In this document: piece by piece, positions 1 through 64,000 of the stretch
How positions within the stretch are numbered: position 1 is the first letter of the stretch
How the letters are laid out: each line of letters opens with the position of its first letter
Assembly: GCA_045628045.1 (NCBI GenBank)
Contig: JAZQOV010000006.1
Location: 1 to 64,000, forward strand
Length of the DNA stretch: 64,000 nucleotides
Reading direction: 5' to 3'
Origin: Bacilli bacterium
Lineage (GTDB): Bacteria; Bacillota_I; Bacilli_A; RFN20; CAG-826
The notes under the pieces: generated by a model
What the model was told of the DNA's origin: nothing
The model's input: the letters and a program-made list of their open reading frames with translations, nothing else
The model's database searches: none
Made by a program: the position numbers and the translations under genes

Positions 1-141
1 AGATAAATACATTAATTATTACAATAACGAAAGAATCAAAAGAAAAACAAAATGGATGCCCCCTTCTAAATTCAGGGAAGCATCCATGTTGAGCTTATGA
101 TATAATCCAATTAACTTGTCCAGCTTATTGGGTACACATCA
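1..141 (+). mobile_element. Right end of an IS3-family (IS150-like) insertion sequence
   Basis: Frame 2..100 reads DKYINYYNNERIKRKTKWMPPSKFREASMLSL*, matching the typical IS3/IS150 OrfB C-terminus (YYNxxRIK...P..Y/FR). It is followed by an IS3-type right IR TGTCCAGCTTATTGGGTACACATCA ending in CA at 141. Confidence 0.8.
2..100 (+). CDS. IS3-family transposase OrfB, C-terminal part (cut by the window edge)
   Basis: Manual translation; not in the ORF track because it is partial. Confidence 0.75.
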   Translation, partial: DKYINYYNNERIKRKTKWMPPSKFREASMLSL

Positions 142-167
142 TGTGTGCCCTTATTTATTAATTATTT

Positions 168-1064
168 CTAGTTTTTTCTTTTCTCTTTAATGGACATAAC
201 TATGTTATTTCCTAAGTTTAGTCCTGAAACAAGCAACGAGAATCCATACAAAGCAATAAAGCCAACCGGATAAACAGTTAATCTTTCAAGCTGCATAACT
301 GGGCTTAATGGATTAGTGATAAGTGGATAATTATTCTTTGAAATAACAAGCATATAAATCATTGAAAAGACTGTATAGCCAAACGCAATAGAGGAAAGTA
401 CTATACTAACTTTTCTATTATGTAACCAATGCTCATGAATCATATAAGTTGCAAATGCAAGAGCCGGAACAAGAAGTTGAATGTAAAGTGGAAGAACATA
501 AATTCCATCATAGGAACTGAAATAAATTGGGAGAAGTAAAAATGCTCCGAGTCTTTCAAGTGCAAAGACAAAAATAACAACAATGAATGTTTCTCTTATC
601 CAATAAAACTTTGGGATTTCCCATTCTTTTTGAGGTGAATATTTTTTAATTTCAAGGCAAGAAATCACAGCTTTGTATGTTCCCAAAACAAATAAAAGAG
701 CGTGAATAATAAGCATTAAAAGTGGATAGGAGTTAAAGACATAATCACCTACAAAATTATGATAAATTAAGGTGCCACAAATGATGGAAAACACTATTCC
801 AATTAATGCAAAAGATGCGATGATTATTGAATATTTTCTAAAAATATAAACATCTTTTCTTTTTAAAATGAAGTAATTGAAGAACCCAAAACAGAACGCA
901 ACAAGTTCACATAAAAACATAACCATTGGAACACACGACATTGTCACCAAAGTCACTGCAGCGTAATTAGAAACAAGTGAAAAAATTAAGTTAAATGTGT
1001 AAAAAGAAATGATTGAAATCATTACAAGAAGAAGTGAGACTAAAATAATTCTAAAAGTTTTCAT
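168..1064 (-). CDS. Hypothetical polytopic membrane protein
   Basis: 298-aa ORF with about 8 hydrophobic segments; abuts the upstream phosphoesterase gene. Confidence 0.75.
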   Translation of the reverse strand: MKTFRIILVSLLLVMISIISFYTFNLIFSLVSNYAAVTLVTMSCVPMVMFLCELVAFCFGFFNYFILKRKDVYIFRKYSIIIASFALIGIVFSIICGTLIYHNFVGDYVFNSYPLLMLIIHALLFVLGTYKAVISCLEIKKYSPQKEWEIPKFYWIRETFIVVIFVFALERLGAFLLLPIYFSSYDGIYVLPLYIQLLVPALAFATYMIHEHWLHNRKVSIVLSSIAFGYTVFSMIYMLVISKNNYPLITNPLSPVMQLERLTVYPVGFIALYGFSLLVSGLNLGNNIVMSIKEKRKN

Positions 1065-2098
1065 TATTTTTCTGCCTCCTTTTGATCAACTACATTAACC
1101 TCATCAGAATCATAAGAAGTATAGTAATTCCTTAAGGAAATAGATTTATCTTCTTTATGTATTGTTAAAACTTGACCACCAATTTTGGCCCAGTTTTCAT
1201 CATTATAAATTCTGTTTGTTGCGTGCACTCCAAAGCAAAGATAAATTCCTTCATAATTTACAACAGAATCATTTGCGTGGTCATGAGCGCAATGGATTGA
1301 TTTTGTGGACCCAAGTTCTTTAATGACGTCAAAGAAACCATTGTCTTTACTTGCAGCACCGCCGAATTCTTCCATGTCTCCAAGTAAAAGCATTTCAGGA
1401 TGTTCTTTTGTTTCTTCATAAGCTTTATTAAATTCTGGAAGTTGAATGTGCATATAAAGTGAGGATGGAATGACTTTTCCTGCTCCATAATTTAAGGTTG
1501 AGTAGTTAACCATTCTTTTGTACCAATCAATTTGATCATTTTTGATAACATCATACTCAAAAGTATCAAAATTGTAGTTATGAGACTCCATCAAAAATAT
1601 TTGATATTCTACATTAGTAGAATTCTTTAGATTTATGACGAGGTTACTTCTTCCTGTAACGTCGTCGTCTTCAATATTTTTAAAGACACATTTATCATAA
1701 GTATCGCCATCTAATAAACGTTGTAAATATGTGTCTCTAAAATAACCTTGGTCATCGTGATTTCCATACGTAAAAGTCCAAGGAATTTGTTTGTCATTAA
1801 TAAATGAGAAAAGCTTATCCACCACATGTTTATCAGCGTATGTAAATGCGTCACCATTTAACACAATTAAATCTGGATCAGCAGCTTTAATCGTACGACT
1901 CATAACTTCAAAATGTTGTTCAAAATAGTCACTTTGTGAAAAATGAATATCACCAAGTTGTAAAACTTTGAAATCGTCTGTAGTATCCCATGCTAAATCG
2001 AGCATGTATTCTTTTTCATCATAATGTTTTGTGCCTTTGCAACTAGTTAAAACTAGTCCAAGAAGGGACAAAATAAATAAAGGATTAAATTTTTTCAT
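1064..2098 (-). CDS. Calcineurin-like metallophosphoesterase lipoprotein
   Basis: Lipobox LTSC; motifs DIH, GD, GNHD, H and HDH. Confidence 0.85.
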   Translation of the reverse strand: MKKFNPLFILSLLGLVLTSCKGTKHYDEKEYMLDLAWDTTDDFKVLQLGDIHFSQSDYFEQHFEVMSRTIKAADPDLIVLNGDAFTYADKHVVDKLFSFINDKQIPWTFTYGNHDDQGYFRDTYLQRLLDGDTYDKCVFKNIEDDDVTGRSNLVINLKNSTNVEYQIFLMESHNYNFDTFEYDVIKNDQIDWYKRMVNYSTLNYGAGKVIPSSLYMHIQLPEFNKAYEETKEHPEMLLLGDMEEFGGAASKDNGFFDVIKELGSTKSIHCAHDHANDSVVNYEGIYLCFGVHATNRIYNDENWAKIGGQVLTIHKEDKSISLRNYYTSYDSDEVNVVDQKEAEK

Positions 2099-2153
2099 AT
2101 AATTATTGTAAAAAATTATCTACTTTTAGTCAAAAAGTATTAAACTTATTAAC

Positions 2154-2786
2154 ATGGTTAGAGAAGATATTGAAAAATTTAAATCCACAATTCCTAGTAA
2201 TGTTACTATCGTTGCAGCAACTAAATATGTTGATATAGACGATATGGAAACATTACTAAATGCGGGAATCACTAATTTTGGTGAAAACCGCACAGATTCA
2301 TTTTTAAGAAAGTATGATCTTCTTCAAAATAAAGGAATCTCTTGGCATTTTATCGGTCACTTACAACGTAATAAAGCCATGGAAGTAATCAATAAAATTG
2401 ATTATCTCCACTCACTTGATTCACTTAAACTCGCAAAATTAATTGATGAAAACGTCAAGAAACCTCTTAAGTGTTTCGTAGAAGTATCAATTAATTTAGA
2501 GGAAAATAAAAACGGAGTTCCGTATTACGAAGTTGAAAACTTCGTTAGTGAACTCCTGAAATTTCATAATATTGAACTAGTAGGATTTATGATGATGGCG
2601 ATTAAAGCCAGCAATGACAATTCACTTGATCTCCAATTTAAAAAATTACGTGAATTACGTGATGAAATTCAAAAAGAACTAAATATCAAAATTCCTTATT
2701 TATCAATGGGAATGAGTGATGATTATTTAGAAGCTATAAAAGAAGGCGCGACACACGTTAGACTTGGAAGGATTTTATTTAAATGA
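2154..2786 (+). CDS. yggS: PLP homeostasis protein YggS/PLPBP
   Basis: Motifs AATKY, FGENR, WHFIGHLQRNK and LSMGMSDDY..AI.EGATHVRLGR. Confidence 0.95.
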   Translation: MVREDIEKFKSTIPSNVTIVAATKYVDIDDMETLLNAGITNFGENRTDSFLRKYDLLQNKGISWHFIGHLQRNKAMEVINKIDYLHSLDSLKLAKLIDENVKKPLKCFVEVSINLEENKNGVPYYEVENFVSELLKFHNIELVGFMMMAIKASNDNSLDLQFKKLRELRDEIQKELNIKIPYLSMGMSDDYLEAIKEGATHVRLGRILFK

Positions 2787-4294
2787 AAAACAAATTTTTA
2801 TCAATAATTTCTTTATGTTTAATTGCCACCACACTCTATGGTTGCAAGAAGGAAGATGAAAAACAAATAATTGTTCCTGAAACTCAAGACGAAATTGAAC
2901 CAGAAGAAGAAAAGCCGAGCGAAGAAACAGAAGGTGGAAATGAAGAACAAGAGCAAACAGAAGAGCAGGAAGAACATGTTCACAATTTCGAAAATATTCC
3001 AACTGAAGAATTGTTAGTTGCTAATGCAACTATTGATAATGCGGCAATATATTATAAATCCTGTGAATGTGGCGAAATTAGTAATGAAACATTTGAATAT
3101 GGCGTTCCACTTCAATATGAAATTTGTGGGGAACCTATCGAATCGGATTATTCAGCTTTATTTCAGGAATATGATTATAATGAGCTTTTTAAAATTGCTG
3201 AAAATATTATTTGCCCTTTAATATTAAATAAATATTTCGAAGATTATAAATATGTTACTTTTAGACGATATTCTTTTAATTATGAAACTACATATTTGGA
3301 CAATTCTAGAATCGTATTATCAGGTGCTTTTACAATTCCTTTATATAAAGGTGAACCATATATCAAATTTGTAGACGTTGATTCACATGCGACACTTACT
3401 TATGCAAGACAAGCGCCATCATTAGATTTCGATCTTTTCGCTTTTTTAGCTTTATCAGGTGGTTTAGTAATCGAATGTGATTTACTAGGATTTGGTAGGA
3501 CAAATTCTTATCCCGTTGATTATCATTGTGGACATTTAGCAAGCAAAAATACAGCTGACGGGGCAATTGCCGCTATTAATTTAATCGAAAATGAATTAGG
3601 CATTTCTTTAAAGAATTATAAATTCTTTAATACTGGTTATTCGCAAGGCGGATACGACTCTATGGCCTTGATGCGTTACCTTGAAACAGAAGCAACTGAC
3701 CAACAAAGAAGCATGCTTCAATTTGAACATAACTATTGTGGATCAGGAGCATATGATTTATCCATAATGTTTGAAGACGCAATTAAAAATGATAGGTTTG
3801 ATAAACCCGAATATATTTTGATGGGATTAATTAGTGCACATGATTTTCATCCTGAAATATTTGGCTCTCATACAATAGAGGATTTCTTAACAGATTATGG
3901 CAAACTTTTCATTCAACCTATTTTGGATAAAGATTACGATAAAATAGAATTTTTAAAAGAATTAACTGATTCAAAAGGGGAAAAAATATATATGGGTCCA
4001 AAAGATTTCTTTACATTTAACTACGAAGACCCTGATCCTGAATTACTAGAAATTCTCAACAAGTTTAGTGAACTTGAATCACTTGTGAATGGAGATTGGA
4101 TGCCTGAAGGTAAGTTAACGTTGTTTTATCTACCAAAGGAAAATCTTGTTTCACCACGTTCTTCTTTAAAGGCCTTAGAAGTTTTCAAAGATTTAGAAAA
4201 TGTCGATAGTATGACGTCTTTTCTAAACGATCATGCTATTGGAGCAGTGATTTACTATTTAAGAATAGCTGTTTTAATTAATAAACAAATCTAG
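2783..4294 (+). CDS. Lipoprotein alpha/beta-hydrolase (secretory lipase-like)
   Basis: Lipobox LYGC, acidic linker, nucleophile elbow GYSQGG and a C-terminal His. Confidence 0.7.
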   Translation: MKNKFLSIISLCLIATTLYGCKKEDEKQIIVPETQDEIEPEEEKPSEETEGGNEEQEQTEEQEEHVHNFENIPTEELLVANATIDNAAIYYKSCECGEISNETFEYGVPLQYEICGEPIESDYSALFQEYDYNELFKIAENIICPLILNKYFEDYKYVTFRRYSFNYETTYLDNSRIVLSGAFTIPLYKGEPYIKFVDVDSHATLTYARQAPSLDFDLFAFLALSGGLVIECDLLGFGRTNSYPVDYHCGHLASKNTADGAIAAINLIENELGISLKNYKFFNTGYSQGGYDSMALMRYLETEATDQQRSMLQFEHNYCGSGAYDLSIMFEDAIKNDRFDKPEYILMGLISAHDFHPEIFGSHTIEDFLTDYGKLFIQPILDKDYDKIEFLKELTDSKGEKIYMGPKDFFTFNYEDPDPELLEILNKFSELESLVNGDWMPEGKLTLFYLPKENLVSPRSSLKALEVFKDLENVDSMTSFLNDHAIGAVIYYLRIAVLINKQI

Positions 4295-4325
4295 AAAAAT
4301 ACTAAAAACATTAATCAAAGAAAAT

Positions 4326-4361
4326 AAAAAAACAGAAATATTAACAAATTCCTGTTTTTTT
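4326..4361. terminator. Bidirectional intrinsic terminator
   Basis: AAAAAAACAGAAAT...ATTCCTGTTTTTTT hairpin between convergent units. Confidence 0.7.
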
Positions 4362-4432
4362 ATAAGCTTTTAAGGTATTAAATTTAATATTTACTTTAAT
4401 ACAGCTTTTTATATCTACGAGACAAAGTCTCG

Positions 4433-4465
4433 CTACATAAGGTAAGGTGAAATTGAATTGTTCAT
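4433..4465 (-). CDS. Candidate 10-aa micro-ORF MNNSISPYLM
   Basis: AAAGGAG RBS 9 nt upstream, extended -10 TGGTATAAT at 4491-4499, and a hairpin right after the stop. Confidence 0.35.
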   Translation of the reverse strand: MNNSISPYLM

Positions 4466-4504
4466 ATTTCACATCTCCTTTGTAATTCTAATTATACCAA
4501 GTAA

Positions 4505-5467
4505 TTATCTATTAACAAGTTTTAATATGCGAAGTAAATCCTTGTGAATATCTCTTTCACGATTAAATGCTTCGTCAAATGGAATATGCTTTATTTCATC
4601 CCCGTACAATCCAAGTGCAACCGAGGATTCTCCATTTAAGATAGCCTGAACTGCTTCAACACCAAATCTTGTTGCAATAATTCTATCTTTTGCAGTTGGG
4701 CAACCACCTCTTTGAAGATGGCCGAGGACTTCCGCTCTACATTCGATGCCCGTTTTCTCAGTAACGTGAGCTGCAATTTCATAAATATTTTGAAAAACTT
4801 TTTCTGAAACAATTATAAGAGCGTGCTTCTTTTTGCCACCTTTAAGCGATTTGAGTTTGTCAACAACTTCTTCTTCTGTATATGGATGATCATTAGAAAT
4901 AACAATTTCAACACCTTCAGCAAGGCCCGAAAATAAAGCTAAATCTCCGCATTTATTCCCCATAACTTCAATAAAAGTGCATCGCGCATGTGATGCAGAT
5001 GTGTCCCTAATTTTATCTACGCAATCACAAATTGTGTTTTGACATGTATCAAATCCAATACAATAAGATGTTGATGAAACATCATTATCAATTGATGCAG
5101 GAATGCCAATTGTTTTAACTCCCTTTTGAGCCAAATCCTTTGCACCCCTATAAGTTCCATCTCCGCCGATAACAATAAGCGAGTCAATTCCGAATGATTC
5201 AAGTTGTTTAATAGCCATTTTTTGTATGGCGTCTTCTTTGAATTCAGGGAGTCTTGCTGATCTAAGAATTGTTCCACCTCTATTAATGGTGTCAGAAACA
5301 AAGTTTCTATCGACTTGCTCTATTCGTCCTTCAACTAGTCCCTTAAAACCTTCGTAAACAACAAACATTTCACATCCAAGTTTAATACCTGAACGAACAA
5401 CAGCACGAACACAAGCATTCATACCTGGCGCATCGCCACCAGAAGTTAATACAGCAATTTTTGGCAT
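4505..5467 (-). CDS. pfkA: ATP-dependent 6-phosphofructokinase
   Basis: Motifs LTSGGDAPGMN, GGDGT, SIDND, EVMG and LGHLQRGG; start refined to MPKIAV. Confidence 0.95.
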   Translation of the reverse strand: MPKIAVLTSGGDAPGMNACVRAVVRSGIKLGCEMFVVYEGFKGLVEGRIEQVDRNFVSDTINRGGTILRSARLPEFKEDAIQKMAIKQLESFGIDSLIVIGGDGTYRGAKDLAQKGVKTIGIPASIDNDVSSTSYCIGFDTCQNTICDCVDKIRDTSASHARCTFIEVMGNKCGDLALFSGLAEGVEIVISNDHPYTEEEVVDKLKSLKGGKKKHALIIVSEKVFQNIYEIAAHVTEKTGIECRAEVLGHLQRGGCPTAKDRIIATRFGVEAVQAILNGESSVALGLYGDEIKHIPFDEAFNRERDIHKDLLRILKLVNR

Positions 5468-5607
5468 ATTTTTTCCCAAATTTTCTATATAATAACATAG
5501 ACAATTCAATTTAATAAATTGTAAGTGTTACCAAGAAGAAAAAATGAGGACAACGTCCTCATTTAAATCTTTGAGATATCTAAATTTTGAAACCATTATA
5601 AGCTTTT

Positions 5608-6126
5608 TTAAAATTTATATTTTTCTTTTTGTTTTTTAATAATGCCGGTTTTAATTATTGCTTTTGCGATAAAACCTACAATAACTCCAGTAATGATGGA
5701 GGCTAAACCAATGAGTGGAAGATAATAAATAACGTAAAAAGAATTCATATAAATTATTGCGATTAAAATTTGGCCACTTACGTGAAATAATGACCCAATC
5801 ACCGAAACACCAATAATCGAGAACTTTTTCAATAATTTATAGCATAAAATCATAACTAATAAGGAAAATACCGCACCACTTAAAGACATAAAAAATCCCA
5901 TAGTAAGAAATGTTCCCCTTAGCAAAGAAACAACCAAAACTCTTACCAAATTGATAAAAGCAGCTTCTTTCACTCCAATTTCATAAAGAGTTACTAAAAT
6001 CAAAATATTCGCAAAACCAAGTTTTATTCCCGGGATAACAAGGGAAGGAATAAAAGACTCTAAAATTGCGATAACAATTGTCCCCGTAAGCAATAAACCA
6101 AGTAAAGTCAATTTATGAACTTTCAT
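5608..6126 (-). CDS. Gx transporter / heptaprenyl diphosphate synthase component I family
   Basis: PGIKLGFAN motif and multiple TMs; usual neighbour of NusG-II and apbE genes. Confidence 0.85.
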   Translation of the reverse strand: MKVHKLTLLGLLLTGTIVIAILESFIPSLVIPGIKLGFANILILVTLYEIGVKEAAFINLVRVLVVSLLRGTFLTMGFFMSLSGAVFSLLVMILCYKLLKKFSIIGVSVIGSLFHVSGQILIAIIYMNSFYVIYYLPLIGLASIITGVIVGFIAKAIIKTGIIKKQKEKYKF

Positions 6127-6128
6127 GA

Positions 6129-6500
6129 TTAAATCCTCACATCATAGTCTGAACTACCATCTATGACTATGTAAACTTGGTTATATGCACAAATAATTGG
6201 TTTGTTAGTTTCACTAACATAACCTGTATGAACACAATCTTTATGCGGGCAATCAGCATCAATAATTGCTATTGCATGATCCTTAATAGAAACAACTAAT
6301 TTTCCTTTTGTGCCTTCAATTTCAAATTCATAATCTTCGCTTTTACTTAATTCAACTGTTTCTACTAATTCATTTCTAACATAAATTTTTGCAACCAAAT
6401 TTTCCTTTTTTCTGCTAAGGAAAATGCCTAAAAATGCGCCAAGTAAACCAACTATTAAACAAATAATTAAAATGAGGTCATTTCGATGTTCTTTTTTCAT
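6129..6500 (-). CDS. NusG domain II-containing membrane protein
   Basis: N-terminal TM and CPHKDCV...IIC motif. Confidence 0.85.
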   Translation of the reverse strand: MKKEHRNDLILIICLIVGLLGAFLGIFLSRKKENLVAKIYVRNELVETVELSKSEDYEFEIEGTKGKLVVSIKDHAIAIIDADCPHKDCVHTGYVSETNKPIICAYNQVYIVIDGSSDYDVRI

Positions 6501-7456
6501 TTATTTAAGACCTCGATATTGTCATTTTTATAAATAATTGAATTGTCTTTAATGACGATTGTTTTTACATCAAAAGTCTTCTCAAATCTTTTAATTGAGT
6601 CTAATGACTCATTCATAAAAGCTGTAGATAAAATATCACCTAAATAACCTTTGTTTGAAATAACAATTACAACATCATTTTCGTTAATTGCACTTCCTGT
6701 CACTGGATTAATAATGTGAGAATAATTAACGCCATCAATTTCAACTTTTTGTCTTGAAAATGAAGAAGTTGAGACAAAACAATTTTTAAGATTTAGATAA
6801 CTATCTTCTAAATCAGAAATTTTTATTTTAAAATCTTTTCCACCACTTTTTTCACCTAACAAAATTGATGAAGAACCAGCGTCGATTAAATAATTTTTTA
6901 AATTTTCACCATCCAAATACTCTTTTGCTTTATCTAAAACATATCCTTTTGCTACAGCGCCTAAATCTATTTCAGCACTACCGGTTTTTTTAACTTTGTT
7001 TTCGCCTAAAAATTCAATTGAACTGGAAGAAATTTTGTCTAATTCTTCAGATATCATTTGAGGGCTTAAAACTTTATTATTTTCAAGAGAAGATTTCCAT
7101 TCTTTTGATAAAGATCCACATAGTGGATTAAAGTATTTTAGTTCTTTTAAATCTTGTGAAAAAGAAAGCTCTAAAAGTTCATAAAGATCACCATCAATTT
7201 CAACTTCATCACTCGAATTGTTAATCGTGTAAATATTGTTTATATTTCTTGAATGAAAATTGTCGGTTAATTTATCAATACTTGAATAAATTTTATCTAA
7301 ATTATCTAAATCAGATTCATTTCCTTCAAATAATCTTGAATCAATGTAAGTGTCAAAATAAAAAGAATTGCGTGATAAAGTTCTGTTTTGGTTACACGAA
7401 GTTAATGTGATACCAAAAATTGTCAGAAAAAATAGCGATTTTATTCTTTTTCTCAT
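6497..7456 (-). CDS. apbE: FAD:protein FMN transferase (lipoprotein)
   Basis: Lipobox LTSC; motifs DLGAVAKGY, STS, HIINPVTG and DILSTA. Confidence 0.9.
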   Translation of the reverse strand: MRKRIKSLFFLTIFGITLTSCNQNRTLSRNSFYFDTYIDSRLFEGNESDLDNLDKIYSSIDKLTDNFHSRNINNIYTINNSSDEVEIDGDLYELLELSFSQDLKELKYFNPLCGSLSKEWKSSLENNKVLSPQMISEELDKISSSSIEFLGENKVKKTGSAEIDLGAVAKGYVLDKAKEYLDGENLKNYLIDAGSSSILLGEKSGGKDFKIKISDLEDSYLNLKNCFVSTSSFSRQKVEIDGVNYSHIINPVTGSAINENDVVIVISNKGYLGDILSTAFMNESLDSIKRFEKTFDVKTIVIKDNSIIYKNDNIEVLNK

Positions 7457-7770
7457 AAATGAATATTCACTTTTGATCCATCTGGATTTGGATGTTTATC
7501 TAAATATTCAATAATTGGTTTAAAATTAGTTTCTTCTTTGCCAGGTTTGCATTTTCTAATATTAGTTTCTTTACCTTGAACAATTGCTTCTGCTAAGGCT
7601 TTACATCCAGCATATCCACAACTGCCGCAGTTATAATTTGGAAGTTTTTTAGCAACTTCATCGATACGTTCATCTTCTTTAACATATAAAACTTTTGCAG
7701 CTATTGCTAAAGCAAGACCTAAAATTAATCCAATACCAAGAAGAATAAGAACTGCCCACAAAATGTTCAT
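7453..7770 (-). CDS. rnfB: Short RnfB-like subunit (TM + single FeS domain; no ferredoxin domains)
   Basis: LPNYNCGSCGYAGC...C motif of the RnfB N-terminus; only 105 aa. Confidence 0.8.
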   Translation of the reverse strand: MNILWAVLILLGIGLILGLALAIAAKVLYVKEDERIDEVAKKLPNYNCGSCGYAGCKALAEAIVQGKETNIRKCKPGKEETNFKPIIEYLDKHPNPDGSKVNIHL

Positions 7771-7772
7771 AT

Positions 7773-7967
7773 TTATTTACCATCCTTTTTATGGAAAAAT
7801 TCGCAATTTGTATTTTTACAAGCAGCGCAATTTTCTTCATTTATCGAAATATTTTCGCATCCTTCAGGAACAGGTGTTTTCTTATATAGAACAAAAGATA
7901 CAACGAAAACTATTAGTAATACTAATAGAATGATGATTGCAAGCGCTAAACATAGTTCTTTGCTCAT
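7773..7967 (-). CDS. Small membrane-anchored Cys-rich protein
   Basis: TM followed by C-x9-CxxC-x4-C; overlaps the rnfA stop. Confidence 0.65.
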   Translation of the reverse strand: MSKELCLALAIIILLVLLIVFVVSFVLYKKTPVPEGCENISINEENCAACKNTNCEFFHKKDGK

Positions 7968-8563
7968 AATTTAATACCTGTAAATAAACCTTGTAATCCC
8001 ATAAAGGCTAAAGCCATTATAGAAGCTGTAATTAATGCAATTGGTAAACCCTTAAATGCTTTTGGAGTATTGGATGTTTCAAGTCTTACCCTTATAGCGG
8101 AGAAAACAACAATAATAAGCATAAAACCAACTGATGTTCCAATAGCATTTGCTAAAGAATTTAAGAAAGTTAATGCTTGATCTGTATTTGATTGAGCAAC
8201 ACCTAAAACTGCACAGTTAGTAGTGATAAGTGGTAAGTAAATTCCTAATGATTTATATAAAGATGGCGAATATTTCTTGATAAATAAGCCAACGAGTTGA
8301 ACAACTGATGCAATAACTAAAATATAAGCAACAGTATCTAGATAAGCAACTCCTGCTGGAACTAAAATATAGTTATATAAAGGCCAACAAATAAGTGTTG
8401 CGACAATAATAACAAAAACAACTGCAATTCCCATTCCAAGTGCGGATTTGACCTTTTTAGAAACGCCTAAGAATGGGCAAATTCCATAGAAACGAGATAA
8501 AACAACATTATCAATAAGCATGCTGGAAATGATGGCTAAAATAAATGTTACTAACATATTCAT
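7964..8563 (-). CDS. rnfA: Rnf complex subunit A
   Basis: Motifs GICPFLG and LPLITTNCAVLG. Confidence 0.93.
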   Translation of the reverse strand: MNMLVTFILAIISSMLIDNVVLSRFYGICPFLGVSKKVKSALGMGIAVVFVIIVATLICWPLYNYILVPAGVAYLDTVAYILVIASVVQLVGLFIKKYSPSLYKSLGIYLPLITTNCAVLGVAQSNTDQALTFLNSLANAIGTSVGFMLIIVVFSAIRVRLETSNTPKAFKGLPIALITASIMALAFMGLQGLFTGIKL

Positions 8564-9267
8564 TATTTTGTGCCTCCTTCTTCAGCTGCCTTTTTTGCTT
8601 TTTCTTGCTTTAAAATGTTAGCTTTTAGTTCAGCTTTTCTATTTTTCCTAAAGGAAAGAACAGCAAGAATAAAAGCAAAAACAATAAATGCTCCTGCTGG
8701 ATTTTGGAAAAGTGATATTTCATATCCCATTGGGATAATTTGCAATTTAAAGTATGGAATAAAGGTGAATATATTTCCAAATGAGAATGCACCAGTTCCT
8801 AAAATTTCTCTAAATAATGCCATTAATAAAAGGGCTAAAGTATAACCAACTCCCATTCCTAAAGCGTCAATAAGTGAATCAAATACATTATTTTTAGAAG
8901 CATAAGCTTCTGCTCTCCCTAAAACAATACAATTAACAACAATAAGTGAGATAAATACGCCTAAAGTTGAATAAAGTTCAGGAAGGAATGCATTTGCAAA
9001 CATTTTTACAATAGTAACAAATGTCGCAATGATAACAATGTACGCTGGAGTTCTAATTTCTTCAGGTATAATTTTTCTAAGTAAAGAAATAAGCATATTT
9101 GAACAAATTAAAACAATAGTGAAAAGTAATCCCATTCCAAGCGCTGCTTCAATTGATTTTGTTGTTGCTAAAGCAGGACAAGTGCCAAGAATAGACACAA
9201 AAAGAGGGTTCTCAATAAAGATACCTTTTAAGAAATTATACTTAACGTAGCCTTTCTCTCTTTTCAT
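8563..9267 (-). CDS. rnfE: Rnf complex subunit E
   Basis: Motifs LGTCPALATT and LIVVNCIVLGRAE. Confidence 0.93.
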   Translation of the reverse strand: MKREKGYVKYNFLKGIFIENPLFVSILGTCPALATTKSIEAALGMGLLFTIVLICSNMLISLLRKIIPEEIRTPAYIVIIATFVTIVKMFANAFLPELYSTLGVFISLIVVNCIVLGRAEAYASKNNVFDSLIDALGMGVGYTLALLLMALFREILGTGAFSFGNIFTFIPYFKLQIIPMGYEISLFQNPAGAFIVFAFILAVLSFRKNRKAELKANILKQEKAKKAAEEGGTK

Positions 9268-9269
9268 TT

Positions 9270-9797
9270 TTATTTTTCCACCCAAAATTCGGAAACAACG
9301 CTAGTTGCTTCATTAATCATATCTCTAATAAGCTTTGCGCCATAAGTTGCGCCACAATTGACATCTTCAACAGTTTTTTCATTTGAATTTAATGGAGTAA
9401 CATAATTATCAACTAAAGTTGAAGCGTAAGTTTGCTCATTTTTAATTAAATAAACTGACATAAATGCGTGGCTAATTTCATCAAAACCTGCAAGAAGTGA
9501 GATTTTTCCATACATATTTGAGCCTTCGCACTTAATTGCATAACCTAATTTTTCATTAGATTCACTAATAACTTCATATGAATAATTAGAATATTCATGA
9601 TTTTCTAAACTATTTTCAGCTTTTATTAAGGCTTGTTCACCAAAAATATCTTTAATTCCTGCTGTAATTTTATTTTGTTCATTTTTAACAATTTTATCTT
9701 GTGTAACTTTGCTAGTAAGTGCAATTAAACCAGCAGAAATACCTGCAATTAAGCCTAAAGTTATTCCAGTAGAGATGTATTTTTTAGCGTTAGACAT
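9270..9797 (-). CDS. rnfG: Rnf subunit G-like FMN-binding protein
   Basis: N-terminal TM, GxYG motif and C-terminal CGAT flavinylation motif; GGAGG RBS; position in the operon. Confidence 0.75.
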   Translation of the reverse strand: MSNAKKYISTGITLGLIAGISAGLIALTSKVTQDKIVKNEQNKITAGIKDIFGEQALIKAENSLENHEYSNYSYEVISESNEKLGYAIKCEGSNMYGKISLLAGFDEISHAFMSVYLIKNEQTYASTLVDNYVTPLNSNEKTVEDVNCGATYGAKLIRDMINEATSVVSEFWVEK

Positions 9798-10908
9798 TGC
9801 ATACACCTCCAAAACGAATAATTAAAAATGTAAACAAAGCTGGCACTACAACTAAAAGTACAATTGCAAGCCATTTCTTCCATGTAAATTTAGCACTTGA
9901 CCATTCATAATGATCAAGGAAAGATGCAAGCATGTTGCAAAGCAAAATAGCAAATCCCATTCCCTCTGGAAGTGCTGCAAATAAACGAATATAAACAGTT
10001 AAAACTGCTGCAATAATTCCATACATCACTCTTGATGGAGGAGTAACCGGAGAAGTTACTGGATCAGTTAACATAAATGTTACGCCAAATAAAACGCCAC
10101 CGCTTAGTAAATTATAGAGCATAAAGTTAATGCCATTAATTGAACTATTAACTGCATGAATTGAAAGTCCGCCAACTAACATCAAAATAGTGAAAGTTAC
10201 AAAAAATGAAACAATAATTCTCCAATCGATGCTTCTTCTTATTAATAAATAAATAAGACCTACAATAATCGTGATTTTAAATACTTCACCTAAAGTACCT
10301 GGAATTTGTCCAAATACTAAACTTTGAAGTGAATATGTTGAAATATTTGAGAAATTTCCACCATTAATAACTCCTAAAGGAGTTGCACCAGCAGAAGCGT
10401 CAGGAATTGTGTAAAACCAAGTTGAAACATTTTTGTATTGGTTTCCAAAGCAAATCTTTGCAAAAATCATCCCAACGGCAGCAGGATTAAAAATATTACT
10501 TCCTAGTCCGCCAAAAACTAATTTTCCAATAATGATTCCAAATAAAGAACCAAGAACAACGGCATAAATCGGAGCACCAGCAGGCATAATAAGTGTAAAA
10601 ATAACTGCTGAAATTAATGGCGCTAAAATATTGTTTCTAGTGATTTTTCCTTTAAAGGAATGTTCAAATCTTTCTTTGAAACTATGTTTTAAGCCATCTT
10701 TTGGCATCATATTTCTAAGACCAATATAAATAATTTCTGCACCAATCATTATTAATGAAGAGATAACTAAATTAACGCTTGCTTGAAGTGGATAAACAAT
10801 AATTGCAAAAATCATTGTCGGAGCAAGCGCGATTAAAACATCAATCATCATTCTAGCGACGGTTGCTTTTCTTCTTAAATGTGGAGCAGATTCTTTAGTA
10901 ACTATCAT
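9790..10908 (-). CDS. rnfD: Rnf complex subunit D
   Basis: Motifs FGGLGSNIFNPA, AGATPL and FMLTDPVTSP. Confidence 0.93.
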   Translation of the reverse strand: MIVTKESAPHLRRKATVARMMIDVLIALAPTMIFAIIVYPLQASVNLVISSLIMIGAEIIYIGLRNMMPKDGLKHSFKERFEHSFKGKITRNNILAPLISAVIFTLIMPAGAPIYAVVLGSLFGIIIGKLVFGGLGSNIFNPAAVGMIFAKICFGNQYKNVSTWFYTIPDASAGATPLGVINGGNFSNISTYSLQSLVFGQIPGTLGEVFKITIIVGLIYLLIRRSIDWRIIVSFFVTFTILMLVGGLSIHAVNSSINGINFMLYNLLSGGVLFGVTFMLTDPVTSPVTPPSRVMYGIIAAVLTVYIRLFAALPEGMGFAILLCNMLASFLDHYEWSSAKFTWKKWLAIVLLVVVPALFTFLIIRFGGVCNV

Positions 10909-12206
10909 AATTTTGCAAATATCTTAGCTCTTCTCACAAAGTCAGTAACTTGAATTTTAGATGTACATGAATAAGCACAAAGGCCACATTCAATACATTT
11001 AAGTGGATTTAAAGCTTTTATTCTTTCTTTATCTAACGCTTTCACAGCGTTCATTATTTGAACTGGTTGTAATCCAACAGGACATGATAAAACACAACTT
11101 CCGCATCTAACACAAGGTTCTTCCTTATAATTTGTTTTATTTAAAACAATAATAGATGTAACTGTTTTAGTAATAACAGCATCATCACTTGGAATAGATG
11201 CTCCCATCATTGGGCCACCTAAAATAAATACTTTCTCTTTTTCTAAGTCTTTATATCCACCGCATAAAGGAAGTAAATCTTGAATTAAAGTTCCAACAAG
11301 AACTCTAAAATTATGTGGATGCTTAATTCCATCCCCAGTAATAGTAATGTTTCTTTTAATAACTGGCATGTTATATTTAACTGCTTTATAAATACCAACA
11401 ACAGTTGAAACGTTAAAATTAATAATACCTCTATTAGAAGGAAGTTCTCCTGGATTTAATTGAACTCCAGTTGCCTCTTTAATCATTGCGACTTCCCATC
11501 CTTGTGGGTAATAGTTTTTAACTTCACAAATTTCAATTCCAGAATCAGGGAATTCATTTAAAATCTGATCATAAATTGACTTAATATCTGTATATTTTGA
11601 TTTAATACAAATTAAAGCTTTTTTAATTCCAAAAGCTTGCATTGCATATTTAATACCATTTATTATCCTATAAGGATATTCAAGCATTATTCTATGATCG
11701 GATGTGATGTAAGGTTCACATTCAATACCGTTTACAAGTAATAAATCTAATTTCTTGTCAGTTTGAAATTTAACATATGTAGGGAATGAGGAGCCACCAA
11801 GTCCGACTAATGCACAGTTTTTAATGATTTCGGTCATTTCTTTTTTACTTAATTTAGCAATTTCCTCAGGTGTTCTTTCCTTAACAGATGGATCTACTGT
11901 ATTTTTAAAATCATTTTCAATTTTAATAAAATCAGTTAATTTACCATTTCGATGGTAATGTTTTTCAAGTCCAACATAAATTCCTGAAACAGAAGAATGA
12001 ATTGGTTGATCAAAAAATCCGGCATGACGAATACCAATTACTTGATACATATTCACGTGATCACCAATATTTATAAAAATTTCAGCACTTGAACATCTTG
12101 CATTTGCGGTCGCTAAATAAATGAATTTTGGTTCCAAATACTTGATTGTTTGAAGCGATCCAACTAAACGCTTTGTGTCTTTAATGTGCCGTGTTTTTGA
12201 AATCAT
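10905..12206 (-). CDS. rnfC: Rnf complex subunit C
   Basis: Motifs GLGGSSFPT, NGIECEPY and GGPMMG; two CxxCxxCxxxC clusters. Confidence 0.93.
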   Translation of the reverse strand: MISKTRHIKDTKRLVGSLQTIKYLEPKFIYLATANARCSSAEIFINIGDHVNMYQVIGIRHAGFFDQPIHSSVSGIYVGLEKHYHRNGKLTDFIKIENDFKNTVDPSVKERTPEEIAKLSKKEMTEIIKNCALVGLGGSSFPTYVKFQTDKKLDLLLVNGIECEPYITSDHRIMLEYPYRIINGIKYAMQAFGIKKALICIKSKYTDIKSIYDQILNEFPDSGIEICEVKNYYPQGWEVAMIKEATGVQLNPGELPSNRGIINFNVSTVVGIYKAVKYNMPVIKRNITITGDGIKHPHNFRVLVGTLIQDLLPLCGGYKDLEKEKVFILGGPMMGASIPSDDAVITKTVTSIIVLNKTNYKEEPCVRCGSCVLSCPVGLQPVQIMNAVKALDKERIKALNPLKCIECGLCAYSCTSKIQVTDFVRRAKIFAKL

Positions 12207-12307
12207 TTCATATATTTTAGAATATTTTTATAAATAATTCAAAAAAATATATGAATAAAATAAAAAAGCCACCTTATGAAAGATGGCTAATTTGTTATTA
12301 TAAATAA

Positions 12308-14083
12308 CTATTTTGTAGGGAACTTTTCACGATTCTTCACATAAGTTGTGTGGAGTAATTTTTCGGAAAGTTCACTACAAGGTTCACCAAGGAATTCCTT
12401 GTAAATCTTTTTAATATCTGGGTTGTTATGAGATTGTCTGACTGGTTGTCTCTCATCTTCTTTATAAAGAACAGAGGCACGTTTTGCACGATATGTTTCG
12501 CGAATATCTTCATCCTCATTTGGAAGGAACATTGGTTTAACGTATGGTTGACCGCCACCGTTAATACATCCACCTGGGCATCCCATAATTTCAATGAATG
12601 CATAAGGTGATTTTCCTTCTTTAATTTGATCAAGAAGAACTTTAGCGTTTTTCATACCGCTTGCCATAGCAACTTTGAGTGTTGTTCCATTGATATCAAT
12701 GGAAGCTTCTCTAACACCTTCGAGTCCACGAACTGCTTCAAAAGCGATTTTTTCGTGTTCTTTTCCAGTGAGAATAAAGTATGCTGTACGAAGTGCTGCT
12801 TCCATAACGCCGCCAGTAACACCGAAGATAACACCGGCGCCAGAATATTGACCAAGTAAATCTTGATCCCAATCTTCATCTTCTGGGAGCATCTTCCAGT
12901 TAATACCAGCACGTTTGATCATCTTTGCAAGTTCTCTTGTTGTTAAAACTGCATCGACATCTCTAACGCCATCGACTTCCATCTCTTTACGAGATTTTTC
13001 GTACTTTTTAGCTGTACATGGCATGACTGAAACGACATAAATGTCTTTTGGATCAATACCATTTGCTCTAGCAAAATATGTTTTTGTGATAGCGCCTTGC
13101 ATTTGATGTGGGCTCTTACAAGTTGACATATTTGGAATTACTTCTGGATAGAAATATTCCATGTAGTTAATCCATCCTGGTGAACAAGATGTGATTTGTG
13201 GAAGAACTCCACCGTTTTTAATTCTATTAAGAAGTTCGGTTCCTTCTTCCATGATTGTAAGGTCAGCTGCGAAATTGACATCAAATACACGTTTGAAACC
13301 AAGACGTTTGCAAGCTGCAATCATCTTCTTGGTACCATTAGTACCAATCTTTTCACCGAATTCTTCTGCAATAGCGGCACGAACTGCTGGAGCAACTTGG
13401 CAAACAACGAATTTGCCTGCTTTAATTGCTGCATCAACATTTTCGATTTCACTATGTTCCATAAGTGCGCCGGTTGGGCAAACAAGAACACATTGTCCAC
13501 ACTGCATACATGGACTTGTTGCGAATGATCTATTTTGTGCTGGAGCAACGATTGTTTTAAATCCACGGTTTTCAAAACCTAAAATGCCAATTCCTTGTGT
13601 ATCTTTACAAGCTTCGATACATCTACCACAAAGAATACATTTTGCAGTGTTTCTAACAATACCTGGAGCAACTTCATCAACTGTTGCTGGGGTTTGTGTT
13701 CCAACAAATTTTTGATCTCTAGCGCCCACAAGTTTTGAGACTTCAAGAAGTTCACAATTACCATTTTTTGGACATTGCAAACAGTTCTTTTGGTGATTAG
13801 AAAGAATAAGTTCTACAGAACTTCTTCTTGCTTCCATTGCTTTTTGACTAGAAATAACAATTTCCATTCCTTCGTTAACTGGATAAACACACGAGGCAAC
13901 TAAGCCTCTTGCGCCGACAACTTCAACAAGACAAACTCTGCAGCTTGCTTGTGAACATTTGCCATGATTCCATGTACAAAGTGAAGGAATGTTATAACCG
14001 CATTTGCGGCATGCTTCTAAGACAGTAAGTGAACTGTCAACTTGATAGGATTTACCTTCAATTTTGATATTAACTAATGACAT
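12308..14083 (-). CDS. hydA: [FeFe]-hydrogenase catalytic subunit (group A3-like)
   Basis: H-cluster motifs TSCSPGW, MPCTAKKYE and EIMGCPGGCINGGGQP; N-terminal 2Fe2S, His-ligated 4Fe4S and 2x4Fe4S domains. Confidence 0.95.
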   Translation of the reverse strand: MSLVNIKIEGKSYQVDSSLTVLEACRKCGYNIPSLCTWNHGKCSQASCRVCLVEVVGARGLVASCVYPVNEGMEIVISSQKAMEARRSSVELILSNHQKNCLQCPKNGNCELLEVSKLVGARDQKFVGTQTPATVDEVAPGIVRNTAKCILCGRCIEACKDTQGIGILGFENRGFKTIVAPAQNRSFATSPCMQCGQCVLVCPTGALMEHSEIENVDAAIKAGKFVVCQVAPAVRAAIAEEFGEKIGTNGTKKMIAACKRLGFKRVFDVNFAADLTIMEEGTELLNRIKNGGVLPQITSCSPGWINYMEYFYPEVIPNMSTCKSPHQMQGAITKTYFARANGIDPKDIYVVSVMPCTAKKYEKSRKEMEVDGVRDVDAVLTTRELAKMIKRAGINWKMLPEDEDWDQDLLGQYSGAGVIFGVTGGVMEAALRTAYFILTGKEHEKIAFEAVRGLEGVREASIDINGTTLKVAMASGMKNAKVLLDQIKEGKSPYAFIEIMGCPGGCINGGGQPYVKPMFLPNEDEDIRETYRAKRASVLYKEDERQPVRQSHNNPDIKKIYKEFLGEPCSELSEKLLHTTYVKNREKFPTK

Positions 14084-14097
14084 ATTTCACTACCTCC

Positions 14098-16005
14098 TTA
14101 TTTCTTAATAATTGCGCCAATACGGCATCCTGCCATACAGCTACCACATTTAATACATTTCTTAGGATCAATAACATGGACAAATTTGCCTGGGAATGGA
14201 TTTCCATTTGGCATCTTTGCTTGTTCTGTTCCTGGAGCAATTGCATTAACTGGACAGTTTTTAGCACATAATCCACATCCAATACACTTATTTGGTTGAA
14301 TGTAGTATTCCATCATTGCTTTGCAAACGTGTGCTGGGCACTTATGTTCTTCAACGTGAGCTTTGTATTCTTCTGGGAAACAATTCATTGTTGAAAGAAT
14401 TGGGTTAGCAGCAGTTTGTCCTAAAGCACATAATGAGTTATTTTGTGTAACTTCTGCTAGTTCTTTAAGTATTGCGATATCGCTTGGTTCACCACGACCT
14501 TCAGTAATCTTATTTAATATTTCAAGAATACGACGTGTACCAATACGGCATGGAGAACATTTACCACATGATTCATCACAAATAAATTCCATGTAGAATT
14601 TAGCGACGTCAACCATACAGTTATCTTCGTCCATAACAATAGCTCCGCCTGAACCCATCATAGATCCACGAGCTTTTAATGTATCAAAGTCAATTTCGAC
14701 ATCTAAATCTTTTTCGGTTAAACAACCGCCTGATGGTCCACCAGTTTGAAGAGCTTTGAATTTCTTGTCATCTGGAATTCCACCGCCAATATCAAAGATA
14801 AGATCTCTAATTGTGGTTCCCATTGGAACTTCAACAAGACCGACGTTATTAACTTTTCCGCCAAGAGCGAAAACTTTTGTGCCTTTTGAACCTTCTGTTC
14901 CGATAGCAGCAAATTTGTCTGCGCCTTCTCTTAAGATCCAACCAACATCAGCGAGAGTTTCAACGTTGTTAACGATTGATGGATGTTGCCATAAACCTTT
15001 AACAGCTGGGAATGGAGGTCTTGGACGTGGCATTCCACGTTTACCTTCAATTGAGTTAATAAGAGCAGTTTCTTCACCACAAACGAATGCACCTGCGCCT
15101 AAACGAATGTGACATCTGAATGAGAAATCTGTTCCTAAAATATTATCGCCTAAAAGGCCGAGTTCTTCTAATTTCTTAATTGATGCTTGAAGTCTTGCAA
15201 CAGCAACTGGATATTCTGCACGAACGTAGAAATAACCATTTTTTGCACCTATTGCGTAACCTGCAATCATCATACCTTCGATAACTCCGATGGAGTTACC
15301 TTCAAGGATAGCACGGTCCATAAATGCGCCTGGGTCACCTTCATCACCGTTACAAATGACGTATTTTTCATCGCTTTGTGAGCCTAATGCAAATTGCCAT
15401 TTCTTTCCGGTTGGGAAGCCTGCGCCACCACGACCACGAAGTCCTGATTTAAGAATTTCATCAATAACTTCTTGTTGGCTCATCTTTAAAGCTCTCATTA
15501 AGCTTTTGAATGCGCCATTACCGAATGCTTCTTCAATATCTTCTGGATTAATAAGTGAGAAACCATTTAAGGCAACACGTTTTTGTCTCTTGAAGAAATT
15601 GATTTCATCTTGTTTTTCAATTTTTTGATTTGTCTTTGGATCAACATAGATCAAATCTTCAACACGTTTACCACCAATGATGTCTTCATTAATGATTCTT
15701 TCTGCATCACTTGGTTTGACTAAACGATAAAGCCTATCTTCTGGGAAGACTTTAACGAAAGGACCTTGAGAACACATGCCAAAGCAACCAACCTTATTGA
15801 CTTCGACTTTGCCTTCAAGTTTCTTTTCTTTAATTAATTCTTCGAAATTTTTGATAATTTCATCAGAACGTGAGCTAACACAACCTGTATCACCACAAAC
15901 TAGAAGGTGTTTTTTGCCATCTTTTCCGCTAAATTTAGCTTGTAAGCAGGCATTACAATGATTAATTTTCTCAACTAATTCTTTTTCTGTTTTAATCTTA
16001 GCCAT
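14098..16005 (-). CDS. hydB: Bifurcating hydrogenase NADH/FMN subunit (NuoF-like)
   Basis: Motifs GRGGAGFPTG, NGDEGDPG and GAGAFVCGEETAL; C-terminal 2x4Fe4S. Confidence 0.93.
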   Translation of the reverse strand: MAKIKTEKELVEKINHCNACLQAKFSGKDGKKHLLVCGDTGCVSSRSDEIIKNFEELIKEKKLEGKVEVNKVGCFGMCSQGPFVKVFPEDRLYRLVKPSDAERIINEDIIGGKRVEDLIYVDPKTNQKIEKQDEINFFKRQKRVALNGFSLINPEDIEEAFGNGAFKSLMRALKMSQQEVIDEILKSGLRGRGGAGFPTGKKWQFALGSQSDEKYVICNGDEGDPGAFMDRAILEGNSIGVIEGMMIAGYAIGAKNGYFYVRAEYPVAVARLQASIKKLEELGLLGDNILGTDFSFRCHIRLGAGAFVCGEETALINSIEGKRGMPRPRPPFPAVKGLWQHPSIVNNVETLADVGWILREGADKFAAIGTEGSKGTKVFALGGKVNNVGLVEVPMGTTIRDLIFDIGGGIPDDKKFKALQTGGPSGGCLTEKDLDVEIDFDTLKARGSMMGSGGAIVMDEDNCMVDVAKFYMEFICDESCGKCSPCRIGTRRILEILNKITEGRGEPSDIAILKELAEVTQNNSLCALGQTAANPILSTMNCFPEEYKAHVEEHKCPAHVCKAMMEYYIQPNKCIGCGLCAKNCPVNAIAPGTEQAKMPNGNPFPGKFVHVIDPKKCIKCGSCMAGCRIGAIIKK

Positions 16006-16017
16006 GGTTCTACCTCC

Positions 16018-16497
16018 TTAGTTTTGTTTGCGGCATTCTTCGATAATGCCTGCAACTTTATCGATGGTCATCTTTGGATAAACTTTTCCATTTACGGAAA
16101 TAGCTGGTCCAAGTGAGCAAGCACCAATGCAACGAAGTGCATCTAGTGTAAACATGCCGTCTTCTGTAGTTTCACCTGGTTTAATACCAAGCAATTCGGA
16201 AAATTTGTCAATTACGAGTTGGCTTCCTTTGACATAGCATGCTGTGCCAAGGCAAACACCGATAACATATTTTCCTTTTGGTGTTAAACTGAAGAATGAG
16301 TAGAAAGTAACTACGCCATAGATTTCAGCAACAGGTATATTCAATAATGAAGAAACAAGTTCTTGTACTTCTAATGGGATGTAGCCATATTCAGATTGAA
16401 TTGCTTCAAGAACCATCATAAGTGGAGTTTCTTCGTTTTTGTAGCGCTCTACAATTTCAGTAATTTGTTTTACTGCATGAGCTTGTAATTTCGCCAT
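16018..16497 (-). CDS. hydC: Hydrogenase 2Fe-2S subunit (NuoE-like)
   Basis: CLGTAC and CIGAC motifs; GGAGG RBS. Confidence 0.93.
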   Translation of the reverse strand: MAKLQAHAVKQITEIVERYKNEETPLMMVLEAIQSEYGYIPLEVQELVSSLLNIPVAEIYGVVTFYSFFSLTPKGKYVIGVCLGTACYVKGSQLVIDKFSELLGIKPGETTEDGMFTLDALRCIGACSLGPAISVNGKVYPKMTIDKVAGIIEECRKQN

Positions 16498-16579
16498 ATA
16501 TTACCTCCATTTTTGATTAATACATACATTATTATAATAATGCGAAAATAATAAACAATAATTTATTCAAAAGATTTGA

Positions 16580-16595
16580 ATGTATGCGTTTTCAT
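16580..16595 (-). promoter_or_regulatory. Putative cre (CcpA/LacI-type) operator upstream of hydC
   Basis: Minus strand reads ATGAAAACGCATACAT, close to the cre consensus WTGNNANCGNWNNCW. Confidence 0.5.
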
Positions 16596-16653
16596 TTTTC
16601 AAGTTTTGAGATTTAAGATACAAATTCTTTAAATGTTTTGATATCATTTTCGT

Positions 16654-17550
16654 ATGAAAAAATCTTTACCATTAATAATCTCTCTAGCTTGCTTACTTGG
16701 ATCTTGTGATTTCGATTTATCCTTTATTAATTTTGGAAATAATCCAACTAATGAAACAAACAACAACGAAGGAAATACTGGTAAACCAGTAACTGGAGGA
16801 GATTATACATCGACTTGGCCTACTGATTATCAAAAATACGTTATTACTTATTTAAATGGAATGGTTCCTTGCTTTTTAAATGCAAACAAGAAATGTTTAT
16901 TCACCAGCTTCGAAACCGGTGTTAAAGAGGACGAACCAACTATTCCATATTTTAATCCTTATATAAAAAATACAAGCCCAGGTATCAACTACGAACACGA
17001 TTATGGAGTGATTCTTAGTGACGCCGGTTTTACATCTGATGGTCACGAAATCGATGAAGAAGGAAAAGACATGTATTACTTTCATAAAGGTTGCTGCAAT
17101 GTCCTTTACTCAAAATATAGAGGCGACGACAACATTTATTACTTCGACGTTTATGCTTATTACGATTATACAGCACCACTTGAGCTTCCAAATTCTAAGC
17201 TTAGTTTAGATGTCGAAAACATGAAATTAACCGGAAAATATCAGTCAAATTATTCATTAACAGTGGGTTCTTACACATTATCAGGCGTTGATATAATGAA
17301 GAATTCATACGACATTCAATTAAAAGCAAATACTGGCAAATTAACAATCCAAGGACCTTCAAAAGGAGTTGCGTTTATTGTTTCTAAAAATGCAGATCAT
17401 CTCTTTGTAAGATACGGCTCATCAAGTAGCAATTTAAAATATGCATTTAATGAAGGCGGTACCTTTAATTTCCCTTCACAAGCAAATTACATAGAAATTA
17501 CTTCCGGCACAAAAGTTTTGGATGTAGAAACAATTGATGTTCTTAATTAA
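16654..17550 (+). CDS. Hypothetical lipoprotein
   Basis: Lipobox LGSC; 298 aa. Confidence 0.7.
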   Translation: MKKSLPLIISLACLLGSCDFDLSFINFGNNPTNETNNNEGNTGKPVTGGDYTSTWPTDYQKYVITYLNGMVPCFLNANKKCLFTSFETGVKEDEPTIPYFNPYIKNTSPGINYEHDYGVILSDAGFTSDGHEIDEEGKDMYYFHKGCCNVLYSKYRGDDNIYYFDVYAYYDYTAPLELPNSKLSLDVENMKLTGKYQSNYSLTVGSYTLSGVDIMKNSYDIQLKANTGKLTIQGPSKGVAFIVSKNADHLFVRYGSSSSNLKYAFNEGGTFNFPSQANYIEITSGTKVLDVETIDVLN

Positions 17551-17569
17551 AAAAGACATAAATGTCTTT

Positions 17570-19516
17570 TTATTTTACTTCAATTTGTTCTAAATTAATG
17601 TATTTATATTTTTCAAATTGAGTTATTTCTTTTGAACGTTTGCACATGCACTCATAGATTTCATTTCTTAATTTTTCTCTTGCCTCTTTTTTGTCTAGGT
17701 TTTGATCAGAATAAAATGGTCCATCTATGTGAGTGACTAATCTAAATTTATTTCCTTTTTTACCGGCAGGAACAAAAGTGTTAGTCAAGCAAATTGAAGG
17801 CTTATTATTTTCCACTGGATATCTGAAAGAACCTGCAGAAAATGGGCGAATTTCTGTATAATTTGGCCAAATATGCTCTTCAGGATAAATAGTTATGTGC
17901 TGATTTTTTGCCGATATTTTTCTTATAGCTTGAGTGAAATTTATTGTTCCCTCAAGCGTTGAAGGAAGAGGAATTCCGCCAAGCATTTTTACAATTGTTC
18001 TAATTCCAAATACCGAGAAGGCTTCTGGACCAACAATTATGTTATTTCGTCTATGAAAAATTAAATTTGGCGTATAAGCATCACCCATCGAAAGTGTGTG
18101 ATTTGCGTATATGAATGCACCCTTCAAATCACTTTTCTTCTCGGTTAGATGATTTACAAATTTCTGCTTATACGCAATTTTATTAAGCAATCTAATAAGA
18201 GGTTTTGCGATTATAAAATATAAAATAAATTCAAACAATTTATAAACTGGGTCTTTTTTTATATATTTAAATTTAGAAGGAATCTTTTTTGCTTCAATTC
18301 CATTGAGTGCAAAATCATCATTTAACTCATCTCTAAAATAATAGGTAGTTTTATTTGTATGGTTTTCTTTCTTTGTATAAGTAAGTAACATATTGCGCAT
18401 TTTTCTCATACATTCATCTTGCTCAAAATTATGCCTGAAGTTTTCATACTCTTTTGCGCATTTAGCTTTTTCTTTTGGATGCTCAATCCAGTAATCAATC
18501 TTATTAGCAAGATCTTTTGGAGAATTATATTTGAAAAGATTCTTTTCTCCTAATGCAAAAGCATTAGTTGCACTCCTTTTAGAATCAGAAATAACTGGAA
18601 CAAGTCCACAGGTAATTGCTTCTAAACATGAGATGGCTTCTATTTCTATTTCTGAAGGGTGAACATATAAATCACATGAATTAATAATCTCCACCAATTC
18701 AGTTCTTGAGTAGAAATCCATTAAAATAGGATTTAATTTGTATCTTTTCTCTAATTTACGGACCATTTTTTCTCTTGGCCCTTGTCCCGCAAAGATAAGT
18801 CGAATGTTATCTTTATATTTTGATAATTTAACGGCTTTTAATAATAGATAATGTGATTTTTCTCTAGAAATACGACCAATAAACAAAATATTATATTTAT
18901 CAGAAAGTTCTGGTTTTCTTTCTTTTATTTCAACTTTTTTATAAATATCATTAACACCATTTGAAATAACATAACCATTTGTTTTGCGTTTAACTGCATT
19001 CTCAAAAGTGTCTTTTATGAATTTAGTTGGATAATGAATTGCGTTTACTCGTTTGTATATTCGATTGTAATGATTCTTGTAAACAAGTTTATTAAATAGT
19101 TTACTATTCATTAGGTTAAATATATGAGCAGAGAAATTTTCGGCTTGGCAATGAAATCCACATGTAACTGGAATTCCTTTAGCTCTAGCAACCTTAGCAG
19201 TCTGAGTCCCTAAAGCAAATGGCATTATTACGTGCACAATATCAACGCCTTCTAATGCTTTTAAAATTACTTTTTTATCAGGTTTTGCTAAAGCAACATT
19301 GTTTGCGCGAATCAAATAATCAATCAGAAATCCGAATTTCCTTTGTGGCACAACAAAAGTATCTTTTTCTTCTTTTTTATTCTGATCACAACACAAAATA
19401 TTTACGTGGTCACCTTGTTTTCTTAAATATCTTATTAAATTCATAGCGGCAATCGTTGTGCCGTTGTTCTCTTGACCGAGATAATCACATACTACTAAAA
19501 CTTTCATATTTTTCAC
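17570..19516 (-). CDS. GT4 glycosyltransferase fused to a PlsC/LPLAT-like acyltransferase
   Basis: N-terminal GT-B fold (GRISREK, EIEAISCLEA); C-terminal NH-x5-D and IYPEEH motifs. Confidence 0.8.
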   Translation of the reverse strand: MKNMKVLVVCDYLGQENNGTTIAAMNLIRYLRKQGDHVNILCCDQNKKEEKDTFVVPQRKFGFLIDYLIRANNVALAKPDKKVILKALEGVDIVHVIMPFALGTQTAKVARAKGIPVTCGFHCQAENFSAHIFNLMNSKLFNKLVYKNHYNRIYKRVNAIHYPTKFIKDTFENAVKRKTNGYVISNGVNDIYKKVEIKERKPELSDKYNILFIGRISREKSHYLLLKAVKLSKYKDNIRLIFAGQGPREKMVRKLEKRYKLNPILMDFYSRTELVEIINSCDLYVHPSEIEIEAISCLEAITCGLVPVISDSKRSATNAFALGEKNLFKYNSPKDLANKIDYWIEHPKEKAKCAKEYENFRHNFEQDECMRKMRNMLLTYTKKENHTNKTTYYFRDELNDDFALNGIEAKKIPSKFKYIKKDPVYKLFEFILYFIIAKPLIRLLNKIAYKQKFVNHLTEKKSDLKGAFIYANHTLSMGDAYTPNLIFHRRNNIIVGPEAFSVFGIRTIVKMLGGIPLPSTLEGTINFTQAIRKISAKNQHITIYPEEHIWPNYTEIRPFSAGSFRYPVENNKPSICLTNTFVPAGKKGNKFRLVTHIDGPFYSDQNLDKKEAREKLRNEIYECMCKRSKEITQFEKYKYINLEQIEVK

Positions 19517-19605
19517 TTCCGGTTGAGAATTATATTTTTATATTTTAAAATTGTTAAGGGAACTCTACGCTATATATCGTAGAATGTAATTCTACCGTTA
19601 GGAGA

Positions 19606-20220
19606 ATGTTAGATTTTATGGGACAAATTAACGAAAATATTGCAAATAACATAATAAAACTAAGAAAACTCAATAAATTAACGCAACAAGATCTTGCTAT
19701 CAAAATAAACTACTCAGATAAAGCAATTTCTAAGTGGGAAAGAGGAGATAGCGTTCCAGACATTGAGATGCTCTGCAAGCTTAGTGAGATTTTTAACGTT
19801 GATGTTAATTATTTAACAAAAGAACATAGCGACTCAGAAATTCATAATTTGGATAATAATTCTAATTTCTTTGTTCGCAATCTTTTGATTCTTATAATGC
19901 TCTGTGTTTCAATGTTTTTGCTTTCCACTATTGTCTTTACAATTGCTACGTTAAAAAGCACAGAAAATGCGAAAATCTACTGGATTTCCTTCATATTTAG
20001 CGTTCCAGTCTGTTCTTTATTTGCACATATTTACGCAAAGAAGAATAATTATTGGCTTATGAAATTAATAGCTGTTTCTACACTTCTTTGGTCAATAATT
20101 ACTTCTTTATATTGTTTAGCAATTGTACTTGGTTATCCTTCTTTCTGGATGCTCTATATTGTCGGAGCTCCTATTCAAGTAGCAATCGGCTTGTTCTACT
20201 TCTGGAAGAAAACATTCTAA
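19606..20220 (+). CDS. XRE-family HTH regulator with C-terminal TM helices
   Basis: LTQQDLA...SDKAISKWERG followed by about 4 TMs. Confidence 0.85.
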   Translation: MLDFMGQINENIANNIIKLRKLNKLTQQDLAIKINYSDKAISKWERGDSVPDIEMLCKLSEIFNVDVNYLTKEHSDSEIHNLDNNSNFFVRNLLILIMLCVSMFLLSTIVFTIATLKSTENAKIYWISFIFSVPVCSLFAHIYAKKNNYWLMKLIAVSTLLWSIITSLYCLAIVLGYPSFWMLYIVGAPIQVAIGLFYFWKKTF

Positions 20221-20354
20221 AGAATTAATAATGCGTTGATATAATACAAATCCGATTCAAAATTAATCCATTTAAAATTTGTTTTTTCTCTTTTTTCAGC
20301 TGGTGAGGTGTCCTGTCCACGTTGTCGTAAAGATTCATCCCCTGGCCAACATGA

Positions 20355-20381
20355 AAAAAGATGCACCTGAAGTGCATCTTA
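20355..20381 (-). terminator. Intrinsic terminator of the tRNA-Asp/tRNA-Phe transcript
   Basis: Minus strand AAGATGCAC-TTCAG-GTGCATCTTTTTT. Confidence 0.75.
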
Positions 20382-20392
20382 ATTCTTTTTCA

Positions 20393-20468
20393 TGGTGGTC
20401 CAGGCCGGGGATGATCCGGCGACACGTGGATTTTCAGTCCACTGCTCTACCAGCTGAGCTACCGGACC
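20393..20468 (-). tRNA. tRNA-Phe(GAA), CCA encoded, atypical T-loop
   Basis: 76-nt cloverleaf GGTCCGG...CTGAAAA...CTGGACCACCA. Confidence 0.93.
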
Positions 20469-20546
20469 ACGTCGTGTCCGCTAGCCCTATTAGAGAAGTG
20501 GACTTATCAACGATTCCGTAGTTTTCTACAAACCGAGATTAACTAA

Positions 20547-20622
20547 TGGCGGATCCTACGAGAGTCGAACTCGTCTCGCCTCCGTGACAGGGAGGCATCA
20601 TAAACCGATAGACCAAGGATCC
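20547..20622 (-). tRNA. tRNA-Asp(GTC), CCA encoded
   Basis: Acceptor stem GGATCCT/AGGATCC, anticodon arm CCTCC-CTGTCAC-GGAGG, T-loop TTCGACT. Confidence 0.93.
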
Positions 20623-20708
20623 GTAATCAGCGAATAATATTATCTTAAAATTTGTAATAAAAATCAAGAAATATTTATTCGCCAAGTATTTTTAACTATT
20701 AATTTAAA

Positions 20709-21248
20709 TTAATAATTCTTTGCTCTTAATTCAAAGTATGCTTGAGGGTGTGCACAAACTGGGCAAAGCATTGGAGCTTCTTTACCAACGTGAATATGTC
20801 CGCAGTTACGGCATTTCCAAATAACAACATCCTTTGCAATGAAGACTTTTTTGCCTTCTACTTTTTCAAGTAATTCACGATATCTTTCTTCGTGTTCCTT
20901 TTCGATTTTTGCAACACCTTCAAATTTGCATGCGATTTCATCGAAACCTTCTTTACGTGCAACTTCTGCGAATTCTTTGTACATTTCTGTCCATTCAAAG
21001 TTTTCGCCGGCTGCTGCAGCTTTTAAGTTGTCGATTGTCGATTTAACTTCACCGCCTTCAAGGTATTTAAACCATAATTTGGCGTGTTCCTTTTCGTTTT
21101 CTGCTGTTTCTAAGAAGATGGCAGCGATTTGTTCATAACCTTCTTTTTTTGCTTTGCTTGCGAAGTAAGTATATTTATTTCTTGCTTGTGATTCACCAGC
21201 AAAAGCGGCTTGTAAATTCTTTTCTGTTTGAGATCCTTGTAACTTCAT
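20709..21248 (-). CDS. rbr: Rubrerythrin
   Basis: Motifs [12 protein letters not shown] and two ExxH; C-terminal CxxC...CPVC rubredoxin domain. Confidence 0.95.
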
Positions 21249-21325
21249 TTTAGTTCTCCCTTCAACATAATGTTACACGAAATAAAAAATATATCAATTG
21301 ATAATATTTAAAATAAAATTTTAAT

Positions 21326-21973
21326 CTATTTAGATTTTGGTTTTCCAAAAGTAACTTCAGCCAAAGCTAATTGGCCAGAATTATAAATATCAACTCTACG
21401 TGTATGGCCTGAGATAACGAATGCGTCCATACTTTGCCAAATAAACATCCATGACATAATAAGTGTTAACTCATTAATAACATCTGATCTTGTGGATTCT
21501 TTAAATACAAATAGAGAAAGGAAATGTAAGGCCAACATTAAAACACCAACAGTCATAAGAATTGCAGCAAAAATCATAGATTTTCTATGTTCCATACGTT
21601 TATCCTCATACTCTAAGGTGTAATGACGTTTAACGAATCTTCTGATTTTGTCTTTTAATTCTTCACTGTATTTTCCACCATCATCAAAATTAATAACTAC
21701 CGGAATGGCGGCGCGTAAGTAATAAACTTGTGTATCAATGTAATCAAAAATTTCAGGATCCATACGTTTATCGTATGAGAAAACTGAGAATGGAGTTTCA
21801 ATCTTAGTTAAATCAACATTGACGTAAGCCTTTCCATCATCTTCAACTAATGTATCTTCATAATGAAGTGAAGCTAAATACTTTTTAGCATAAAGTGGTT
21901 TAAGGCGATTAACGAATTCCTTATTTTGAATTGCTATTTCTTTCGCTTTTTCTCTTTTTTCTGATCTTTTCAT
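21326..21973 (-). CDS. Hypothetical protein with two C-terminal TMs
   Basis: 215-aa ORF. Confidence 0.7.
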   Translation of the reverse strand: MKRSEKREKAKEIAIQNKEFVNRLKPLYAKKYLASLHYEDTLVEDDGKAYVNVDLTKIETPFSVFSYDKRMDPEIFDYIDTQVYYLRAAIPVVINFDDGGKYSEELKDKIRRFVKRHYTLEYEDKRMEHRKSMIFAAILMTVGVLMLALHFLSLFVFKESTRSDVINELTLIMSWMFIWQSMDAFVISGHTRRVDIYNSGQLALAEVTFGKPKSK

Positions 21974-22043
21974 GTCTTTATTATATAAAAAAATTGCATT
22001 TTTGGCAAATCAACACCATCATCGCAATCTTTAAAATTAAAAC

Positions 22044-22541
22044 TTATTTCTCGATAAAGTCGATATTTTTATGGCTTGGAATCCAAGTAACAAGCAACAA
22101 CAAAATTCCCGCTAAAGTAGAAAGCACTGCCGCCATTATTAAACCAAATCCGTTTTTAATAAGTGGAGTGTCTCCGAGATTATTTTTTCTTAAAATTAAT
22201 TCCTTTGTGAGAAGAATAAAAATTGCGCTTATAAAATATAAAATAGCAAGAATAGAATTAACTACGTTAATTGATTTGCTCCAAGATGGCTTAAATGATT
22301 CAACGATAAGCACAATTGCCATAAGCATTGGTAACACAAACCCAATAATCGGGAGCACAGTTCCTTTATAAACAGGGATATCTTTTGATGATTTGCCAAG
22401 ATAAGCTTTAAGAGGATAATTGTACCAACGGCCTATAACTGAATCATAAATCTTTAAAGGTGATGAGAAAATGCATAAAAAAGCAACTATTCCAAAAAGA
22501 GCCGCAATATAAATCAAAATGTTTTTAACATACCTTTTCAT
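22044..22541 (-). CDS. Hypothetical 4-TM membrane protein
   Basis: 165-aa hydrophobic ORF. Confidence 0.7.
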   Translation of the reverse strand: MKRYVKNILIYIAALFGIVAFLCIFSSPLKIYDSVIGRWYNYPLKAYLGKSSKDIPVYKGTVLPIIGFVLPMLMAIVLIVESFKPSWSKSINVVNSILAILYFISAIFILLTKELILRKNNLGDTPLIKNGFGLIMAAVLSTLAGILLLLVTWIPSHKNIDFIEK

Positions 22542-22720
22542 CGAAGGTATTATAAACTAAAAACAAAATTTCTCATACAATTTATTTACAAAATTGTCTC
22601 GCAAGCAAGATTTCAAGGAAAATTAAGGAAAATTTAATCTGTAACTCTAAGAAAATACCAAAAAAAGATTGAATAATCTTCCAAATGTATTACAATACAT
22701 ACATATACGGAGGGCTAGTT

Positions 22721-23464
22721 ATGATGACATTAGATCAAAAATTAGTTGAGCTTCTTCAAGAAGCGTTAAGTTCCAATGGATGGCCATGGGGTAATTTTTT
22801 ACTATCAACAATAGCTATCTTATTATGCGTCCTTCTTTGCGGACTAGTTGGTTTTGAAAGAGAAAAACGCGGAAGAAGTGCCGGTCTTAGAACTCACTTA
22901 TTAGTCGGAGTTGGATCTTGCCTCATTATGATTTTATCCATTTATGGATTCCCAGGATCACAAGATGGACACAGAGACGTTGCTCGTTTAGCAGCAGGCG
23001 TACTTGCTGGTGTCGGTTTCTTAGGTGCTGGTGCAATTATTCACGACAACGGAAATATTAAAGGTCTTACCACTGCCGGAACTATTTGGTTGGTCATGGC
23101 TATTGGCCTTGCATGTGGTTCATTCAACTTTATTCTTGCTATTTTAGTTACATTAGTTGTTATTGTTGTTTTAACAACATTCCGTAAATTAGAACACAAA
23201 CTTAATAAACATAGTCCAATTCTTCTTGTTGTTACAAAATCAAATGTTCCTGTAATGTCAATCATTCTTGAATATGCAAAAGAAAACAAATTGCTTATTA
23301 CAGACGTTTCATCAAATTTAATTAATGAAGCTGAAGAAGATCTAGTTCAAACAATATTCAAAATAACATCTGAAAACAATGCCGAAATCAATGTTGCAAA
23401 GGTTGAGGAAGATGTTAAAAAGATTACAAAAGCAGTATCTGTTCAAAACTTAAATAGACATTAA
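22721..23464 (+). CDS. MgtC/SapB family protein
   Basis: Motifs GFERE...AGLRTH, GVGFLGAG and GLTTAGTIW; GGAGG RBS. Confidence 0.9.
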   Translation: MMTLDQKLVELLQEALSSNGWPWGNFLLSTIAILLCVLLCGLVGFEREKRGRSAGLRTHLLVGVGSCLIMILSIYGFPGSQDGHRDVARLAAGVLAGVGFLGAGAIIHDNGNIKGLTTAGTIWLVMAIGLACGSFNFILAILVTLVVIVVLTTFRKLEHKLNKHSPILLVVTKSNVPVMSIILEYAKENKLLITDVSSNLINEAEEDLVQTIFKITSENNAEINVAKVEEDVKKITKAVSVQNLNRH

Positions 23465-23502
23465 TTAATCTTTAGATTAAAGGAGCCATTTGGCTCCTTT
23501 TT

Positions 23503-24855
23503 TTATTTATCAGAATAAATATTTCTCATCCACTTCTTTGAGAAATAATAGATTAAGCACATTGCAAGTGAGAATATCGTGGATAATGGATAAGCAAATC
23601 CCACAACAAACATAGGCATATCAAGTTTGCAGAAAATAATAGCAAGTGGAAGTCTAAAGACAAATGTTGTAAGCAAATTCTGAGTCATTGAGAAAAGACT
23701 ATGGCCTGTTCCTAAGAATGTGTTATTAAGCGAGAACACGAATGTACACACAAATAAATCCAAAGATGTAGACATTATGTAGAGTGTTGCAATATCACGA
23801 GCATCTAATTTATCGCCAGCAAATAATCCAGCGAGTCCTTTTGCACAGAAAATATTTACTAAAGTCATTATTAATCCAATGATTACAGAAATCACAATTC
23901 CATATTTCATGTATTTCTTAATATTTTTAATATTACCAGCACCAGCATTTTGCGCTGCGGCAGTAGAAATTGAACATCCAATGGCGCTTAATACAGCAAA
24001 GCCAAAACTTGTGACACGATCAGTAATTCCAACAGCAGATGTAAAGTTATCGCCTCTAACGGAAATGAAAGCTAAAATAACTGCAAAACTAAGAATTACA
24101 AGTCCGTCTTGGATTGCAATAGGAACACCAGAGAAGGCAAACCTTTTGAAAGACATCTTATCGTAGATAAGACCTTTTGGGGTTTCGTATGAAAGTTTAA
24201 TGCGTTTTAGATAAAGAATAGAGAACAAAGCTCCCACCGCTTCACCAATTGTTGTTGCTAATGCTGCACCAACTGTTCCCATATTAAATTTGATAATAAA
24301 TAAAGCATCCAAAGCTACGTTTACAACAATTGTAATGGCAAGGAATAAAAATTCTGCAGTACTATTGCCATTAGCTTTTAATAAAGCACCGATAGAATGA
24401 TATGTCGTATAAAAAGGAATTCCAGCAACTAGAATAATTAAGTAAGTTCTTGCAATATCAGCTGTTTCTCCAGTTAATTTCATCCACGTAATTATTGGGT
24501 AAAATAATGCTGCTAATACAATTGTTGTTGCTATAGCAATAATCCCCATATATGAGAAAAATGCTTTAGTTGTTTTTCCAACATTTTCATCTCTTGCACC
24601 AATCAAATTACCAATTACGATAGTTCCGCCTTCTGCTAAGCCTAAAATAATGGCGTTTATCGCAAACATTATAGTTGTGCCACTACTAACTGCAGCCATG
24701 TTTGCAGCAGTAGAAAATTGACCAATAAAAAATAAATCAATAGCAGAGTAAAGAGAATTCATTAAATTCCCAAGCAAAAATGGAATTGTAAAAAGAATAA
24801 GATTTCTAAATAAATTACCTTTTGTTAAATCAATATCTCTTGCAAATCTAGCCAT
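23503..24855 (-). CDS. MATE family efflux transporter
   Basis: DLTKG N-terminus, about 12 TMs, D..FI and GAALAT motifs. Confidence 0.9.
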   Translation of the reverse strand: MARFARDIDLTKGNLFRNLILFTIPFLLGNLMNSLYSAIDLFFIGQFSTAANMAAVSSGTTIMFAINAIILGLAEGGTIVIGNLIGARDENVGKTTKAFFSYMGIIAIATTIVLAALFYPIITWMKLTGETADIARTYLIILVAGIPFYTTYHSIGALLKANGNSTAEFLFLAITIVVNVALDALFIIKFNMGTVGAALATTIGEAVGALFSILYLKRIKLSYETPKGLIYDKMSFKRFAFSGVPIAIQDGLVILSFAVILAFISVRGDNFTSAVGITDRVTSFGFAVLSAIGCSISTAAAQNAGAGNIKNIKKYMKYGIVISVIIGLIMTLVNIFCAKGLAGLFAGDKLDARDIATLYIMSTSLDLFVCTFVFSLNNTFLGTGHSLFSMTQNLLTTFVFRLPLAIIFCKLDMPMFVVGFAYPLSTIFSLAMCLIYYFSKKWMRNIYSDK

Positions 24856-24858
24856 AAT

Positions 24859-25518
24859 CTATAATGACAACACCTTAATAGTAGACACGTATTTTTCTTT
24901 TTCGTTAAAACCTACATTTACGCACCAAGCAATACGATAATTTTCAAATTTCTTTTCATAAAATTGATAATTATCCTTGCCTTCAATAACTATGTTATTG
25001 TCCTTTGCGGCAAGGCTAAAGGAATTAAGCGAAATGCATAAACCTGACCCAATGCATTTAACATAGGATTCTTTTAATGTCCAAAGTCTATAAAAAAGAT
25101 CGACTTTTTCATTCGTAACTTCAATATACTCCTTTTCTTGAGGGGTAAAACAACGTTCTGCAACTTTTGCTTTATAGTCTTTAATTTCTTCAATATCAAT
25201 GCCAACTTCTTTGTCTGAAATTACACAAATAGCGTATTTTCCTGAATGAGCTGTATTAAAAAAATACTTCGAATTTTTAAAATATGGTTTTCCGTTTTCG
25301 TTAAATTCGATTTCTAAGGAACTATAATCAATTTTAAAATCTTCACATGCTTTTTTAATTAATATTTCGACACCAAGTGAAAGACATTTAGTCTCAAACA
25401 TTGATAATTTCTCTATCTTTTCTTTTCGATAATCCTTGATACCGATAGTTAATTTGTCAAAAACATCCTTATTTATAAAGGATGTATCCAAAATATAAGT
25501 TAATATCGGTAAATTCAT
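24859..25518 (-). CDS. Sfp-type 4'-phosphopantetheinyl transferase
   Basis: Motifs GKPY, FNTAHS, VGIDIE and WTLKESYVKCIG. Confidence 0.9.
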   Translation of the reverse strand: MNLPILTYILDTSFINKDVFDKLTIGIKDYRKEKIEKLSMFETKCLSLGVEILIKKACEDFKIDYSSLEIEFNENGKPYFKNSKYFFNTAHSGKYAICVISDKEVGIDIEEIKDYKAKVAERCFTPQEKEYIEVTNEKVDLFYRLWTLKESYVKCIGSGLCISLNSFSLAAKDNNIVIEGKDNYQFYEKKFENYRIAWCVNVGFNEKEKYVSTIKVLSL

Positions 25519-25627
25519 AACTTTTATATTATATAACTTTCTAACTTTTGTTTAAACGAAAGTTAATTCTTGATATTTTAAAATAAAAAAACAGATCCCG
25601 TTAAGAACCTGTATTTTTGTTATTTTT

Positions 25628-28126
25628 TTATAGATATGAGTAACTTAGAAGGAAGTTACGCCAATTGGTAAAGTTTGTGTTACTTGTTGTATAGGAACTG
25701 CCCATATAATAAGATCCGTAATTTGCTTGAACATAAACACAAGCTAAACCATAAGCTTTTCCAGCACCTTTTTGAGCAACTGAATAAGCCACTAAATTAC
25801 TAAAAGCATTAAGAACTGCGTTTGTATAAGTACTTCCAGGATTATATGTTGAATGGGAAGCAATTTTTGTAATCATGTCTTTGACATCAAACAAGCAATA
25901 ATATTCTTGGCTATCATCAGAATCTACAGCAAATTGTTTAACAGATGTGCTCATCCAAGCTGCAAAAGTTGAATATGAAACTGACTTGCTTTTAAGTTGC
26001 GTTGACATTGCTGTAGCAAAGCTTTCAAAGGCAGTTTTATATTCGCTCATATAGCTAAGATCTAAATAAGATAATGTTTGATCACTAAAACTTGAAGAAG
26101 CGCCACCATTATCACTAATAAATCCGTCAACAATTGCCTTTAAGATTGTTGTGGTTTCTTTTTTGGCATACAAATCATCAATCCAGGTATTGTAATCCCA
26201 ACCTTCGCCAACTTCTGATTCTTCAGAAGCAATCATGTAATTAAAGTAGTTTGAATTATATTCAGCAATATCTTGAACTTGCATTAAACAACAATCATAG
26301 CCGATAAATTCAAGTTTTGATGTTGAAGTGGCATTAAATGCATTGGTTAAAGCGGTTTTTGTTTCAGAATTGGTAAGAGAATCATCATTCTTTCTTTGGT
26401 CGTAGCAACAACCAAACATGCCTCCACCATGATTCCATAAAATGACGCCTGTTTTATCAGCAGGATATTCAGTTAAGCCCCATTGTAAGAAGCTTTGGAA
26501 TGTTGACGAAGAACCCATGCTTGCGTAAGTTAAAGTATTATCAAGAACAAGTTTCTTGTTCTCAACATGCCATCTAGAAAGTTTAGAAGCATCAATACTT
26601 GTGGCTCCAGAAAGATATGAAGAAGATAATGACCAAGAATATGATCCACCTGTCTCAACAATGATATTTACATCATCTGGTTGATTGTTGACAGATAAAA
26701 TTTCTTTTAAATCTGAGGTTGCTAAAGAATTTTCATCTTCAAGATCGCTTCCACACATATAAATCATGACGGTCCAAGCGTTTTTGCCTTTTGCTGTGAC
26801 AGTTACAGTGCATTTTGCAGTAAATCCACCATCTTCAGTTTTAACCGTAATGTCAGTAGTTCCTTCTGTTAAACCTTTGACAACACCTGATGATACTGAA
26901 GCAACAGCAGGTTTGCTTGATGACCAAGTAACATTTTTGTTTGTTGCGTTAGATGGTGAAATAGTAGGAGTTAAAGTAACTGAGCTTCCTACTTTTACTT
27001 CTTGAGTACTTGGAAGAGTAACACCAGTAACTGCAGTTGGTTTTGATTTAACTTCAATTGTAATTGTGGTTTTTACAGTTTTGTAAGTAATTGTAAGAGT
27101 CTTATATCCAACAAGAGTTGTGTAAATTGTACTAAAAGTACAAGAAGAAGTTACAATAGATGTTGTTTTGTCACTATAAGTAGCTGTAACAACGCCATCA
27201 AAAGTATAAGTATCACCTTTAAAACACCAGTCTGTATAGCCGCTTGCACTAATGGAAACTAATGTGGCAGCTGGTTGTTCATTTACAGTGATAGTAATTG
27301 TAGTAGAAACACCATTATAACTAATAGTTAAAGTTTTATTTCCGGCTAAATACGTGCTTATTGAGCCAATTGAGGCAGATGAAGTAACATCAGCAGTCGA
27401 TCCGTCGCTATAATTTGCAATAACTTTACCATTAAAAGTATAAGCATCGCCCACATAACAAGTTGATGTGTAATTAGTTGCGGTAATTGAAACAAGATTT
27501 ACAGGTTTTTTAACATTAACTGTACATGTGTCTAACTTTGATCCAACTTTCGCTGTAATAACACCAGTTCCATAACCAACAGCTTTAACTAAACCATCAT
27601 CAATTGTTACAACGGAAGAGTTGCTTGTGTACCAAGTGACATAATCTTTAGAAATTGAACTTGGTAAAATTGATACTGATAATGTTGCAGTATCATTTAA
27701 ATTTAAATCTAAAGAATGCTTACTTAATACAACAGATGTAGCTTCTATATTTCTTACAGAAATATTGTATGAAATTGCTTCTGCTTTTTCGTGTGAAATA
27801 TTAACTTTGTAAGTGCCAGAAGTTTCAAATGCTTTTGTACCAGAAAAAGATTTTCCTTCTGGAGTAATCAAAGAATAAGTAAATTCGCTTTTATCAATAT
27901 GGTTTTCTGTAGAATTTTTATCGACAAAATAAACAGATAAACCACCATTGTCGATGAATGAATCAAATACATCACCGACAACATAATTATCTTTTTTGCT
28001 ATCTTGATATTTTAAAGTGCCGTTTGTATTGGTTTCCTCAATAATGGAGCTTATAAAAGAACATCCGGTTAAACTTAAGGATGTTGAGAGTATAAATAAT
28101 GATGATAAAAGCTTACATTTTTTCAT
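25628..28126 (-). CDS. Clostripain-like (C11) cysteine peptidase lipoprotein with bacterial Ig-like repeats
   Basis: Lipobox LTGC; Big_2/Big_3-like repeats; motifs WTVMIYMCGSDLE, WNHGGG and YDCCLM. Confidence 0.85.
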   Translation of the reverse strand: MKKCKLLSSLFILSTSLSLTGCSFISSIIEETNTNGTLKYQDSKKDNYVVGDVFDSFIDNGGLSVYFVDKNSTENHIDKSEFTYSLITPEGKSFSGTKAFETSGTYKVNISHEKAEAISYNISVRNIEATSVVLSKHSLDLNLNDTATLSVSILPSSISKDYVTWYTSNSSVVTIDDGLVKAVGYGTGVITAKVGSKLDTCTVNVKKPVNLVSITATNYTSTCYVGDAYTFNGKVIANYSDGSTADVTSSASIGSISTYLAGNKTLTISYNGVSTTITITVNEQPAATLVSISASGYTDWCFKGDTYTFDGVVTATYSDKTTSIVTSSCTFSTIYTTLVGYKTLTITYKTVKTTITIEVKSKPTAVTGVTLPSTQEVKVGSSVTLTPTISPSNATNKNVTWSSSKPAVASVSSGVVKGLTEGTTDITVKTEDGGFTAKCTVTVTAKGKNAWTVMIYMCGSDLEDENSLATSDLKEILSVNNQPDDVNIIVETGGSYSWSLSSSYLSGATSIDASKLSRWHVENKKLVLDNTLTYASMGSSSTFQSFLQWGLTEYPADKTGVILWNHGGGMFGCCYDQRKNDDSLTNSETKTALTNAFNATSTSKLEFIGYDCCLMQVQDIAEYNSNYFNYMIASEESEVGEGWDYNTWIDDLYAKKETTTILKAIVDGFISDNGGASSSFSDQTLSYLDLSYMSEYKTAFESFATAMSTQLKSKSVSYSTFAAWMSTSVKQFAVDSDDSQEYYCLFDVKDMITKIASHSTYNPGSTYTNAVLNAFSNLVAYSVAQKGAGKAYGLACVYVQANYGSYYMGSSYTTSNTNFTNWRNFLLSYSYL

Positions 28127-28165
28127 GTTTTTTATTTTATTCTATTTTATATAATTAATCAAATA

Positions 28166-28954
28166 TTATTTGATTTTAATATAAGCTTCTCTAAATGATT
28201 GAACAATTGCGGCTCTTATGGAATAGCCAAGAGTTGTGAAAGAACCATAATTCTCGACACGACCTAAATCTGTAGCCATGTAAGAAATACCAAGCATTTC
28301 AATATTGTATAGATTTGCAGCGTCAACAAGACGTATTGAATAAGGCATGCTTGCATTATAGTTGTACTTATTTAGTCCATCTCTCGACATTCCACCAATA
28401 AATATATTTTGGTTTACATTGTTTGCTTTATAATTGATTTCCAATAAAACTTCTTTGTAATGATAAGGCACAAATATCGTTTTTGTGCTATTAGTTGCCT
28501 CAATTGGAAGCATTTTAATTCCTAAGTCTACATCTAATTCAGAAGCGTTTTCTTCCAAAACATAAACATCCATAGGAACAGGCATCCAATTAGCGTAAAT
28601 TGTTGAATAATTATCCAAAACAGTTGTTTCTGTTTCACTTAAAAGATGTTCTCCTTTTTGATCAGTGCTAAAACCTTTAAAAATATAACCTTCTCTTTTT
28701 GGAACCATTAATGAATATCTTGAATAAACATTAACCTCGAGCTTTGTTTCATCAGAATAATCTTTGACTTGTGTTAAACGAGGATTACTTCCGTCATTTA
28801 AATCAATGTAAACATATCTTGGCTTTGTGTTTAACATGATGTTATGTTCATCAATATTCAGAAGTGTTTGTTGATTAACAATATCTTCTTTTTTGCAACC
28901 TACTAATAATGTAGAGATTGCAAGAACGGCTGAGAAAATTACTGTTTTTTTCAT
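28166..28954 (-). CDS. Lipoprotein with an InlB B-repeat-like module
   Basis: Lipobox LVGC; PKREGYIFKGF...TIYANW. Confidence 0.65.
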   Translation of the reverse strand: MKKTVIFSAVLAISTLLVGCKKEDIVNQQTLLNIDEHNIMLNTKPRYVYIDLNDGSNPRLTQVKDYSDETKLEVNVYSRYSLMVPKREGYIFKGFSTDQKGEHLLSETETTVLDNYSTIYANWMPVPMDVYVLEENASELDVDLGIKMLPIEATNSTKTIFVPYHYKEVLLEINYKANNVNQNIFIGGMSRDGLNKYNYNASMPYSIRLVDAANLYNIEMLGISYMATDLGRVENYGSFTTLGYSIRAAIVQSFREAYIKIK

Positions 28955-29038
28955 ATATTTTCCTCTTTCAACATAAAAAATAACTGCGTTTATATTTTAA
29001 ACAAAATTTGTTTTAAATAAAAGATAAAATTATCTTTT

Positions 29039-29671
29039 TCACTTATTATTTTCTTTAATTAAAAAATCTTTTACTTCATCTAAATTTAAATTGGTTAAAA
29101 CTGGAATAAGTTTATTAATTTCATCGACTGGTTTATCCCACCATTTGAAGTTTTCTAATAAATCAATAAGTTCATCATCAAATCTTTTTCTTATAACTTT
29201 AGCAGGGTTTCCGCCAACAATTGTGTATGGTTCAACATCTTTAGTTACTACTGAGCACGCTCCAATAATTGCGCCATCGCCAATATGAACCCCTGGAAGA
29301 ATTGTAACTTTTTCACCGATCCAAACATCATTTCCAACAACAGTATCGCCTTTATAAGGGCAATCCTTATCTGCTGGACGCTTTGCGTCCCATCCTGGAA
29401 TAGTGAAAAATGGATAAGTAGAAACAGCATTTAATTGGTGATTGCATTCATTCATCATAAATTCAACTCCAAATGCGATTTGAACAAACTTTCCAATAAT
29501 AAGTTTATCTTTACTCCACGGATAAAAATGAGTCACGTGAGATTCAAAATCTTGATCTGCAAAATATGAGAAATCTCCAACAATAATATTTGGGTTTTTA
29601 ATTGTTGGTTTTATGTATGTTTGTTTGTCATATCCTGGTATAGGAAATACTAGGTTTGGATTTGGTTTCAT
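29039..29671 (-). CDS. Vat/CatB-family hexapeptide O-acetyltransferase (streptogramin A acetyltransferase-like)
   Basis: Motifs [29 protein letters not shown]...STYPF, GNDVWIG and WWD. Confidence 0.85.
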
Positions 29672-29791
29672 GTTTATATGATAACATTTTTATTACAAAT
29701 AAACACCCATTCAGATATCTTAATGTCAATCAGGCCAGCCTAATTAAGGAAACTGCTTATTTGCTTATGTTCAACATATTAAATTTTAAAC

Positions 29792-29875
29792 GGTTACATT
29801 ATGTAACCACTTCAATAAACCATTAAACGGTGACAATTTGTCACCAATTGAATCAGTTGGTTACTTTTTGTAACC
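29792..29875. repeat. Three GGTKAC-N5-GTMACC palindromes
   Basis: GGTTACATTATGTAACC (29792), GGTGACAATTTGTCACC (29829) and GGTTACTTTTTGTAACC (29859). Confidence 0.85.
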
Positions 29876-29899
29876 ATCTCAATATATAAAAAAACAGGC

Positions 29900-29951
29900 T
29901 TGTATCAAACCTGTTGTTTACATCTGGGTTTGTGAACCAATTTTGATACAA
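29900..29951. repeat. Putative serine-recombinase att site A
   Basis: TATCAA(29903)-N16-TG(29925)-N16-TTGATA(29943); perfect 10-bp terminal inverted repeat. Confidence 0.75.
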
Positions 29952-30062
29952 AAACTCAAATTGACTCAATTCACGCAATTAAATTTTAGCACATTTTTTA
30001 TACTTTGTGATTTTGCACCTTCCTTTTTAAAATAAAGTTTATTTGATAGTCACAAAAAATTG

Positions 30063-30674
30063 TTAGACAAGCTTTGCTTCAAAATCAACTCGACAATCTA
30101 AAACAAATGACAAAACAGCAAATATTAAAGCAATTGCAGTTATTATCAAAAATGAGATGAAAAGATATCTTTTAATTTTGAATCTAAATAACGACAAAAC
30201 CCCTAACACTATTGATAAAGAAACAAGAGGGATTGCAGCGTATATTAATCCATAACAATGCAGATTAACTATACTTCTAAATCCATATTCAACATGTGAA
30301 GTAGGGTAGCAGATTGTTTCGCCAGTTGGTTCATAATAAGAACAATTATTGCTATGCCAATTAACAACATTTCTCAAAGGCACATAATACATCGGAACGA
30401 AAAATAATATTAAAGTAGTTGCTAAAATTGAGATCAACACAATAGTGAAAACGTAATTGATTCTCTCCTTTTTTATATCTTTGTCATCTCTTAAATCTTT
30501 GATGTCTACTCCGAAGTAGAGTGCTAAAGCTTTAAGAGTATCTTCACTCGGTTTTCCGCCACCATTTTCGTATTTAGCAATTGCGCTTCTAGAAACGTGA
30601 ACAGCGTCCGCTAAGGCCTCTTGAGAAAGGCCCTCTTCAATTCTAAGTTTTTTAAGTTTATCTTTGAACTCCAT
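30063..30674 (-). CDS. XRE-family HTH regulator with TM helices (cassette cargo)
   Basis: LSQEALADAVHVSRSAIAKYENG followed by 3 TMs; start refined to MEFKDK. Confidence 0.85.
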   Translation of the reverse strand: MEFKDKLKKLRIEEGLSQEALADAVHVSRSAIAKYENGGGKPSEDTLKALALYFGVDIKDLRDDKDIKKERINYVFTIVLISILATTLILFFVPMYYVPLRNVVNWHSNNCSYYEPTGETICYPTSHVEYGFRSIVNLHCYGLIYAAIPLVSLSIVLGVLSLFRFKIKRYLFISFLIITAIALIFAVLSFVLDCRVDFEAKLV

Positions 30675-30975
30675 AATTCGACCAACTATATTGTAACTGA
30701 TTTTCATAAAAATAATTGTTACTTATTGTTACTTCGGTTAAAGTCATACAATATTGTCTTATAAAAATTCTATTCATCTTTTATATAATCCATTATTAAT
30801 AAACTGAAACAAGTTGATATGACTTGATACGCGATTAATTTGATTATTTTAGAATATATTTAAAACCTCATAATTTTTTGCCTTTATAAATAGCTCAAGC
30901 ATTCCGAAATGTTAAAAATATAATAAAAAACACCCATTTTTAGGGCATTTTCTATGAATTCCACCTTTGATTCAT

Positions 30976-31023
30976 TGTATCAAAGTATGTCTTCTAATCT
31001 GGTGCCTCCACGCAGAATCGAAC
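30976..31023. repeat. Hybrid att site T overlapping the tRNA-Thr 3' end
   Basis: TATCAA(30978)-N16-TG(31000, the CA of CCA)-N16-TCGAAC (tRNA T-loop). Confidence 0.7.
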
Positions 31024-31073
31024 TACGGATTGATCCTTACCATGGATCCGTTATACCATTTAACTATGGAGGC
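31000..31073 (-). tRNA. tRNA-Thr(GGT), CCA encoded
   Basis: Acceptor stem GCCTCCA/TGGAGGC, anticodon arm GATCC-ATGGTAA-GGATC, T-loop TTCGATT. Confidence 0.93.
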
Positions 31074-31103
31074 AACGCGATAATTATATATATAAATGTT
31101 TAG

Positions 31104-32399
31104 TTATTCAACAAATTCTCCAAATAAATCATAAATATAAGCATTAGTAATTTTTACTTTAACAATATCGCCAATTTTGTGTTCTTTATTAGAAACAAAC
31201 GAAATCTTTCCATCGATATCATCTGGAGCATTCCAATACGAACGAAGTCCATAGACCTTATTTGTTTTGTTGTATTCCACCACAATTCCTTCCATAACTT
31301 TACCAATTCTAGCCTTGTTATTTTGGTAAGAAATTTTCTTTTGAACATCCATAATTTTACCAAGTCTAGCCTTCTTAAGTGATTCAGGAATTTGATTCTT
31401 GTAATCGTAAGCTTTTGTGCCATCTTCTCTTGAATATGCAAAAGCTCCCATATGATCAAATTTATTCTTTTTTGTAAAGGAAACAAGATTCACAAAATCA
31501 TCATCACTTTCACCTGGAAAACCTAGTATGTAGGTTGTTCTTAATATTGCGTGAGGTATTTTTGTTTTGATTTCATCGATCAAATTTTGGTAAGTCTCGT
31601 TTGTGCCACGTCTTAACATTCCTTTTAAAACTGCGTCACTTGAGTGTTGGAAAGGAATGTCAAAATAAGGTGCGATTCTTGGATTTTCTTTAATTAAATC
31701 AATAAGTTCGCTTGTGATTTCATCTGGGTAAAGATAAAGCAAACGAATCGAATAAAATTCTTTAATTTTTAAGAGTTCTTTTAATAAATCGACGATTGTC
31801 TTTTTATCTTTAAAATCACTTCCGTATCTTGTTGTGTCTTGAGAAATAAGCACCAATTCCTTAATGTCGTTTTCGGCTAATGATTTAGCTTCTTTTAAAA
31901 CGTCTTCAAAAGGTCTAGATCTAAAAGAACCTCTAATTAAAGGAATTGCACAATAGGCACAACAATTATTGCATCCTTCGCTTACGCGAAGATAAGCCAT
32001 ATAACTTGGTGTAGAAAGCATTCTTACAAAAGGATTAAGCTCCATTACTTTTACTTTTTTGTCAAATAAAGACTCAATCTTTTCAGAAAAATGAGAATAT
32101 TCTCTAATTGGAATCCATAAACTTACTTCTGGAATGGATGCTTTAAGTTCATCTAGGTAACGTTCGACAAGGCAACCAGTTACAACAACTTTTTTGCCTG
32201 TTTTGCAAACATGTAAAATGTTAGCAATTGATTCTTCTTTACTTGCTTCAATAAATCCACAAGTATTTACAATAACTACATCACTATCTTCAATTGTATT
32301 TACAATCTCAAACTTTGAATTTGCAAGTGCACCTAAAATAATCTCGCTATCAACGAGGTTTTTGCTACACCCTAAAGAAATAAGTCCGACTTTTATCAT
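31104..32399 (-). CDS. rimO: Ribosomal protein uS12 methylthiotransferase
   Basis: Motifs SLGCSKNLVDSE, NTCGFI and CNNCCAYCAIP; C-terminal TRAM domain with APDDIDG. Confidence 0.93.
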   Translation of the reverse strand: MIKVGLISLGCSKNLVDSEIILGALANSKFEIVNTIEDSDVVIVNTCGFIEASKEESIANILHVCKTGKKVVVTGCLVERYLDELKASIPEVSLWIPIREYSHFSEKIESLFDKKVKVMELNPFVRMLSTPSYMAYLRVSEGCNNCCAYCAIPLIRGSFRSRPFEDVLKEAKSLAENDIKELVLISQDTTRYGSDFKDKKTIVDLLKELLKIKEFYSIRLLYLYPDEITSELIDLIKENPRIAPYFDIPFQHSSDAVLKGMLRRGTNETYQNLIDEIKTKIPHAILRTTYILGFPGESDDDFVNLVSFTKKNKFDHMGAFAYSREDGTKAYDYKNQIPESLKKARLGKIMDVQKKISYQNNKARIGKVMEGIVVEYNKTNKVYGLRSYWNAPDDIDGKISFVSNKEHKIGDIVKVKITNAYIYDLFGEFVE

Positions 32400-32432
32400 A
32401 TAAATAATAAGGGCCTCTATGAGGCCCATTAA

Positions 32433-33425
32433 TTAACTTTTAAGTACTCTTTCAACAAGATCTGGATGATCAACGAATGGATTTCTGTTTCCTTGAATCT
32501 TTTGAACAGTATCATTACGAAGTTTTTCAACTTGGCTAGGTGGATCAAGCTTATTCCAAGCAATTAATACTTCTCTTGCTCTTGTATCGCTATAACCGCC
32601 CATAATATCTGAGAATTCAAGATTTGCAGTCATGTCTGAATATTTATAAGTCAATGTTCCAGATTTAACTTGTCCTTCTGGTGTTGCACCTCTTTCATTA
32701 TAGTGAACCCAAACATAAAGGAGAATTCTTGCAATATCGCCTTTCATTTCATCAGCAGGTTCACATTTATTTGCGTATTGTGGAACGCCAGCATTAGTGA
32801 AGCTATGACCAGAGATTTTTATTGAATATTTACCACCTTTTTCAGTGTATGAATAAATATCATTTGCATCTTTTTGTTCTGGATCGTCAAAATCAACAAA
32901 TTTTGAGTTACCACGTGCGGTGTTAACATTACTATTTGATGTTCTTACGTGAAATAAATCACTACCACCACCAATATAATTGGTGCCATCAACATAGTTC
33001 TTATCAGTATTGGTTCCATCATGAGACCAAAGGTTATTTGAGTTTGCACATGGCCAAACGTGCTCACGTGTTCCATAACCACCTTGTTCTTTTCCTGTAT
33101 AGAACCATTGATTTGTTTTTGAACCTTTTGCAATAGCTTCAACAGAATCATGAGATGAAGTTGTTGTGTAATAACTATTTACTTGGCTATATTTAACCCA
33201 TTGAGTGTGCTTGTCGAAACATAATTTTTGAAGTTCGTTTGCAAGACGACCACCTTTTTTGGTTAAATCGTATCCAGAATAATAAGTACCAACTACTTTA
33301 TCGTCAGTAATATATTCTGTATCTTTGGTTCCAATTTTAATAAAACCAAGATCAATATAGCAGCTTGATAAAGCAATGCTGCCAAGTGTTAGCAATGATA
33401 ACAATGAGAATTTTTTGAATTTCAT
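32433..33425 (-). CDS. Endonuclease I family (EndA/Bsn-like) nuclease lipoprotein
   Basis: Lipobox LSSC; motifs REHVWP, DLFH...N.ARGN, KGDIAR and QGNRNPFVD. Confidence 0.88.
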   Translation of the reverse strand: MKFKKFSLLSLLTLGSIALSSCYIDLGFIKIGTKDTEYITDDKVVGTYYSGYDLTKKGGRLANELQKLCFDKHTQWVKYSQVNSYYTTTSSHDSVEAIAKGSKTNQWFYTGKEQGGYGTREHVWPCANSNNLWSHDGTNTDKNYVDGTNYIGGGSDLFHVRTSNSNVNTARGNSKFVDFDDPEQKDANDIYSYTEKGGKYSIKISGHSFTNAGVPQYANKCEPADEMKGDIARILLYVWVHYNERGATPEGQVKSGTLTYKYSDMTANLEFSDIMGGYSDTRAREVLIAWNKLDPPSQVEKLRNDTVQKIQGNRNPFVDHPDLVERVLKS

Positions 33426-33493
33426 AATTAATCTCCTAATTAAATTATACATATCAGCGGCTTTATTTACAAATAAAGTCTTAAATATATTTT

Positions 33494-34699
33494 TTATTTT
33501 AGAATTTGCACGTAAATATTTTTGAAATCTCTTCGTGTAAATTCACGAGGAACTGGATAAAGAGGGTTTCCTTCTTTATAAGCATGCTCAAGCATTTCTA
33601 AAACATCTTCTTCCTTATATTCAATATCAAATTTTTCAGGAATGTTCATGTCCTTATTCATTTTTCTAATCCATGCAATAAACGCCTCAGCTTTAGCTTG
33701 TTTTGATGCATTTCTTTCACACAGTGAAAGTTCATCAGATAAAATTGCTAAACGCTTGTAACAAGATGAGCCAAATGCTTCCAACACGTATGGCAAAATA
33801 ATTGCATTGGCAAGTCCATGTGGAACATTATATTTTCCACCTAATGAGTGTGCAATCGCATGAACATAACCTACGTATGCTCTTGTGAATGCAACGCCTG
33901 CTAAAAATGATGCTTTTTGCATATTGCTTCGATAAGTTAAATTTGCACCATCTTTATACGAAAGATATAGGTTTTCCTTGATAAGTTTAACTGCTTCAAT
34001 TGCAGCTTTCTTTGTATTCTTAGTATTTGCGTGACCAATAAATGCCTCAACTGCATGAGTTAAAGCATCCATTCCTGTTGTACTTGTAATATGAGGAGGA
34101 AGTCCTTTTAAAAGCGTTGGATCAAGAAGTGCATATTTTGGAATTAAATGTGGATCATTAATCGCATATTTAAATCTAGTTTTTTCATTCACAATAACAG
34201 CAGCTAAAGTTGTTTCACTTCCCGTGCCCGCAGTTGTTGGAACTGCAATCATGAAAGGCAAAGCCTTTCCAACATGCAAAATTCCTTTCATTTGTTCAAC
34301 TGTTTTCTTTGGTCTAACAACAAGCGCTCCAACCATTTTTGCAGTGTCCATAGCAGAGCCACCACCCACAGCAATTATTGAATCACAATTATTGTCTTTA
34401 AAAACTTTCAAACCTTTTTTTACATTTTGAATTGTTGGATTGGCGACAACATCATGATAATAACCATATCTAAGTCCAGCATTATCAAGTGCTTCAAATA
34501 AAGGTTTTAATAAGCCTAATGAATGAATTCCATTATCTGTTACAACTAAAGGTCTAGAAAGTCCTTTTTCCTTTAATAATAATGGGGCTTTTTTAATCGC
34601 ACCTTCTTCGCTTATAGTCTTTGGAGATTTTATTCCTAAAAAGTAAGACGCTAAACGAAGTGATTGTTGATAACCTCTATAAAATAAGTTTTTAAACAT
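33494..34699 (-). CDS. Iron-containing alcohol dehydrogenase
   Basis: Motifs GGGSAMD, PTTAGTGSE, DALTHAVE, HAIAH and HG. Confidence 0.92.
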   Translation of the reverse strand: MFKNLFYRGYQQSLRLASYFLGIKSPKTISEEGAIKKAPLLLKEKGLSRPLVVTDNGIHSLGLLKPLFEALDNAGLRYGYYHDVVANPTIQNVKKGLKVFKDNNCDSIIAVGGGSAMDTAKMVGALVVRPKKTVEQMKGILHVGKALPFMIAVPTTAGTGSETTLAAVIVNEKTRFKYAINDPHLIPKYALLDPTLLKGLPPHITSTTGMDALTHAVEAFIGHANTKNTKKAAIEAVKLIKENLYLSYKDGANLTYRSNMQKASFLAGVAFTRAYVGYVHAIAHSLGGKYNVPHGLANAIILPYVLEAFGSSCYKRLAILSDELSLCERNASKQAKAEAFIAWIRKMNKDMNIPEKFDIEYKEEDVLEMLEHAYKEGNPLYPVPREFTRRDFKNIYVQILK

Positions 34700-34731
34700 A
34701 TGTAACTCCTTTGTTTATGAAAAAAAGCACA

Positions 34732-37700
34732 TTAATGTGCTTTTTTATTTTTTGCCTTTTTATCAAGCTCTTTAATTTCTTCGCGATATTTTGCCATTTC
34801 CTCAGAGTTTGCTAAGATCCAGTGACCCTTTGTAATTTCTTGAAGGGTTGGCTTTTCTTTAGAATAATCATGAACTTTATTTGGTTCATAAACAATTCTT
34901 TTACGTGTTTTCTCTGTTAATGGATCTGGTTTTGGAATAGCAGAAAGAAGTGCTTTTGCGTATGGATGGAGTGGATGCTTAAAGAGTTCTTCACTTGAAG
35001 CAAGTTCCACCATTTCTCCAAAATACATAACTGCAATTCTATCGCAGAAATATTTAACGACTGAGAGGTCGTGAGCAATAAACATAATTGTTAAGCCCAT
35101 TTCTTCTTTTAAGTCATTAAGAAGATTGATAATTTGAGCTCTAATTGAGACGTCAAGAGCAGAAATTGGTTCGTCACAAATTAAGAATGAAGGATTCATA
35201 ACAAGTGCACGAGCAATGCCAATACGTTGTCTTTGTCCACCTGAGAACTCATGTGGATAACGAGAAGCGAATTCTGGAATAAGTCCGACTTTTGTTAAGA
35301 CATCTGCAACCTTTTTGCTATTAGCAAACTTATTGCGTTGACCTTGAATCTTTAAACCTTCTTGAATAATGTCTTCAACAGTCATTCTTGGATCAAGAGA
35401 ATCAACAGGGTCTTGGAAAATCATTTGCATCTTGCTAAGAAGCTTCTTGTCAACATGTCTATTATCATAGTTAATTTGTTTAATAATAGCTTTTTGAGTT
35501 TTCTTGGTTTCACTAATATGATTTTCGATTTCTTTAATTTGTTTTTCGTAACTTGATCTAATTTGATTTTGTCTTTTTGATGATTCTGAAACATATTTCT
35601 TGTTATAAACACCTTTGGTGACAAGATAATCAATAAACTTAATTATAAAGTAAACTGCTGCACCAATAGCAAGATAAGCAACAGGAACGTACTCTGCAAG
35701 GAATGCAAAACAGAGTAATTCAAATAAATAACCGAGAATGCTAGATAAAACAATCTTTGCACGTTTTGCCTTAATAAATGGTGAATTATTTAAAACATCT
35801 TTGTTTCCGGTTCTTAAAAGCATAAGGATTCTAAGTGGAATCATGCAAATAACAACAAATACAATAATTCTTAAAGCTAAAATAATATCGATAATTTCTA
35901 ATGTGCCTAAGATAATTGCACCTAAACATGTTAAGATGCAAATAACTGTAAAAATAAATGCTGCGAGGAAATTTTGTCCTAAATATCTAAAATAATCTCT
36001 TAAATAACGGCCATGTTTCTTAGCATGGGTTTTCTCAATCTTATTTAATTTAGCTTCGCTAACCTTGATTTGTTTACGAAGTGATTTCCTATCTAAACGA
36101 AGAGAGCGTTTAAGTTCTCTATATTTTCTATTACGCATTTTCTTATTCTTAATTTCGTCATATTTAAGAACTTCGCCTTCGAAATTAATCTTTAAATTTG
36201 CGTAGTCTTCACGTTTATTAATAAGTGTGCTATGTGCAAAGAAAAGATTTTTATCTTCTTTTCTATTTTTTGCTACATAATGAGTTTCAAATTTCTTAAT
36301 TTTTCTAAGAGCTTTAACGTTGTTATGCCCTTTAATTTTGGCTTCTTTTCTAAGATATTTTGCTTCTTTTATTTGTTTATCATAGAAAGTAGCAATTCTG
36401 TTTTTGAAATTCTTAAATTCAACATCAGCAAATTTCTTGTTATATCTAATTTGAACGATAATAAAATCAAGAATTAAATAAGCAAAATAAATTCCTGCGG
36501 ATATTGAAATCCATTTTTGAGAAAGTGCTTTGCAAATAAATGCAATTCCGCAAATCTCAAAAGCAAGTGATAAAACCACGAATAAAGCAACTTTAATAGG
36601 TCTTACAATAATAAACCCAGAATTGCTTTCTCCTTCAGCTTTACCAACTCTAATGAGAAGTAGTACTCCAAAAGGAATAAGGCAAATAATTGCAAATACA
36701 ATATAAGTTAATAATGAATTAATTGATATTAAGTTAGATAAGCTAAGAAGCAATAAGCCAACACCAATTAGAATTGCACCAATAATTGCAATAATTGATT
36801 CAAAACTATATTTTTTAACGAATTTTGAATAATCTCTTAAGAATGAATGGCTCTTTCTTAGGCGAACCTTTTCAATTGATTTAATACGTTTTTCAATTTC
36901 AGCAATTGCTTCAGAAATCGAGATTTCGCTTAAAGCGAATGCATGATTAATTTCATCTCTTTTAACTGAACGTTGTTTTCTGTTCTTAATAAACTTTAAA
37001 GTACGTAATTCAGCTTGATAATTAATATCTAAATTTGCGTATTCTTCATAGCTACTTGCAAGAGACTTTTGAAGTTCTGATAAAACTTTAATGTCTTGTT
37101 TATTAGCTGCAACATAACGAAGTTGTTCTTTCTTTACAAATTTAAGAGCTTTAATTCGATTATGTTGTTTGATTCTAGCTTCTTTAATGGCGAATTTAAC
37201 ATCGCTAATTTGATTTTTATATGAAATTTTTGTTTCTTTAATTCGTTTTGCTAAAGGAGCGTCAAGATGTTTTCTCCTATAAGCTGCTCTAATAAAGAAG
37301 AAATCAATAATGTTATATAAAATATAAACACATGCTCCACAGAAGAAGTAAATTCTTGGTAAATAGCCAAGTATTACAGCAAATCCAATGAGTTCAATTA
37401 GAACTGACAGAATTGCAAAAATGGCTATTTTTATTGGTTTAATTTTGACAAATGAAACACCACTATCATCATTAGATTTATTAAGTCTAAAGATTTTAAC
37501 CATTTCAAATTGCATGATTAAAAGTAAACCAACAGTTACATATGTTAAGTAAGGATTTAGATCAACAAAATATGAAGCGCTAAGGAAAACTAATCCAAGT
37601 GCGATTAAGATTATTCCAATAATAGAAAGAGCTAATCTAAATGGATGTTTACTTCCTTGTTTAAAGTAATCCTTCAAGAAGTGATTATGTTTTCTTACAC

Positions 37701-38319
37701 GGGTCTTTTCAATTCTACGAATATTGGCTTTAGTTTCTTTAATAACTCGTTTATTTTGTTTTTTAGTTACATTGTAACTATGTTTAATCTCAGATTTCTT
37801 GTTAGCACGAAGTTCTAAGTCTTCAATTTCTCTAAGATTAAGACATGCTTCTTCATAATTTGCTTTCAAATTAGCACGTTCTTCAATCTTTTCACCTAAT
37901 GTTCTTTGGAGTTTACGAAGTGGTTCAACATCCTTTTTATTAATGGTTACATAAGTAAGTTCAGAGTTCATTTCTGATCTAAGAGCTTTAATCTTATTTT
38001 TACCTTTAATTCTTGTCCATTTAATTTCTTTTTCATTCCATCTTTTGCCTGCGCTTATACGATGTCCTTCGAAATAAACAGAACCTGATGTAATGTTGTA
38101 AAGTCTAATTAAAGAACGACCTGTTGTGGTTTTACCACAACCAGATTCACCAACAACACCAAAACATTCACCTTTTTTAATATCAAAAGATACATCGTGA
38201 ACTGCTTTTGTGGTAAGTGAATTAGAGCCATGTCCAAACTTAAAATATTGTTTCAAGTGACGGACAGAAACTTCTACATTATTGTCAACAAGTGACTTAT
38301 CAAAAGTAACCTTACGCAT
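34732..38319 (-). CDS. oppF: Oligopeptide ABC ATPase OppF with a ~840-aa triple-repeat membrane insertion
   Basis: Walker A GESGCGKTT, then the insert, then QMIFQDP, FSGGQRQR, ICDEP, H-loop and oligo_HPY. Confidence 0.88.
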   Translation of the reverse strand: MRKVTFDKSLVDNNVEVSVRHLKQYFKFGHGSNSLTTKAVHDVSFDIKKGECFGVVGESGCGKTTTGRSLIRLYNITSGSVYFEGHRISAGKRWNEKEIKWTRIKGKNKIKALRSEMNSELTYVTINKKDVEPLRKLQRTLGEKIEERANLKANYEEACLNLREIEDLELRANKKSEIKHSYNVTKKQNKRVIKETKANIRRIEKTRVRKHNHFLKDYFKQGSKHPFRLALSIIGIILIALGLVFLSASYFVDLNPYLTYVTVGLLLIMQFEMVKIFRLNKSNDDSGVSFVKIKPIKIAIFAILSVLIELIGFAVILGYLPRIYFFCGACVYILYNIIDFFFIRAAYRRKHLDAPLAKRIKETKISYKNQISDVKFAIKEARIKQHNRIKALKFVKKEQLRYVAANKQDIKVLSELQKSLASSYEEYANLDINYQAELRTLKFIKNRKQRSVKRDEINHAFALSEISISEAIAEIEKRIKSIEKVRLRKSHSFLRDYSKFVKKYSFESIIAIIGAILIGVGLLLLSLSNLISINSLLTYIVFAIICLIPFGVLLLIRVGKAEGESNSGFIIVRPIKVALFVVLSLAFEICGIAFICKALSQKWISISAGIYFAYLILDFIIVQIRYNKKFADVEFKNFKNRIATFYDKQIKEAKYLRKEAKIKGHNNVKALRKIKKFETHYVAKNRKEDKNLFFAHSTLINKREDYANLKINFEGEVLKYDEIKNKKMRNRKYRELKRSLRLDRKSLRKQIKVSEAKLNKIEKTHAKKHGRYLRDYFRYLGQNFLAAFIFTVICILTCLGAIILGTLEIIDIILALRIIVFVVICMIPLRILMLLRTGNKDVLNNSPFIKAKRAKIVLSSILGYLFELLCFAFLAEYVPVAYLAIGAAVYFIIKFIDYLVTKGVYNKKYVSESSKRQNQIRSSYEKQIKEIENHISETKKTQKAIIKQINYDNRHVDKKLLSKMQMIFQDPVDSLDPRMTVEDIIQEGLKIQGQRNKFANSKKVADVLTKVGLIPEFASRYPHEFSGGQRQRIGIARALVMNPSFLICDEPISALDVSIRAQIINLLNDLKEEMGLTIMFIAHDLSVVKYFCDRIAVMYFGEMVELASSEELFKHPLHPYAKALLSAIPKPDPLTEKTRKRIVYEPNKVHDYSKEKPTLQEITKGHWILANSEEMAKYREEIKELDKKAKNKKAH

Positions 38320-40096
38320 GTGCTTTATCTCCCTTCTTTGCTTTTAAGGAGTTTGCAATACGAGTTTTAACGATACGTGGCATTGTAACTTTTGGAGCAC
38401 GTGGATCAAGAAGCCATGTTGCTGCATAGTGAGTGTCACTAACTTTAAATAAAGGTGGTTCCTTCTTAAAGTCAATTTCCATAGCATATTTACTACGTAA
38501 AGCAAATGCATCACCCTTTGGAGGGTAAATCATATTTGGAGGAGTTCCTGGAATTGCCTCAAGTTTTTCATTTGAGTCAACATCTGGAATTGAGGAAAGA
38601 AGAGCCCAAGTGTATGGATGTCTTGGATCATAGAAAATTTCTTCTTCTGTTCCATATTCAACAATCTTGCCTGCATACATAACTGCGACTCTGTCTGCCA
38701 TGTTAGCGACAACACCTAAGTCGTGAGTAATGAAAATACAAGAAAGTTGTCTTTCTTTCTTTAAATTGTTAATAAGTTCAAGAATTTGAGCTTGAATTGT
38801 AACGTCAAGAGCTGTTGTAGGTTCATCACAGATTAAAATGTCTGGATCTGCTGTTAATGCAATAGCAATAACAATACGTTGTCTCATACCACCTGAGAAT
38901 TCAAATGGATATTGTCTATAACGTTTTTCTGGATCTTTAATGCCGACTTCTTCCATAATCTTTAAAGCTCTAGCTTTAGCTTCAGCTTTTGTGATTCTTA
39001 ATTTGCTTAAATATTCAATGCGAAGAGCTTTGCGTTCTGCTCTTAAACGTCTAAAGAAGAACTTGTGTCCACTACGTCTTACTCTTCTTGGAGCACTTCT
39101 GCGTTTGAGTTTATATCCATAATGTTCACATTTCTTGTAAATCTTTACTTCACGTTTTGCAACTTTAGTTCTTGCTTTATATTCAGCTTTGAGTTTCTTA
39201 ATAAGTGGAACATATTTTGCCTTCAAAGCATTCTTGTTGTTTTTTGAATTTCCTTGAAGCTCTGCGATTTCAGTGTCAAATTTGATGGTTAATTGCTTAA
39301 TCTTCTCTTTTGATTGCTTACTAAGCTCGGATTTTGATGCTCTTACAGCGTGCAAATTATATTTGTATGATTTAGCAAGTTGAGCAAGTTTAAGTTTTTT
39401 ATTTTTCTTTGCTTGGGCAATTGCTTTCTTTGAAGCACGTTTGTTCTTCATTTTTTCAGCTGCAGCCACTGCACTTCTAAATTCATCTTCAGCGGCAAAC
39501 TTAGATGCGCCATATTCACGTTTAAGTGAATAAGCACGACCTTCAATGTCGTTTGTCACAAAGTTTCTTGCTTGAGCGATTTGTTTTTTCTTCTCACTCT
39601 TTAAGAACTTAATGTTTTCGCTATATTTAGCAAGTCCACTTCTAAGTTCTGTTTCGGCGTTTTTGTATGCAGAAAGTTCTTTAGAAACTAAATCTTCGTA
39701 CATTTTCTTTGTGCGTGAAGCATTAATAAGCATAGCTTCAGTGATTTGTTTCCCAATACGCATGATTGGGTTAAGTGAAGAAAGTGGGTCTTGGAAAATC
39801 ATTCCAATTTTGTGACCTCTGATTCTGTGGAATTCATCCTCAGAAACTTTAGTGAGGTCTTCGCCTTCATACATAATTGAGCCTTCAACGATACGACCGT
39901 TTGAGGCTAAAATGCCCATGATTGCTTTGTTTGTAACTGATTTTCCGGATCCTGATTCACCAACAATACAAAGGGTTTCGCCCTTGTATAAATCAAATGA
40001 AACACCACGGACAGCTTGAACATAACCATGGTCAGTGGAGAAATGAATACGTAAATCTTTTACGCTTAATAATGGAGTTTTCTTTGTTGTAGCCAT
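38312..40096 (-). CDS. oppD: Oligopeptide ABC ATPase OppD with a basic coiled-coil insertion
   Basis: Motifs GESGSGKS, MIFQDP, FSGGMRQR, CDEPTT and HPYT. Confidence 0.9.
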   Translation of the reverse strand: MATTKKTPLLSVKDLRIHFSTDHGYVQAVRGVSFDLYKGETLCIVGESGSGKSVTNKAIMGILASNGRIVEGSIMYEGEDLTKVSEDEFHRIRGHKIGMIFQDPLSSLNPIMRIGKQITEAMLINASRTKKMYEDLVSKELSAYKNAETELRSGLAKYSENIKFLKSEKKKQIAQARNFVTNDIEGRAYSLKREYGASKFAAEDEFRSAVAAAEKMKNKRASKKAIAQAKKNKKLKLAQLAKSYKYNLHAVRASKSELSKQSKEKIKQLTIKFDTEIAELQGNSKNNKNALKAKYVPLIKKLKAEYKARTKVAKREVKIYKKCEHYGYKLKRRSAPRRVRRSGHKFFFRRLRAERKALRIEYLSKLRITKAEAKARALKIMEEVGIKDPEKRYRQYPFEFSGGMRQRIVIAIALTADPDILICDEPTTALDVTIQAQILELINNLKKERQLSCIFITHDLGVVANMADRVAVMYAGKIVEYGTEEEIFYDPRHPYTWALLSSIPDVDSNEKLEAIPGTPPNMIYPPKGDAFALRSKYAMEIDFKKEPPLFKVSDTHYAATWLLDPRAPKVTMPRIVKTRIANSLKAKKGDKAHA

Positions 40097-40097
40097 A

Positions 40098-42203
40098 TTA
40101 TTCACCTTCTCCTTTCAAACTTGGGTTAACAGCATCTCTTAAGCCGTTACCGAACAAGTTAAATGAAATCATAAGTAATGCGATGATAACTGATGGGAAA
40201 ATTAACAAATATGGATGGTTTGTTAACTCGATTTGGTTATCGGAAAGAATAACACCTAAAGAGGCTAAGTTTTTAAATCCTAAACCTAAATAAGAAATTG
40301 TAGCTTCGCTAAAGATAACACTTGGGACCATTAAGACTGCTGAAGTAATAATTGTACCCATGGCGTTTGGAAGAATGTGGCGAGCAATAAGTCGACCATT
40401 CGAAGCACCAAGTGTTCTAGAGGCCAAAACGTACTCTCGACCCCTAAATCTATAGAACTGAGTACGCGTTGTTGCAGCTGTACCAATCCAACCTGTTAAA
40501 CAAAGCGCTAAAGCGAATGTAAAGAAGTTGGATCCAAGTTTAATAATTGTAAGTGTCATAACGACAATCCATGGAACACCAGCAAGAATATCTGTGAAAC
40601 GTTCCATAATAAGGTCGACTGCACCGCCAAAGTAACCACAGACAGAACCCCAGATCAAACCAAATAAGAAACAAATTACTGTTGTGGCAAGGCCAAGGAG
40701 AAGAGAAGTTCTAAGTCCTTCAAAAACATAAATAAACATGTCTCTTCCTGTAACATCTGTTCCTAAAATGAATTTTGGCATCTTATCAAGGCCATATTTC
40801 ATCTTGTAGTAATAAACTTCGACTTTAATATGATCAACAAGTCCTGTTGTTTGGTCTAATACGACATCATCTTTTGTAAAGACTTCAACAAATGGACATT
40901 TTTCTTTATTTAAAATCTCACATTTGCATGAAGTTATTTCATAAAGTCCGGTTTCATCGTTAATTTCAGTCTTAACACTGTAATTGATGTATCCTTTGTT
41001 TTTAAGTTCTTTAAGTTGGGTGTTATACATATCAACAACACGTGCACCCAATACAGCTTCGTATGTGTCATAAGTGAATGAACAAAGAACTGCTCTTATT
41101 AAATAAGAGGTATCTCTAGAATAAGAGGTATTGGAGATATTTTTCCAATAACCTGGTTCTGTTGATAAACGTTTTGCTTCATCATTTCCATCTTTAAATG
41201 AATAAGCATTAAATACTTCGTTTGCGTCATCGTCATAAGTATCGCACTTAATGTTGATTGATTTAATCAAAGTGCAAGCTTGTTTAACTTCTGGATTATT
41301 TTTAACTCTAATTTCAAGTGTTGGGTTATCAATTTTTGAATCTAAATTAAGAGCTTTTCCGTTTTCGTCTTTCATTTCTAAGAACATGTCACGGATATTA
41401 ATTGAAGATTCTTGTCCACCAACATCATGAGACATTGCCCATGAAGTTAATTGGATTTCATAATCAACAAGATTTTGGCTGAATGAGAAGAATAAAGCAT
41501 TCTCGGCATCTTTATAACCTGTTGGGAATTCTTTTGTCTTTTCATCGCTTGCTTCAAGCTTAATAGTGTCATAAGTAACAAAGTTATCTATGATAAAATC
41601 ACCATCAAGGTCGAATTCTTTAAGTTTTGCTTCTGTAGCATAGCTAACGTATTCAACGTCTGCTGGCATTGAGAAATAACCGAATTGGACAAAACCTTCT
41701 CTGAAATATTTATTTGCAGAGGTAACGTATTGTTCTTCACCAATAACTAAATCAGAAACAGCGTTTTTGTTGTATCGATCGTAATCTGGTCCCCATTCAT
41801 CTTTGTTTGAACTTGAAGTATCAACAGCAATGTCCACCATTTTCTTAGTTCCATCCCAGAAACCAGTGCCAGAGTTAAATAATTTTGGCTCTAAGTAATA
41901 AAGTTCTGGATGTGATGAATTTGTTTCGTGAACTTCGCTTGTTTTGCAAACGACTGGAACAAGAACAGACATTACAAGTAAAATGCCTAAAATAACGGTT
42001 GCAACAACACTTGATTTGTTTTTTGCAAATCTCCTTAAGCAGTCTTTAAAGAATGTGGTTGGCTTAGTCTCAAATTTTTGATCATGAATTTTAGTGTTCG
42101 CTTGAACAAGCTTAAAATCAGACTTAGAAATGCTTGGATCTAAGGCTTCGACTGGGAGATTTTTTAAATTGAATTCATTTTTAGCGTTTTTCATATTATG
42201 CAT
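40098..42203 (-). CDS. oppC: Oligopeptide ABC permease OppC with a large extracytoplasmic insertion
   Basis: OppC_N region (RFAKNKSSV), LGTDVTGRD, EAA loop and GNGLRDA. Confidence 0.88.
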   Translation of the reverse strand: MHNMKNAKNEFNLKNLPVEALDPSISKSDFKLVQANTKIHDQKFETKPTTFFKDCLRRFAKNKSSVVATVILGILLVMSVLVPVVCKTSEVHETNSSHPELYYLEPKLFNSGTGFWDGTKKMVDIAVDTSSSNKDEWGPDYDRYNKNAVSDLVIGEEQYVTSANKYFREGFVQFGYFSMPADVEYVSYATEAKLKEFDLDGDFIIDNFVTYDTIKLEASDEKTKEFPTGYKDAENALFFSFSQNLVDYEIQLTSWAMSHDVGGQESSINIRDMFLEMKDENGKALNLDSKIDNPTLEIRVKNNPEVKQACTLIKSINIKCDTYDDDANEVFNAYSFKDGNDEAKRLSTEPGYWKNISNTSYSRDTSYLIRAVLCSFTYDTYEAVLGARVVDMYNTQLKELKNKGYINYSVKTEINDETGLYEITSCKCEILNKEKCPFVEVFTKDDVVLDQTTGLVDHIKVEVYYYKMKYGLDKMPKFILGTDVTGRDMFIYVFEGLRTSLLLGLATTVICFLFGLIWGSVCGYFGGAVDLIMERFTDILAGVPWIVVMTLTIIKLGSNFFTFALALCLTGWIGTAATTRTQFYRFRGREYVLASRTLGASNGRLIARHILPNAMGTIITSAVLMVPSVIFSEATISYLGLGFKNLASLGVILSDNQIELTNHPYLLIFPSVIIALLMISFNLFGNGLRDAVNPSLKGEGE

Positions 42204-43242
42204 TCTTCTCCCCCATTCTGATACGTGGGTCAATAAATCCATATGAAAGGTCGAGGACAATACCTGCAAGTAAACCGACAATTGTAAAGATTGCCATGTC
42301 TACTAAAAGGACGTTGTAGTCTGGGTTTGATTGATTTAAAGCCCTAATATAAATATTTCCAATACCTGGAATATCGTAAATTGATTCAAGAATCATACTT
42401 CCGGAGAAAACACCGATGAATTCTGCCAAAATTGATGGAAGAATTGGAACGAATGCATTTCTTAAAGCATGACGAGTAATGGCTTGGCGTTTTGTTAAGC
42501 CTTTTGTGCGCGCGAGTAATAGATATTCGCTAGACATAACTTCACAAAGTTCAGCTCTAACGAAACGTGTGTAACCACAAACAGAGCCAAAGCTTAGTGA
42601 CATAACTGGAATAATGTAAGCTAAAATTCTTATTTTAAGTTCAGCATCTTTTGTTGGCCACATTGTTGGAAGACCGCCTTTGAATGCTAACAAATAAACT
42701 AAGAAAATGATAATGACGAATGATGGGATAGAAATAAAAATCATAACAAGAGTTGAAATTGTGTGGTCAACCCAAGTATTTTTCTTAAGTCCTGCAATAA
42801 TACCAAAAAGAATTCCTAAAGGAACTGAGATTAAAACAGAAATAATATTAACCGAGAATGAAATTGGGAGTCTATCAAAGATGATTTTGATTGCAGATGC
42901 ATTTGGTTCAATAACTGTAGATCTGCCCCAGTCCCATTTAGTTACAATGTTTTTAAGCCATGTAGTGTATTGTTCAAAAATAGGTTTTGTATAAAAATAG
43001 TGCTTAGTACCATTAAGCTCTGTAAATGATTCAAGAAGTTTACCAAGTTCATCATGAGGAACTGGCATATCAACAACATATCCAAGTTCGACTTGGTCAA
43101 GATAGAAAGCGTAACGAACACTTTCAGTTGGAGATACAACGCCGGTTGGCGGTAAGGATTTGATTAAGAAAAATGTTAACGTCAAAATAATAAATGCTGT
43201 GACAAACGCTAACAATATTCTTTTAATAGAGTACTTTAACAT
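42196..43242 (-). CDS. oppB: Oligopeptide ABC permease OppB
   Basis: Motifs ARTKGL, RHALRNA and DPRIR. Confidence 0.92.
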   Translation of the reverse strand: MLKYSIKRILLAFVTAFIILTLTFFLIKSLPPTGVVSPTESVRYAFYLDQVELGYVVDMPVPHDELGKLLESFTELNGTKHYFYTKPIFEQYTTWLKNIVTKWDWGRSTVIEPNASAIKIIFDRLPISFSVNIISVLISVPLGILFGIIAGLKKNTWVDHTISTLVMIFISIPSFVIIIFLVYLLAFKGGLPTMWPTKDAELKIRILAYIIPVMSLSFGSVCGYTRFVRAELCEVMSSEYLLLARTKGLTKRQAITRHALRNAFVPILPSILAEFIGVFSGSMILESIYDIPGIGNIYIRALNQSNPDYNVLLVDMAIFTIVGLLAGIVLDLSYGFIDPRIRMGEKNA

Positions 43243-43383
43243 TTTATAAAAACCTCGGTTTTTCTATCGTTTCGCAAAACGCTTTTATATTATATAAAAA
43301 AGTCAATGGTTATTCAATGAACATTTAAATTAAAATTTAAGTATGAAAAAAAGATGGCCACGAATGACCACCTTTTTTACTCA

Positions 43384-44571
43384 TTATAAATCGTACATTG
43401 TGTCGACTAATTTGTAGCCGTTATCTTTTGGATTTTGAACCTTAACAATTTCAAATTCTTCATCAAATATTTGGCTACGATTGAATGACCTAGTCCAGTG
43501 CTTTCCTTCGAGCTCATATGACATTGTCATATCAGCTGTTAAAGTTCTGGTTAAATTCTTACTATTTAAGAAGTCTTGTTTATAGACATAATCATAGAGA
43601 GTATCTGTTGGAATATTGAAGTAATTTATTTCATCATCAGCATCAACAACTTGCTTTGTTCCGCTCTCGCTATAAGAGAGTAAAAGTGATTCTTCATCAA
43701 CAGAATAAAACTTTGTGGAGGACATGCCAATAAAGTCACTAAAATCTGTTTTTCCATCAAAATCTTCAAGAGCATCATTGACAATCTTTTCACCACTTAC
43801 GAAGAAACAATTGAGAATACCTTTAATAGCTTCATCGTATGTTTCGTAGGCTGATGTATTTAAGTCAAAATAGTTCTTTTCGTTCTCGGTAATGTGGATC
43901 ATTCTTACATATTGACCATAGTTAATTTGGTAGAAAATCCATTTGCCATCTGATACTTCTGGAGCTCCGCCTTCAGTACGATAAGTGATGTAAGGTCCTT
44001 CAACAAAGAAGTAGCCTGCATCCATATCATAACCAATTGCTTCATAGCTCTGACTTCCGTATTGTTGAACTCCTTCACATCCATAGAATTCTTCACTATA
44101 TTCGTAGCGAACGCATTTTCTAACATGTGAATAGCTTTCAGAATTATATTTGTTCTTAATGTTATCAATAACACCTTGAACATCAGCTTTAGCTGATGAA
44201 GCAGAAACAATTGCTCTTACTTTTCTTGAAATTTTCCCATCTTTTGAAGTGATAAGAATGTCTGTGTAGCCTTTCTTGTGGCCAGTTAAAACACCAGTTT
44301 CAGAAACGCTAACAATTGATTCATCATTTGATGTAAATTCAATTTGGTTAAGAGTGTATTGTTCTGGGAATGACTCGATTTCAATTTGTTTAGTTTCATT
44401 AACAGTTAAATTGTAACTAAGTCTTTTCGCAGAGAAATAATCATTATCTTGATAACCAATACCAGGAAAATTATAGACATGAGTCTCAATATTCGCTGAT
44501 TTAGGTCCACATGAAGCTAAAGCAACAATACCGACAGCACCTGTAAGAAGAGTTAATAATCTTTTATTCAT
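43384..44571 (-). CDS. Lipoprotein with a Big_2 Ig-like domain
   Basis: Lipobox LASC; FTSNDESIVSVSETG. Confidence 0.7.
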   Translation of the reverse strand: MNKRLLTLLTGAVGIVALASCGPKSANIETHVYNFPGIGYQDNDYFSAKRLSYNLTVNETKQIEIESFPEQYTLNQIEFTSNDESIVSVSETGVLTGHKKGYTDILITSKDGKISRKVRAIVSASSAKADVQGVIDNIKNKYNSESYSHVRKCVRYEYSEEFYGCEGVQQYGSQSYEAIGYDMDAGYFFVEGPYITYRTEGGAPEVSDGKWIFYQINYGQYVRMIHITENEKNYFDLNTSAYETYDEAIKGILNCFFVSGEKIVNDALEDFDGKTDFSDFIGMSSTKFYSVDEESLLLSYSESGTKQVVDADDEINYFNIPTDTLYDYVYKQDFLNSKNLTRTLTADMTMSYELEGKHWTRSFNRSQIFDEEFEIVKVQNPKDNGYKLVDTMYDL

Positions 44572-44591
44572 AATAGTGCCTTCCCGACGTA

Positions 44592-47500
44592 TTATTCGTC
44601 TGATAAATCAACCGCGTGATAGTTGATTGATGGAGCACCACCATTAATTGAAAGTTCATAATAGAATTCATAGCAGAATTCAAAATTAAGTCTTGATTCA
44701 ATAAATGGATTTTTGTGCCATTCGTCTTTATCTGAATCTTTGAAGCCATTTTGTTCTTTAATTGCTTCATTGACTTCTTGAGCCTTTTCTTTTGTTACAG
44801 TAATAATCACTTCGTGATTATCCTTATCATAAACGATGTTTCCATCGCCTTTTTCAGCAAGGGTAATATTTCCTCTTCCAACAACATAAACATCGAATCT
44901 ATTAGCGTCAAATTCAGCTTTCTTACCTTCAACATTGGATTCAGCAAAATCAACATTGAGTTTAATATTAAATCCTTCGTACATGTTTCCTTGAATATCA
45001 TTTACACCATGAATTTCAAAGACACCAGGTTTCATTGGTCTAGTTGCTGCACATAAATTAACTGGTTCAATCTTCTTACCATTTTCAACGATTCCGCCGT
45101 GGTCTGCAACTTCCCAAAGGGCATCAAATGACCATTTTTGTCCATCATAAATGATTGGATTCTTTTCGTCGATTTCAGAGGTATCTGGACCCCAGTTAAG
45201 TGTAAAGCTTGAAGAGTTATCGCTCTTTAAAACTTCCATAAAGTTGAGTGGGTTGTAAGTATTTCCGCTAATAGCACCAAAGCCAAGATCGAAACATCCT
45301 TGCATCATCCAGACGTTGTAAACGTCTTCCCAGTTAGTAACTGCGTCTTGTTCAACTTTAAGTTTTACTTTACCACCGCAAACAGCGTCATCGTTAAATG
45401 CAGTTTCGAAATATGATTTAATATCTTCACCATATTCTTTAATATCTGTTTGATACATCCATCTAATGTGGATTGTAATTGTGGTTGGATCAGCTTTGCT
45501 CTTGCCTAAAACAATTTTTCCTTCTTTTGAAAGTTGTTGTACTGCATTTCTGAAGCAGTCAACAGCTTTATCATAGTTATAACCGAAGTTTTCGGCATAA
45601 CCTGCAACAGCGTCTTTATGAGCTTGATATTCGTTGTAGCTCTTACCACCATCTTTATTTCTCATTTGATATGCATCTGAGAAGTAGTTTGTTGATGGAA
45701 CAACGCCACGTTTTTCAGCGAATTGATATCTATCAATTGAGTAGAATAAACCATCAAGGAAGTCTTGATTTGACATCCATGGTTTAATATCCCAAGTTTG
45801 GTTTGCTGGCCATTTGCCTTGTGGGCCAAATGTTTCGTCCCATTGTTTTTGAGTCATTGAGTTAACATTTAATTTAAATGTTGAGTCACCTTTTGTCTCA
45901 TAAACACCTGGTTTTCCTCTCCATTCTTGTGTCTTTTTACTTGGAACACCAGCGGAGTCAAGGTTACCAGCTTCAAGTTGTTTCCAGTTCTTTTCTGTGT
46001 CTGTTGAAGTATCAATAACACGGTAGTCAATACCTGGAATGTGATAACGTTCACCAACTTCGAACCAGTTATCATTTCTTGTGAAAATAATTTCTGAATT
46101 CTTCTTCCAATTTGTAAGTGTAAATGGACCTACACAAAGTGTATAGTCAAGAATTGCATCATCATTTTCGTTATTGAAAGTACCATAAATCTTAATGGAA
46201 TCTTTCATTGTAGACTTAATTGCCTTTTCACCCATGAATAAGTCTTCTGGGAGAGGTGAGGTTAAGCTACTTGAAAGTGTGTACATAGCAGTAAATTCAT
46301 CAATTGGGTTGATTAATTCAATATCCAAATAATCAAGATTATTTGTGTCATCGTGACCTTTTTGAATACCTAATTTAGAATTACCATTTGCGTCAACTTT
46401 AGTAAATTCTTCCCATTTCTTATTGATTTCTTCTTTAGAAGTCATTGATTTGGTTTCATTAAAGTAACGTTGTGCACCTTTAATACCATAAGAAGAATCG
46501 TTAGCCATTTCAGTACCACGAATAATGTTATTTGATCCTGTTAAAAGGAGTTTATAAGCAAATTCGTAGTCATCAATTGTAATGCCTCTATTGTTAAAGC
46601 CTTGTCCTTGGAGTTTGCTTGATGCAGTTGTGTATTTTAAATTTGCACCATTAACACCATCGGTTTTAACGTAAATTCTCCATTTTTTATAAAGTTGAGT
46701 TGCGGAATATTCCATCGGAATAGGTGCGTCATTAACTTTCTTTTCTGAATAACCAGTCATTTCACCTTTTTCGTTAAATTGTGGTGCTTTGACTTCGTCA
46801 GCAGCTAAACATGGATACCAAACATATGAAGTTTTACCTTCAAGTTTTGTTCCCCAATAAGTTGAAGTAATATAACTTGCAAGATCACTTACTTGTGAAC
46901 CAGTAGCACTGTATTGGTTAATCTTAAGTGAGTCTTGAGCAATTGATTCATGTAAGAATGTTGGATTTTTCTTTCCTTCATCTCCGGGAAGAGTTCCGTT
47001 TAATTTGCCTTCGGCAAGTAATCCGAAACCATAGCCTTGAATGTATTCACCATCGGTTGGAAGTTCAACACGATCGCTATATCTAACAAGTCCACCATTA
47101 TCAAAAAGTGTGATACCTGTTAAATGTGTATCCATTGCATATTTTTCAAGCTTTCCTAAGATTTCTGCACGTTTGTTGAGTTCTTCTGTTGTTGTACCAC
47201 CAGAATAGTTTTGTCCACCAGTGAACTTTTCAGCATCTTCAACAATCAAAATAGATTTCTTTAAAGCTTTTGTTTCATCTGACTTAGTTTCGGTAACTCT
47301 AAAGTTAACTGTACCAGTTGATTTTGGAGAAATCTTACCGTTTTCATCAATTGTTGCTACTTTTGGATTTGTGGATTCAAAAGTATATGTTCTTCCGGCT
47401 GTATCAATACCATTGTCAAAAACTTGAACACTTTCATTTGTTGAGCTTAATGAAATGATTGATGCGCCTGATTTCATTCCAACTGAAAATGAGAAGTAAA

Positions 47501-47615
47501 CTTTTTCTTCACTTGGATTATCTGATGTACCAGGATTACAGCCAACAAGGTTAGTTGCACCAAAAGCAACAAGTGCTAAAGCAACTGAATTAGTAATTAA
47601 TTTTCTTTTACTCAT
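44592..47615 (-). CDS. oppA: Large OppA-like peptide-binding lipoprotein with an N-terminal Ig-like domain
   Basis: Lipobox LVGC; Big_2 motif; SBP family 5 features (ITIDDYEFAYK, VGPFTL, RNDNW); upstream of oppBCDF. Confidence 0.75.
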   Translation of the reverse strand: MSKRKLITNSVALALVAFGATNLVGCNPGTSDNPSEEKVYFSFSVGMKSGASIISLSSTNESVQVFDNGIDTAGRTYTFESTNPKVATIDENGKISPKSTGTVNFRVTETKSDETKALKKSILIVEDAEKFTGGQNYSGGTTTEELNKRAEILGKLEKYAMDTHLTGITLFDNGGLVRYSDRVELPTDGEYIQGYGFGLLAEGKLNGTLPGDEGKKNPTFLHESIAQDSLKINQYSATGSQVSDLASYITSTYWGTKLEGKTSYVWYPCLAADEVKAPQFNEKGEMTGYSEKKVNDAPIPMEYSATQLYKKWRIYVKTDGVNGANLKYTTASSKLQGQGFNNRGITIDDYEFAYKLLLTGSNNIIRGTEMANDSSYGIKGAQRYFNETKSMTSKEEINKKWEEFTKVDANGNSKLGIQKGHDDTNNLDYLDIELINPIDEFTAMYTLSSSLTSPLPEDLFMGEKAIKSTMKDSIKIYGTFNNENDDAILDYTLCVGPFTLTNWKKNSEIIFTRNDNWFEVGERYHIPGIDYRVIDTSTDTEKNWKQLEAGNLDSAGVPSKKTQEWRGKPGVYETKGDSTFKLNVNSMTQKQWDETFGPQGKWPANQTWDIKPWMSNQDFLDGLFYSIDRYQFAEKRGVVPSTNYFSDAYQMRNKDGGKSYNEYQAHKDAVAGYAENFGYNYDKAVDCFRNAVQQLSKEGKIVLGKSKADPTTITIHIRWMYQTDIKEYGEDIKSYFETAFNDDAVCGGKVKLKVEQDAVTNWEDVYNVWMMQGCFDLGFGAISGNTYNPLNFMEVLKSDNSSSFTLNWGPDTSEIDEKNPIIYDGQKWSFDALWEVADHGGIVENGKKIEPVNLCAATRPMKPGVFEIHGVNDIQGNMYEGFNIKLNVDFAESNVEGKKAEFDANRFDVYVVGRGNITLAEKGDGNIVYDKDNHEVIITVTKEKAQEVNEAIKEQNGFKDSDKDEWHKNPFIESRLNFEFCYEFYYELSINGGAPSINYHAVDLSDE

Positions 47616-47633
47616 TTTTATTTCCTCCTAACA

Positions 47634-50600
47634 TTAGAATTTAAGCCATGAGAATAAATTCCCAAATATATTCATGAAGAATTCAGCAATTACTACTAAT
47701 AGGCTCTTCTTCATAGAAGAAGCTTTTGATTTTTCTTTACCAGTAGTAACTGTAACATCGTACATTGTAGTGAATTCTTTTTCTTCACCATTTTCATCAA
47801 CTCTGATGTATGTGACTTTATTGTTCTCAAACTTAAAGTCATCATTAATGGTGAATTCTGAACCTTGTGCTATTTCAAAGTCACTATAACTTCCATTAAA
47901 GTGACAAATTGCTGTGGTTTCTCCACGTGCGTAATCAACTACTTTAATAAATACACGTGAATCTGAGAATGATGTTTTAGCAGATGAAGAAGCTGCTGCT
48001 TCCATGATTGATTTCTCAAATTCTGAAACATACATCTTTCTTTGTGAATCATACTTAACATCGACCATCGTACTTCCTACAATCGCGTACGCGCATTTAG
48101 TTTCCTTATATGTTAAGCGAATCATATCTTTACCATTTTGGCTAAATTGTTCGATGGTTTCGATAACTGGTGATTCACTATCGATGTGAAGTGTGTATGC
48201 TTTTGAAACCCAAGCACCTGTGGAGGCTAATTGGTAATTGAACTTAAGTTCGTATTCTCCACTTGGGAAGGCCTCTTTTGTTTTAATATCGTAAAGAGGA
48301 ATTAAGGCAAGTGCTCTATGAGCAATATATCCTGCGCCAAGATAATCAGCATCAACATGTGATTTATAAAGTGCATATTTACCAGCAGTGTCACCGAATA
48401 AGCTATCTTCGAGAGCGTTACGGTAAACTTCAATGCCGTTTGCCTTATTTGTGATTGTGAAATAGTTATCTTTAACAGATCTATACACGAATTGTTGAAC
48501 AATTAATGTATTTGTTTTTGATGGGTTGCCAAGATAAATATTTTCTTTTGGATTATCTGATAAATCGCTTGAATATGGATCTGGAACTGTTGCAACTTCG
48601 TGGAATCCTGCGAAATTCTTAATGTTATTATCATTTGTGATAACGCCATTCATATTTACGTTTTGGAGGTTCTTTGCGTAACCTGCAACCATGAGTGAGC
48701 CCATGTCAGCGTTATCTTTACCAAGAAGTGATTTTGCAATGTCGTTGATGAGGTCACTACCGTAGATAGTGTTTTCTTCTTTCTCAAATGAGAAAGGTTC
48801 AACAACTGGAGCACTTGAATATGAAGCGCCATCAATTCTATCGCTTAATGAGTAGAAACCCATGTAAGGGATGGAAAGATCAATGTAGCCATCAATTGAT
48901 TCAAGTGAAACATAACCTTCAAGATAAGTTCCGCCTTTGTAAAGTTCAGCGATTTTGTCCTTTTGTTCTTTGGTAAGTTCATATGATTTTAAGCTAACAG
49001 CTGTTTCGCCATTTGCTTTTAATGTAACTTGACCACAATCAACTGAGGCGATTTCGATATCTTTAATTGATTGATATTCGCTACTTGGAACTTCTTTCCA
49101 AACATATTTTCCAGAAGTGTTATCACAATAATATAAACCTTCTTTGAGAACACCTTGTGGATCTTCTGCTAAATATTGTGATTCGTTTTCGAAGTATTCA
49201 ATATCTTTAGATACTTTGATGACATCTTTATAGTTTGCAGTGCCATCTGCTTCGATAATCTTTTCTTCTTCTGGTGAATAGAATACGAAACCTGGAATTG
49301 ATTTGACTGAGTCAACTTCAACAGGAGTTCCGTAGTCACTTGTAAGAACTTTGTTGCTATAAGCAACAGCTGGTCTCATAACGTTGTATTTAACATTATA
49401 AGTTCTAGCAGTGCTTGATTCGTTATGACCAATAAAGCTTAATGAAATTTTTCCTTTTGAAACATCATCTGAGTTTCTAAGTAAGATTTTGGCTTTATTA
49501 AGTCTTGTGCCATCAATGTCCATACCTTCAAGATAAACATCTGTGTTATAGGCACCTTCTAAGTTAACAAGACCTGCACCTTGCATACGTGGTGAGGTAA
49601 GTGAAACTTCATTATTTTCATCATTAGCATTGCTATCATGCATTGGAATAGCAGTTGACATCATCTTCATGTCAATTGTTTTTCTTGCTTCGGCAATAAC
49701 TTTAGAAGCATTCTTGTCTGATAAATTTAATTCACTTGTTGTTTTTGATAAAACAAGAGCCATTGCACCTTCAAAGTTTGGTGCAGCCATTGAGGTACCA
49801 TTAAGGTACTCATATGCGCTATATGGTGTTTTCTTTTCTTGTTTATTTTGTGGCCAGACAGCACCTTTAATATTGCTACCTGGAGTTGTAATTTCTGGTT
49901 TCAAATCAAGATCATAAGTTGCACCATCAGTTGAGAAGTCACTAATTGTACGTGATAAAACGTTTTCAGATGCAGTATTTCTCTTAATTTTGAGTTTTCC
50001 TTGTGGTTTTGCTTCAAACATTGGTTTATCTTTGAAAAGTGCAAGTGCGATTGGGAATCCAATTGATTTTGCACTATCACCAAAGTCACAAGTAAATGTA
50101 AAGTCTTGTTCGGTTGGGTCATTATTAATAATGACTAAAGCTTTAGCACCATGGTTATCAGCCGTTTCGTATTTTTCTGAGAAGTTGATTTTACCACGAT
50201 TGAGAACAACTATTTTTCCGGATACATCAAGGTTTTTGTAATCTTTTTCTTCACCGAAACCTTTAACATAGACATAGTCTAATTCAATTTCTTGCTCTTC
50301 AGCAGTTGGTTCAAATCCTTCTTCATCAGGATCGATAACACCGCCATTAATAAGTTCAAGGAATCTATGTTCGTTATCTGGATAAGTAGCAGCTTGTCCT
50401 TCTCTATTGACGATTTGATCAAGATAAGGAACAACTGCGCCATCTAAATCGAATGAATCAGCATAGAATGTTTTTGTTGGTTGTCCAGCAGCAACTGTCA
50501 TTGTTGAGGCATTATTTGCGAAAGAACCCATAACACCAGTTTCAACAATGTCTTTTGTCCAGTTGGCATAGCCACCTGTAAATGCATAAGACATTTTTCC

Positions 50601-51728
50601 GCCGTTACCTGCAGCAATAGCAGATAAAATACCAGCGTCTGAAATCTTTTGAAGTGTTCTTTGGGAAATTGTGCCTTTTTCAAAGTCTGATAAATCAGAA
50701 CCAATTGAAACGTTGATCGCATCAACACCAATTGTGATACAGTCTTCAAGAGCTTTAATAAATGCAAGTTCACTGAATGATCCATATTCACCAAGGTTGC
50801 CAGCTTCGCTGACTGGGGTTTTATGGACGTCTGTGAAGACTTTCATTAAGACTAATTGTGCTTTTGGAGCGATACCTTTGTATGTTTCAGCATTTCCTGC
50901 TGCAATTGATGCAACGTGAGATCCGTGAAGATCAACTGTTGATTCAACATTGAAATCACTCGGAACATCAACTGTTACACGGTCATAAGTATCACCAGCG
51001 TAGTCATAATAGAATGGAACTTTATTGTTGAAATAGAATGATCCTTCCTTTCCAGCGCCATTAACCATTCCACCATTTTTAACTGCTTCCTTATAGGCAT
51101 TTGTTTTGGTGAGGTTATTCTTAACATTCAAGTAAGATAATCTTTCCTTTGTGCCTGATGGAAGAGGGCTAAATGTTTCGTGGTTGTAGGCAGGATAGGT
51201 AACTCCGTCTTCAACGTGTTCGCCTCTTAAATAGAATTCGTTGTCGAGGACTGCAATTAATGTACCTTCGCCTTCAGCAGTTCCGCTTGGCTTATTCATT
51301 GTTGTGGCAGAGACGTTTTCTTCTTCGCCTTGAATTTCACCTTCGCGTTTTTTAAGGTCTAATGAGATCATCTCACCACGAGTTTTCTTAACGATGTGTT
51401 GTCCGTTAACTGTAACGTACTTAACACCAGGAATTGCTTTGATGGCTTCAACATCTTCTTTGTTTGCAGAGACAACGACTGCGTTATTCAAAAGTGTAAG
51501 ATTGTCACTTTGGATAGCGTTTTTGTTAACACTGTGTTTAATTTTTTCAAATACAGCGTTTTGTTGTTTGATAGCTTTCTCAGTTGAGATAGTGTCAATA
51601 TCATCTTCAAGCTCAATGATGAGTTTTGCATCAATTGGTTTTGATTCAAATGATTTTTGCTTGAGAGAGTTAACACCGCTAACTGACATAGCTGCAATTA
51701 CACCGCAGAGTAATCCAACTTTTAGCAT
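47634..51728 (-). CDS. S8 subtilisin-family cell-envelope protease with I9 propeptide and PA domain
   Basis: Catalytic triad AVLD, HGSHVAS and GTSMAAP; GGAGG RBS before MLKV. Confidence 0.9.
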   Translation of the reverse strand: MLKVGLLCGVIAAMSVSGVNSLKQKSFESKPIDAKLIIELEDDIDTISTEKAIKQQNAVFEKIKHSVNKNAIQSDNLTLLNNAVVVSANKEDVEAIKAIPGVKYVTVNGQHIVKKTRGEMISLDLKKREGEIQGEEENVSATTMNKPSGTAEGEGTLIAVLDNEFYLRGEHVEDGVTYPAYNHETFSPLPSGTKERLSYLNVKNNLTKTNAYKEAVKNGGMVNGAGKEGSFYFNNKVPFYYDYAGDTYDRVTVDVPSDFNVESTVDLHGSHVASIAAGNAETYKGIAPKAQLVLMKVFTDVHKTPVSEAGNLGEYGSFSELAFIKALEDCITIGVDAINVSIGSDLSDFEKGTISQRTLQKISDAGILSAIAAGNGGKMSYAFTGGYANWTKDIVETGVMGSFANNASTMTVAAGQPTKTFYADSFDLDGAVVPYLDQIVNREGQAATYPDNEHRFLELINGGVIDPDEEGFEPTAEEQEIELDYVYVKGFGEEKDYKNLDVSGKIVVLNRGKINFSEKYETADNHGAKALVIINNDPTEQDFTFTCDFGDSAKSIGFPIALALFKDKPMFEAKPQGKLKIKRNTASENVLSRTISDFSTDGATYDLDLKPEITTPGSNIKGAVWPQNKQEKKTPYSAYEYLNGTSMAAPNFEGAMALVLSKTTSELNLSDKNASKVIAEARKTIDMKMMSTAIPMHDSNANDENNEVSLTSPRMQGAGLVNLEGAYNTDVYLEGMDIDGTRLNKAKILLRNSDDVSKGKISLSFIGHNESSTARTYNVKYNVMRPAVAYSNKVLTSDYGTPVEVDSVKSIPGFVFYSPEEEKIIEADGTANYKDVIKVSKDIEYFENESQYLAEDPQGVLKEGLYYCDNTSGKYVWKEVPSSEYQSIKDIEIASVDCGQVTLKANGETAVSLKSYELTKEQKDKIAELYKGGTYLEGYVSLESIDGYIDLSIPYMGFYSLSDRIDGASYSSAPVVEPFSFEKEENTIYGSDLINDIAKSLLGKDNADMGSLMVAGYAKNLQNVNMNGVITNDNNIKNFAGFHEVATVPDPYSSDLSDNPKENIYLGNPSKTNTLIVQQFVYRSVKDNYFTITNKANGIEVYRNALEDSLFGDTAGKYALYKSHVDADYLGAGYIAHRALALIPLYDIKTKEAFPSGEYELKFNYQLASTGAWVSKAYTLHIDSESPVIETIEQFSQNGKDMIRLTYKETKCAYAIVGSTMVDVKYDSQRKMYVSEFEKSIMEAAASSSAKTSFSDSRVFIKVVDYARGETTAICHFNGSYSDFEIAQGSEFTINDDFKFENNKVTYIRVDENGEEKEFTTMYDVTVTTGKEKSKASSMKKSLLVVIAEFFMNIFGNLFSWLKF

Positions 51729-51893
51729 ATCTTGTCCTCCTTTTTTATTTTTCTTTTGAAAAATCGTGTATATATTATACTCGTGTGTGTAGAAATGCAA
51801 TAATAATTTATTTTTTTCTTTGAAAAAAGGAAATTATTGCAATAAAAAAGGACTCAAATAATGAGTCCTTATATTTGTAATAACAAATATGTA

Positions 51894-53696
51894 TTAGTAA
51901 TTTACAACAACACCGTTTGGAATTTTAGTAATGCCGAAATTGTTGAATGTGACTGACATAATGTAGTCAACTTCTGCACCGGTTTCAGATTCATCTTCCC
52001 AAACAAATGAGAGTGATAATTCTGTTAATTTTCCATTTGCATCAACAGTTGCTTTTCCTTCAACGGTTAAATAACGATCTAGTGGAACGGTTCCACCATT
52101 TAAAATAAGATCAGCAGTGTGATAGAAGTTGTTGTATTGAGCAAGATATTCGAGATCATCTTCGATTTCTTCATCAATTGCTTCTGGTGTAGGAAGAGCT
52201 TCCATAAATAAGCTTTGGAATAATCCTTCTGCAGTTGCTGCACAGAAACTGAATGAGTAAACATTCTTTGCGAATGAATATGAGTTAACGAATGCTGATG
52301 CAAGAACTGAGTCTTCGCTTTCGCCAGTAGTCATAAATGCATAGTTAGCTTTTTCGCCACGTAATTCTTCATCAAAAATTGAACTTGCCTCTGATACTTT
52401 AAATGCGTCGTGATTTTCGCCTTCGTAAATGTAAACGCCATCTTTAGAAACTAAGCCATATGAATGTGCTGCGTCTTCATTTTCGACATAAGTTTGTGTT
52501 GGGGTAACATATGCTTTAATTGAACCAATTTTGTTAAGGTAATGATTAATCATTGAACCTAAACCTTCAGCACCTTCATAAACAAATGGATTGCTTCCTA
52601 ATGCTGTACGTTGTCCTCTTGAATTAACTGCGAACCAGTCTGCACTATAAGTGACTGTGAAATTGTGTTCACCTAAAGCAGCATCGATAATAGAAATAAG
52701 ATTACTAATATCTTTTCCAGAAGGTTTACTTTCTGCGAAATATTCTGCTAATTCTGGTGCAGCATAGCTTTCTTCGCTGAAATCGAAAATAACAAGATCA
52801 AATATACCTTCTTCGAATTCACCTGTTTCATCATTAATAAAATTAATGAATAGATAAGCATCCCAGACAGGATTTTTGTTCCCTGCATCATCGATCAAAT
52901 AGTCTGTTTCGAATTCGACTCTTGTTGGGTAGTAGTCATATTGTGCAAGTAAATCTAATGAATAACCAAAAACACCTTCGACAAATTTTTCTACTGATTC
53001 TTGGTCATCGCAAACAAGGGATTCATATGCAGGATATGTTTTTCCGCTTACAACTTCTTCTGGAACATAAACACATTTAATGTCTTCAGATTTAAACATG
53101 AATGGAAGTGAATATTCACTTAAATTTTCAGGTTCATAACCAGTGAGTTGATATTCGATTGGGTTTTCTTCATCTTCAGTTAATGCGAATTGGTAAACTT
53201 GTCCATCAATATCAACATAACCGACTCCTTCGAACCACTCAATAAAGAAATTCTCGGCATAGTTGTAATAAGTCTCTAAATATTGCCAGTTTTGATCAAG
53301 CATGTAGGCAGTATATTTATAGCCGATATCTTTTGTAGCTTCTGCAAAGTCTACATATTCTTGAGAAACAATGTTAACAGTGCCTTCTTTGGTTAAATCT
53401 CCAAAGTGAACTGTAAACTTAACTTCTCCAGAATGGGAAGCACTAATAGATTGTCTTGATGCATCTGTGTAACTTGCGAAATCTTCTTCAAATGTTACAT
53501 AGAAACTTTCCTTTCCGCCTTCGCATGTGACGAATTGTTTAAAATCAACTTTTTCTCCAACTACGAAATTAGGAATTTCTGCAATACTGATGCTTTTTTC
53601 AACAGCAGGTGTTTTTTCACCATTATTGCAACCAATTAGACAACCTGTTAGTAACACGCATGACAACAAAGTTGTTATACCTAATGATTTTTTCAT
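51894..53696 (-). CDS. Acidic hypothetical lipoprotein
   Basis: Lipobox-like LTGC/LIGC; 600 aa; AGGAG RBS. Confidence 0.75.
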   Translation of the reverse strand: MKKSLGITTLLSCVLLTGCLIGCNNGEKTPAVEKSISIAEIPNFVVGEKVDFKQFVTCEGGKESFYVTFEEDFASYTDASRQSISASHSGEVKFTVHFGDLTKEGTVNIVSQEYVDFAEATKDIGYKYTAYMLDQNWQYLETYYNYAENFFIEWFEGVGYVDIDGQVYQFALTEDEENPIEYQLTGYEPENLSEYSLPFMFKSEDIKCVYVPEEVVSGKTYPAYESLVCDDQESVEKFVEGVFGYSLDLLAQYDYYPTRVEFETDYLIDDAGNKNPVWDAYLFINFINDETGEFEEGIFDLVIFDFSEESYAAPELAEYFAESKPSGKDISNLISIIDAALGEHNFTVTYSADWFAVNSRGQRTALGSNPFVYEGAEGLGSMINHYLNKIGSIKAYVTPTQTYVENEDAAHSYGLVSKDGVYIYEGENHDAFKVSEASSIFDEELRGEKANYAFMTTGESEDSVLASAFVNSYSFAKNVYSFSFCAATAEGLFQSLFMEALPTPEAIDEEIEDDLEYLAQYNNFYHTADLILNGGTVPLDRYLTVEGKATVDANGKLTELSLSFVWEDESETGAEVDYIMSVTFNNFGITKIPNGVVVNY

Positions 53697-53789
53697 ACAT
53701 TTTCTCCTTTCGTGTATAAAAATAATTACGCATATTATACTTGCGTGTGCTCGTGTGTCAAGTTTTAATTTTAGTTAAAAAAACACCAA

Positions 53790-54176
53790 CTACAAGTTGG
53801 TGTAAATTGATAAAATTATTGTTGCAATCAGGAATAAGCAACCAACAATTGCAATTGCAATGTAATAACGAGATTTAGTTTCTCGTTTCGTGTTTACGTA
53901 ATTTTTATAGCCTGAATAATCATGATACTCGTTAGGTTTTCTACCAAACATTTGACTACCAAGTTGTTTGAAACCATAGGCAAAAATATCAAAGAATCCT
54001 TCCCTTGCAATAAAGATAAGTAAAGAACTGCTTATCAAGATTATGGCAGCATAACCTGTTCCATCAATTGCTGGACGTTTTAAAATAGGGAAAAATAAAC
54101 AAAAAATAAGTACACCAATAATAATACTTATTATTGATGCAATGATATAAGGTTTCCAGCTAAATCTCTTTTTCAT
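53790..54176 (-). CDS. DUF3899-like membrane protein
   Basis: 3 TMs and a GFFDIFAYGF motif. Confidence 0.65.
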   Translation of the reverse strand: MKKRFSWKPYIIASIISIIIGVLIFCLFFPILKRPAIDGTGYAAIILISSSLLIFIAREGFFDIFAYGFKQLGSQMFGRKPNEYHDYSGYKNYVNTKRETKSRYYIAIAIVGCLFLIATIILSIYTNL

Positions 54177-54394
54177 TTATGAATTCTTACCACTTTTTCT
54201 TCTTCAATATGAGTGAAAGTTGTAGGACATTGTCCTGCAATATCAATATCGTAAATTACTTTAGAGTTATCTTCAAGATAAATGTTTGAGATATGACCAA
54301 AATAAATGTCGTCTTTATAGAAAAAATCTACATAGTCATTTATGTGGAATTTCGAATTAATAACAATGTTTGGTTTTCGCTTTTTTAAAAACAT
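54173..54394 (-). CDS. Small hypothetical protein (possibly SH3-like)
   Basis: 73-aa ORF translationally coupled to its neighbours. Confidence 0.6.
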   Translation of the reverse strand: MFLKKRKPNIVINSKFHINDYVDFFYKDDIYFGHISNIYLEDNSKVIYDIDIAGQCPTTFTHIEEEKVVRIHK

Positions 54395-54395
54395 A

Positions 54396-55694
54396 TTAGA
54401 TAAATAATAACAAACTTGATAAACAAACTGCTAATGATGGAATTCCGACAATTAATCCATACTTCACAAAATCAACATAAGTAAAGTTAACATCATATTT
54501 CTTTAAAATAGAAAGCCACATAATGCCTGCGAGTGCACCAAAAGGTGACAAAAATGCACCAATATTAGATCCAACAATTGAAGAATAAATTGCACTTAGT
54601 TTTATTGAAACTGGAGCAAACTCACAAATGGATGAATACAAAACAGACATTGGAATATTGTTTATAAAATTTGCAAAGATTGCGGATGAAAATCCATAAA
54701 CAAATGTTGGACCACCATTTTCATAAAATTCTGCAAATGATTTAGTGATTCCAAACTTCTCTAATGTTAGAACCAAAGTGAACATTCCAATAACAAAAGG
54801 AATAATTTGATAAGGAGCTCTTAAAAATGTATTCCCAAGTTCGCGTGGTCTCTCTTTTTTAATTAAATAATAAAGCAGCGCAGACACAACTAATGCGCCA
54901 AGAGAAATGGCACTTATTAAATACATCGGAATTGAAAAATATCCGGAAATTACCAGGAAAATTGTACAAATTCCTAGGATAATTAGGCCAATCACTGTTA
55001 ATGGAATATTTTGTTTTTCAAGAGTAATTTCTTGTGGTTCGAGTTCTTTTTCTAGTTGTTTTTTAAACAAGAAGAATAGAATGAAAAATTCGACAATTCC
55101 TGTTAGTAAAGTTGGTATTGCCATCACCTGAAAATATTCAATAAATGAAATGTTGAAAGATGATGCTAAATAAATGTTTGTTGGGTTTCCGATAATGAAA
55201 ATCATGCTCCATGTGTTAGCTGCAATAAACTCACTAACTAGGTAAGGGACAGGATTAATTTTTGCGTTTTTACAGAAGAACAAAATGAATGGAGTTAATG
55301 TCAGAATAATGATGTCGTTTGATGTAAACATTGTTAATACCGAAATAAAAACATAGAGAATAATAAACAATGTTGTTTGTGAGCTTTTAACTCTTTTAAG
55401 CGTCCAATTAGCAAGATGCGAAAAGAAACCAACTTCGTCCAAAAATATCGATATACAAGACATTGATAAAAATAAAATCAATATCTGAATTGGATTAATT
55501 CCATCATCTTTAGTTAGTGCACTCCACCATTCTTTCAAAGAAAGAGATGTACATAAAAGAATTAACGCACCCAATAAGGAAATAATCCAAAAAAGATCAA
55601 TCTTATGTCCTTTAATATTTAAGGAAGGTTTTAAAACCGAAGTTATTACTATTGATAAACAAGTAAATAAAGAAATTATAATTGCAATAATCAT
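54396..55694 (-). CDS. ArsB/NhaD/SLC13-type ion transporter
   Basis: Motifs FTSND, IIGNPTN, INNIP and GSNIG...GALAGIMW. Confidence 0.85.
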   Translation of the reverse strand: MIIAIIISLFTCLSIVITSVLKPSLNIKGHKIDLFWIISLLGALILLCTSLSLKEWWSALTKDDGINPIQILILFLSMSCISIFLDEVGFFSHLANWTLKRVKSSQTTLFIILYVFISVLTMFTSNDIIILTLTPFILFFCKNAKINPVPYLVSEFIAANTWSMIFIIGNPTNIYLASSFNISFIEYFQVMAIPTLLTGIVEFFILFFLFKKQLEKELEPQEITLEKQNIPLTVIGLIILGICTIFLVISGYFSIPMYLISAISLGALVVSALLYYLIKKERPRELGNTFLRAPYQIIPFVIGMFTLVLTLEKFGITKSFAEFYENGGPTFVYGFSSAIFANFINNIPMSVLYSSICEFAPVSIKLSAIYSSIVGSNIGAFLSPFGALAGIMWLSILKKYDVNFTYVDFVKYGLIVGIPSLAVCLSSLLLFI

Positions 55695-55881
55695 AATTCT
55701 AATTATATAACAGTTGTCTTTAAAAGACAACTGAAATTTATTTCTTTTAAATATTTTGTTGCTAAAGGTGCTAAAAACTTGCGGTGCACAAACACATTTT
55801 AATACAATCCAAAACCTCCTGATATTACTTTATTAAGTTTATTGCCATTTGACCGACGTAATATTCAACACACCAAATAAC

Positions 55882-55905
55882 AAAAAGCAACCAATATTGG
55901 TTGCT
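55882..55905 (-). terminator. Intrinsic terminator at the left boundary of the cassette array
   Basis: Minus strand AGCAACCAATATTGGTTGCTTTTT. Confidence 0.7.
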
Positions 55906-55918
55906 AATTTTATATTGA

Positions 55919-55945
55919 TGGCAAAGGGCAGCAGAATTAATACAA
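55919..55945. repeat. Terminal half att site F
   Basis: TG(55919)-N16-TTAATACAA(55937); no TATCAA on the left side. Confidence 0.55.
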
Positions 55946-56141
55946 TTTTCCACCCCTAGTTATGATAATAAGACCAAATAATGTTATCTAATCTTGAAAC
56001 AGTGAGCCCAGATTGATATAGCAGAAATTAGTAATCTATAATATGAGTAAGGAAATATTTGAAAAGATATTGATAAATTAGAATTTGCGCCTACAATGAT
56101 AAAAAACATATAAATCTTAACGACAAGGAGGAACAACAGTT

Positions 56142-56531
56142 ATGGATAACAAAGAACTGGTAACTCGCTTTTTTGTGGAAGGATATATCAATCACAATTA
56201 CGACTTTATCATGGAATGTATGGCGGAGAACTACATAGACCACAGTCCTGCCGGAGCAAGAAGTAATGCTGATGCCGTGGGCATCTTGAAAATTGTGGAG
56301 GGACAATTCTTTGACCTGAAAATTGAGGTGCTTGACGTATTTGGTGAAGATGATATGGTTGCAACCAGAATTCTCTATCAGGGTATTCATGCCGGAACTT
56401 GTATGGGAATACCAGCTACCGGAAAGCATATTAGCTTTGAGGCATTGGAGAACTTTAGGGTTGTGGACGGCAAGATTGTTGAATCATGGGGCTACTGGCC
56501 AGATAAAGAAATTGAAGAAAAACTTCGATAA
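56142..56531 (+). CDS. SnoaL-like ester cyclase
   Basis: GIHAGTCMGIPATGKHISF...DGKIVESW; AGGAGG RBS. Confidence 0.88.
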   Translation: MDNKELVTRFFVEGYINHNYDFIMECMAENYIDHSPAGARSNADAVGILKIVEGQFFDLKIEVLDVFGEDDMVATRILYQGIHAGTCMGIPATGKHISFEALENFRVVDGKIVESWGYWPDKEIEEKLR

Positions 56532-56703
56532 ATTTCAGTTTGTAGAAATAAATAATTCAAACGATAACTGAAGTAGAGTTGCTTCAGTTTTTATTTTAAA
56601 ATAAAAGACAGATTTTAAATCTGTCACTACCTTAATTGGTTATTTGGTGCATCAGGCCCCAAATCTCTAAATTGAACCACCAAAAACGGCTTCAAATGCT
56701 TTA

Positions 56704-57228
56704 TTAATGAGTATCTACTTTAACTCTCCACACGTTTTTTACGATTTTCTTTTCTACACCTTGATATAAACCGATCCCTGTAAAGACATTTTCAAAGCCG
56801 CATTTTCTCATAACGGCAAGGGATGCGGTATTCTCCGCCAAACAGATACCGTATATTTCAGATATTCCTGCCCGTTTTGCAATCACCGGCAGAAACGCAT
56901 TTACCGATTCGGTTGCATATCCGTTTCCCGTATATTTCTTTGCAATGTGATAGCCAATTTCCCACTTGCTATTTTCAATCTGACACAACTGAACATAGCC
57001 GATATTGTCCTTTGTCTCTTTCACAATGATCGGATACACAAGCGGCCCGTCAAAAGAACCATACTGCGAAATAAGTAGCCTCAAAACTTCTTCTGCTTCT
57101 TCAACAGTTTCCCATACTTCATCCGGGACAAATCGCTTATTATCCTCATCCACTGAGTTTTCCTGAACGACCTGTGCCATATCCAAAGTGAATTCGGTGA
57201 TAATCAATCTTTCGGTTTCAATCAGCAT
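56704..57228 (-). CDS. GNAT acetyltransferase (RimJ/RimL family)
   Basis: Motifs IETERLII, EIGY, GNGYATE and ENTAS...KCGF. Confidence 0.88.
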   Translation of the reverse strand: MLIETERLIITEFTLDMAQVVQENSVDEDNKRFVPDEVWETVEEAEEVLRLLISQYGSFDGPLVYPIIVKETKDNIGYVQLCQIENSKWEIGYHIAKKYTGNGYATESVNAFLPVIAKRAGISEIYGICLAENTASLAVMRKCGFENVFTGIGLYQGVEKKIVKNVWRVKVDTH

Positions 57229-57302
57229 TTTTACTTTCCTTTTTGCTTTATGAACATACTAAACTCAACAAAAGTTCCTGTCAACAGCAGAATAGAGCCT
57301 AC

Positions 57303-57363
57303 CATCTAACGCTTTTAATGCTTTTTAGTTTTTTGATAATTTTTCAACTCTAATAATTTCCAT
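57303..57363 (-). pseudogene. Truncated copy of the 5' end of the ABC ATPase gene at 62489-63205
   Basis: Reads MEIIRVEKLSKN*KALKALD versus MEIIRVEKLSKNYKALKALD in the intact gene. Confidence 0.85.
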
Positions 57364-57496
57364 GCTCTAGCCTTCACGACACGAGCATACAAAAAACAAA
57401 TTTATTTGTCATAGAAATTAACTAAGTGGTCTTTTTTGCTAACTATTCGGTAGAAAAAAGCACTGATTTTTGCATCAATGCTGTTGTTTACTAATG
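57303..57496. repeat. ~190-bp direct repeat of 63145-63338
   Basis: Near-identical by eye with scattered substitutions; similarity ends at the central TG of sites B and E. Confidence 0.9.
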
Positions 57497-57520
57497 CCTC
57501 CGTTTACCCATTTTGATACA
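57471..57520. repeat. Putative att site B
   Basis: CATCAA(57473)-N16-TG(57495)-N16-TTGATA(57513). Confidence 0.75.
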
Positions 57521-57605
57521 CTGCATACCCTAGCCTAGTTTTTGCATACCCTAGGTGTTTTTTGCATACCCCTATTTCTGAACGATAAATAAAAATTTAT
57601 CAGTA

Positions 57606-58100
57606 TTACAACCTCTTTATCTCATTGGCAATCGCAGCCACAGCTTTTCCTTTAGTATCAATTTTAATAGTGTCCAATGCTTGATACATAGGTATTCTCG
57701 CTATGCTTCTCTCAATTACATCTTCAGAACGAATACCTTTTTCTACATCCGCGGACAATCTTTCACGCAGAGTATTTTCATCGGCTGTCAGAGAGATGCA
57801 TTTCACCTCACAGTTCTGTATATCCAACTTCTTAAGTATGGAATCGATAATTCTCTGCTCGTGCATCACCCAACAAAAAATAATATTCTCGTATGCATAA
57901 CATTTCAGAAAATTATTGAGTAAGTAACAAATATTATTCGTCACCATTGCTTTTGTTTCATCGGTTACTTGGAATGGATCGGCATCCCAACACCAATCTC
58001 CATCAAGAAATACACTATTCGGTAAATCCTGTTTGAGCTGTTGGCACACAGTTGTTTTTCCAACTCCCATAGTGCCACCAATCATATATAAAGTTTTCAT
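57606..58100 (-). CDS. AAA/P-loop nucleotide kinase-like protein
   Basis: Motifs GGTMGVGKTT and LDGDWCW. Confidence 0.85.
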   Translation of the reverse strand: MKTLYMIGGTMGVGKTTVCQQLKQDLPNSVFLDGDWCWDADPFQVTDETKAMVTNNICYLLNNFLKCYAYENIIFCWVMHEQRIIDSILKKLDIQNCEVKCISLTADENTLRERLSADVEKGIRSEDVIERSIARIPMYQALDTIKIDTKGKAVAAIANEIKRL

Positions 58101-58155
58101 ATCTGTTCCTCACAAATCCCGATTTATCGATATCCCGACAAATGCGAATTTCTCT

Positions 58156-58623
58156 TTATCTATGCTTTTCTAAGCGTAGAAGACCTTCTTCATCCGGTAC
58201 ACTAATTCCGTTTTTATATGTGTATCCCATTTTTATATAAAAGGGAGTTGCAGTGATCGAGGCAGGTATTTCAATTCTCTTCGCGCGAAGAAAATATTCG
58301 TCTTTTTCCAAAGTATCTATGATCTTTCTTCCGATTCCTTGCCCGTGATACTCTGGTAAAACAAAGATAGTGAATAAACTACTTTCGTCAACTTTACCCC
58401 AGTATGGTCCTATTGCACCGCAGCCCACAATTTTATCCTCATCGCATACTACATAAAAATGAGTCCATTTTGCGCGTTCCAAGATGTCTTTCGGCTGTAA
58501 TTTTTGAACATCATTTTCGATATATTCCCTCGAATAATCTTTGGTGTTGACTTCTCTGAGCGTCCTAACAATCAAAGCTGATACATTTACTGCATCTTCA
58601 GGCTCGATTCTTCTGATAATCAT
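58156..58623 (-). CDS. GNAT acetyltransferase
   Basis: Motifs FVLPEYHGQGIG and FYIKMGY. Confidence 0.88.
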   Translation of the reverse strand: MIIRRIEPEDAVNVSALIVRTLREVNTKDYSREYIENDVQKLQPKDILERAKWTHFYVVCDEDKIVGCGAIGPYWGKVDESSLFTIFVLPEYHGQGIGRKIIDTLEKDEYFLRAKRIEIPASITATPFYIKMGYTYKNGISVPDEEGLLRLEKHR

Positions 58624-58898
58624 TGCATCGCATCCTCATGAATCTCGATTTCTCTCCGTTTATTATACCGGCGATGCAGGGACATTTCTATTGATAAAAA
58701 CAGCTGGGACACCCCAACTTCCACAACTTACTCCTCGTGAGATGTGTCTTTCCAAAGGATACTTACGTATTTCTAAAGGCTACCTAGCTGAAGCAAGGAT
58801 TCTATCAAAAGAGCTGACTAATTATTCCTTATTTATTAGATTTATAAGAAAAAATGCCCATTTCTGAGCATTTTTGCGGTTTTTCGCATATTCCACTT

Positions 58899-58946
58899 TG
58901 TATCAAAGCATGTATACGATTATGTCTTGCTGCAACGAAGTTAATA
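58899..58946. repeat. Putative att site C
   Basis: TATCAA(58901)-N16-TG(58923)-N16-TTAATA(58941). Confidence 0.75.
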
Positions 58947-59129
58947 GTTTTTAACCAAGTGCAACGAAGTTAATGGATCGAACACAACGAAGTTAATATG
59001 TGTTTTCAATCAAATGGGCCACTTCAACAATGGTTCAAGTAGCAAGTATGAGACTATTGATGGATACGAAGTAGATAAATATAACTACCAAAATCACACA
59101 GTTAATAAGATAAAAACATTTAAAAAGAT

Positions 59130-59807
59130 TTAATCATTAACAAAGAATATCGTGTTCTTATCAAATGCCCCATAGGCAAATCCGAAATTAAGGAAGCCGG
59201 GCATTTTTTCATATGCTTTAAATGAAGTTCTATTTATAAATTCATCTACACCAATATTTTCAATATATCCATATGGGTTATAGATGGTGACGTTATCGTT
59301 AGAAATATCAAGGCTGGTTACTACTGAATAATGAAGCGTCCATTCATTTTCATATTTGGCGGCCCATTCCACGATAACAGGGTTCTGATCTTTTAAAGAT
59401 TTGAATATTTCTTTTAAGAGAATATCGTGTTTTAGATATTCGTGTTTATCAAATGATTTTCCTTCAATAAAATTATTGATTTCTTCTAAGAAACCTTTCG
59501 ATGTTGAGGTAGTAATTCTGCCTTTATTCTTTAGACTTAGTTCGTCTTCAGTGATCTTTTGTCCATAGTAGGAGGATACCATTTCAATTGAGGCGTAGCC
59601 ACAAGAGATATGTTGTTCAACAAGCTCTATTCCGCTTACTTCTACCTTTTGAGAATAGATGCTGCTATCTTTTAAATAGGAGTAGTCTGATTTTAAAGAT
59701 GATGTTCTAATTCCTAGAATTGAAAAAGGAATCGCAAGCGAAAGAGAAATTGCTCCCAAAAAAACACTAGAAATAATAATTGCTAATGTTTTCTTTTTAA
59801 GCTTCAT
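59130..59807 (-). CDS. Membrane-anchored C39-like cysteine peptidase
   Basis: N-terminal TM; motifs QHISCG, LHYSVV and YNPYG. Confidence 0.7.
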   Translation of the reverse strand: MKLKKKTLAIIISSVFLGAISLSLAIPFSILGIRTSSLKSDYSYLKDSSIYSQKVEVSGIELVEQHISCGYASIEMVSSYYGQKITEDELSLKNKGRITTSTSKGFLEEINNFIEGKSFDKHEYLKHDILLKEIFKSLKDQNPVIVEWAAKYENEWTLHYSVVTSLDISNDNVTIYNPYGYIENIGVDEFINRTSFKAYEKMPGFLNFGFAYGAFDKNTIFFVND

Positions 59808-60003
59808 ATTTATACTCCAAAATATCGGCAGGTTGACAATTCAATTCTTTGCACAAAGCATTTAAAGTGGAAAATCGAATTGCTGAAATTTTACCTGTTT
59901 TTATGTTGGACAAATTCGCGTCCGTCAAGCCGATTTTTACTGCAAGATCTTTCAGTTTTACACCGCGCTCTTTCATTACTTTATCTAATTTTAATACTAT
60001 CAT
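59797..60003 (-). CDS. YozG-like XRE/Cro regulator
   Basis: NLSNIKTGKISAIRFSTLNALC..L.CQPADIL. Confidence 0.88.
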   Translation of the reverse strand: MIVLKLDKVMKERGVKLKDLAVKIGLTDANLSNIKTGKISAIRFSTLNALCKELNCQPADILEYKYEA

Positions 60004-60491
60004 AATGTTTCGTCGTCATTCTTTTGTAATTCTTTGCCGTATTTGAAAAACAAACCAAAAATAAACATAACAATACCCGATATAACTCCACCAAGAGAAA
60101 TTGGGAAGATCAATTCGGTTGTAGGGTAGATAATACGTAAAACTGTTGAGCCGACAAGCGCAGGAACAACCGAAATAAGTATTACGAATATAGCAATCTT
60201 TTTCAAATAGTGACTTACTTTTTCTCCAAACGGGGCTTTTTCTTGTTCTATGCTTTTGAAAAGGCTTTCTAGATTCCAAAGCAACCCGATACATATAAAC
60301 GCATATAAAGCAAGCGTACCAAATATGCTTGCAGTTTCCGCAACGGAAAGTTCTTTAATTGCATTTGTACATGACAGCGCAATCGTCAAAGCGATAAAAA
60401 CCAAACACGCTGCACAACTTACAAAATAAAGAACTTTCGTTACTATGTAACACACTTTTGCAGTTTTGATAATTTTGTTTTTTGTTTCCAT
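60000..60491 (-). CDS. DUF2975-like membrane protein
   Basis: 4 TMs; C-terminal FKYGKELQKNDDETL; adjacent to a YozG-like HTH gene. Confidence 0.75.
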   Translation of the reverse strand: METKNKIIKTAKVCYIVTKVLYFVSCAACLVFIALTIALSCTNAIKELSVAETASIFGTLALYAFICIGLLWNLESLFKSIEQEKAPFGEKVSHYLKKIAIFVILISVVPALVGSTVLRIIYPTTELIFPISLGGVISGIVMFIFGLFFKYGKELQKNDDETL

Positions 60492-60535
60492 AATGAAATT
60501 TCCTTTGTTTTAATTACCAATATATTAGCGCAAAA

Positions 60536-60571
60536 TTATCGTTTATCAATATTTTTTATCGTTTATCAATA
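60536..60571 (-). promoter_or_regulatory. Tandem operator-like repeat upstream of the DUF2975-HTH-C39 operon
   Basis: TTATCGTTTATCAATA occurs twice with a 20-nt period. Confidence 0.55.
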
Positions 60572-60707
60572 ATTTTTTGAAAGCAAATAATGCAAAACTT
60601 TAAGAAATTATCATTCTTATGGCATAACGCACTATGTTTTATAAAAGAAACAATAAACTAAATATGCCATAAATAATGAAAAAAGCCTTGATTTTAGTGT
60701 TTTCAAC

Positions 60708-60755
60708 TGTATCAAAGCTTTAGTCTACATTTGTCTTTGTGCAAATAAGTTGATA
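60708..60755. repeat. Putative att site D
   Basis: TATCAA(60710)-N16-TG(60732)-N16-TTGATA(60750). Confidence 0.75.
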
Positions 60756-60794
60756 TATAAATTTGAGGTTCTTGACGCTCATTATTATACATCT

Positions 60795-61226
60795 TTATTC
60801 TTTATTCATTTCATTAAGCTTATTGTTCATTTTCTTTACTGTTTTCTTTGAAACAAGATAGATAATTATCCAAATAATGATAAACGCTCCAATAAATGCT
60901 GAAGAATAAATGAGAATCACAATTGGTTTAAGCGGAATCCAATTGTTAATCAAATATCCAGCTGTATATACAGTGTAAAGTGATACACCTTGAAAAAACG
61001 CAGACTTAAATGGCGACCATTTTTCAATTTGAGGGAATACACTACTACCAGCATGAACAAACGCAATCACGTATGTTGTAATAATCGCAGAACAAATCTG
61101 ATATACAGATAATTCCACTTTTACTCCTGACCACTCTAGAATTAAATAAATAATTGCAAGAATAATTGGACCAAAGCCCGCAAAGATTAATCCGCGGAGC
61201 AAATAACTTTTTACATATTTGTTCAT
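60795..61226 (-). CDS. DUF3021-like membrane protein (LytTR-system inhibitor type)
   Basis: 4 TMs; WS...NNWIP motifs; directly downstream of lytTR. Confidence 0.75.
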   Translation of the reverse strand: MNKYVKSYLLRGLIFAGFGPIILAIIYLILEWSGVKVELSVYQICSAIITTYVIAFVHAGSSVFPQIEKWSPFKSAFFQGVSLYTVYTAGYLINNWIPLKPIVILIYSSAFIGAFIIIWIIIYLVSKKTVKKMNNKLNEMNKE

Positions 61227-61227
61227 G

Positions 61228-61662
61228 TTATAAGCCAATCCTTTCTTTCACGTGTTTTAATTCTCTACGAGAAATATAATCTTTGTATCCATTTTTGAAA
61301 ATAACCAAAGTGGCGCCACCAATAGAGGTTTTGAATTCTTTCATTTGTTTAATGTTTGCTAAACAAGATTGATTTAGCTTAACGAAATATTCATTAAAAG
61401 GCATATCCTCAAGTTGATATAGTCTTTCTTTAAGTTGATATTTCTTTTCACCGATTAAAGCGAAGATTTTTCCGCCTTCCACAATGAAACAAGTAACTTC
61501 AATTGGATCAATCAAGATAGTAGTATCTTCATAGGTGCCAGTTAAAGAAACACCTGTTGAAGAAACTAGTTTTTCAATCTCTTCCACTAAAGAAGTTTTT
61601 TCCTTCGCGTAGATGACTACTTTTTCTTCTTGTTTATCGTCGATAAATGTATAACATTTCAT
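61228..61662 (-). CDS. LytTR-domain transcriptional regulator (no receiver domain)
   Basis: Motifs LYQLE, FVKLNQSCLAN and KNG..DYISRR. Confidence 0.88.
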   Translation of the reverse strand: MKCYTFIDDKQEEKVVIYAKEKTSLVEEIEKLVSSTGVSLTGTYEDTTILIDPIEVTCFIVEGGKIFALIGEKKYQLKERLYQLEDMPFNEYFVKLNQSCLANIKQMKEFKTSIGGATLVIFKNGYKDYISRRELKHVKERIGL

Positions 61663-61676
61663 GTTTTAATTATATA

Positions 61677-62489
61677 TTAGCTGATATCTTTTTTCATTTT
61701 ATTTGTGAAAACAAACAATGACAAACTAACAAGCACTATCATATAGGCAAGCATTAAGACTAAATATAAGGTTCCACGATCACTGAAATTATAAATAACA
61801 GGATTAAATGTGGTTGCTTCATCAATTGAAGTCTGAGTTGCGCCTGTAATACATCTACCTAAATAAGTAGATTCATAGAAAGGCAAGAAACCACAAGCTT
61901 TTTCAAAATTTCCCATTGTGTCTAATGGAATCCACGCACCACCCAAGATGCCAGATGCAGAAATGAATATTGATGATACTGCAGGTGAGCTTTTGTCATT
62001 CAAAATTGTTCCAAATATCATGCCTAATGAGATGCAAATAATCATCATTGGAAACATTTCAATAAACAACAAGCATGCATTGCCAAAACCAACAAAACCT
62101 CTGCCACTTATTAATCCAGATATATACCCAGAAACAATACAAATAACGGTTTGACATAATCCAACAATAATAAAAGGAATTAAATATCCCAATATGAATT
62201 GATATGCTTTAAGAGGCGAAGAAAATAGTCTCTTCAAGAAAGCGCTCTCTCTATCTTTTGATATGAGCAAAGAAGACATCAACATTAATAAGGAATAGCT
62301 AAACATAACAACCCCTGGAATTAAGCTCTTTTCATAGAAGATAGGGCTTTGTCCATCAGGTATATAATGTAAAATTACATTAAACATCAAAATCATAAAG
62401 ATAGGAAACCCAACACAAAAGATATATAAAAGAGGATCTCTAATCATTTCAGTTAGGTTTCTTTTTGTAAACAATATTGCCTTTTTCAT
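61677..62489 (-). CDS. ABC-2 type exporter permease
   Basis: RDP motif, 6 TMs, and RLFSSPL. Confidence 0.85.
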   Translation of the reverse strand: MKKAILFTKRNLTEMIRDPLLYIFCVGFPIFMILMFNVILHYIPDGQSPIFYEKSLIPGVVMFSYSLLMLMSSLLISKDRESAFLKRLFSSPLKAYQFILGYLIPFIIVGLCQTVICIVSGYISGLISGRGFVGFGNACLLFIEMFPMMIICISLGMIFGTILNDKSSPAVSSIFISASGILGGAWIPLDTMGNFEKACGFLPFYESTYLGRCITGATQTSIDEATTFNPVIYNFSDRGTLYLVLMLAYMIVLVSLSLFVFTNKMKKDIS

Positions 62490-63205
62490 TATTTGATATC
62501 TCCTCCTACAATCTTCACAAACGCTTCTTCAAATGAGTTTTCTTTTGTGTGTTCTTTTATTTCCTCTACAGTGCCTATATCTAATAGATGACCACTACTT
62601 AAAATCGCTACTCTATCACATAAAGCTTCAATTTCTTCTAAATAGTGAGAAGTTAATACAATCGTCGTCTTTCCTTTCAAGGATTTAATAACTTCCCATA
62701 ATTCTCTTCTGATGAGAACATCGAGTCCTAAAGTAGGCTCATCAAGGAAAAGAATCTTTGGTTTAGAAATAAGCGCTACTGCGATTGACAATCTTCTTTG
62801 CCAACCGCCTGATAAAGTCTTTACTCTTTTGTTCAGAATTTCTTTTAAAGAAAAAGAATCCACTATCTTATTAAAATATTCTTCATCGTGACTCCCATAT
62901 AGGCTCTCAAAGAAGAACAAGTTCTCTTTCACAGTCAAATTCATTGCCACAGATATTTCTTGCGGAGAAATGTCTATAATCTTCTTTATTTCATCTATTT
63001 CGCTTAATGGATGACCATCAACCACTGCATCTCCACCACTTTTCTTAGCTAATCCAGATAAAATTCTAATCAATGTTGTTTTTCCGGCACCATTAACGCC
63101 TAGTAATCCAAATAACTCACCTTCTTTTATAGAAAGAGATACTTCATCTAACGCTTTTAATGCTTTATAGTTCTTTGATAATTTTTCAACTCTAATAATT
63201 TCCAT
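62489..63205 (-). CDS. ABC exporter ATP-binding protein
   Basis: Motifs GVNGAGKTT, LSGGWQRR, LDEPTLG and TSH. Confidence 0.92.
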   Translation of the reverse strand: MEIIRVEKLSKNYKALKALDEVSLSIKEGELFGLLGVNGAGKTTLIRILSGLAKKSGGDAVVDGHPLSEIDEIKKIIDISPQEISVAMNLTVKENLFFFESLYGSHDEEYFNKIVDSFSLKEILNKRVKTLSGGWQRRLSIAVALISKPKILFLDEPTLGLDVLIRRELWEVIKSLKGKTTIVLTSHYLEEIEALCDRVAILSSGHLLDIGTVEEIKEHTKENSFEEAFVKIVGGDIK

Positions 63206-63264
63206 GCTCTAGCCTCCACGACACGAGCATACAAAAAAACAAATTCATTTGTCGCAGAAATTAA

Positions 63265-63294
63265 CTAAGTGGCCTTTTTTGCTCACTATTCGGT
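63265..63294 (-). promoter_or_regulatory. LytTR-type 9-12-9 direct repeat operator (second copy at 57422-57451)
   Basis: Minus strand ACCGAATAG-N12-GCCACTTAG upstream of the ABC-lytTR-DUF3021 operon. Confidence 0.65.
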
Positions 63295-63312
63295 AGAAAA
63301 AAGCACTGATTT

Positions 63313-63360
63313 TGTATCAATGCTATTGTTTCCTTATGTGTTTGTGCAACGATGTTGATA
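63313..63360. repeat. Putative att site E
   Basis: TATCAA(63315)-N16-TG(63337)-N16-TTGATA(63355). Confidence 0.75.
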
Positions 63361-63362
63361 TA

Positions 63363-63998
63363 TCAGTGAAACGAAGTTGATATATGTTTTTTACTCTTTT
63401 TATAATTTACAATACCAAAGATCAATAAAACAAAAGAAGCCATAATGCCTGCAGCAGCAACTATTAAAGCAACATTCCCGTTGCTGTAGTTATTCCAATC
63501 AACAAAATTAACTTGATAACAATTTGTGACTCCACCCAATAAATAATTTAAAAATCCATTTAATCCAAATGCAAATAGTGTCGAGACAAATACAATAGCA
63601 CTACCTTTAAAACATTTGTTTATCGGAATTAAACTTAATCCACCACTAATCAAAATTGGAAGAACAACATAAGTCGTTATTTCAATTCCTAAAACAAAAT
63701 CATAGGATGCATATGAATTTATAACTGCAAGTAATGAAATGATCAATAAATATATAGTTCCAAAATAAATCAAAACAAAGAACTTTTTGAGTTTTTTAAA
63801 TACCTCATATCGGTAGAAAATAAATGGAAAGAAAAGCATAAAATATCCAAGAATTACCGCTAATATTGCAAGAAAACACCAATAATTTGAAACATAGATT
63901 GAGCATGTCAAAAACAAGATAAACATACTTAATAAAGTTAAACTAACAAACCAAAGTAATTTGTGTTTTTTAAATATTTTTGTAACTAATGGAGCATA
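63363..63998 (-). CDS. Multi-TM membrane protein, 5' end outside the window
   Basis: The frame stays open from the ATG at 63926 to the window edge. Confidence 0.7.
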   Translation of the reverse strand, partial: YAPLVTKIFKKHKLLWFVSLTLLSMFILFLTCSIYVSNYWCFLAILAVILGYFMLFFPFIFYRYEVFKKLKKFFVLIYFGTIYLLIISLLAVINSYASYDFVLGIEITTYVVLPILISGGLSLIPINKCFKGSAIVFVSTLFAFGLNGFLNYLLGGVTNCYQVNFVDWNNYSNGNVALIVAAAGIMASFVLLIFGIVNYKKSKKHISTSFH

Positions 63999-64000
63999 GA

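Follow-up and report, generated by a model that had tools for sequence, protein, structure and literature searches.

A 1075-bp single-gene cassette at the CCA end of a tRNA-Thr gene, bounded by sites that resemble the ends of prophage Φ1207.3

The closest described relatives of the system reported here are prophages of the Φ1207.3 type. Φ1207.3 integrates at a GA dinucleotide in comEC and encodes two tandem resolvases (PMC4260502, excerpt). Analysis of the ends of the Φ1207.3 record revealed TATCAA followed by 17 nt at one end and 17 nt followed by TTGATA at the other, which together give TATCAA-N16-GA-N16-TTGATA. A second copy of GTATCAAATTGAGAA was observed at the start of the first Φ1207.3 recombinase gene (L272, 2761) and is possibly an autoregulatory binding site. 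SCCmec and ECC elements also encode a large serine recombinase (LSR) pair, CcrA/CcrB, and have inverted-repeat sites of ~50 bp, stacked attR sites and pseudo-SCC units without a recombinase (PMC6222049 and PMC10581047, excerpts). Tycheposons carry their cargo behind tRNA and tmRNA genes, with the newest cargo nearest the tRNA (10.1101/2020.12.28.424599, excerpt). The multi-targeting LSRs of Durrant et al. use many chromosomal targets via a fixed central dinucleotide (PMC10083194, excerpt); in the available main text of that paper, supplements aside, the term tRNA occurs 0 times. Streptococcal integrative and conjugative elements use serine integrases at protein genes and tyrosine integrases at tRNA sites (PMC4701971 and PMC10484663, excerpts). 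Docking at tRNAs through a CA core was not described in the available portions of PMC3485107, PMC12884075, PMC13751307 and PMC10083194, and a full-text literature search, outside which most subscription papers and supplements lay, found no description of CA-core docking at multiple tRNAs.

The DNA analysed here, referred to as the window, is a stretch of 64,000 nucleotides from a Bacilli bacterium (GCA_045628045.1, contig JAZQOV010000006.1). The original prediction placed a mobile cassette holding a single XRE-type membrane regulator gene between two sites, A and B, at the CCA end of tRNA-Thr, and recomputation reproduced the coordinates of both sites, the 1075-bp spacing of their centres and the single gene (Table 1). 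Read on the forward strand, site B consisted of TATCAA (30978-30983), 16 nt, TG (31000-31001), 16 nt and TCGAAC (31018-31023), and site A of TATCAA (29903), 16 nt, TG (29925-29926), 16 nt and TTGATA (29943). The TG of site B was the terminal CA of the encoded CCA of tRNA-Thr(GGT), which ARAGORN located on the minus strand. Only one ORF of at least 70 amino acids was found between the two sites, and the putative protein contained an HTH_3 domain at residues 18-72 and three hydrophobic stretches. In the 1.07-Mb assembly, symmetric TATCAA-Nn-(CA/TG)-Nn-TTGATA sites numbered three at n = 16, whereas none occurred at any of the 18 other values of n from 8 to 26. By chance, TTGATA was expected at +16 behind any of the 44 tRNAs 0.04 times. 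A further hexamer pair at C12:19206 had an AT centre, lay inside a prophage ORF and was attributed to chance.

Table 1. Features of the tRNA-Thr locus and of the second group of sites in the window.
Feature	Position	Strand	Basis or remark
tRNA-Thr(GGT), encoded CCA	31000..31073	-	ARAGORN; its 3' half serves as the docking site's host arm
Site B (attL-like): T-loop GTTCGA, 16 nt, CA core 31001-31000, 16 nt, TTGATACA	30976..31023	-	
1075-bp cassette without a recombinase gene (CA core counted once)	29925..30999	-	Metagenome alleles, L254 ends
Terminator-like hairpin at cassette start	30923..30955	-	Pattern scan
Cargo gene, XRE-type HTH and three predicted membrane segments, 214 aa	30063..30707	-	
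Site A (attR-like): TATCAA, 16 nt, CA core 29926-29925, 16 nt, TTGATA	29901..29950	-	
Terminator-like hairpin that overlaps site A (3' arm)	29893..29915	-	Pattern scan
Vat-like hexapeptide acetyltransferase, outside the cassette	29039..29671	-	NCBIfam Vat_ABCDEFH
rimO-like radical SAM gene, conserved upstream anchor of the locus	31104..32429	-	
Four further sites with this geometry (first hexamers 57473, 58901, 60710, 63315)	57470..63362	-	

The sequence ATCTGG, which the original prediction gave as a core shared by both sites, was indeed present twice (29922 and 30997), but it is not a conserved core. Other copies of the ends, in the viral contig locus L254, agreed only over CA, so a 6-bp core was rejected and the identity of the two hexamers is incidental. 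The hairpin at the cassette start is a putative terminator that likely ends the tRNA transcript in the filled allele; the hairpin at site A, also a putative terminator, would stand directly behind the tRNA in the empty allele. The Vat-like protein scored 255.8 bits, which is below the Vat_ABCDEFH cut-off of 300. Three palindromic boxes (GGTTAC/GGTGAC-N5-GTAACC/GTCACC) were noted between site A and the Vat-like gene (29786-29883), and copies of GTAAC/GTTAC lay near the start of the XRE gene (about 30692-30740); these are possibly operators of XRE-type repressors.

The same tRNA-Thr was found behind rimO in 25 of the 29 rimO loci of relatives. Four of the 25 loci ended within 9 nt, which left 21 informative. 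Empty alleles had been predicted to diverge right after the CCA, and the sequence of the window was abandoned within 0-1 nt of the CCA in 21/21 informative relatives; five of them had TTGATA at +16 behind differing spacers. The XRE gene gave no BLASTN match in the fetched tRNA-Thr loci of relatives. An XRE gene in all relatives, or junctions away from the CA, had been named as grounds for abandoning the claim, and neither was seen. A 5' piece of the XRE gene (91% identity) was present in G010, 12 kb below the same tRNA, and a protein search of 401 genomes returned N-terminal matches only, in 13 others. The closest relative, G028, encoded a different one-gene unit at this tRNA; the unit was 1038 bp in length, contained a Fic domain and extended from the CA of the tRNA to a TATTAA-N16-CA end. 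In G033 the tRNA was followed by ~5 kb of other cargo, a site whose arm showed 92% identity over 38 nt to the 3' arm of site A, and then the same Vat-like gene (86% DNA identity). The tRNA-Thr of one further locus (L013, from G002) ended in CCC with TTGATA one base early, which is consistent with the loss of one base at the crossover or with an assembly error.

Alignment of the cassette with L254 showed 84% identity over the first 477 nt and 97% over the last 78 nt. The interior between these ends differed and was about 1.9 kb in length, the 5' part of the XRE gene being common to both. The left flank in L254 was another tRNA-like 3' end and not the tRNA-Thr of the window, and the right flank departed from the window at the first base after the distal CA. 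The 3' arm of site B was also present as an identical copy at two places in L254. As a separate observation, tRNA 3' halves without a full tRNA served as left arms inside the arrays of L254 (6600-6880 and 12390-12650) and L312 (5500-5670). These arrays also included units of ~130-250 bp with no ORF of listed size between the two sites.

Contigs of four gut metagenome runs (X1, X2, X3 and X11) were compared with the region. Contigs of X2 represented the filled allele with the cassette. An exact skip of 1075 bp was found in X3 (study P2, two contigs) and X11 (study P5); the sides of these joints measured 25 and 29 letters respectively at 90% likeness, and at that likeness joints with a side below 30 frequently derive from other organisms. 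In X1 (study P1), an 11.5-kb contig contained both flanks with 7221 other letters between them (side 211). A circle joint was not among the matches listed from the metagenome contigs, which drop rare forms. Filled, empty (with the short sides given above) and 7.2-kb swapped alleles thus agreed with the prediction of a mobile cassette. The boundaries of the cassette lie at CA on both ends, and empty and swapped alleles exist.

Complete elements of the same design were found in relatives. A 48.3-kb prophage in G269 started at the CCA of tRNA-Arg(TCT) with an N16-TTGATA arm and ended in TATCAA-N16-CA, directly after an LSR pair. The DNA beyond this distal CA directly followed the CCA in G201 and G424 (89% identity over 54-56 nt). 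Besides G269, the tRNA was located in 16 genomes of the genus; these two were the empty alleles among them, three others of the 16 had the same filled arm and the rest differed. A crossover at the terminal CA, as had been proposed, was borne out by these empty alleles together with the divergence of the L254 ends and the 1075-bp skip. The proposal that the tRNA 3' end is not duplicated was likewise upheld, as no repeated tRNA fragment was found at site A or at the G269 prophage's distal end. G128 contained a 12.2-kb element of the G269 plan at tRNA-Ala and an element with a broken pair at tRNA-Gly. Additionally, units of 1.0-2.4 kb were stacked between sites in G229 and G128. In a gut phage record with an assignment to Anaeroplasmataceae, a TATTAA-N16-CA end lay directly after the pair. 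Pair-bearing elements start at a tRNA CCA and end in the same arm directly after the pair.

When viral contigs were scanned for two-armed sites with a CA core, at least 120 loci were returned, of which 80 had long flanks and 40 had 300-bp flanks. Among the 80, an LSR was encoded within 4 kb of 26/45 intergenic site matches compared to 1/35 of those inside an ORF. An LSR match was present in 28/120 viral loci and a tyrosine recombinase match in 1/120, 40 of the 120 having 300-bp flanks only. Most of the viral LSRs formed tandem pairs, with proteins of about 430 and 530 amino acids, pointing toward the site and ending 220-370 bp from it. All eight pair proteins tested contained Resolvase, Recombinase and zinc-ribbon domains and a YARVS motif, and none of the eight contained DUF4368. 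The pair proteins showed 47-52% identity to the Φ1207.3 pair, and the G269 protein was 47% identical to Φ1207.3 orf57. With one query, the pair family was found in 36 of the 401 genomes of the order. An arm with CA was present within 1.5 kb downstream in 12 of 30 fetched LSR loci. In a quick tree of 70 LSRs, sequences with CA, TG and GA cores interleaved. In three loci (L138, L164 and L165), two different LSR pairs converged from either side on a single site, as though the CA core joined two phages end to end.

LSRs of a separate type were observed directly below tRNA-His or tRNA-Thr (L056, L057, L064 and L053), pointing at the tRNA and without a TTGATA arm. The LSRs at these tRNAs in G007, G033, G046 and G025 lacked the arm and were rejected as the enzyme; those included in the quick tree fell on long separate branches. 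Because these LSRs are without the TTGATA arm, the tRNA-His and tRNA-Thr loci are used by other LSR systems too. Analysis of 20 stretches of 15-20 kb below tRNA junctions revealed an LSR in one. Two tyrosine recombinases in such stretches lay inside type I restriction loci and were discounted as integrases.

Taken together, the evidence points to a tandem LSR pair of the Φ1207.3 type as the enzyme, one that is missing from this genome: no match to PF07508 or PF00239 was obtained for an LSR or resolvase in the 96%-complete assembly. As the genome is without an LSR and only one tRNA of 44 is docked, we infer that the cassette was moved by an LSR pair acting in trans. We consider it probable (roughly 0.8) that the 1075-bp segment is an inserted cassette and that a Φ1207.3-type pair from another element put it there. 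A circular cassette closed at a two-armed site would recombine with the tRNA 3' half, the CA and the downstream DNA through a 2-bp CA overlap. The tRNA would stay whole, no fragment of it would be duplicated and the incoming arm would supply a new terminator. Since the new junction would again be a target, cassettes would stack nearest the tRNA, and those without recombinase genes would move only when a pair-bearing phage or island visits.

The tRNA junction pattern, with spacers of 12-20 nt, gave 875 matches in 329 of the 401 genomes of the order. Among the matches listed, all from one family, the spacer was 16 in 109/150 with nine spacers allowed. Across the phylum, junctions with a spacer of 16 were present in 55 of 251 genomes and were patchy by family (12/14 and 17/22 compared to 0/51 and 3/62). 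The original prediction had suggested a look for TTGATA 16 nt behind other CCA-encoding tRNAs; in the genome itself, only 1/44 tRNAs had it. A GTDB-wide scan returned at least 121 loci, mostly in Clostridia and Bacilli, the few matches outside the phylum being possibly due to chance; 99 distinct full tRNAs of 36 anticodon types were represented. The least biased search fixed one 16-letter arm and left the core and left flank free. In 331 genomes this gave 107 matches, of which 75 were behind a tRNA or tmRNA end, 24 behind an element-end arm and eight elsewhere (hand count), with CA exactly 16 nt before TTGATA in 101. These counts are descriptive and not statistics, since kin are not independent, and it was arms and not enzymes that were matched across tRNAs. 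One arm sequence is found behind many different tRNAs and tmRNA, in agreement with the prediction that many tRNAs could serve as docking sites.

A broader reading, to which we give a chance not far from even and which we put forward tentatively, is that one LSR pair reads what almost every tRNA gene has, namely the CCA end and, 17-19 bases upstream of it, the invariant C and A of the T-loop. Any tRNA or tmRNA gene with an encoded CCA would then offer a docking site without harm to the host. Phages passing through would redistribute a common stock of one-gene cassettes that carry no recombinase among tRNA-anchored arrays of gut Bacillota, in an integron-like manner with serine chemistry, and duplication-based island finders would miss them. 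It is also possible, if on balance doubtful, that each pair of this family, acting on the same sites, prefers one or a few tRNAs; the breadth would then belong to the family and shared arms would reflect arm exchange or cross-mobilisation. The diversity of the pairs (41-59% identity to the query) and the presence of each complete element at one tRNA only are in keeping with such a preference, as is the tRNA specificity of tycheposon integrases (10.1101/2020.12.28.424599, excerpt). Against it, tRNAs of differing anticodon type had identical 22-nt arms, in one genome tRNA-Gly and tRNA-Ser among them, and tRNA-Lys and tRNA-His were followed by similar cargo genes behind arms that were identical or differed by one base. 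The arm of the window itself was found behind tRNA-Thr here and behind another tRNA-like end in L254.

The distance from T-loop to CCA is fixed in tRNAs, and any crossover at the CCA puts the T-loop at the position of the outer hexamer. The 16-nt spacing is forced by this geometry and is thus no proof that the T-loop is read. GTTCRA matches TATCAA at 3-4 of six letters, GTTCAA doing so at four. GTTCAA made up 40 of the 109 spacer-16 junctions among the matches listed (hand count), 41/121 in the GTDB scan and 59/120 in the viral scan, compared to a baseline of 16 of the 41 GTTCRA tRNAs in this genome (hand count). In two of the three counts, T-loops with more likeness to TATCAA were not favoured, and there was no consistent preference overall. 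Non-canonical loops were also used, with GTCCGA or GTGCGA in five matches of the fixed-arm search, and in a related S. suis prophage that targets comEC, the host arm had TAGTTT at the outer-hexamer position and thus no such likeness. In the attB of classical LSRs the outer motif is shifted inward. On the tRNA side, the enzyme may read the T-loop C and A, the CCA, or one half-site in a relaxed manner.

The cassette could instead be immobile now, as what is left, in fixed form, of a larger element with an LSR whose interior was lost; the empty allele would then be ancestral and not a product of excision. The lack of an LSR or resolvase match in the genome, the lack of a circle joint among the matches listed and the broken pair at tRNA-Gly in G128 would fit such a history. 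We regard it as unlikely, since the two ends are undamaged and are found again around another interior (about 1.9 kb in L254 compared to 1075 bp in the window), intact sites flank many one-gene units of 1.0-2.4 kb on either side, and filled, empty and swapped alleles coexist among close strains. That the junctions are made by a tyrosine recombinase (XerC/D or the island integrase on contig C6) or by a transposase is very improbable. The genome does encode three tyrosine recombinases and no serine recombinase, but the ends share 2 bp only with arms spaced over 46 bp, the geometry is that of Φ1207.3 and, in the viral loci, short flanks included, LSR matches exceeded tyrosine recombinase matches by 28 to one; the element starts also lack an initial TG. 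Recurrent terminator pieces with a coincidental spacing, as suggested by the hexamer often lying in the stem or loop of a terminator-like hairpin, are scarcely credible given the excess of 16-nt spacers, the exact CA spacing in 101/107 arms with the core free and the 24 arms behind an element end, and are refuted by the empty allele of the G269 prophage.

The four additional sites in the window belonged to a second array, situated below tRNA-Arg(TCT) (contig C6, 66560-66636), just outside the window. The cargo between its sites (56000-66636) included GNAT, SnoaL, AAA, C39 peptidase, LytTR/DUF3021 and ABC genes. A 170-bp near-duplicate preceded the sites at 57473 and 63315, and several site arms were present in two or three copies (CAAC-N3-GTTG boxes). 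Half-sites with this geometry were also present below tRNA-Met(CAT) and tRNA-His(GTG) on contig C3 of G000 (93362-96098 and 136243), the last copy of each triple repeat being at hexamer-N16-CA. Elsewhere in the window (34732-40105), two oligopeptide ABC ATPase genes contained long internal insertions, the first with a threefold 837-bp repeat.

These sites give exact borders for an insertion class that is very common in uncultured gut bacteria (329/401 genomes of the order at spacers of 12-20; 55/251 of the phylum at a spacer of 16) and whose cargo included restriction-modification, Fic, acetyltransferase and transporter genes. Islander-type searches look for a duplicated tRNA fragment. As only CA is repeated here, searches based on duplication would miss such elements. 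Attachment sites are now given for the tandem recombinase family, which makes the division of labour between the two proteins directly testable. Should a single pair indeed accept the majority of tRNA ends, bacteria that encode CCA could be given DNA with a near-universal integration tool that disrupts no gene.

Comparison with known systems showed the greatest likeness to Φ1207.3, Φ10394.4 and the S. suis comEC prophages, which have two tandem LSR genes at the right end pointing outward to that end. A 2-bp crossover, a dinucleotide as direct repeat and TATCAA-N16-NN-N16-TTGATA ends are common to both; the geometry, the crossover and the linked pair of Φ1207.3 were all found here, the pair in viral contigs and relatives and not in the genome itself. 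Φ1207.3-type prophages have a GA core and split comEC, whereas the core here is CA and many tRNA and tmRNA 3' ends are left intact. Unlike these prophages, small cassettes without a recombinase also use the sites. Stacked units and units without recombinase genes are likewise features of SCC/ECC. However, the target of SCC/ECC is rlmH, where the core is GA and a TATCATAA motif lies close to the centre, whereas the junction here is at tRNA-Thr, the motif differs and there are many targets per genome. A Ccr system was rejected, as ten proteins scored 105-154 bits against the CcrB profile (cut-off 900), with 111-154 bits for pair proteins.

As in tRNA islands and tycheposons, cargo builds up behind tRNA and tmRNA genes with the newest nearest the tRNA. 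Those elements mostly use tyrosine recombinases, each tRNA having its own integrase clade, and part of the tRNA is left behind as a copy, whereas the distal ends here (site A and G269) are without a tRNA fragment and the cassette encodes no tyrosine integrase; tRNA-like fragments do occur inside some arrays (L254 and L312). In integrons, one-gene cassettes are likewise arrayed with recombination sites separating them, and new ones enter at a proximal site that is fixed. The arrays here differ in having double-armed serine-type sites, a tRNA end as the proximal site and a non-resident enzyme, with no need for IntI. The multi-targeting LSRs share the principle of one LSR type with many targets and a fixed central dinucleotide, but are described in the available text of PMC10083194 by protein-gene targets and often with DUF4368, which the pair proteins here lack. 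The system operates in the manner of the Φ1207.3 pair and bears a looser likeness to SCC/ECC, but it does not belong to the Ccr systems.

Follow-up and report, generated by a model that had tools for sequence, protein, structure and literature searches.

The ATPase OppF encoded in the window (the whole 64,000-nucleotide stretch of DNA that was analysed) was found to contain twelve predicted transmembrane (TM) helices in an insert between Walker A and the Q-loop, whereas importer ATPases are textbook soluble subunits. With a probability of about 0.5, the arm of this OppF, which belongs to an intact importer, gained a module of four TM helices at its tip, followed by triplication, and the protein is likely an integral membrane protein tethered beside OppBC and not a second path. 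The insert is best read as a tether or scaffold in the membrane, carried by a functional peptide importer. The positions of the features are given in Table 1.

Table 1. Features of the opp region, numbered as in the window
Feature	Position	Strand	Description
oppF	34732..38319	(-)	1,195 aa, table 11; ABC ATPase with triplicated arm + predicted 4-TM insert; Pfam ABC_tran, oligo_HPY; best fold match E. coli OppF 8z21_D
Walker A GESGCGKTT	38125..38151	(-)	residues 57-65; motif search
OppF repeat 1	37186..38022	(-)	residues 100-378; arm, TM module, return helix; begins KWTRIK, residue 100, nt 38022
OppF TM module 1	37267..37680	(-)	amphipathic lead-in helix + 4 predicted TM helices
OppF repeat 2	36349..37185	(-)	residues 379-657; begins KEARIK, residue 379, nt 37185
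OppF TM module 2	36430..36843	(-)	
OppF repeat 3	35512..36348	(-)	residues 658-936; begins KEAKIK, residue 658, nt 36348; return helix re-enters NBD
OppF TM module 3	35593..36006	(-)	
Q-loop QMIFQDP	35407..35427	(-)	residue 965
ABC signature FSGGQRQR	35224..35247	(-)	residue 1025
Walker B LICDEP	35167..35184	(-)	residue 1046
H-loop FIAHD	35068..35082	(-)	residue 1080
oppD	38312..40105	(-)	597 aa; partner ATPase, own soluble helical arm between Q-loop and signature
oppC permease	40098..42281	(-)	6 hydrophobic segments, large outer domain
oppB permease	42196..43242	(-)	6 hydrophobic segments
lipoprotein-like ORF	43384..44571	(-)	Ig-like (Big_2) domain; within opp operon
oppA	44592..47615	(-)	family-5 solute-binding lipoprotein with Ig-like domain; SBP_bac_5, E 1.4e-15

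The insert was found to consist of three 279-aa tandem repeats, each containing a basic helical arm followed by four hydrophobic helices. The distance from Walker A to the Q-loop was 909 aa compared with about 49 aa in ordinary Bacillus-type OppF, so the whole insert amounts to about 860 aa; the preliminary description had located it correctly at a size of ~840 aa, which was too small. The three diverged repeats with an exact 837-nt period that it had reported were confirmed by their starts, by lag autocorrelation of the protein (peaks at 279, 31%, and 558, 26%; next best lag 12.6%) and by the spacing of the DNA repeat family D1 over oppF (837, 837). The ungapped identity between the repeats was 34, 28 and 31%, against 7.6 +/- 1.5% (maximum 12.5%) in 1,000 shuffles. 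In DNA the repeats were 52-53% identical, with 8/19, 10/18 and 9/18 identical 4-fold sites, so that silent sites were saturated, and the triplication is an old duplication.

The Walker A, Q-loop, signature, Walker B/D-loop and H-loop motifs were each located in the 1,195-aa frame and were intact, as had been claimed for all ABC motifs. The frame was read through with table 11, and genetic code 4, considered for this genome, was rejected as unneeded. The oligo_HPY C-terminal region (PF08352) was found at 34.1 bits against a cut-off of 27.1, with no Cys within residues 1104-1195, and no Pfam domain of the ABC_membrane type was found in OppF. The scores lay below the NCBIfam OppF equivalog cut-offs (381/800 for NF043078, 305/540 for NF011659); the domain is split by the insert.

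The oppF gene, whose start is overlapped by oppD by 8 nt, was encoded together with oppA, oppB, oppC and oppD in an intact OppABCDF operon. Changes found only in G000 at positions common to five relatives numbered 0 in OppB and 2 in the TM part of OppC. A role of the TM modules as a stand-in for a missing permease helix was rejected, OppB and OppC being complete. The 96%-complete host genome yielded neither a Mur ligase nor a penicillin-binding protein, and the host is probably cell wall-less.

Twelve Kyte-Doolittle segments of 19 residues scoring at least 1.5 were found in OppF, four per repeat, the weakest being TM2 of repeat 1 (1.56); a soluble OppF/DppF subunit would be expected to contain none. 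On a rough biological hydrophobicity scale, with approximate values and a weighting of our own, insertion of TM1 was clearly favourable (-2.0 to -2.8) and that of TM4, some TM3 and TM2 of repeat 1 was marginal (+0.6 to +2.1). The twelve TM helices are thus a prediction from hydropathy, in which the earlier count of ~12, about four per repeat, was reproduced with these members weakened. The TM segments contained few polar residues. The outer loops of the modules were about 3-12 aa long with 0-2 K/R, and the TM2-TM3 loops 18-25 aa with 3-6 K/R; the short outer loops therefore leave no ectodomain. The arms carried a net charge of +12 to +23 in the four TM-bearing units against -3 to +8 in six soluble orthologues. 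Lys198 and Asp240 were conserved in all four units (three repeats and the sister protein P0002), and Glu210 was common to the three repeats, its presence in P0002 depending on the alignment.

The full-length OppF model (pTM 0.53) was of low confidence across the TM modules. The alignment on which it was based (A4) scatters the TM module of P0002 over the repeats, so the model is almost without alignment depth in the TM parts. It contained a continuous helix H731-803, leading from the arm into TM1 of repeat 3, followed by a return helix H910-955 into the nucleotide-binding domain (NBD). The isolated TM module, built from a 4-row alignment only, was modelled at pLDDT 63.5 and pTM 0.40.

Of the 164 OppF rows collected, 92 had a helical arm separating Walker A from the Q-loop, in agreement with the soluble arm insertions that the preliminary description had ascribed to Mollicutes OppF. 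Among these rows a TM segment within the arm was contained in the present OppF only, to which P0002 is added, a protein of 638 aa with one match to repeat positions 1-279 (E 5e-32) and four hydrophobic segments at the arm tip. In 36 other congeners the TM part was never matched, and four were matched at the soluble repeat positions 1-108 only; three of these four frames were complete, at 503-506 aa, and the fourth was truncated where its contig ends. The variation in repeat number that had been proposed was thereby found with the repeat profile: no module in the soluble-arm congeners, one in P0002 and three in the present protein (P0001), with no two-unit form among the homologues found. The module was present in 1/401 genomes sampled from the order, and the present OppF is, on these samples, rare and narrow in distribution.

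In the NBD tree P0001 and P0002 were sisters (99/95), nested among soluble-arm forms; the soluble arm is ancestral and lies outside the novelty of the present OppF. The four-TM module was found where, in the soluble forms, a linker of about 10-14 aa joins two arm helices. The unit tree was (P0002,(r1,(r2,r3))) with a support of 95/93 for the repeat clade, and an origin of P0002 by collapse of a triple was disfavoured because the repeats group to its exclusion. The TM module of P0002 was about 25% identical to the repeats, a weak homology (z 1.9-5.4). Across 108 columns of equally diverged orthologues the arm was free of indels, so the exact 279-aa period needs no symmetry argument. TM gains recur in the sequences of related Opp ATPases: the OppD arm of a near relative (G048) bears a 2-TM hairpin, and OppF was found with three kinds of TM fusion at its N terminus. 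The homology of the G048 hairpin and of the N-terminal TMs of L039 and L131 to the module was not above shuffle controls, and these gains are probably independent of it.

No donor, known family or clear fold match was found for the module. Stand-alone homologues were absent from its own genome (tblastn, HMM), and a three-repeat profile matched only P0002 and P0003 among 1.84 billion cluster representatives. Word-based protein searches, which were weak (one also missed P0002, the other excluded proteins <657 aa), returned only P0001, and a metagenome pattern scan gave 443 pattern matches with 0 relatives. The weak TM-part matches in the 401 genomes of the order were unrelated membrane proteins, and no match was found in plasmids, phages or PDB sequences. 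The best Pfam match was DUF2157 (E 0.008, 16 bits against a cut-off of 32), and in the ESM Atlas no feature matched and all structure rows lay below the naming bar. TM helices inside an Opp/Dpp NBD were undescribed in the titles and abstract openings found, in a literature with few subscription journals. Within the scope of these profile, fold and literature searches, the earlier statement that a membrane-spanning triplicated insert is not a described architecture is supported.

A single contig of strain X1 spanned the whole insert; it was free of gaps and differed from the present sequence at 35 sites. Among the 32 of 35 differences that were listed, the TM modules had 15 silent and 0 replacement changes and the arms had 8 and 9 (Fisher p 0.001; p 0.035 in the worst case that the remaining three are all TM replacements). 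Other strains contained two conservative TM replacements among the 8 differences listed. In run X2, from another study, one contig crossed the insert, and a diverged stretch of 95 nt in it left the length unchanged. The triplicated form was kept in populations about 84-87% identical in DNA. These substitution patterns show the predicted TM modules to be under purifying selection and more constrained than the arms.

On the tether reading, the tip of a lineage-typical helical arm would have acquired the module of four predicted membrane helices, and tandem triplication would have followed. The arm would exit the NBD just before the Q-loop, beside the permease-docking cleft, and therefore likely follows the inner leaflet. 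Each module would likely cross the membrane as two hairpins with short loops (N-in/C-in), so that both halves of the NBD would stay cytoplasmic. The anchors would likely keep OppF, with its long basic arms, at the membrane, helping the assembly or stability of OppBCDF in a cell that probably has no wall. OppBC would remain the route for peptides, and the OppD/OppF interface the site of ATP hydrolysis. Most relatives are without the anchor, and tethering is therefore not required. For a plain anchor one or two helices are enough and little sequence constraint is expected; the twelve helices, the zero TM replacements in X1 and the conserved charges suggest a folded bundle with specific contacts.

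The strong purifying selection and the conserved charges of the TM helices could also belong to a regulatory membrane sensor, whose bundles would be responsive to tension, lipid composition or protonation (TM3 Glu, TM4 Asp) and tune the ATPase through the arm by the Q-loop. The predicted continuous arm-TM1 helix and the return helix would suit such coupling. This is rather unlikely, since the modules contain no ectodomain, matched no sensor family in profile and structure searches, diverge fast between species and are found in so few genomes of the order. Its fuller form, in which each four-TM unit is an undescribed sensor or effector domain with a coiled-coil lever to the Q-loop side and a 12-helix pseudo-symmetric bundle gates peptide uptake by membrane state, is unlikely; if true, the repeated independent TM gains of Opp/Dpp ATPases would be a general route from soluble importer ATPases to regulated integral membrane proteins.

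Non-adaptive accretion is doubtful as well. A hypervariable arm would have acquired hydrophobic helices that were duplicated, selection merely keeping the insert folded and inserted and OppF unbroken. Arm length and sequence vary widely within one family (112-274 aa from Walker A to the Q-loop, congener arms about 30% identical), and the distribution is very narrow. However, the triple was retained despite saturated silent sites and the divergence of populations, when collapse by recombination was easy early on, and constraint is stronger on the TM modules than on the arms.

It is improbable that the modules recruit a membrane protein (the stalk of the upstream surface protease, OppA, or a peptidase) into a local proteolysis-and-uptake platform. 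The operon follows a large ORF (47634-51800) that we take, from its motifs, to be subtilisin-like, and contains Ig-stalked lipoproteins, but the same neighbourhood was present in relatives without TM modules and no partner was identified.

A pseudo-trimeric channel or second transporter, with three four-TM units forming a 12-helix ring around a central path coupled to the ATPase, is very improbable. Its units are of equal length, with Glu/Asp conserved in TM3/TM4, and they are kept near each other because the chain has to come back to the NBD. Neither a channel nor an obligatory pseudo-trimer is supported, because a one-unit form exists and the exact period is expected; polar residues are few, a path is already supplied by OppBC, and no credible structural match was found (Foldseek, best E 0.32; in VIA the best match was a designed filament, with Z 8.7 and rmsd 5.6 over 135 residues, a level within the helical-bundle background). 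From the pseudo-trimeric anchor, sensor or channel of the preliminary description, the anchor fits best.

An assembly artefact or pseudogene, to which a single-member cluster from one contig (P0001) and an uncompensated +1/-2 pair on a low-depth contig of run X7 might point (the remaining indels listed across runs being compensating pairs), has a negligible probability, and the misassembly named earlier as a refutation is essentially ruled out because X1 and X2 each span the insert in one contig and the repeats are diverged with saturated silent sites.

The protein is thus an NBD split by about 860 aa with every catalytic motif kept, and within the insert constraint is strongest on the predicted TM part. 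The series of 0, 1 and 3 modules and the separate hairpin in the OppD of a sister species form a ready natural comparative set, which could probe the role of the widespread, unexplained arms of Opp ATPases and how soluble enzymes become membrane proteins. Its very narrow distribution and a host that is an uncultured gut bacterium limit its importance.

Type IV ABC exporters contain a fused TMD-NBD in which the TMD lies outside the NBD and forms the transport path. The present OppF resembles them in having TM helices and an NBD on one chain, whereas its TMs interrupt the NBD itself and it is accompanied by a separate OppBC permease. The ATPase subunit of B. subtilis TagGH was described, in the available part of the source, as containing a TM helix of its own besides the permease (PMC11466899), which is a likeness to the present OppF. 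Unlike it, TagGH is an exporter, and in that part its one TM is C-terminal to the NBD, followed by an extracellular domain, neither within the NBD nor repeated (PMC11466899). The E. coli Opp/Dpp ATPase subunits (PDB 8Z21, 8Z1V) are, in the part of the source available, soluble and about 333 aa long, and DppD/DppF contain C-terminal [4Fe-4S] cysteines, four in the DppF-type domain (PMC12136057). The present NBD is like that of E. coli OppF/DppF in fold (closest to 8z21_D, Foldseek E 1e-17), in sequence (phmmer E 1.8e-73 for P0002) and in its five-subunit operon, whereas E. coli OppF residues 90-98, roughly, give way here to about 860 aa with 12 predicted TMs, and no cysteine occurs in the C-terminal domain, unlike the [4Fe-4S] type. 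The arm-bearing OppF of Mollicutes, related uncultured Bacilli and gut Clostridia, represented by the best NCBIfam match (NF043078 MMSYN1_0168, 649 positions, E 1e-113), shares a helical arm at this place, which in the congeners is homologous to repeat positions 1-108; those arms are soluble, whereas the present one is predicted to enter the membrane.

The window oppF was found to be the final gene of the run oppA-lipoprotein-oppB-oppC-oppD-oppF, its start overlapping oppD by 8 nt with a purine-rich, RBS-like stretch ahead of the overlap. Judged by its motifs, modelled fold and operon the product is an OppF and would work like one, and every ABC motif was found in place. The three 279-aa repeats reported in the preliminary description were confirmed (28-34% ungapped identity vs 7.6% in shuffles). 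Each repeat was found to open with a basic helical arm (positions 1-114), which leads through an amphipathic FL.DY helix of hydrophobic moment 0.44-0.65 to four hydrophobic segments, and to close with a return helix. The TM segments are hydropathy predictions; four were recovered in each repeat, in line with the roughly four helices claimed, and on a rough scale of membrane insertion TM4 was marginal. The lengths and charges of the loops agree with an N-in/C-in topology in which the outer loops are very short, so both NBD halves would stay cytoplasmic. The exact period is unremarkable, because similarly diverged orthologous arms also align indel-free over 108 columns.

Features of the window, its genome (G000) and fetched opp loci of other genomes (L numbers)
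Feature	Position	Strand	Remarks
oppF ORF	34732-38319	-	1,195 aa under table 11
Repeat starts	38022, 37185, 36348	-	279 aa each
Repeat-3 arm patch	36088-36184		95-nt stretch swapped in run X2
Window OppD arm tip	38978-39181	-	26 K/R vs 5 D/E in 68 aa; FFF stretch
ORF directly upstream of oppA	47634-51800	-	1,388 aa; presumably subtilisin-like, by motif
Ig-stalked lipoprotein ORF	25628-28126	-	832 aa; presumably clostripain-like, by motif
Small ORF	29039-29671	-	210 aa; taken to resemble CatB/Vat-type hexapeptide acetyltransferases
Second complete opp operon	G000:C8:19089-27686		OppD and OppF with arms; no match to repeat profile
G048 oppD	L028:5818-7827	-	near relative, sister branch; 2-TM hairpin by hydropathy, residues ~367-407, arm tip
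OppF N-terminal fusion	L039:2187-4073		4-TM
OppF N-terminal fusion	L131:5654-7396		2-TM
OppF N-terminal fusion	L046:197-2662, L055:4747-7269, L127:3747-6272, L145:3771-6269		TM + ~330-aa probable ectodomain + TM; Clostridia group
OppF of short-arm congeners	L004:1081-3177, L006:1066-2991		long, highly charged C-terminal tails

The insert is real. Misassembly was ruled out by the saturated silent sites of the repeats (52-53% identical in DNA), by the insert's GC3 of 0.17, similar to that of the NBD parts (0.18 and 0.24), and by metagenome assemblies, in which the insert was spanned by a single contig in run X1 (over 35480-38030, with 35 differences from the window and no gaps) and in X2, which is from a different study. 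The best-matching run may stem from the source sample, but X1 differs from the window at ~1.4% of sites and is therefore another strain. The repeat sequence was also found on contigs of runs X4 and X7 (~84-87% identical), two X7 contigs crossing the repeat junctions. The indels listed formed compensating pairs, except for a single +1/-2 pair on an X7 contig of low depth, five further indel rows lying outside this statement. In X2 the tabulated stretch of the repeat-3 arm is exchanged for a diverged one of the same length, which marks this patch as locally hypervariable or recombined.

In the full-length AlphaFold model (mean pLDDT 69, pTM 0.53), confidence was good for the NBD, the first arm and the return helix and low across the TM modules; the model's closest fold match was E. 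coli OppF. In the single-module model (pLDDT 63.5, pTM 0.40) four helices follow a lead-in helix and the loop from TM2 to TM3 is disordered; its structural matches were at helical-bundle background level. The insert takes the place of E. coli OppF residues ~90-98, directly ahead of the Q-loop, a segment that probably faces the membrane. The permease-docking cleft lies between the two subdomains joined by the Q-loop, according to PMC6906923. Arms bearing a TM module were found to be far more basic than soluble arms, as expected if they rest on the inner leaflet.

The full unit was found in the host genome only, both among 37 genomes of the genus and among 401 of the order, four other genus genomes matching soluble positions 1-108 only. 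The repeat-number variation sought with a repeat profile does exist: among 1.84 billion representatives, P0002, a single-member cluster, was found to be an OppF of 638 aa that carries exactly one unit (E 5e-32), and 1,195 minus 2 x 279 gives 637. The other profile match, P0003, lies on a contig of 1,366 nt and combines the N-terminal end of OppF and a piece of the arm with a different C-terminus, presumably of RecB/AddA-like nuclease type by motif; it is probably a chimeric assembly. A soluble arm likely gained one TM module, followed by two tandem duplications, because in alignments the module occupies the place of a ~10-14-aa linker that connects the descending with the returning helix of the arm in soluble orthologues, the window OppF and P0002 are sisters (99/95) within the soluble-arm forms (NBD tree, 45 rows, midpoint root), and the three repeats cluster together apart from P0002 (95/93; tree of 12 arm segments). 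The similarity of the P0002 module to the repeats was weak but positional (z 1.9-5.4).

No TM segment was found in 119 other long OppF-like proteins, nor in 78 frames from 40 regions chosen for the family's longest OppD or OppF frames. The fetched loci contained 278 distinct OppD/OppF frames, of which two had TMs within the arm, the window OppF and the OppD of G048; 11 OppF rows carried N-terminal TMs of three apparent kinds (threshold 1.9). TM gain in Opp ATPases is therefore rare but recurrent. Homology of the G048 hairpin to the 4-TM module was not demonstrable; over the hairpin part, this OppD matched only itself among 401 genomes of the family. The basic OppD arm tip of the window lies at the same site as this hairpin and is possibly a peripheral membrane contact. 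In many relatives (P0004-P0062), OppD and OppF were found fused as a single chain of 1,090-1,380 aa with both arms, PF09954 being present in several.

The host genome (1.07 Mb, 14 contigs, ~33% GC, 96% complete) gave no match to Mur ligase or transpeptidase families in a family search with controls positive in 12/14 and 10/14 genomes. Its named relatives are uncultured Bacilli and Acholeplasmataceae, and the metagenomes in which it occurs are from gut; the host is probably a wall-less, Mollicutes-related gut bacterium. Table-11 lineages of this kind are described in PMC7301438.

Among the 32 listed of the 35 X1 differences, the TM modules contained 15 silent and no replacement changes (P < 1e-7 against neutrality) and the arms 8 silent and 9 replacement (Fisher p 0.001; 0.035 were all three unlisted changes TM replacements). 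Eight further differences listed in other strains included two conservative TM replacements. Although the sample is small and comes from a single pair of strains, it shows that the TM modules are maintained.

Both OppB and OppC were complete and had hardly changed compared with their counterparts in species that lack the module; the insert therefore neither substitutes a permease part nor has left a clear footprint on the permease. The preliminary description had proposed an anchor, sensor or channel. The anchor is favoured, at a probability of about 0.5: a folded membrane tether, whose TM modules would fix OppF and its long arms next to the OppBC permease, is the simplest reading because there is no ectodomain and the relative P0002 has one unit. 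A lipid- or proton-sensitive regulator would suit the strong constraint on the modules and their conserved Lys, Glu and Asp, and is nevertheless unlikely. Neutral accretion of the repeats, to be set beside the selection found on the modules, is rather improbable, and a scaffold for a partner is very doubtful. A channel, against which the one-unit relative stands, ranks last.

Soluble arms are a lineage trait, and the window OppF departs from its family in that the subunit, with its predicted TM helices, would not be soluble. In the accessible literature searched, no Opp/Dpp NBD was found described as containing TM helices, and their predicted presence inside the OppF NBD would be new. In TagGH, too, the ABC ATPase carries a TM helix of its own, but that helix lies outside the NBD (PMC11466899).

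Follow-up and report, generated by a model that had tools for sequence, protein, structure and literature searches.

Recombinase-less cassettes stacked at a tRNA-Arg gene, with ends matching those of prophages that carry paired large serine recombinases

On contig C6 of an uncultured gut bacterium (source genome G000), six recombinase-less cassettes form a 10.6-kb stack anchored at a tRNA-Arg(tct) gene just beyond the window, which is the whole 64,000-nucleotide stretch that was analysed. By sequence comparison, the cassette ends are shown to be the ends of prophages with a pair of large serine recombinases (LSRs). It is probable that this head-to-tail stack, with its prophage-derived ends, was built by serial insertion at the CCA of tRNA-Arg by the LSR pair of a related prophage; LSR enzyme activity, circular forms and action in trans we infer. 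Site coordinates refer to the central TG.

The first-pass annotation had proposed sites of the form TATCAA-N16-TG-N16-TTGATA, and those at B, C, D, E and 29925 were re-found with this geometry, including the deviating hexamers at B (left, CATCAA) and C (right, TTAATA); the cassette spacings of 1576, 1428, 1809 and 2605 bp proved exact on remeasurement. At the distal, attR-like junction (55897..55942, TG 55919-55920), a constant chromosomal arm with a terminator hairpin (55886-55905) meets an element arm N16-TTAATA. Cassette 1 (1576 bp, 55919..57494) carries SnoaL (56142-56531, plus strand) and GNAT (56704-57228, minus strand) genes, and its tRNA-side end resembles that of cassette 4 over 195 bp at 92.8%. 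Junction B (57473..57518, TG 57495), with three short internal repeats in its right arm, is followed by cassette 2 (1428 bp, 57495..58922), encoding on the minus strand an AAA_18 kinase-like protein (57606-58100) and a GNAT protein (58156-58623). Junction C (58901..59018, TG 58923) has three GCAACGAAGTTAAT-type repeats in its right arm and leads into cassette 3 (1809 bp, 58923..60731, minus strand), with a DUF2975-like protein, HTH_26 and a peptidase C39-like protein. Between junction D (60710..60755, TG 60732) and junction E (63315..63382, TG 63337) lies cassette 4 (2605 bp, 60732..63336, minus strand; ABC ATPase, ABC-2 permease, LytTR and DUF3021). Junction E has a second repeat copy in its right arm and a terminator-like hairpin (63302-63324, minus strand). 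Cassette 5 (2252 bp, minus strand; HTH-membrane protein and Fic) runs from 63337 to C6:65588, 63337..64000 being in the window. Outside it, the array continues through site F (17-nt left spacer, TG at C6:65589) and cassette 6 (971 bp, TMEM164) to tRNA-Arg(tct) at C6:66560-66636.

Cassettes hold one to four genes, and 13 of 14 genes are co-oriented (one overlapping ORF dropped). The cargo names given from the sequence agree with Pfam, except that DUF2975 scores below cut-off and the 'kinase' is AAA_18. That the cassettes lack a recombinase was confirmed by Pfam on the 14 cargo proteins and by LSR and tyrosine recombinase searches across the island. The 55919 junction and the tRNA-Arg end have only TGGC in common, with no duplicated tRNA fragment. 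Among arsB-like loci in 19 relatives, none adjoins tRNA-Arg.

At up to two mismatches, the window contains 10 motif matches (three of them palindromic double counts and two that look like chance) vs 2.37 ± 1.55 in shuffles, 0 of 100 of which reach 10. The hexamer pair by itself is not enriched genome-wide, as spacing 34 gives 30 matches at up to one mismatch and other spacings give 9-30. A TG centre is found in five of these 30 on the plus strand, which are the five known sites, and in two on the minus strand. By eye, inverted symmetry is confined to the distal hexamers plus a few bases further in. A PWM scan, circular for its five training sites, added one weak site on contig C3. Clustering of sites behind tRNAs had been predicted and was found: 26 of 40 regions have the predicted orientation vs 3 of 40 the opposite one. 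Of the 150 family matches listed, about 33 (count by eye) belong to a single conserved coding sequence and were not included in these regions.

A donor for the ends was found in a relative, G248, in which a 48-kb prophage (C1, about 74.8-123.1 kb) is located at tRNA-Arg(tct). Its ends are the left arm of site C and the right arm of site B: the left arm of junction C matches its tRNA-side end (179 bp, 93.9%) and the right arm of junction B its far end (85 bp, 98.8%). Cassette 2 is thus flanked by both ends of a paired-LSR prophage, and its cargo is absent from that prophage. The only two PF07508 genes of the G248 genome, at L085:10077-12970, lie 130 bp from the prophage far end and are its sole site-specific recombinase; both tyrosine recombinases of the genome lie elsewhere. 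G003 has a 47-kb prophage with terminase, capsid and LSR pair, bounded by a tRNA CCA on one side and an arm of the site-C type on the other. In G081, 6.9 kb from the end of this prophage is found again, at 92.8%, as a cassette without a recombinase at tRNA-Pro. The far ends of the G003 and G248 prophages contain no tRNA fragment. In G160, a 2.4-kb cassette is stacked behind a prophage and has the prophage's own far end, which is compatible with cis mobilisation by an adjacent element.

The cognate LSR looked for after the first-pass annotation does exist in relatives' prophages with the same ends (G248, G003, G282, G160 and G334, and 4 of 80 exact-pattern viral loci), not as an intact gene in G000, which has a C-terminal remnant of 134 aa and, where a contig begins, a weak fragment. 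Instead of the single LSR envisaged, there is a pair, each partner having 430-570 aa with Resolvase and Recombinase (and zinc ribbon) domains. The other 76 of the 80 viral loci were taken as chance, since there is no LSR within 6 kb. In 9 of 46 LSR loci, 171-804 bp separate the end of the LSR genes from a tRNA CCA; at L257 and L324 the pair has the opposite orientation. In the G248 LSR clade, as assigned from a quick tree, two further prophages start at tRNA-Ser(gga) and tRNA-Ser(cga), and eight loci have no site within 4-11 kb of downstream DNA. Seven further LSR elements were traced to their other end: two reached a tRNA with the hexamer and one a tRNA without it, three ran off the contig and one was without terminase. 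No single LSR pair was found at two different tRNAs, and neither a tRNA nor a site was found at 80 viral loci of LSR relatives at 45-54%.

The central TG complements the CA that closes the tRNA CCA. Judged from sequence, the crossover is shown to be this 2-bp TG (CA of CCA), at which ends re-assort, TG being the only sequence that re-assorted ends have in common. Among 102 junctions, 10 of 76 left-arm clusters have at least two right arms, and seven are partnered by tRNAs as well as by elements. The nucleotide that follows TG is variable (T25, G24, C4, A2; n = 55).

Strain breakpoints at the TG had been predicted, and contig joins skipping 3,004 and 971 bp bear this out. In X1, the join 2918->5923 lacks 3004 bp, i.e., cassettes 1 and 2; in X1, X2 and X19, the join 12588/9->13560/1 lacks 971 bp, i.e., cassette 6. 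At the 55919 TG, the chromosomal arm is joined to two other right arms in strain contigs (X1, X2). These comparisons cover 4 of 24 listed runs, and the joints are supported by matches of 28-57 letters with a likeness of 85, a level admitting other organisms; joints fall on TGs in 3 of 15 listed (28 in all). An empty tRNA-Arg site was absent from the joints shown from strain contigs, and searching a metagenome collection for one gave six matches, all in unrelated context.

Element ends are fused to at least 14 tRNA species in relatives, and such a fusion occurs in 121 of 401 genomes. The T-loop hexamer TYGAAC lies at N16 from TG in 41 of 44 tRNAs, the same spacing as TTGATA, which would explain the use of many tRNAs. 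A hexamer stands at N16 at 17 of 26 edge tRNAs vs 1 of 25 inner tRNAs; the left hexamer is missing or shifted at the other 9 edge tRNAs, at site F and at the tRNA-Arg end. Positions 16-24 of the half-site hold the distal motif that serine integrases bind, and in LI attB this motif is moved 5 bp inwards (PMC3783163). By sequence match alone, the tRNA arm fits best in the N16 register (mean 3.34 of 6; 2.2 for N11) and does not have the 5-bp attB shift relative to attP. Among the literature listings and abstracts searched, no paper described LSR insertion at tRNA CCA ends; supplementary att tables (PMC10083194), the TIGER database and subscription journals may hold such cases. The LSR pair is the likely inserter at the CCA tail of many tRNAs, a target kind that LSRs are not known to use.

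A second array includes junction A (29903..29948, TG 29925), from which a 1075-bp cassette (29925..30999, minus strand) with an HTH-membrane gene (30063-30707) leads to tRNA-Thr(ggt) (31000-31073, minus strand). The tRNA hybrid suspected at 31000 is real: the CCA is fused to a TATCAA-N16 arm in an attL-like junction (30978..31073), and the T-loop hexamer TCGAAC is 16 nt from the TG. Beyond junction A, a Vat-like hexapeptide acetyltransferase (29039..29671, minus strand; 255.8 bits, cut-off 300) is likely cargo; the distal end of its unit was not found.

In the proposed mechanism, each LSR protomer would recognise a half-site whose distal hexamer lies 16 nt away from the crossover. Element arms would offer TTGATA there and the tRNA arm TYGAAC, the T-loop complement, and nearly any CCA-encoding tRNA gene could therefore serve. 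Integration would keep the tRNA intact and supply a new terminator. If the tRNA/element junction is reused, the newest unit would adjoin the tRNA and inner junctions would resemble attP. Cassettes could arise when a prophage or other element loses its middle or swaps cargo while retaining both ends, and may move when a helper prophage provides the enzymes, singly or co-excised with the prophage. More tentatively, and with somewhat less than even confidence, paired LSRs may use the fixed T-loop-to-CCA geometry as a universal attB, phages running a cassette pool in trans across tRNA loci; one spacing in all arms would then make every junction again a substrate.

The att arms could be real while the cassettes are passive scars of serial prophages decayed in situ, changing by deletion or by riding along with an intact neighbouring prophage. 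The lack of an intact LSR in G000 and the G081 cassette, being an end region of the G003 prophage, would fit, and so would the scarcity of circles: strain contigs contain no clear one, the sole hint being a single contig of depth 4.7 that could equally be tandem. We regard this as unlikely, because strains differ by entire cassettes cut at TG, the G248 prophage is without the cassette 2 cargo, and the same cassette occurs at different tRNAs. This 4.5-kb feoB cassette occupies a tRNA-Trp locus in one genome and a tRNA-Pro locus in a second (97.7% over 4.9 kb), although the end next to it is the same in both, as expected of a block. A 742-bp G000 cassette also stands among different neighbours in G065, and there the homology begins and stops at the TG arms.

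That a tyrosine recombinase acts here, the triple repeats being its arm-type sites, is very improbable. tRNA 3′ ends are classic targets of such enzymes (PMC4383910), the far ends bear arm-like repeats, and tyrosine recombinases are present, one of 317 aa in the G003 prophage and three in G000. Against this, the common core is just TG with no tRNA fragment duplicated at junctions, and the G248 and G282 prophage stretches contain no PF00589 gene but an LSR pair at the end. Short internal repeats occur in 21 of 58 far ends vs 9 of 58 on the other side; to our knowledge, they are no feature of LSR ends. Still harder to credit is that the junctions serve transcription, as a terminator combined with a small RNA bearing the repeats, rather than recombination. 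Terminator-like hairpins do stand left of 4 of 7 junctions (13 found vs 5.1 ± 2.2 in shuffles) and head at least three cassettes, but inter-genome homology begins at TG, strain breakpoints fall there too, and the repeat arm forms one end of a complete prophage. A small RNA may nonetheless be transcribed from a junction arm. Tn7/DDE-type ends, suggested by the TG and repeats, were rejected, as the left arms lack a terminal CA and there is no target duplication.

Integrons have IntI beside the array, attC sites forming long imperfect hairpins, and promoterless cassettes read from Pc. Promoter-like matches here number 64, near the background of 54 ± 6.7. 'Integron-like', as the array was first called, holds as an analogy of working, with exchangeable cassettes, co-oriented cargo and the newest unit likely beside the anchor. 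The array is no integron, having multi-gene cassettes, terminators at their heads and a phage serine pair as enzyme; for IntI, no PF00589 match was found near it. Of the three G000 tyrosine recombinases, one at C6:206 kb was scanned and scored 103.9 vs the 265 cut-off for TIGR02249; the other two have 299 and 302 aa. SCC/SCCmec composite islands are likewise stacked cassettes, inserted at a gene 3′ end by an LSR pair (CcrA/CcrB) similar in size to the present one. Their target is rlmH (PMC13739063) rather than tRNA, and the LSRs here score 60-144 bits vs Ccr cut-offs of 700-900 and are carried by tailed prophages. CIMEs, as described in PMC5704250, lack integration and transfer genes, keep both att ends and accrete in tandem at one site, as the array cassettes do, whereas the donors here are paired-LSR prophages with a 2-bp core and many tRNAs. 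The same source ascribes gene-end targets to tyrosine integrases and places most serine-integrase IMEs inside genes. Dehalococcoides ssrA islands also combine two serine recombinase genes (DsiA/DsiB) with tandem units that follow a structural RNA gene; the module is missing from 15 of 31 islands. Their one target is ssrA, with the crossover in the T-loop and a 20-bp direct repeat, and DsiA is about 200 aa (PMC3146451), whereas here the crossover is at CCA without duplication, both partners are large and many tRNA species are used. CIME accretion, SCC composite islands and these ssrA islands are the closest relations. Canonical serine integrases (LI/A118) resemble the present system in about 46-bp sites, central dinucleotide, distal motif and domains, and differ in the inward-shifted attB motif; they do not recombine attP with attL (PMC3783163). 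A multi-targeting LSR survey groups targets by disrupted protein genes, with 'tRNA' occurring 0 times in its main text (PMC10083194). Islander-type tRNA islands differ by the duplicated tRNA fragment at the far end.

Such a fragment, which one island search requires, is not left by these elements. The finding links paired LSRs with CCA insertion at many tRNAs, offers a geometric reason that can be tested, and names enzyme-site pairs for direct assay. It offers a natural case for studying relaxed LSR directionality and why LSRs are paired. It would explain how small-genome gut bacteria without their own integrase gain accessory genes, among them acetyltransferases, transporters, and restriction and defence genes. 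If the universal-attB reading is true, an integron-like cassette pool would extend across a phylum-wide set of uncultured bacteria, and the LSR pair would provide a non-disruptive tool for integration that needs no landing pad.

The array is a real feature. The five complete sites (TATCAA-N16-TG-N16-TTGATA) of the first-pass annotation were recovered in place by a pattern scan of the window (A to E, TG at 29925, 57495, 58923, 60732 and 63337), which gave 10 matches at up to two mismatches against 2.37 ± 1.55 in shuffles. Because the hexamer pair by itself is not enriched genome-wide, the case depends on the central TG, clustering and comparisons. In the host genome G000 (1.07 Mb, 96% complete), the window corresponds to C6:1-64000, and the array extends beyond it through junction F at C6:65589 (left spacer of 17 nt) to a minus-strand tRNA-Arg(tct); the TG at 66560 comes from the CCA end of this tRNA gene. 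The island, 55919-66559, comprises six units of 1576, 1428, 1809, 2605, 2252 and 971 bp.

The cargo is 14 proteins, all from accessory genes and 13 of them directed away from the tRNA; none is a recombinase, as had been claimed for these cassettes. At its tRNA-side start, each unit has a hairpin containing or adjoining the hexamer, a terminator scan called terminators left of 4 of 7 junctions, and the far ends read TG-N16-TTRATA, frequently with 2-3 internal repeats. Cassettes 1 and 4 have 195 bp of end in common (57303-57496 and 63145-63338), including the start of an ABC ATPase gene that is truncated in cassette 1; as judged from sequence, the end was kept while the cargo behind it was replaced.

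A second array is anchored likewise by tRNA-Thr at 31000. In the same window lie a Vat-like acetyltransferase (29039-29671; score just below the family cut-off), upstream of it three spaced palindromes of GGTTAC-N5-GTAACC type (29787-29876), possibly repressor or resolvase sites, and an OppF-like ATPase of 1195 aa with inserted membrane repeats (34732-38319). The third array, at tRNA-Met (L043, C3:93.3-100.5 kb), has three right arms of site-C type and carries PBECR4, a Na/H exchanger and Tsp45I-type restriction-modification; in it, a 19-bp stretch of the tRNA-Met T-arm is present twice, at 96282 and 100229, which suggests that a second integration type with a longer core is mixed in. The comparisons contradict a reading of the C3 repeats of G000 as small RNA. 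A locus at tRNA-His (L045, C3:136240-138477; ORF6N, methyltransferase, CmpB) is a probable fourth array with a degenerate junction.

The large serine recombinase (LSR) sought elsewhere in the genome was absent, as G000 has no gene matching the LSR profile PF07508, and its LSR traces are remnants only. Its three tyrosine recombinases are all distant from the array. At C6:206-207.6 kb (L044:8971-10627), a 134-aa C-terminal LSR remnant adjoins a XerC-like recombinase in what reads as a decayed element. The short contigs C4 and C5 carry phage-like early genes, so prophage DNA of G000 may be incompletely assembled.

PF07508 is present in 69 of 200 family genomes. In the relative G248, a 48-kb prophage begins at tRNA-Arg(tct) with the left arm of site C (93.9% over 179 bp) and ends in the right arm of site B (98.8% over 85 bp), 130 bp past an LSR pair. 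This pair, the sole PF07508 match in G248, is the probable counterpart of the LSR that had been postulated, and no tyrosine recombinase was found inside the prophage. Given these matching ends, cassette 2 is 1.4 kb of other cargo between them. A complete 47-kb prophage in genome G003 has its LSR pair on the tRNA side, a far end of site-C type and a tyrosine recombinase as well; the end region of this prophage is shared with a possible defence cassette at L040:4472-11723 that carries DUF488, dual-OB, DUF2201 and AAA genes. Two further prophages of the G248 clade start at tRNA-Ser genes, and in both the hexamer stands at N16. Of the 46 LSR loci, 9 have their end no more than 804 bp from a tRNA CCA. 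A full site was seen within 4 kb at 8 loci (that at L276 is probably a chance match), the G248 locus has a site with 2 mismatches, and the rest showed neither nearby tRNA CCA nor site. The nine single LSRs of 574-608 aa, placed by a quick tree, had no tRNA end within 1.5 kb. An LSR pair occurs in 4 of 80 viral loci carrying an exact site.

The same ends occur across genomes fused at TG to tRNA CCA or to other element ends. A feoB cassette (97.7%), which also carries an IS3-type gene, was found in two genomes at different tRNAs, tRNA-Trp and tRNA-Pro. Exact sites are found in 172 of 401 family genomes, with 267 matches against 16 for a reversed-pattern control counted by eye; about 33 of 150 listed matches, again by eye, are coding coincidences. 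The prediction that sites cluster behind tRNAs was borne out: among 40 non-coding matches chosen by hand, with long contigs preferred, 26 had a tRNA in the predicted orientation and 3 in the opposite one, compared with 13.7% of random G000 places. The hexamer stands at N16 of 17/26 edge tRNAs vs 1/25 inner ones, across 14 tRNA species. Across the phylum, tRNA-fused ends were matched 226 times (24 controls, by eye, the control being imperfect since the tRNA half is fixed) and are present in 121 of 401 genomes, commonly in some families (31/41, 21/31, 9/11) and rarely in others (1/56, 3/48). As the genomes are related, such counts are not independent.

Strain contigs from four runs (three studies) were compared with C6:53000-69000. 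In run X1, the chromosomal arm runs straight into site C, so that 3004 bp (1576 + 1428) are missing, and the right arm of 55919 sits behind an end known from the tRNA-His of G000. In X1, X2 and X19, the tRNA is joined to the left arm of F, skipping 971 bp; X2 also has a different N16-TTTATA arm at the 55919 TG. Strain breakpoints had been expected at TG, which holds for 3 of 15 listed joints, the remainder falling mostly within conserved flanking genes; joint sides are short at the likeness used, and other organisms could match. In a single contig of X3, at depth 4.7, a left arm of F type is followed by the right arm of E, as a circle or a tandem would give.

The integron likeness stands for function and fails in the IntI test. 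In the features compared, the array agrees with the definition of a CIME (PMC5704250). The ssrA islands of Dehalococcoides (PMC3146451) and SCC elements have similar arrays but differ in what they target, in the length of the core and in the carrier, and scores against the Ccr families stayed below the cut-offs. The Islander description (PMC4383910) states that no serine integrase with a tRNA target is known, the accessible part of a 2026 integrase survey does not address CCA, and our literature search found no description of LSR insertion at tRNA CCA ends.

On these comparisons of sequence, it is likely that phage LSR pairs insert recombinase-less cassettes at tRNA CCA ends with crossover at TG. 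CCA is encoded in every one of the 44 tRNA genes of G000. On the complementary strand, starting at the 3′ end, each shows TG, 16 nt and then the complement of the T-loop, which is TYGAAC in 41 of 44. Its distance from TG is that of TTGATA in the element arms, and among registers of the tRNA arm N16 matches best; this shared geometry would explain how many tRNAs can serve as targets. Different LSR pairs, each with one tRNA, could possibly act on the common ends instead. For LI integrase, PMC3783163 describes a distal motif bound at positions 16-24 and shifted 5 bp in attB, the shift being the basis of directionality. Should the enzyme read the tRNA arm unshifted, every arm would be geometrically alike, and attL reuse and sub-array excision would be allowed.
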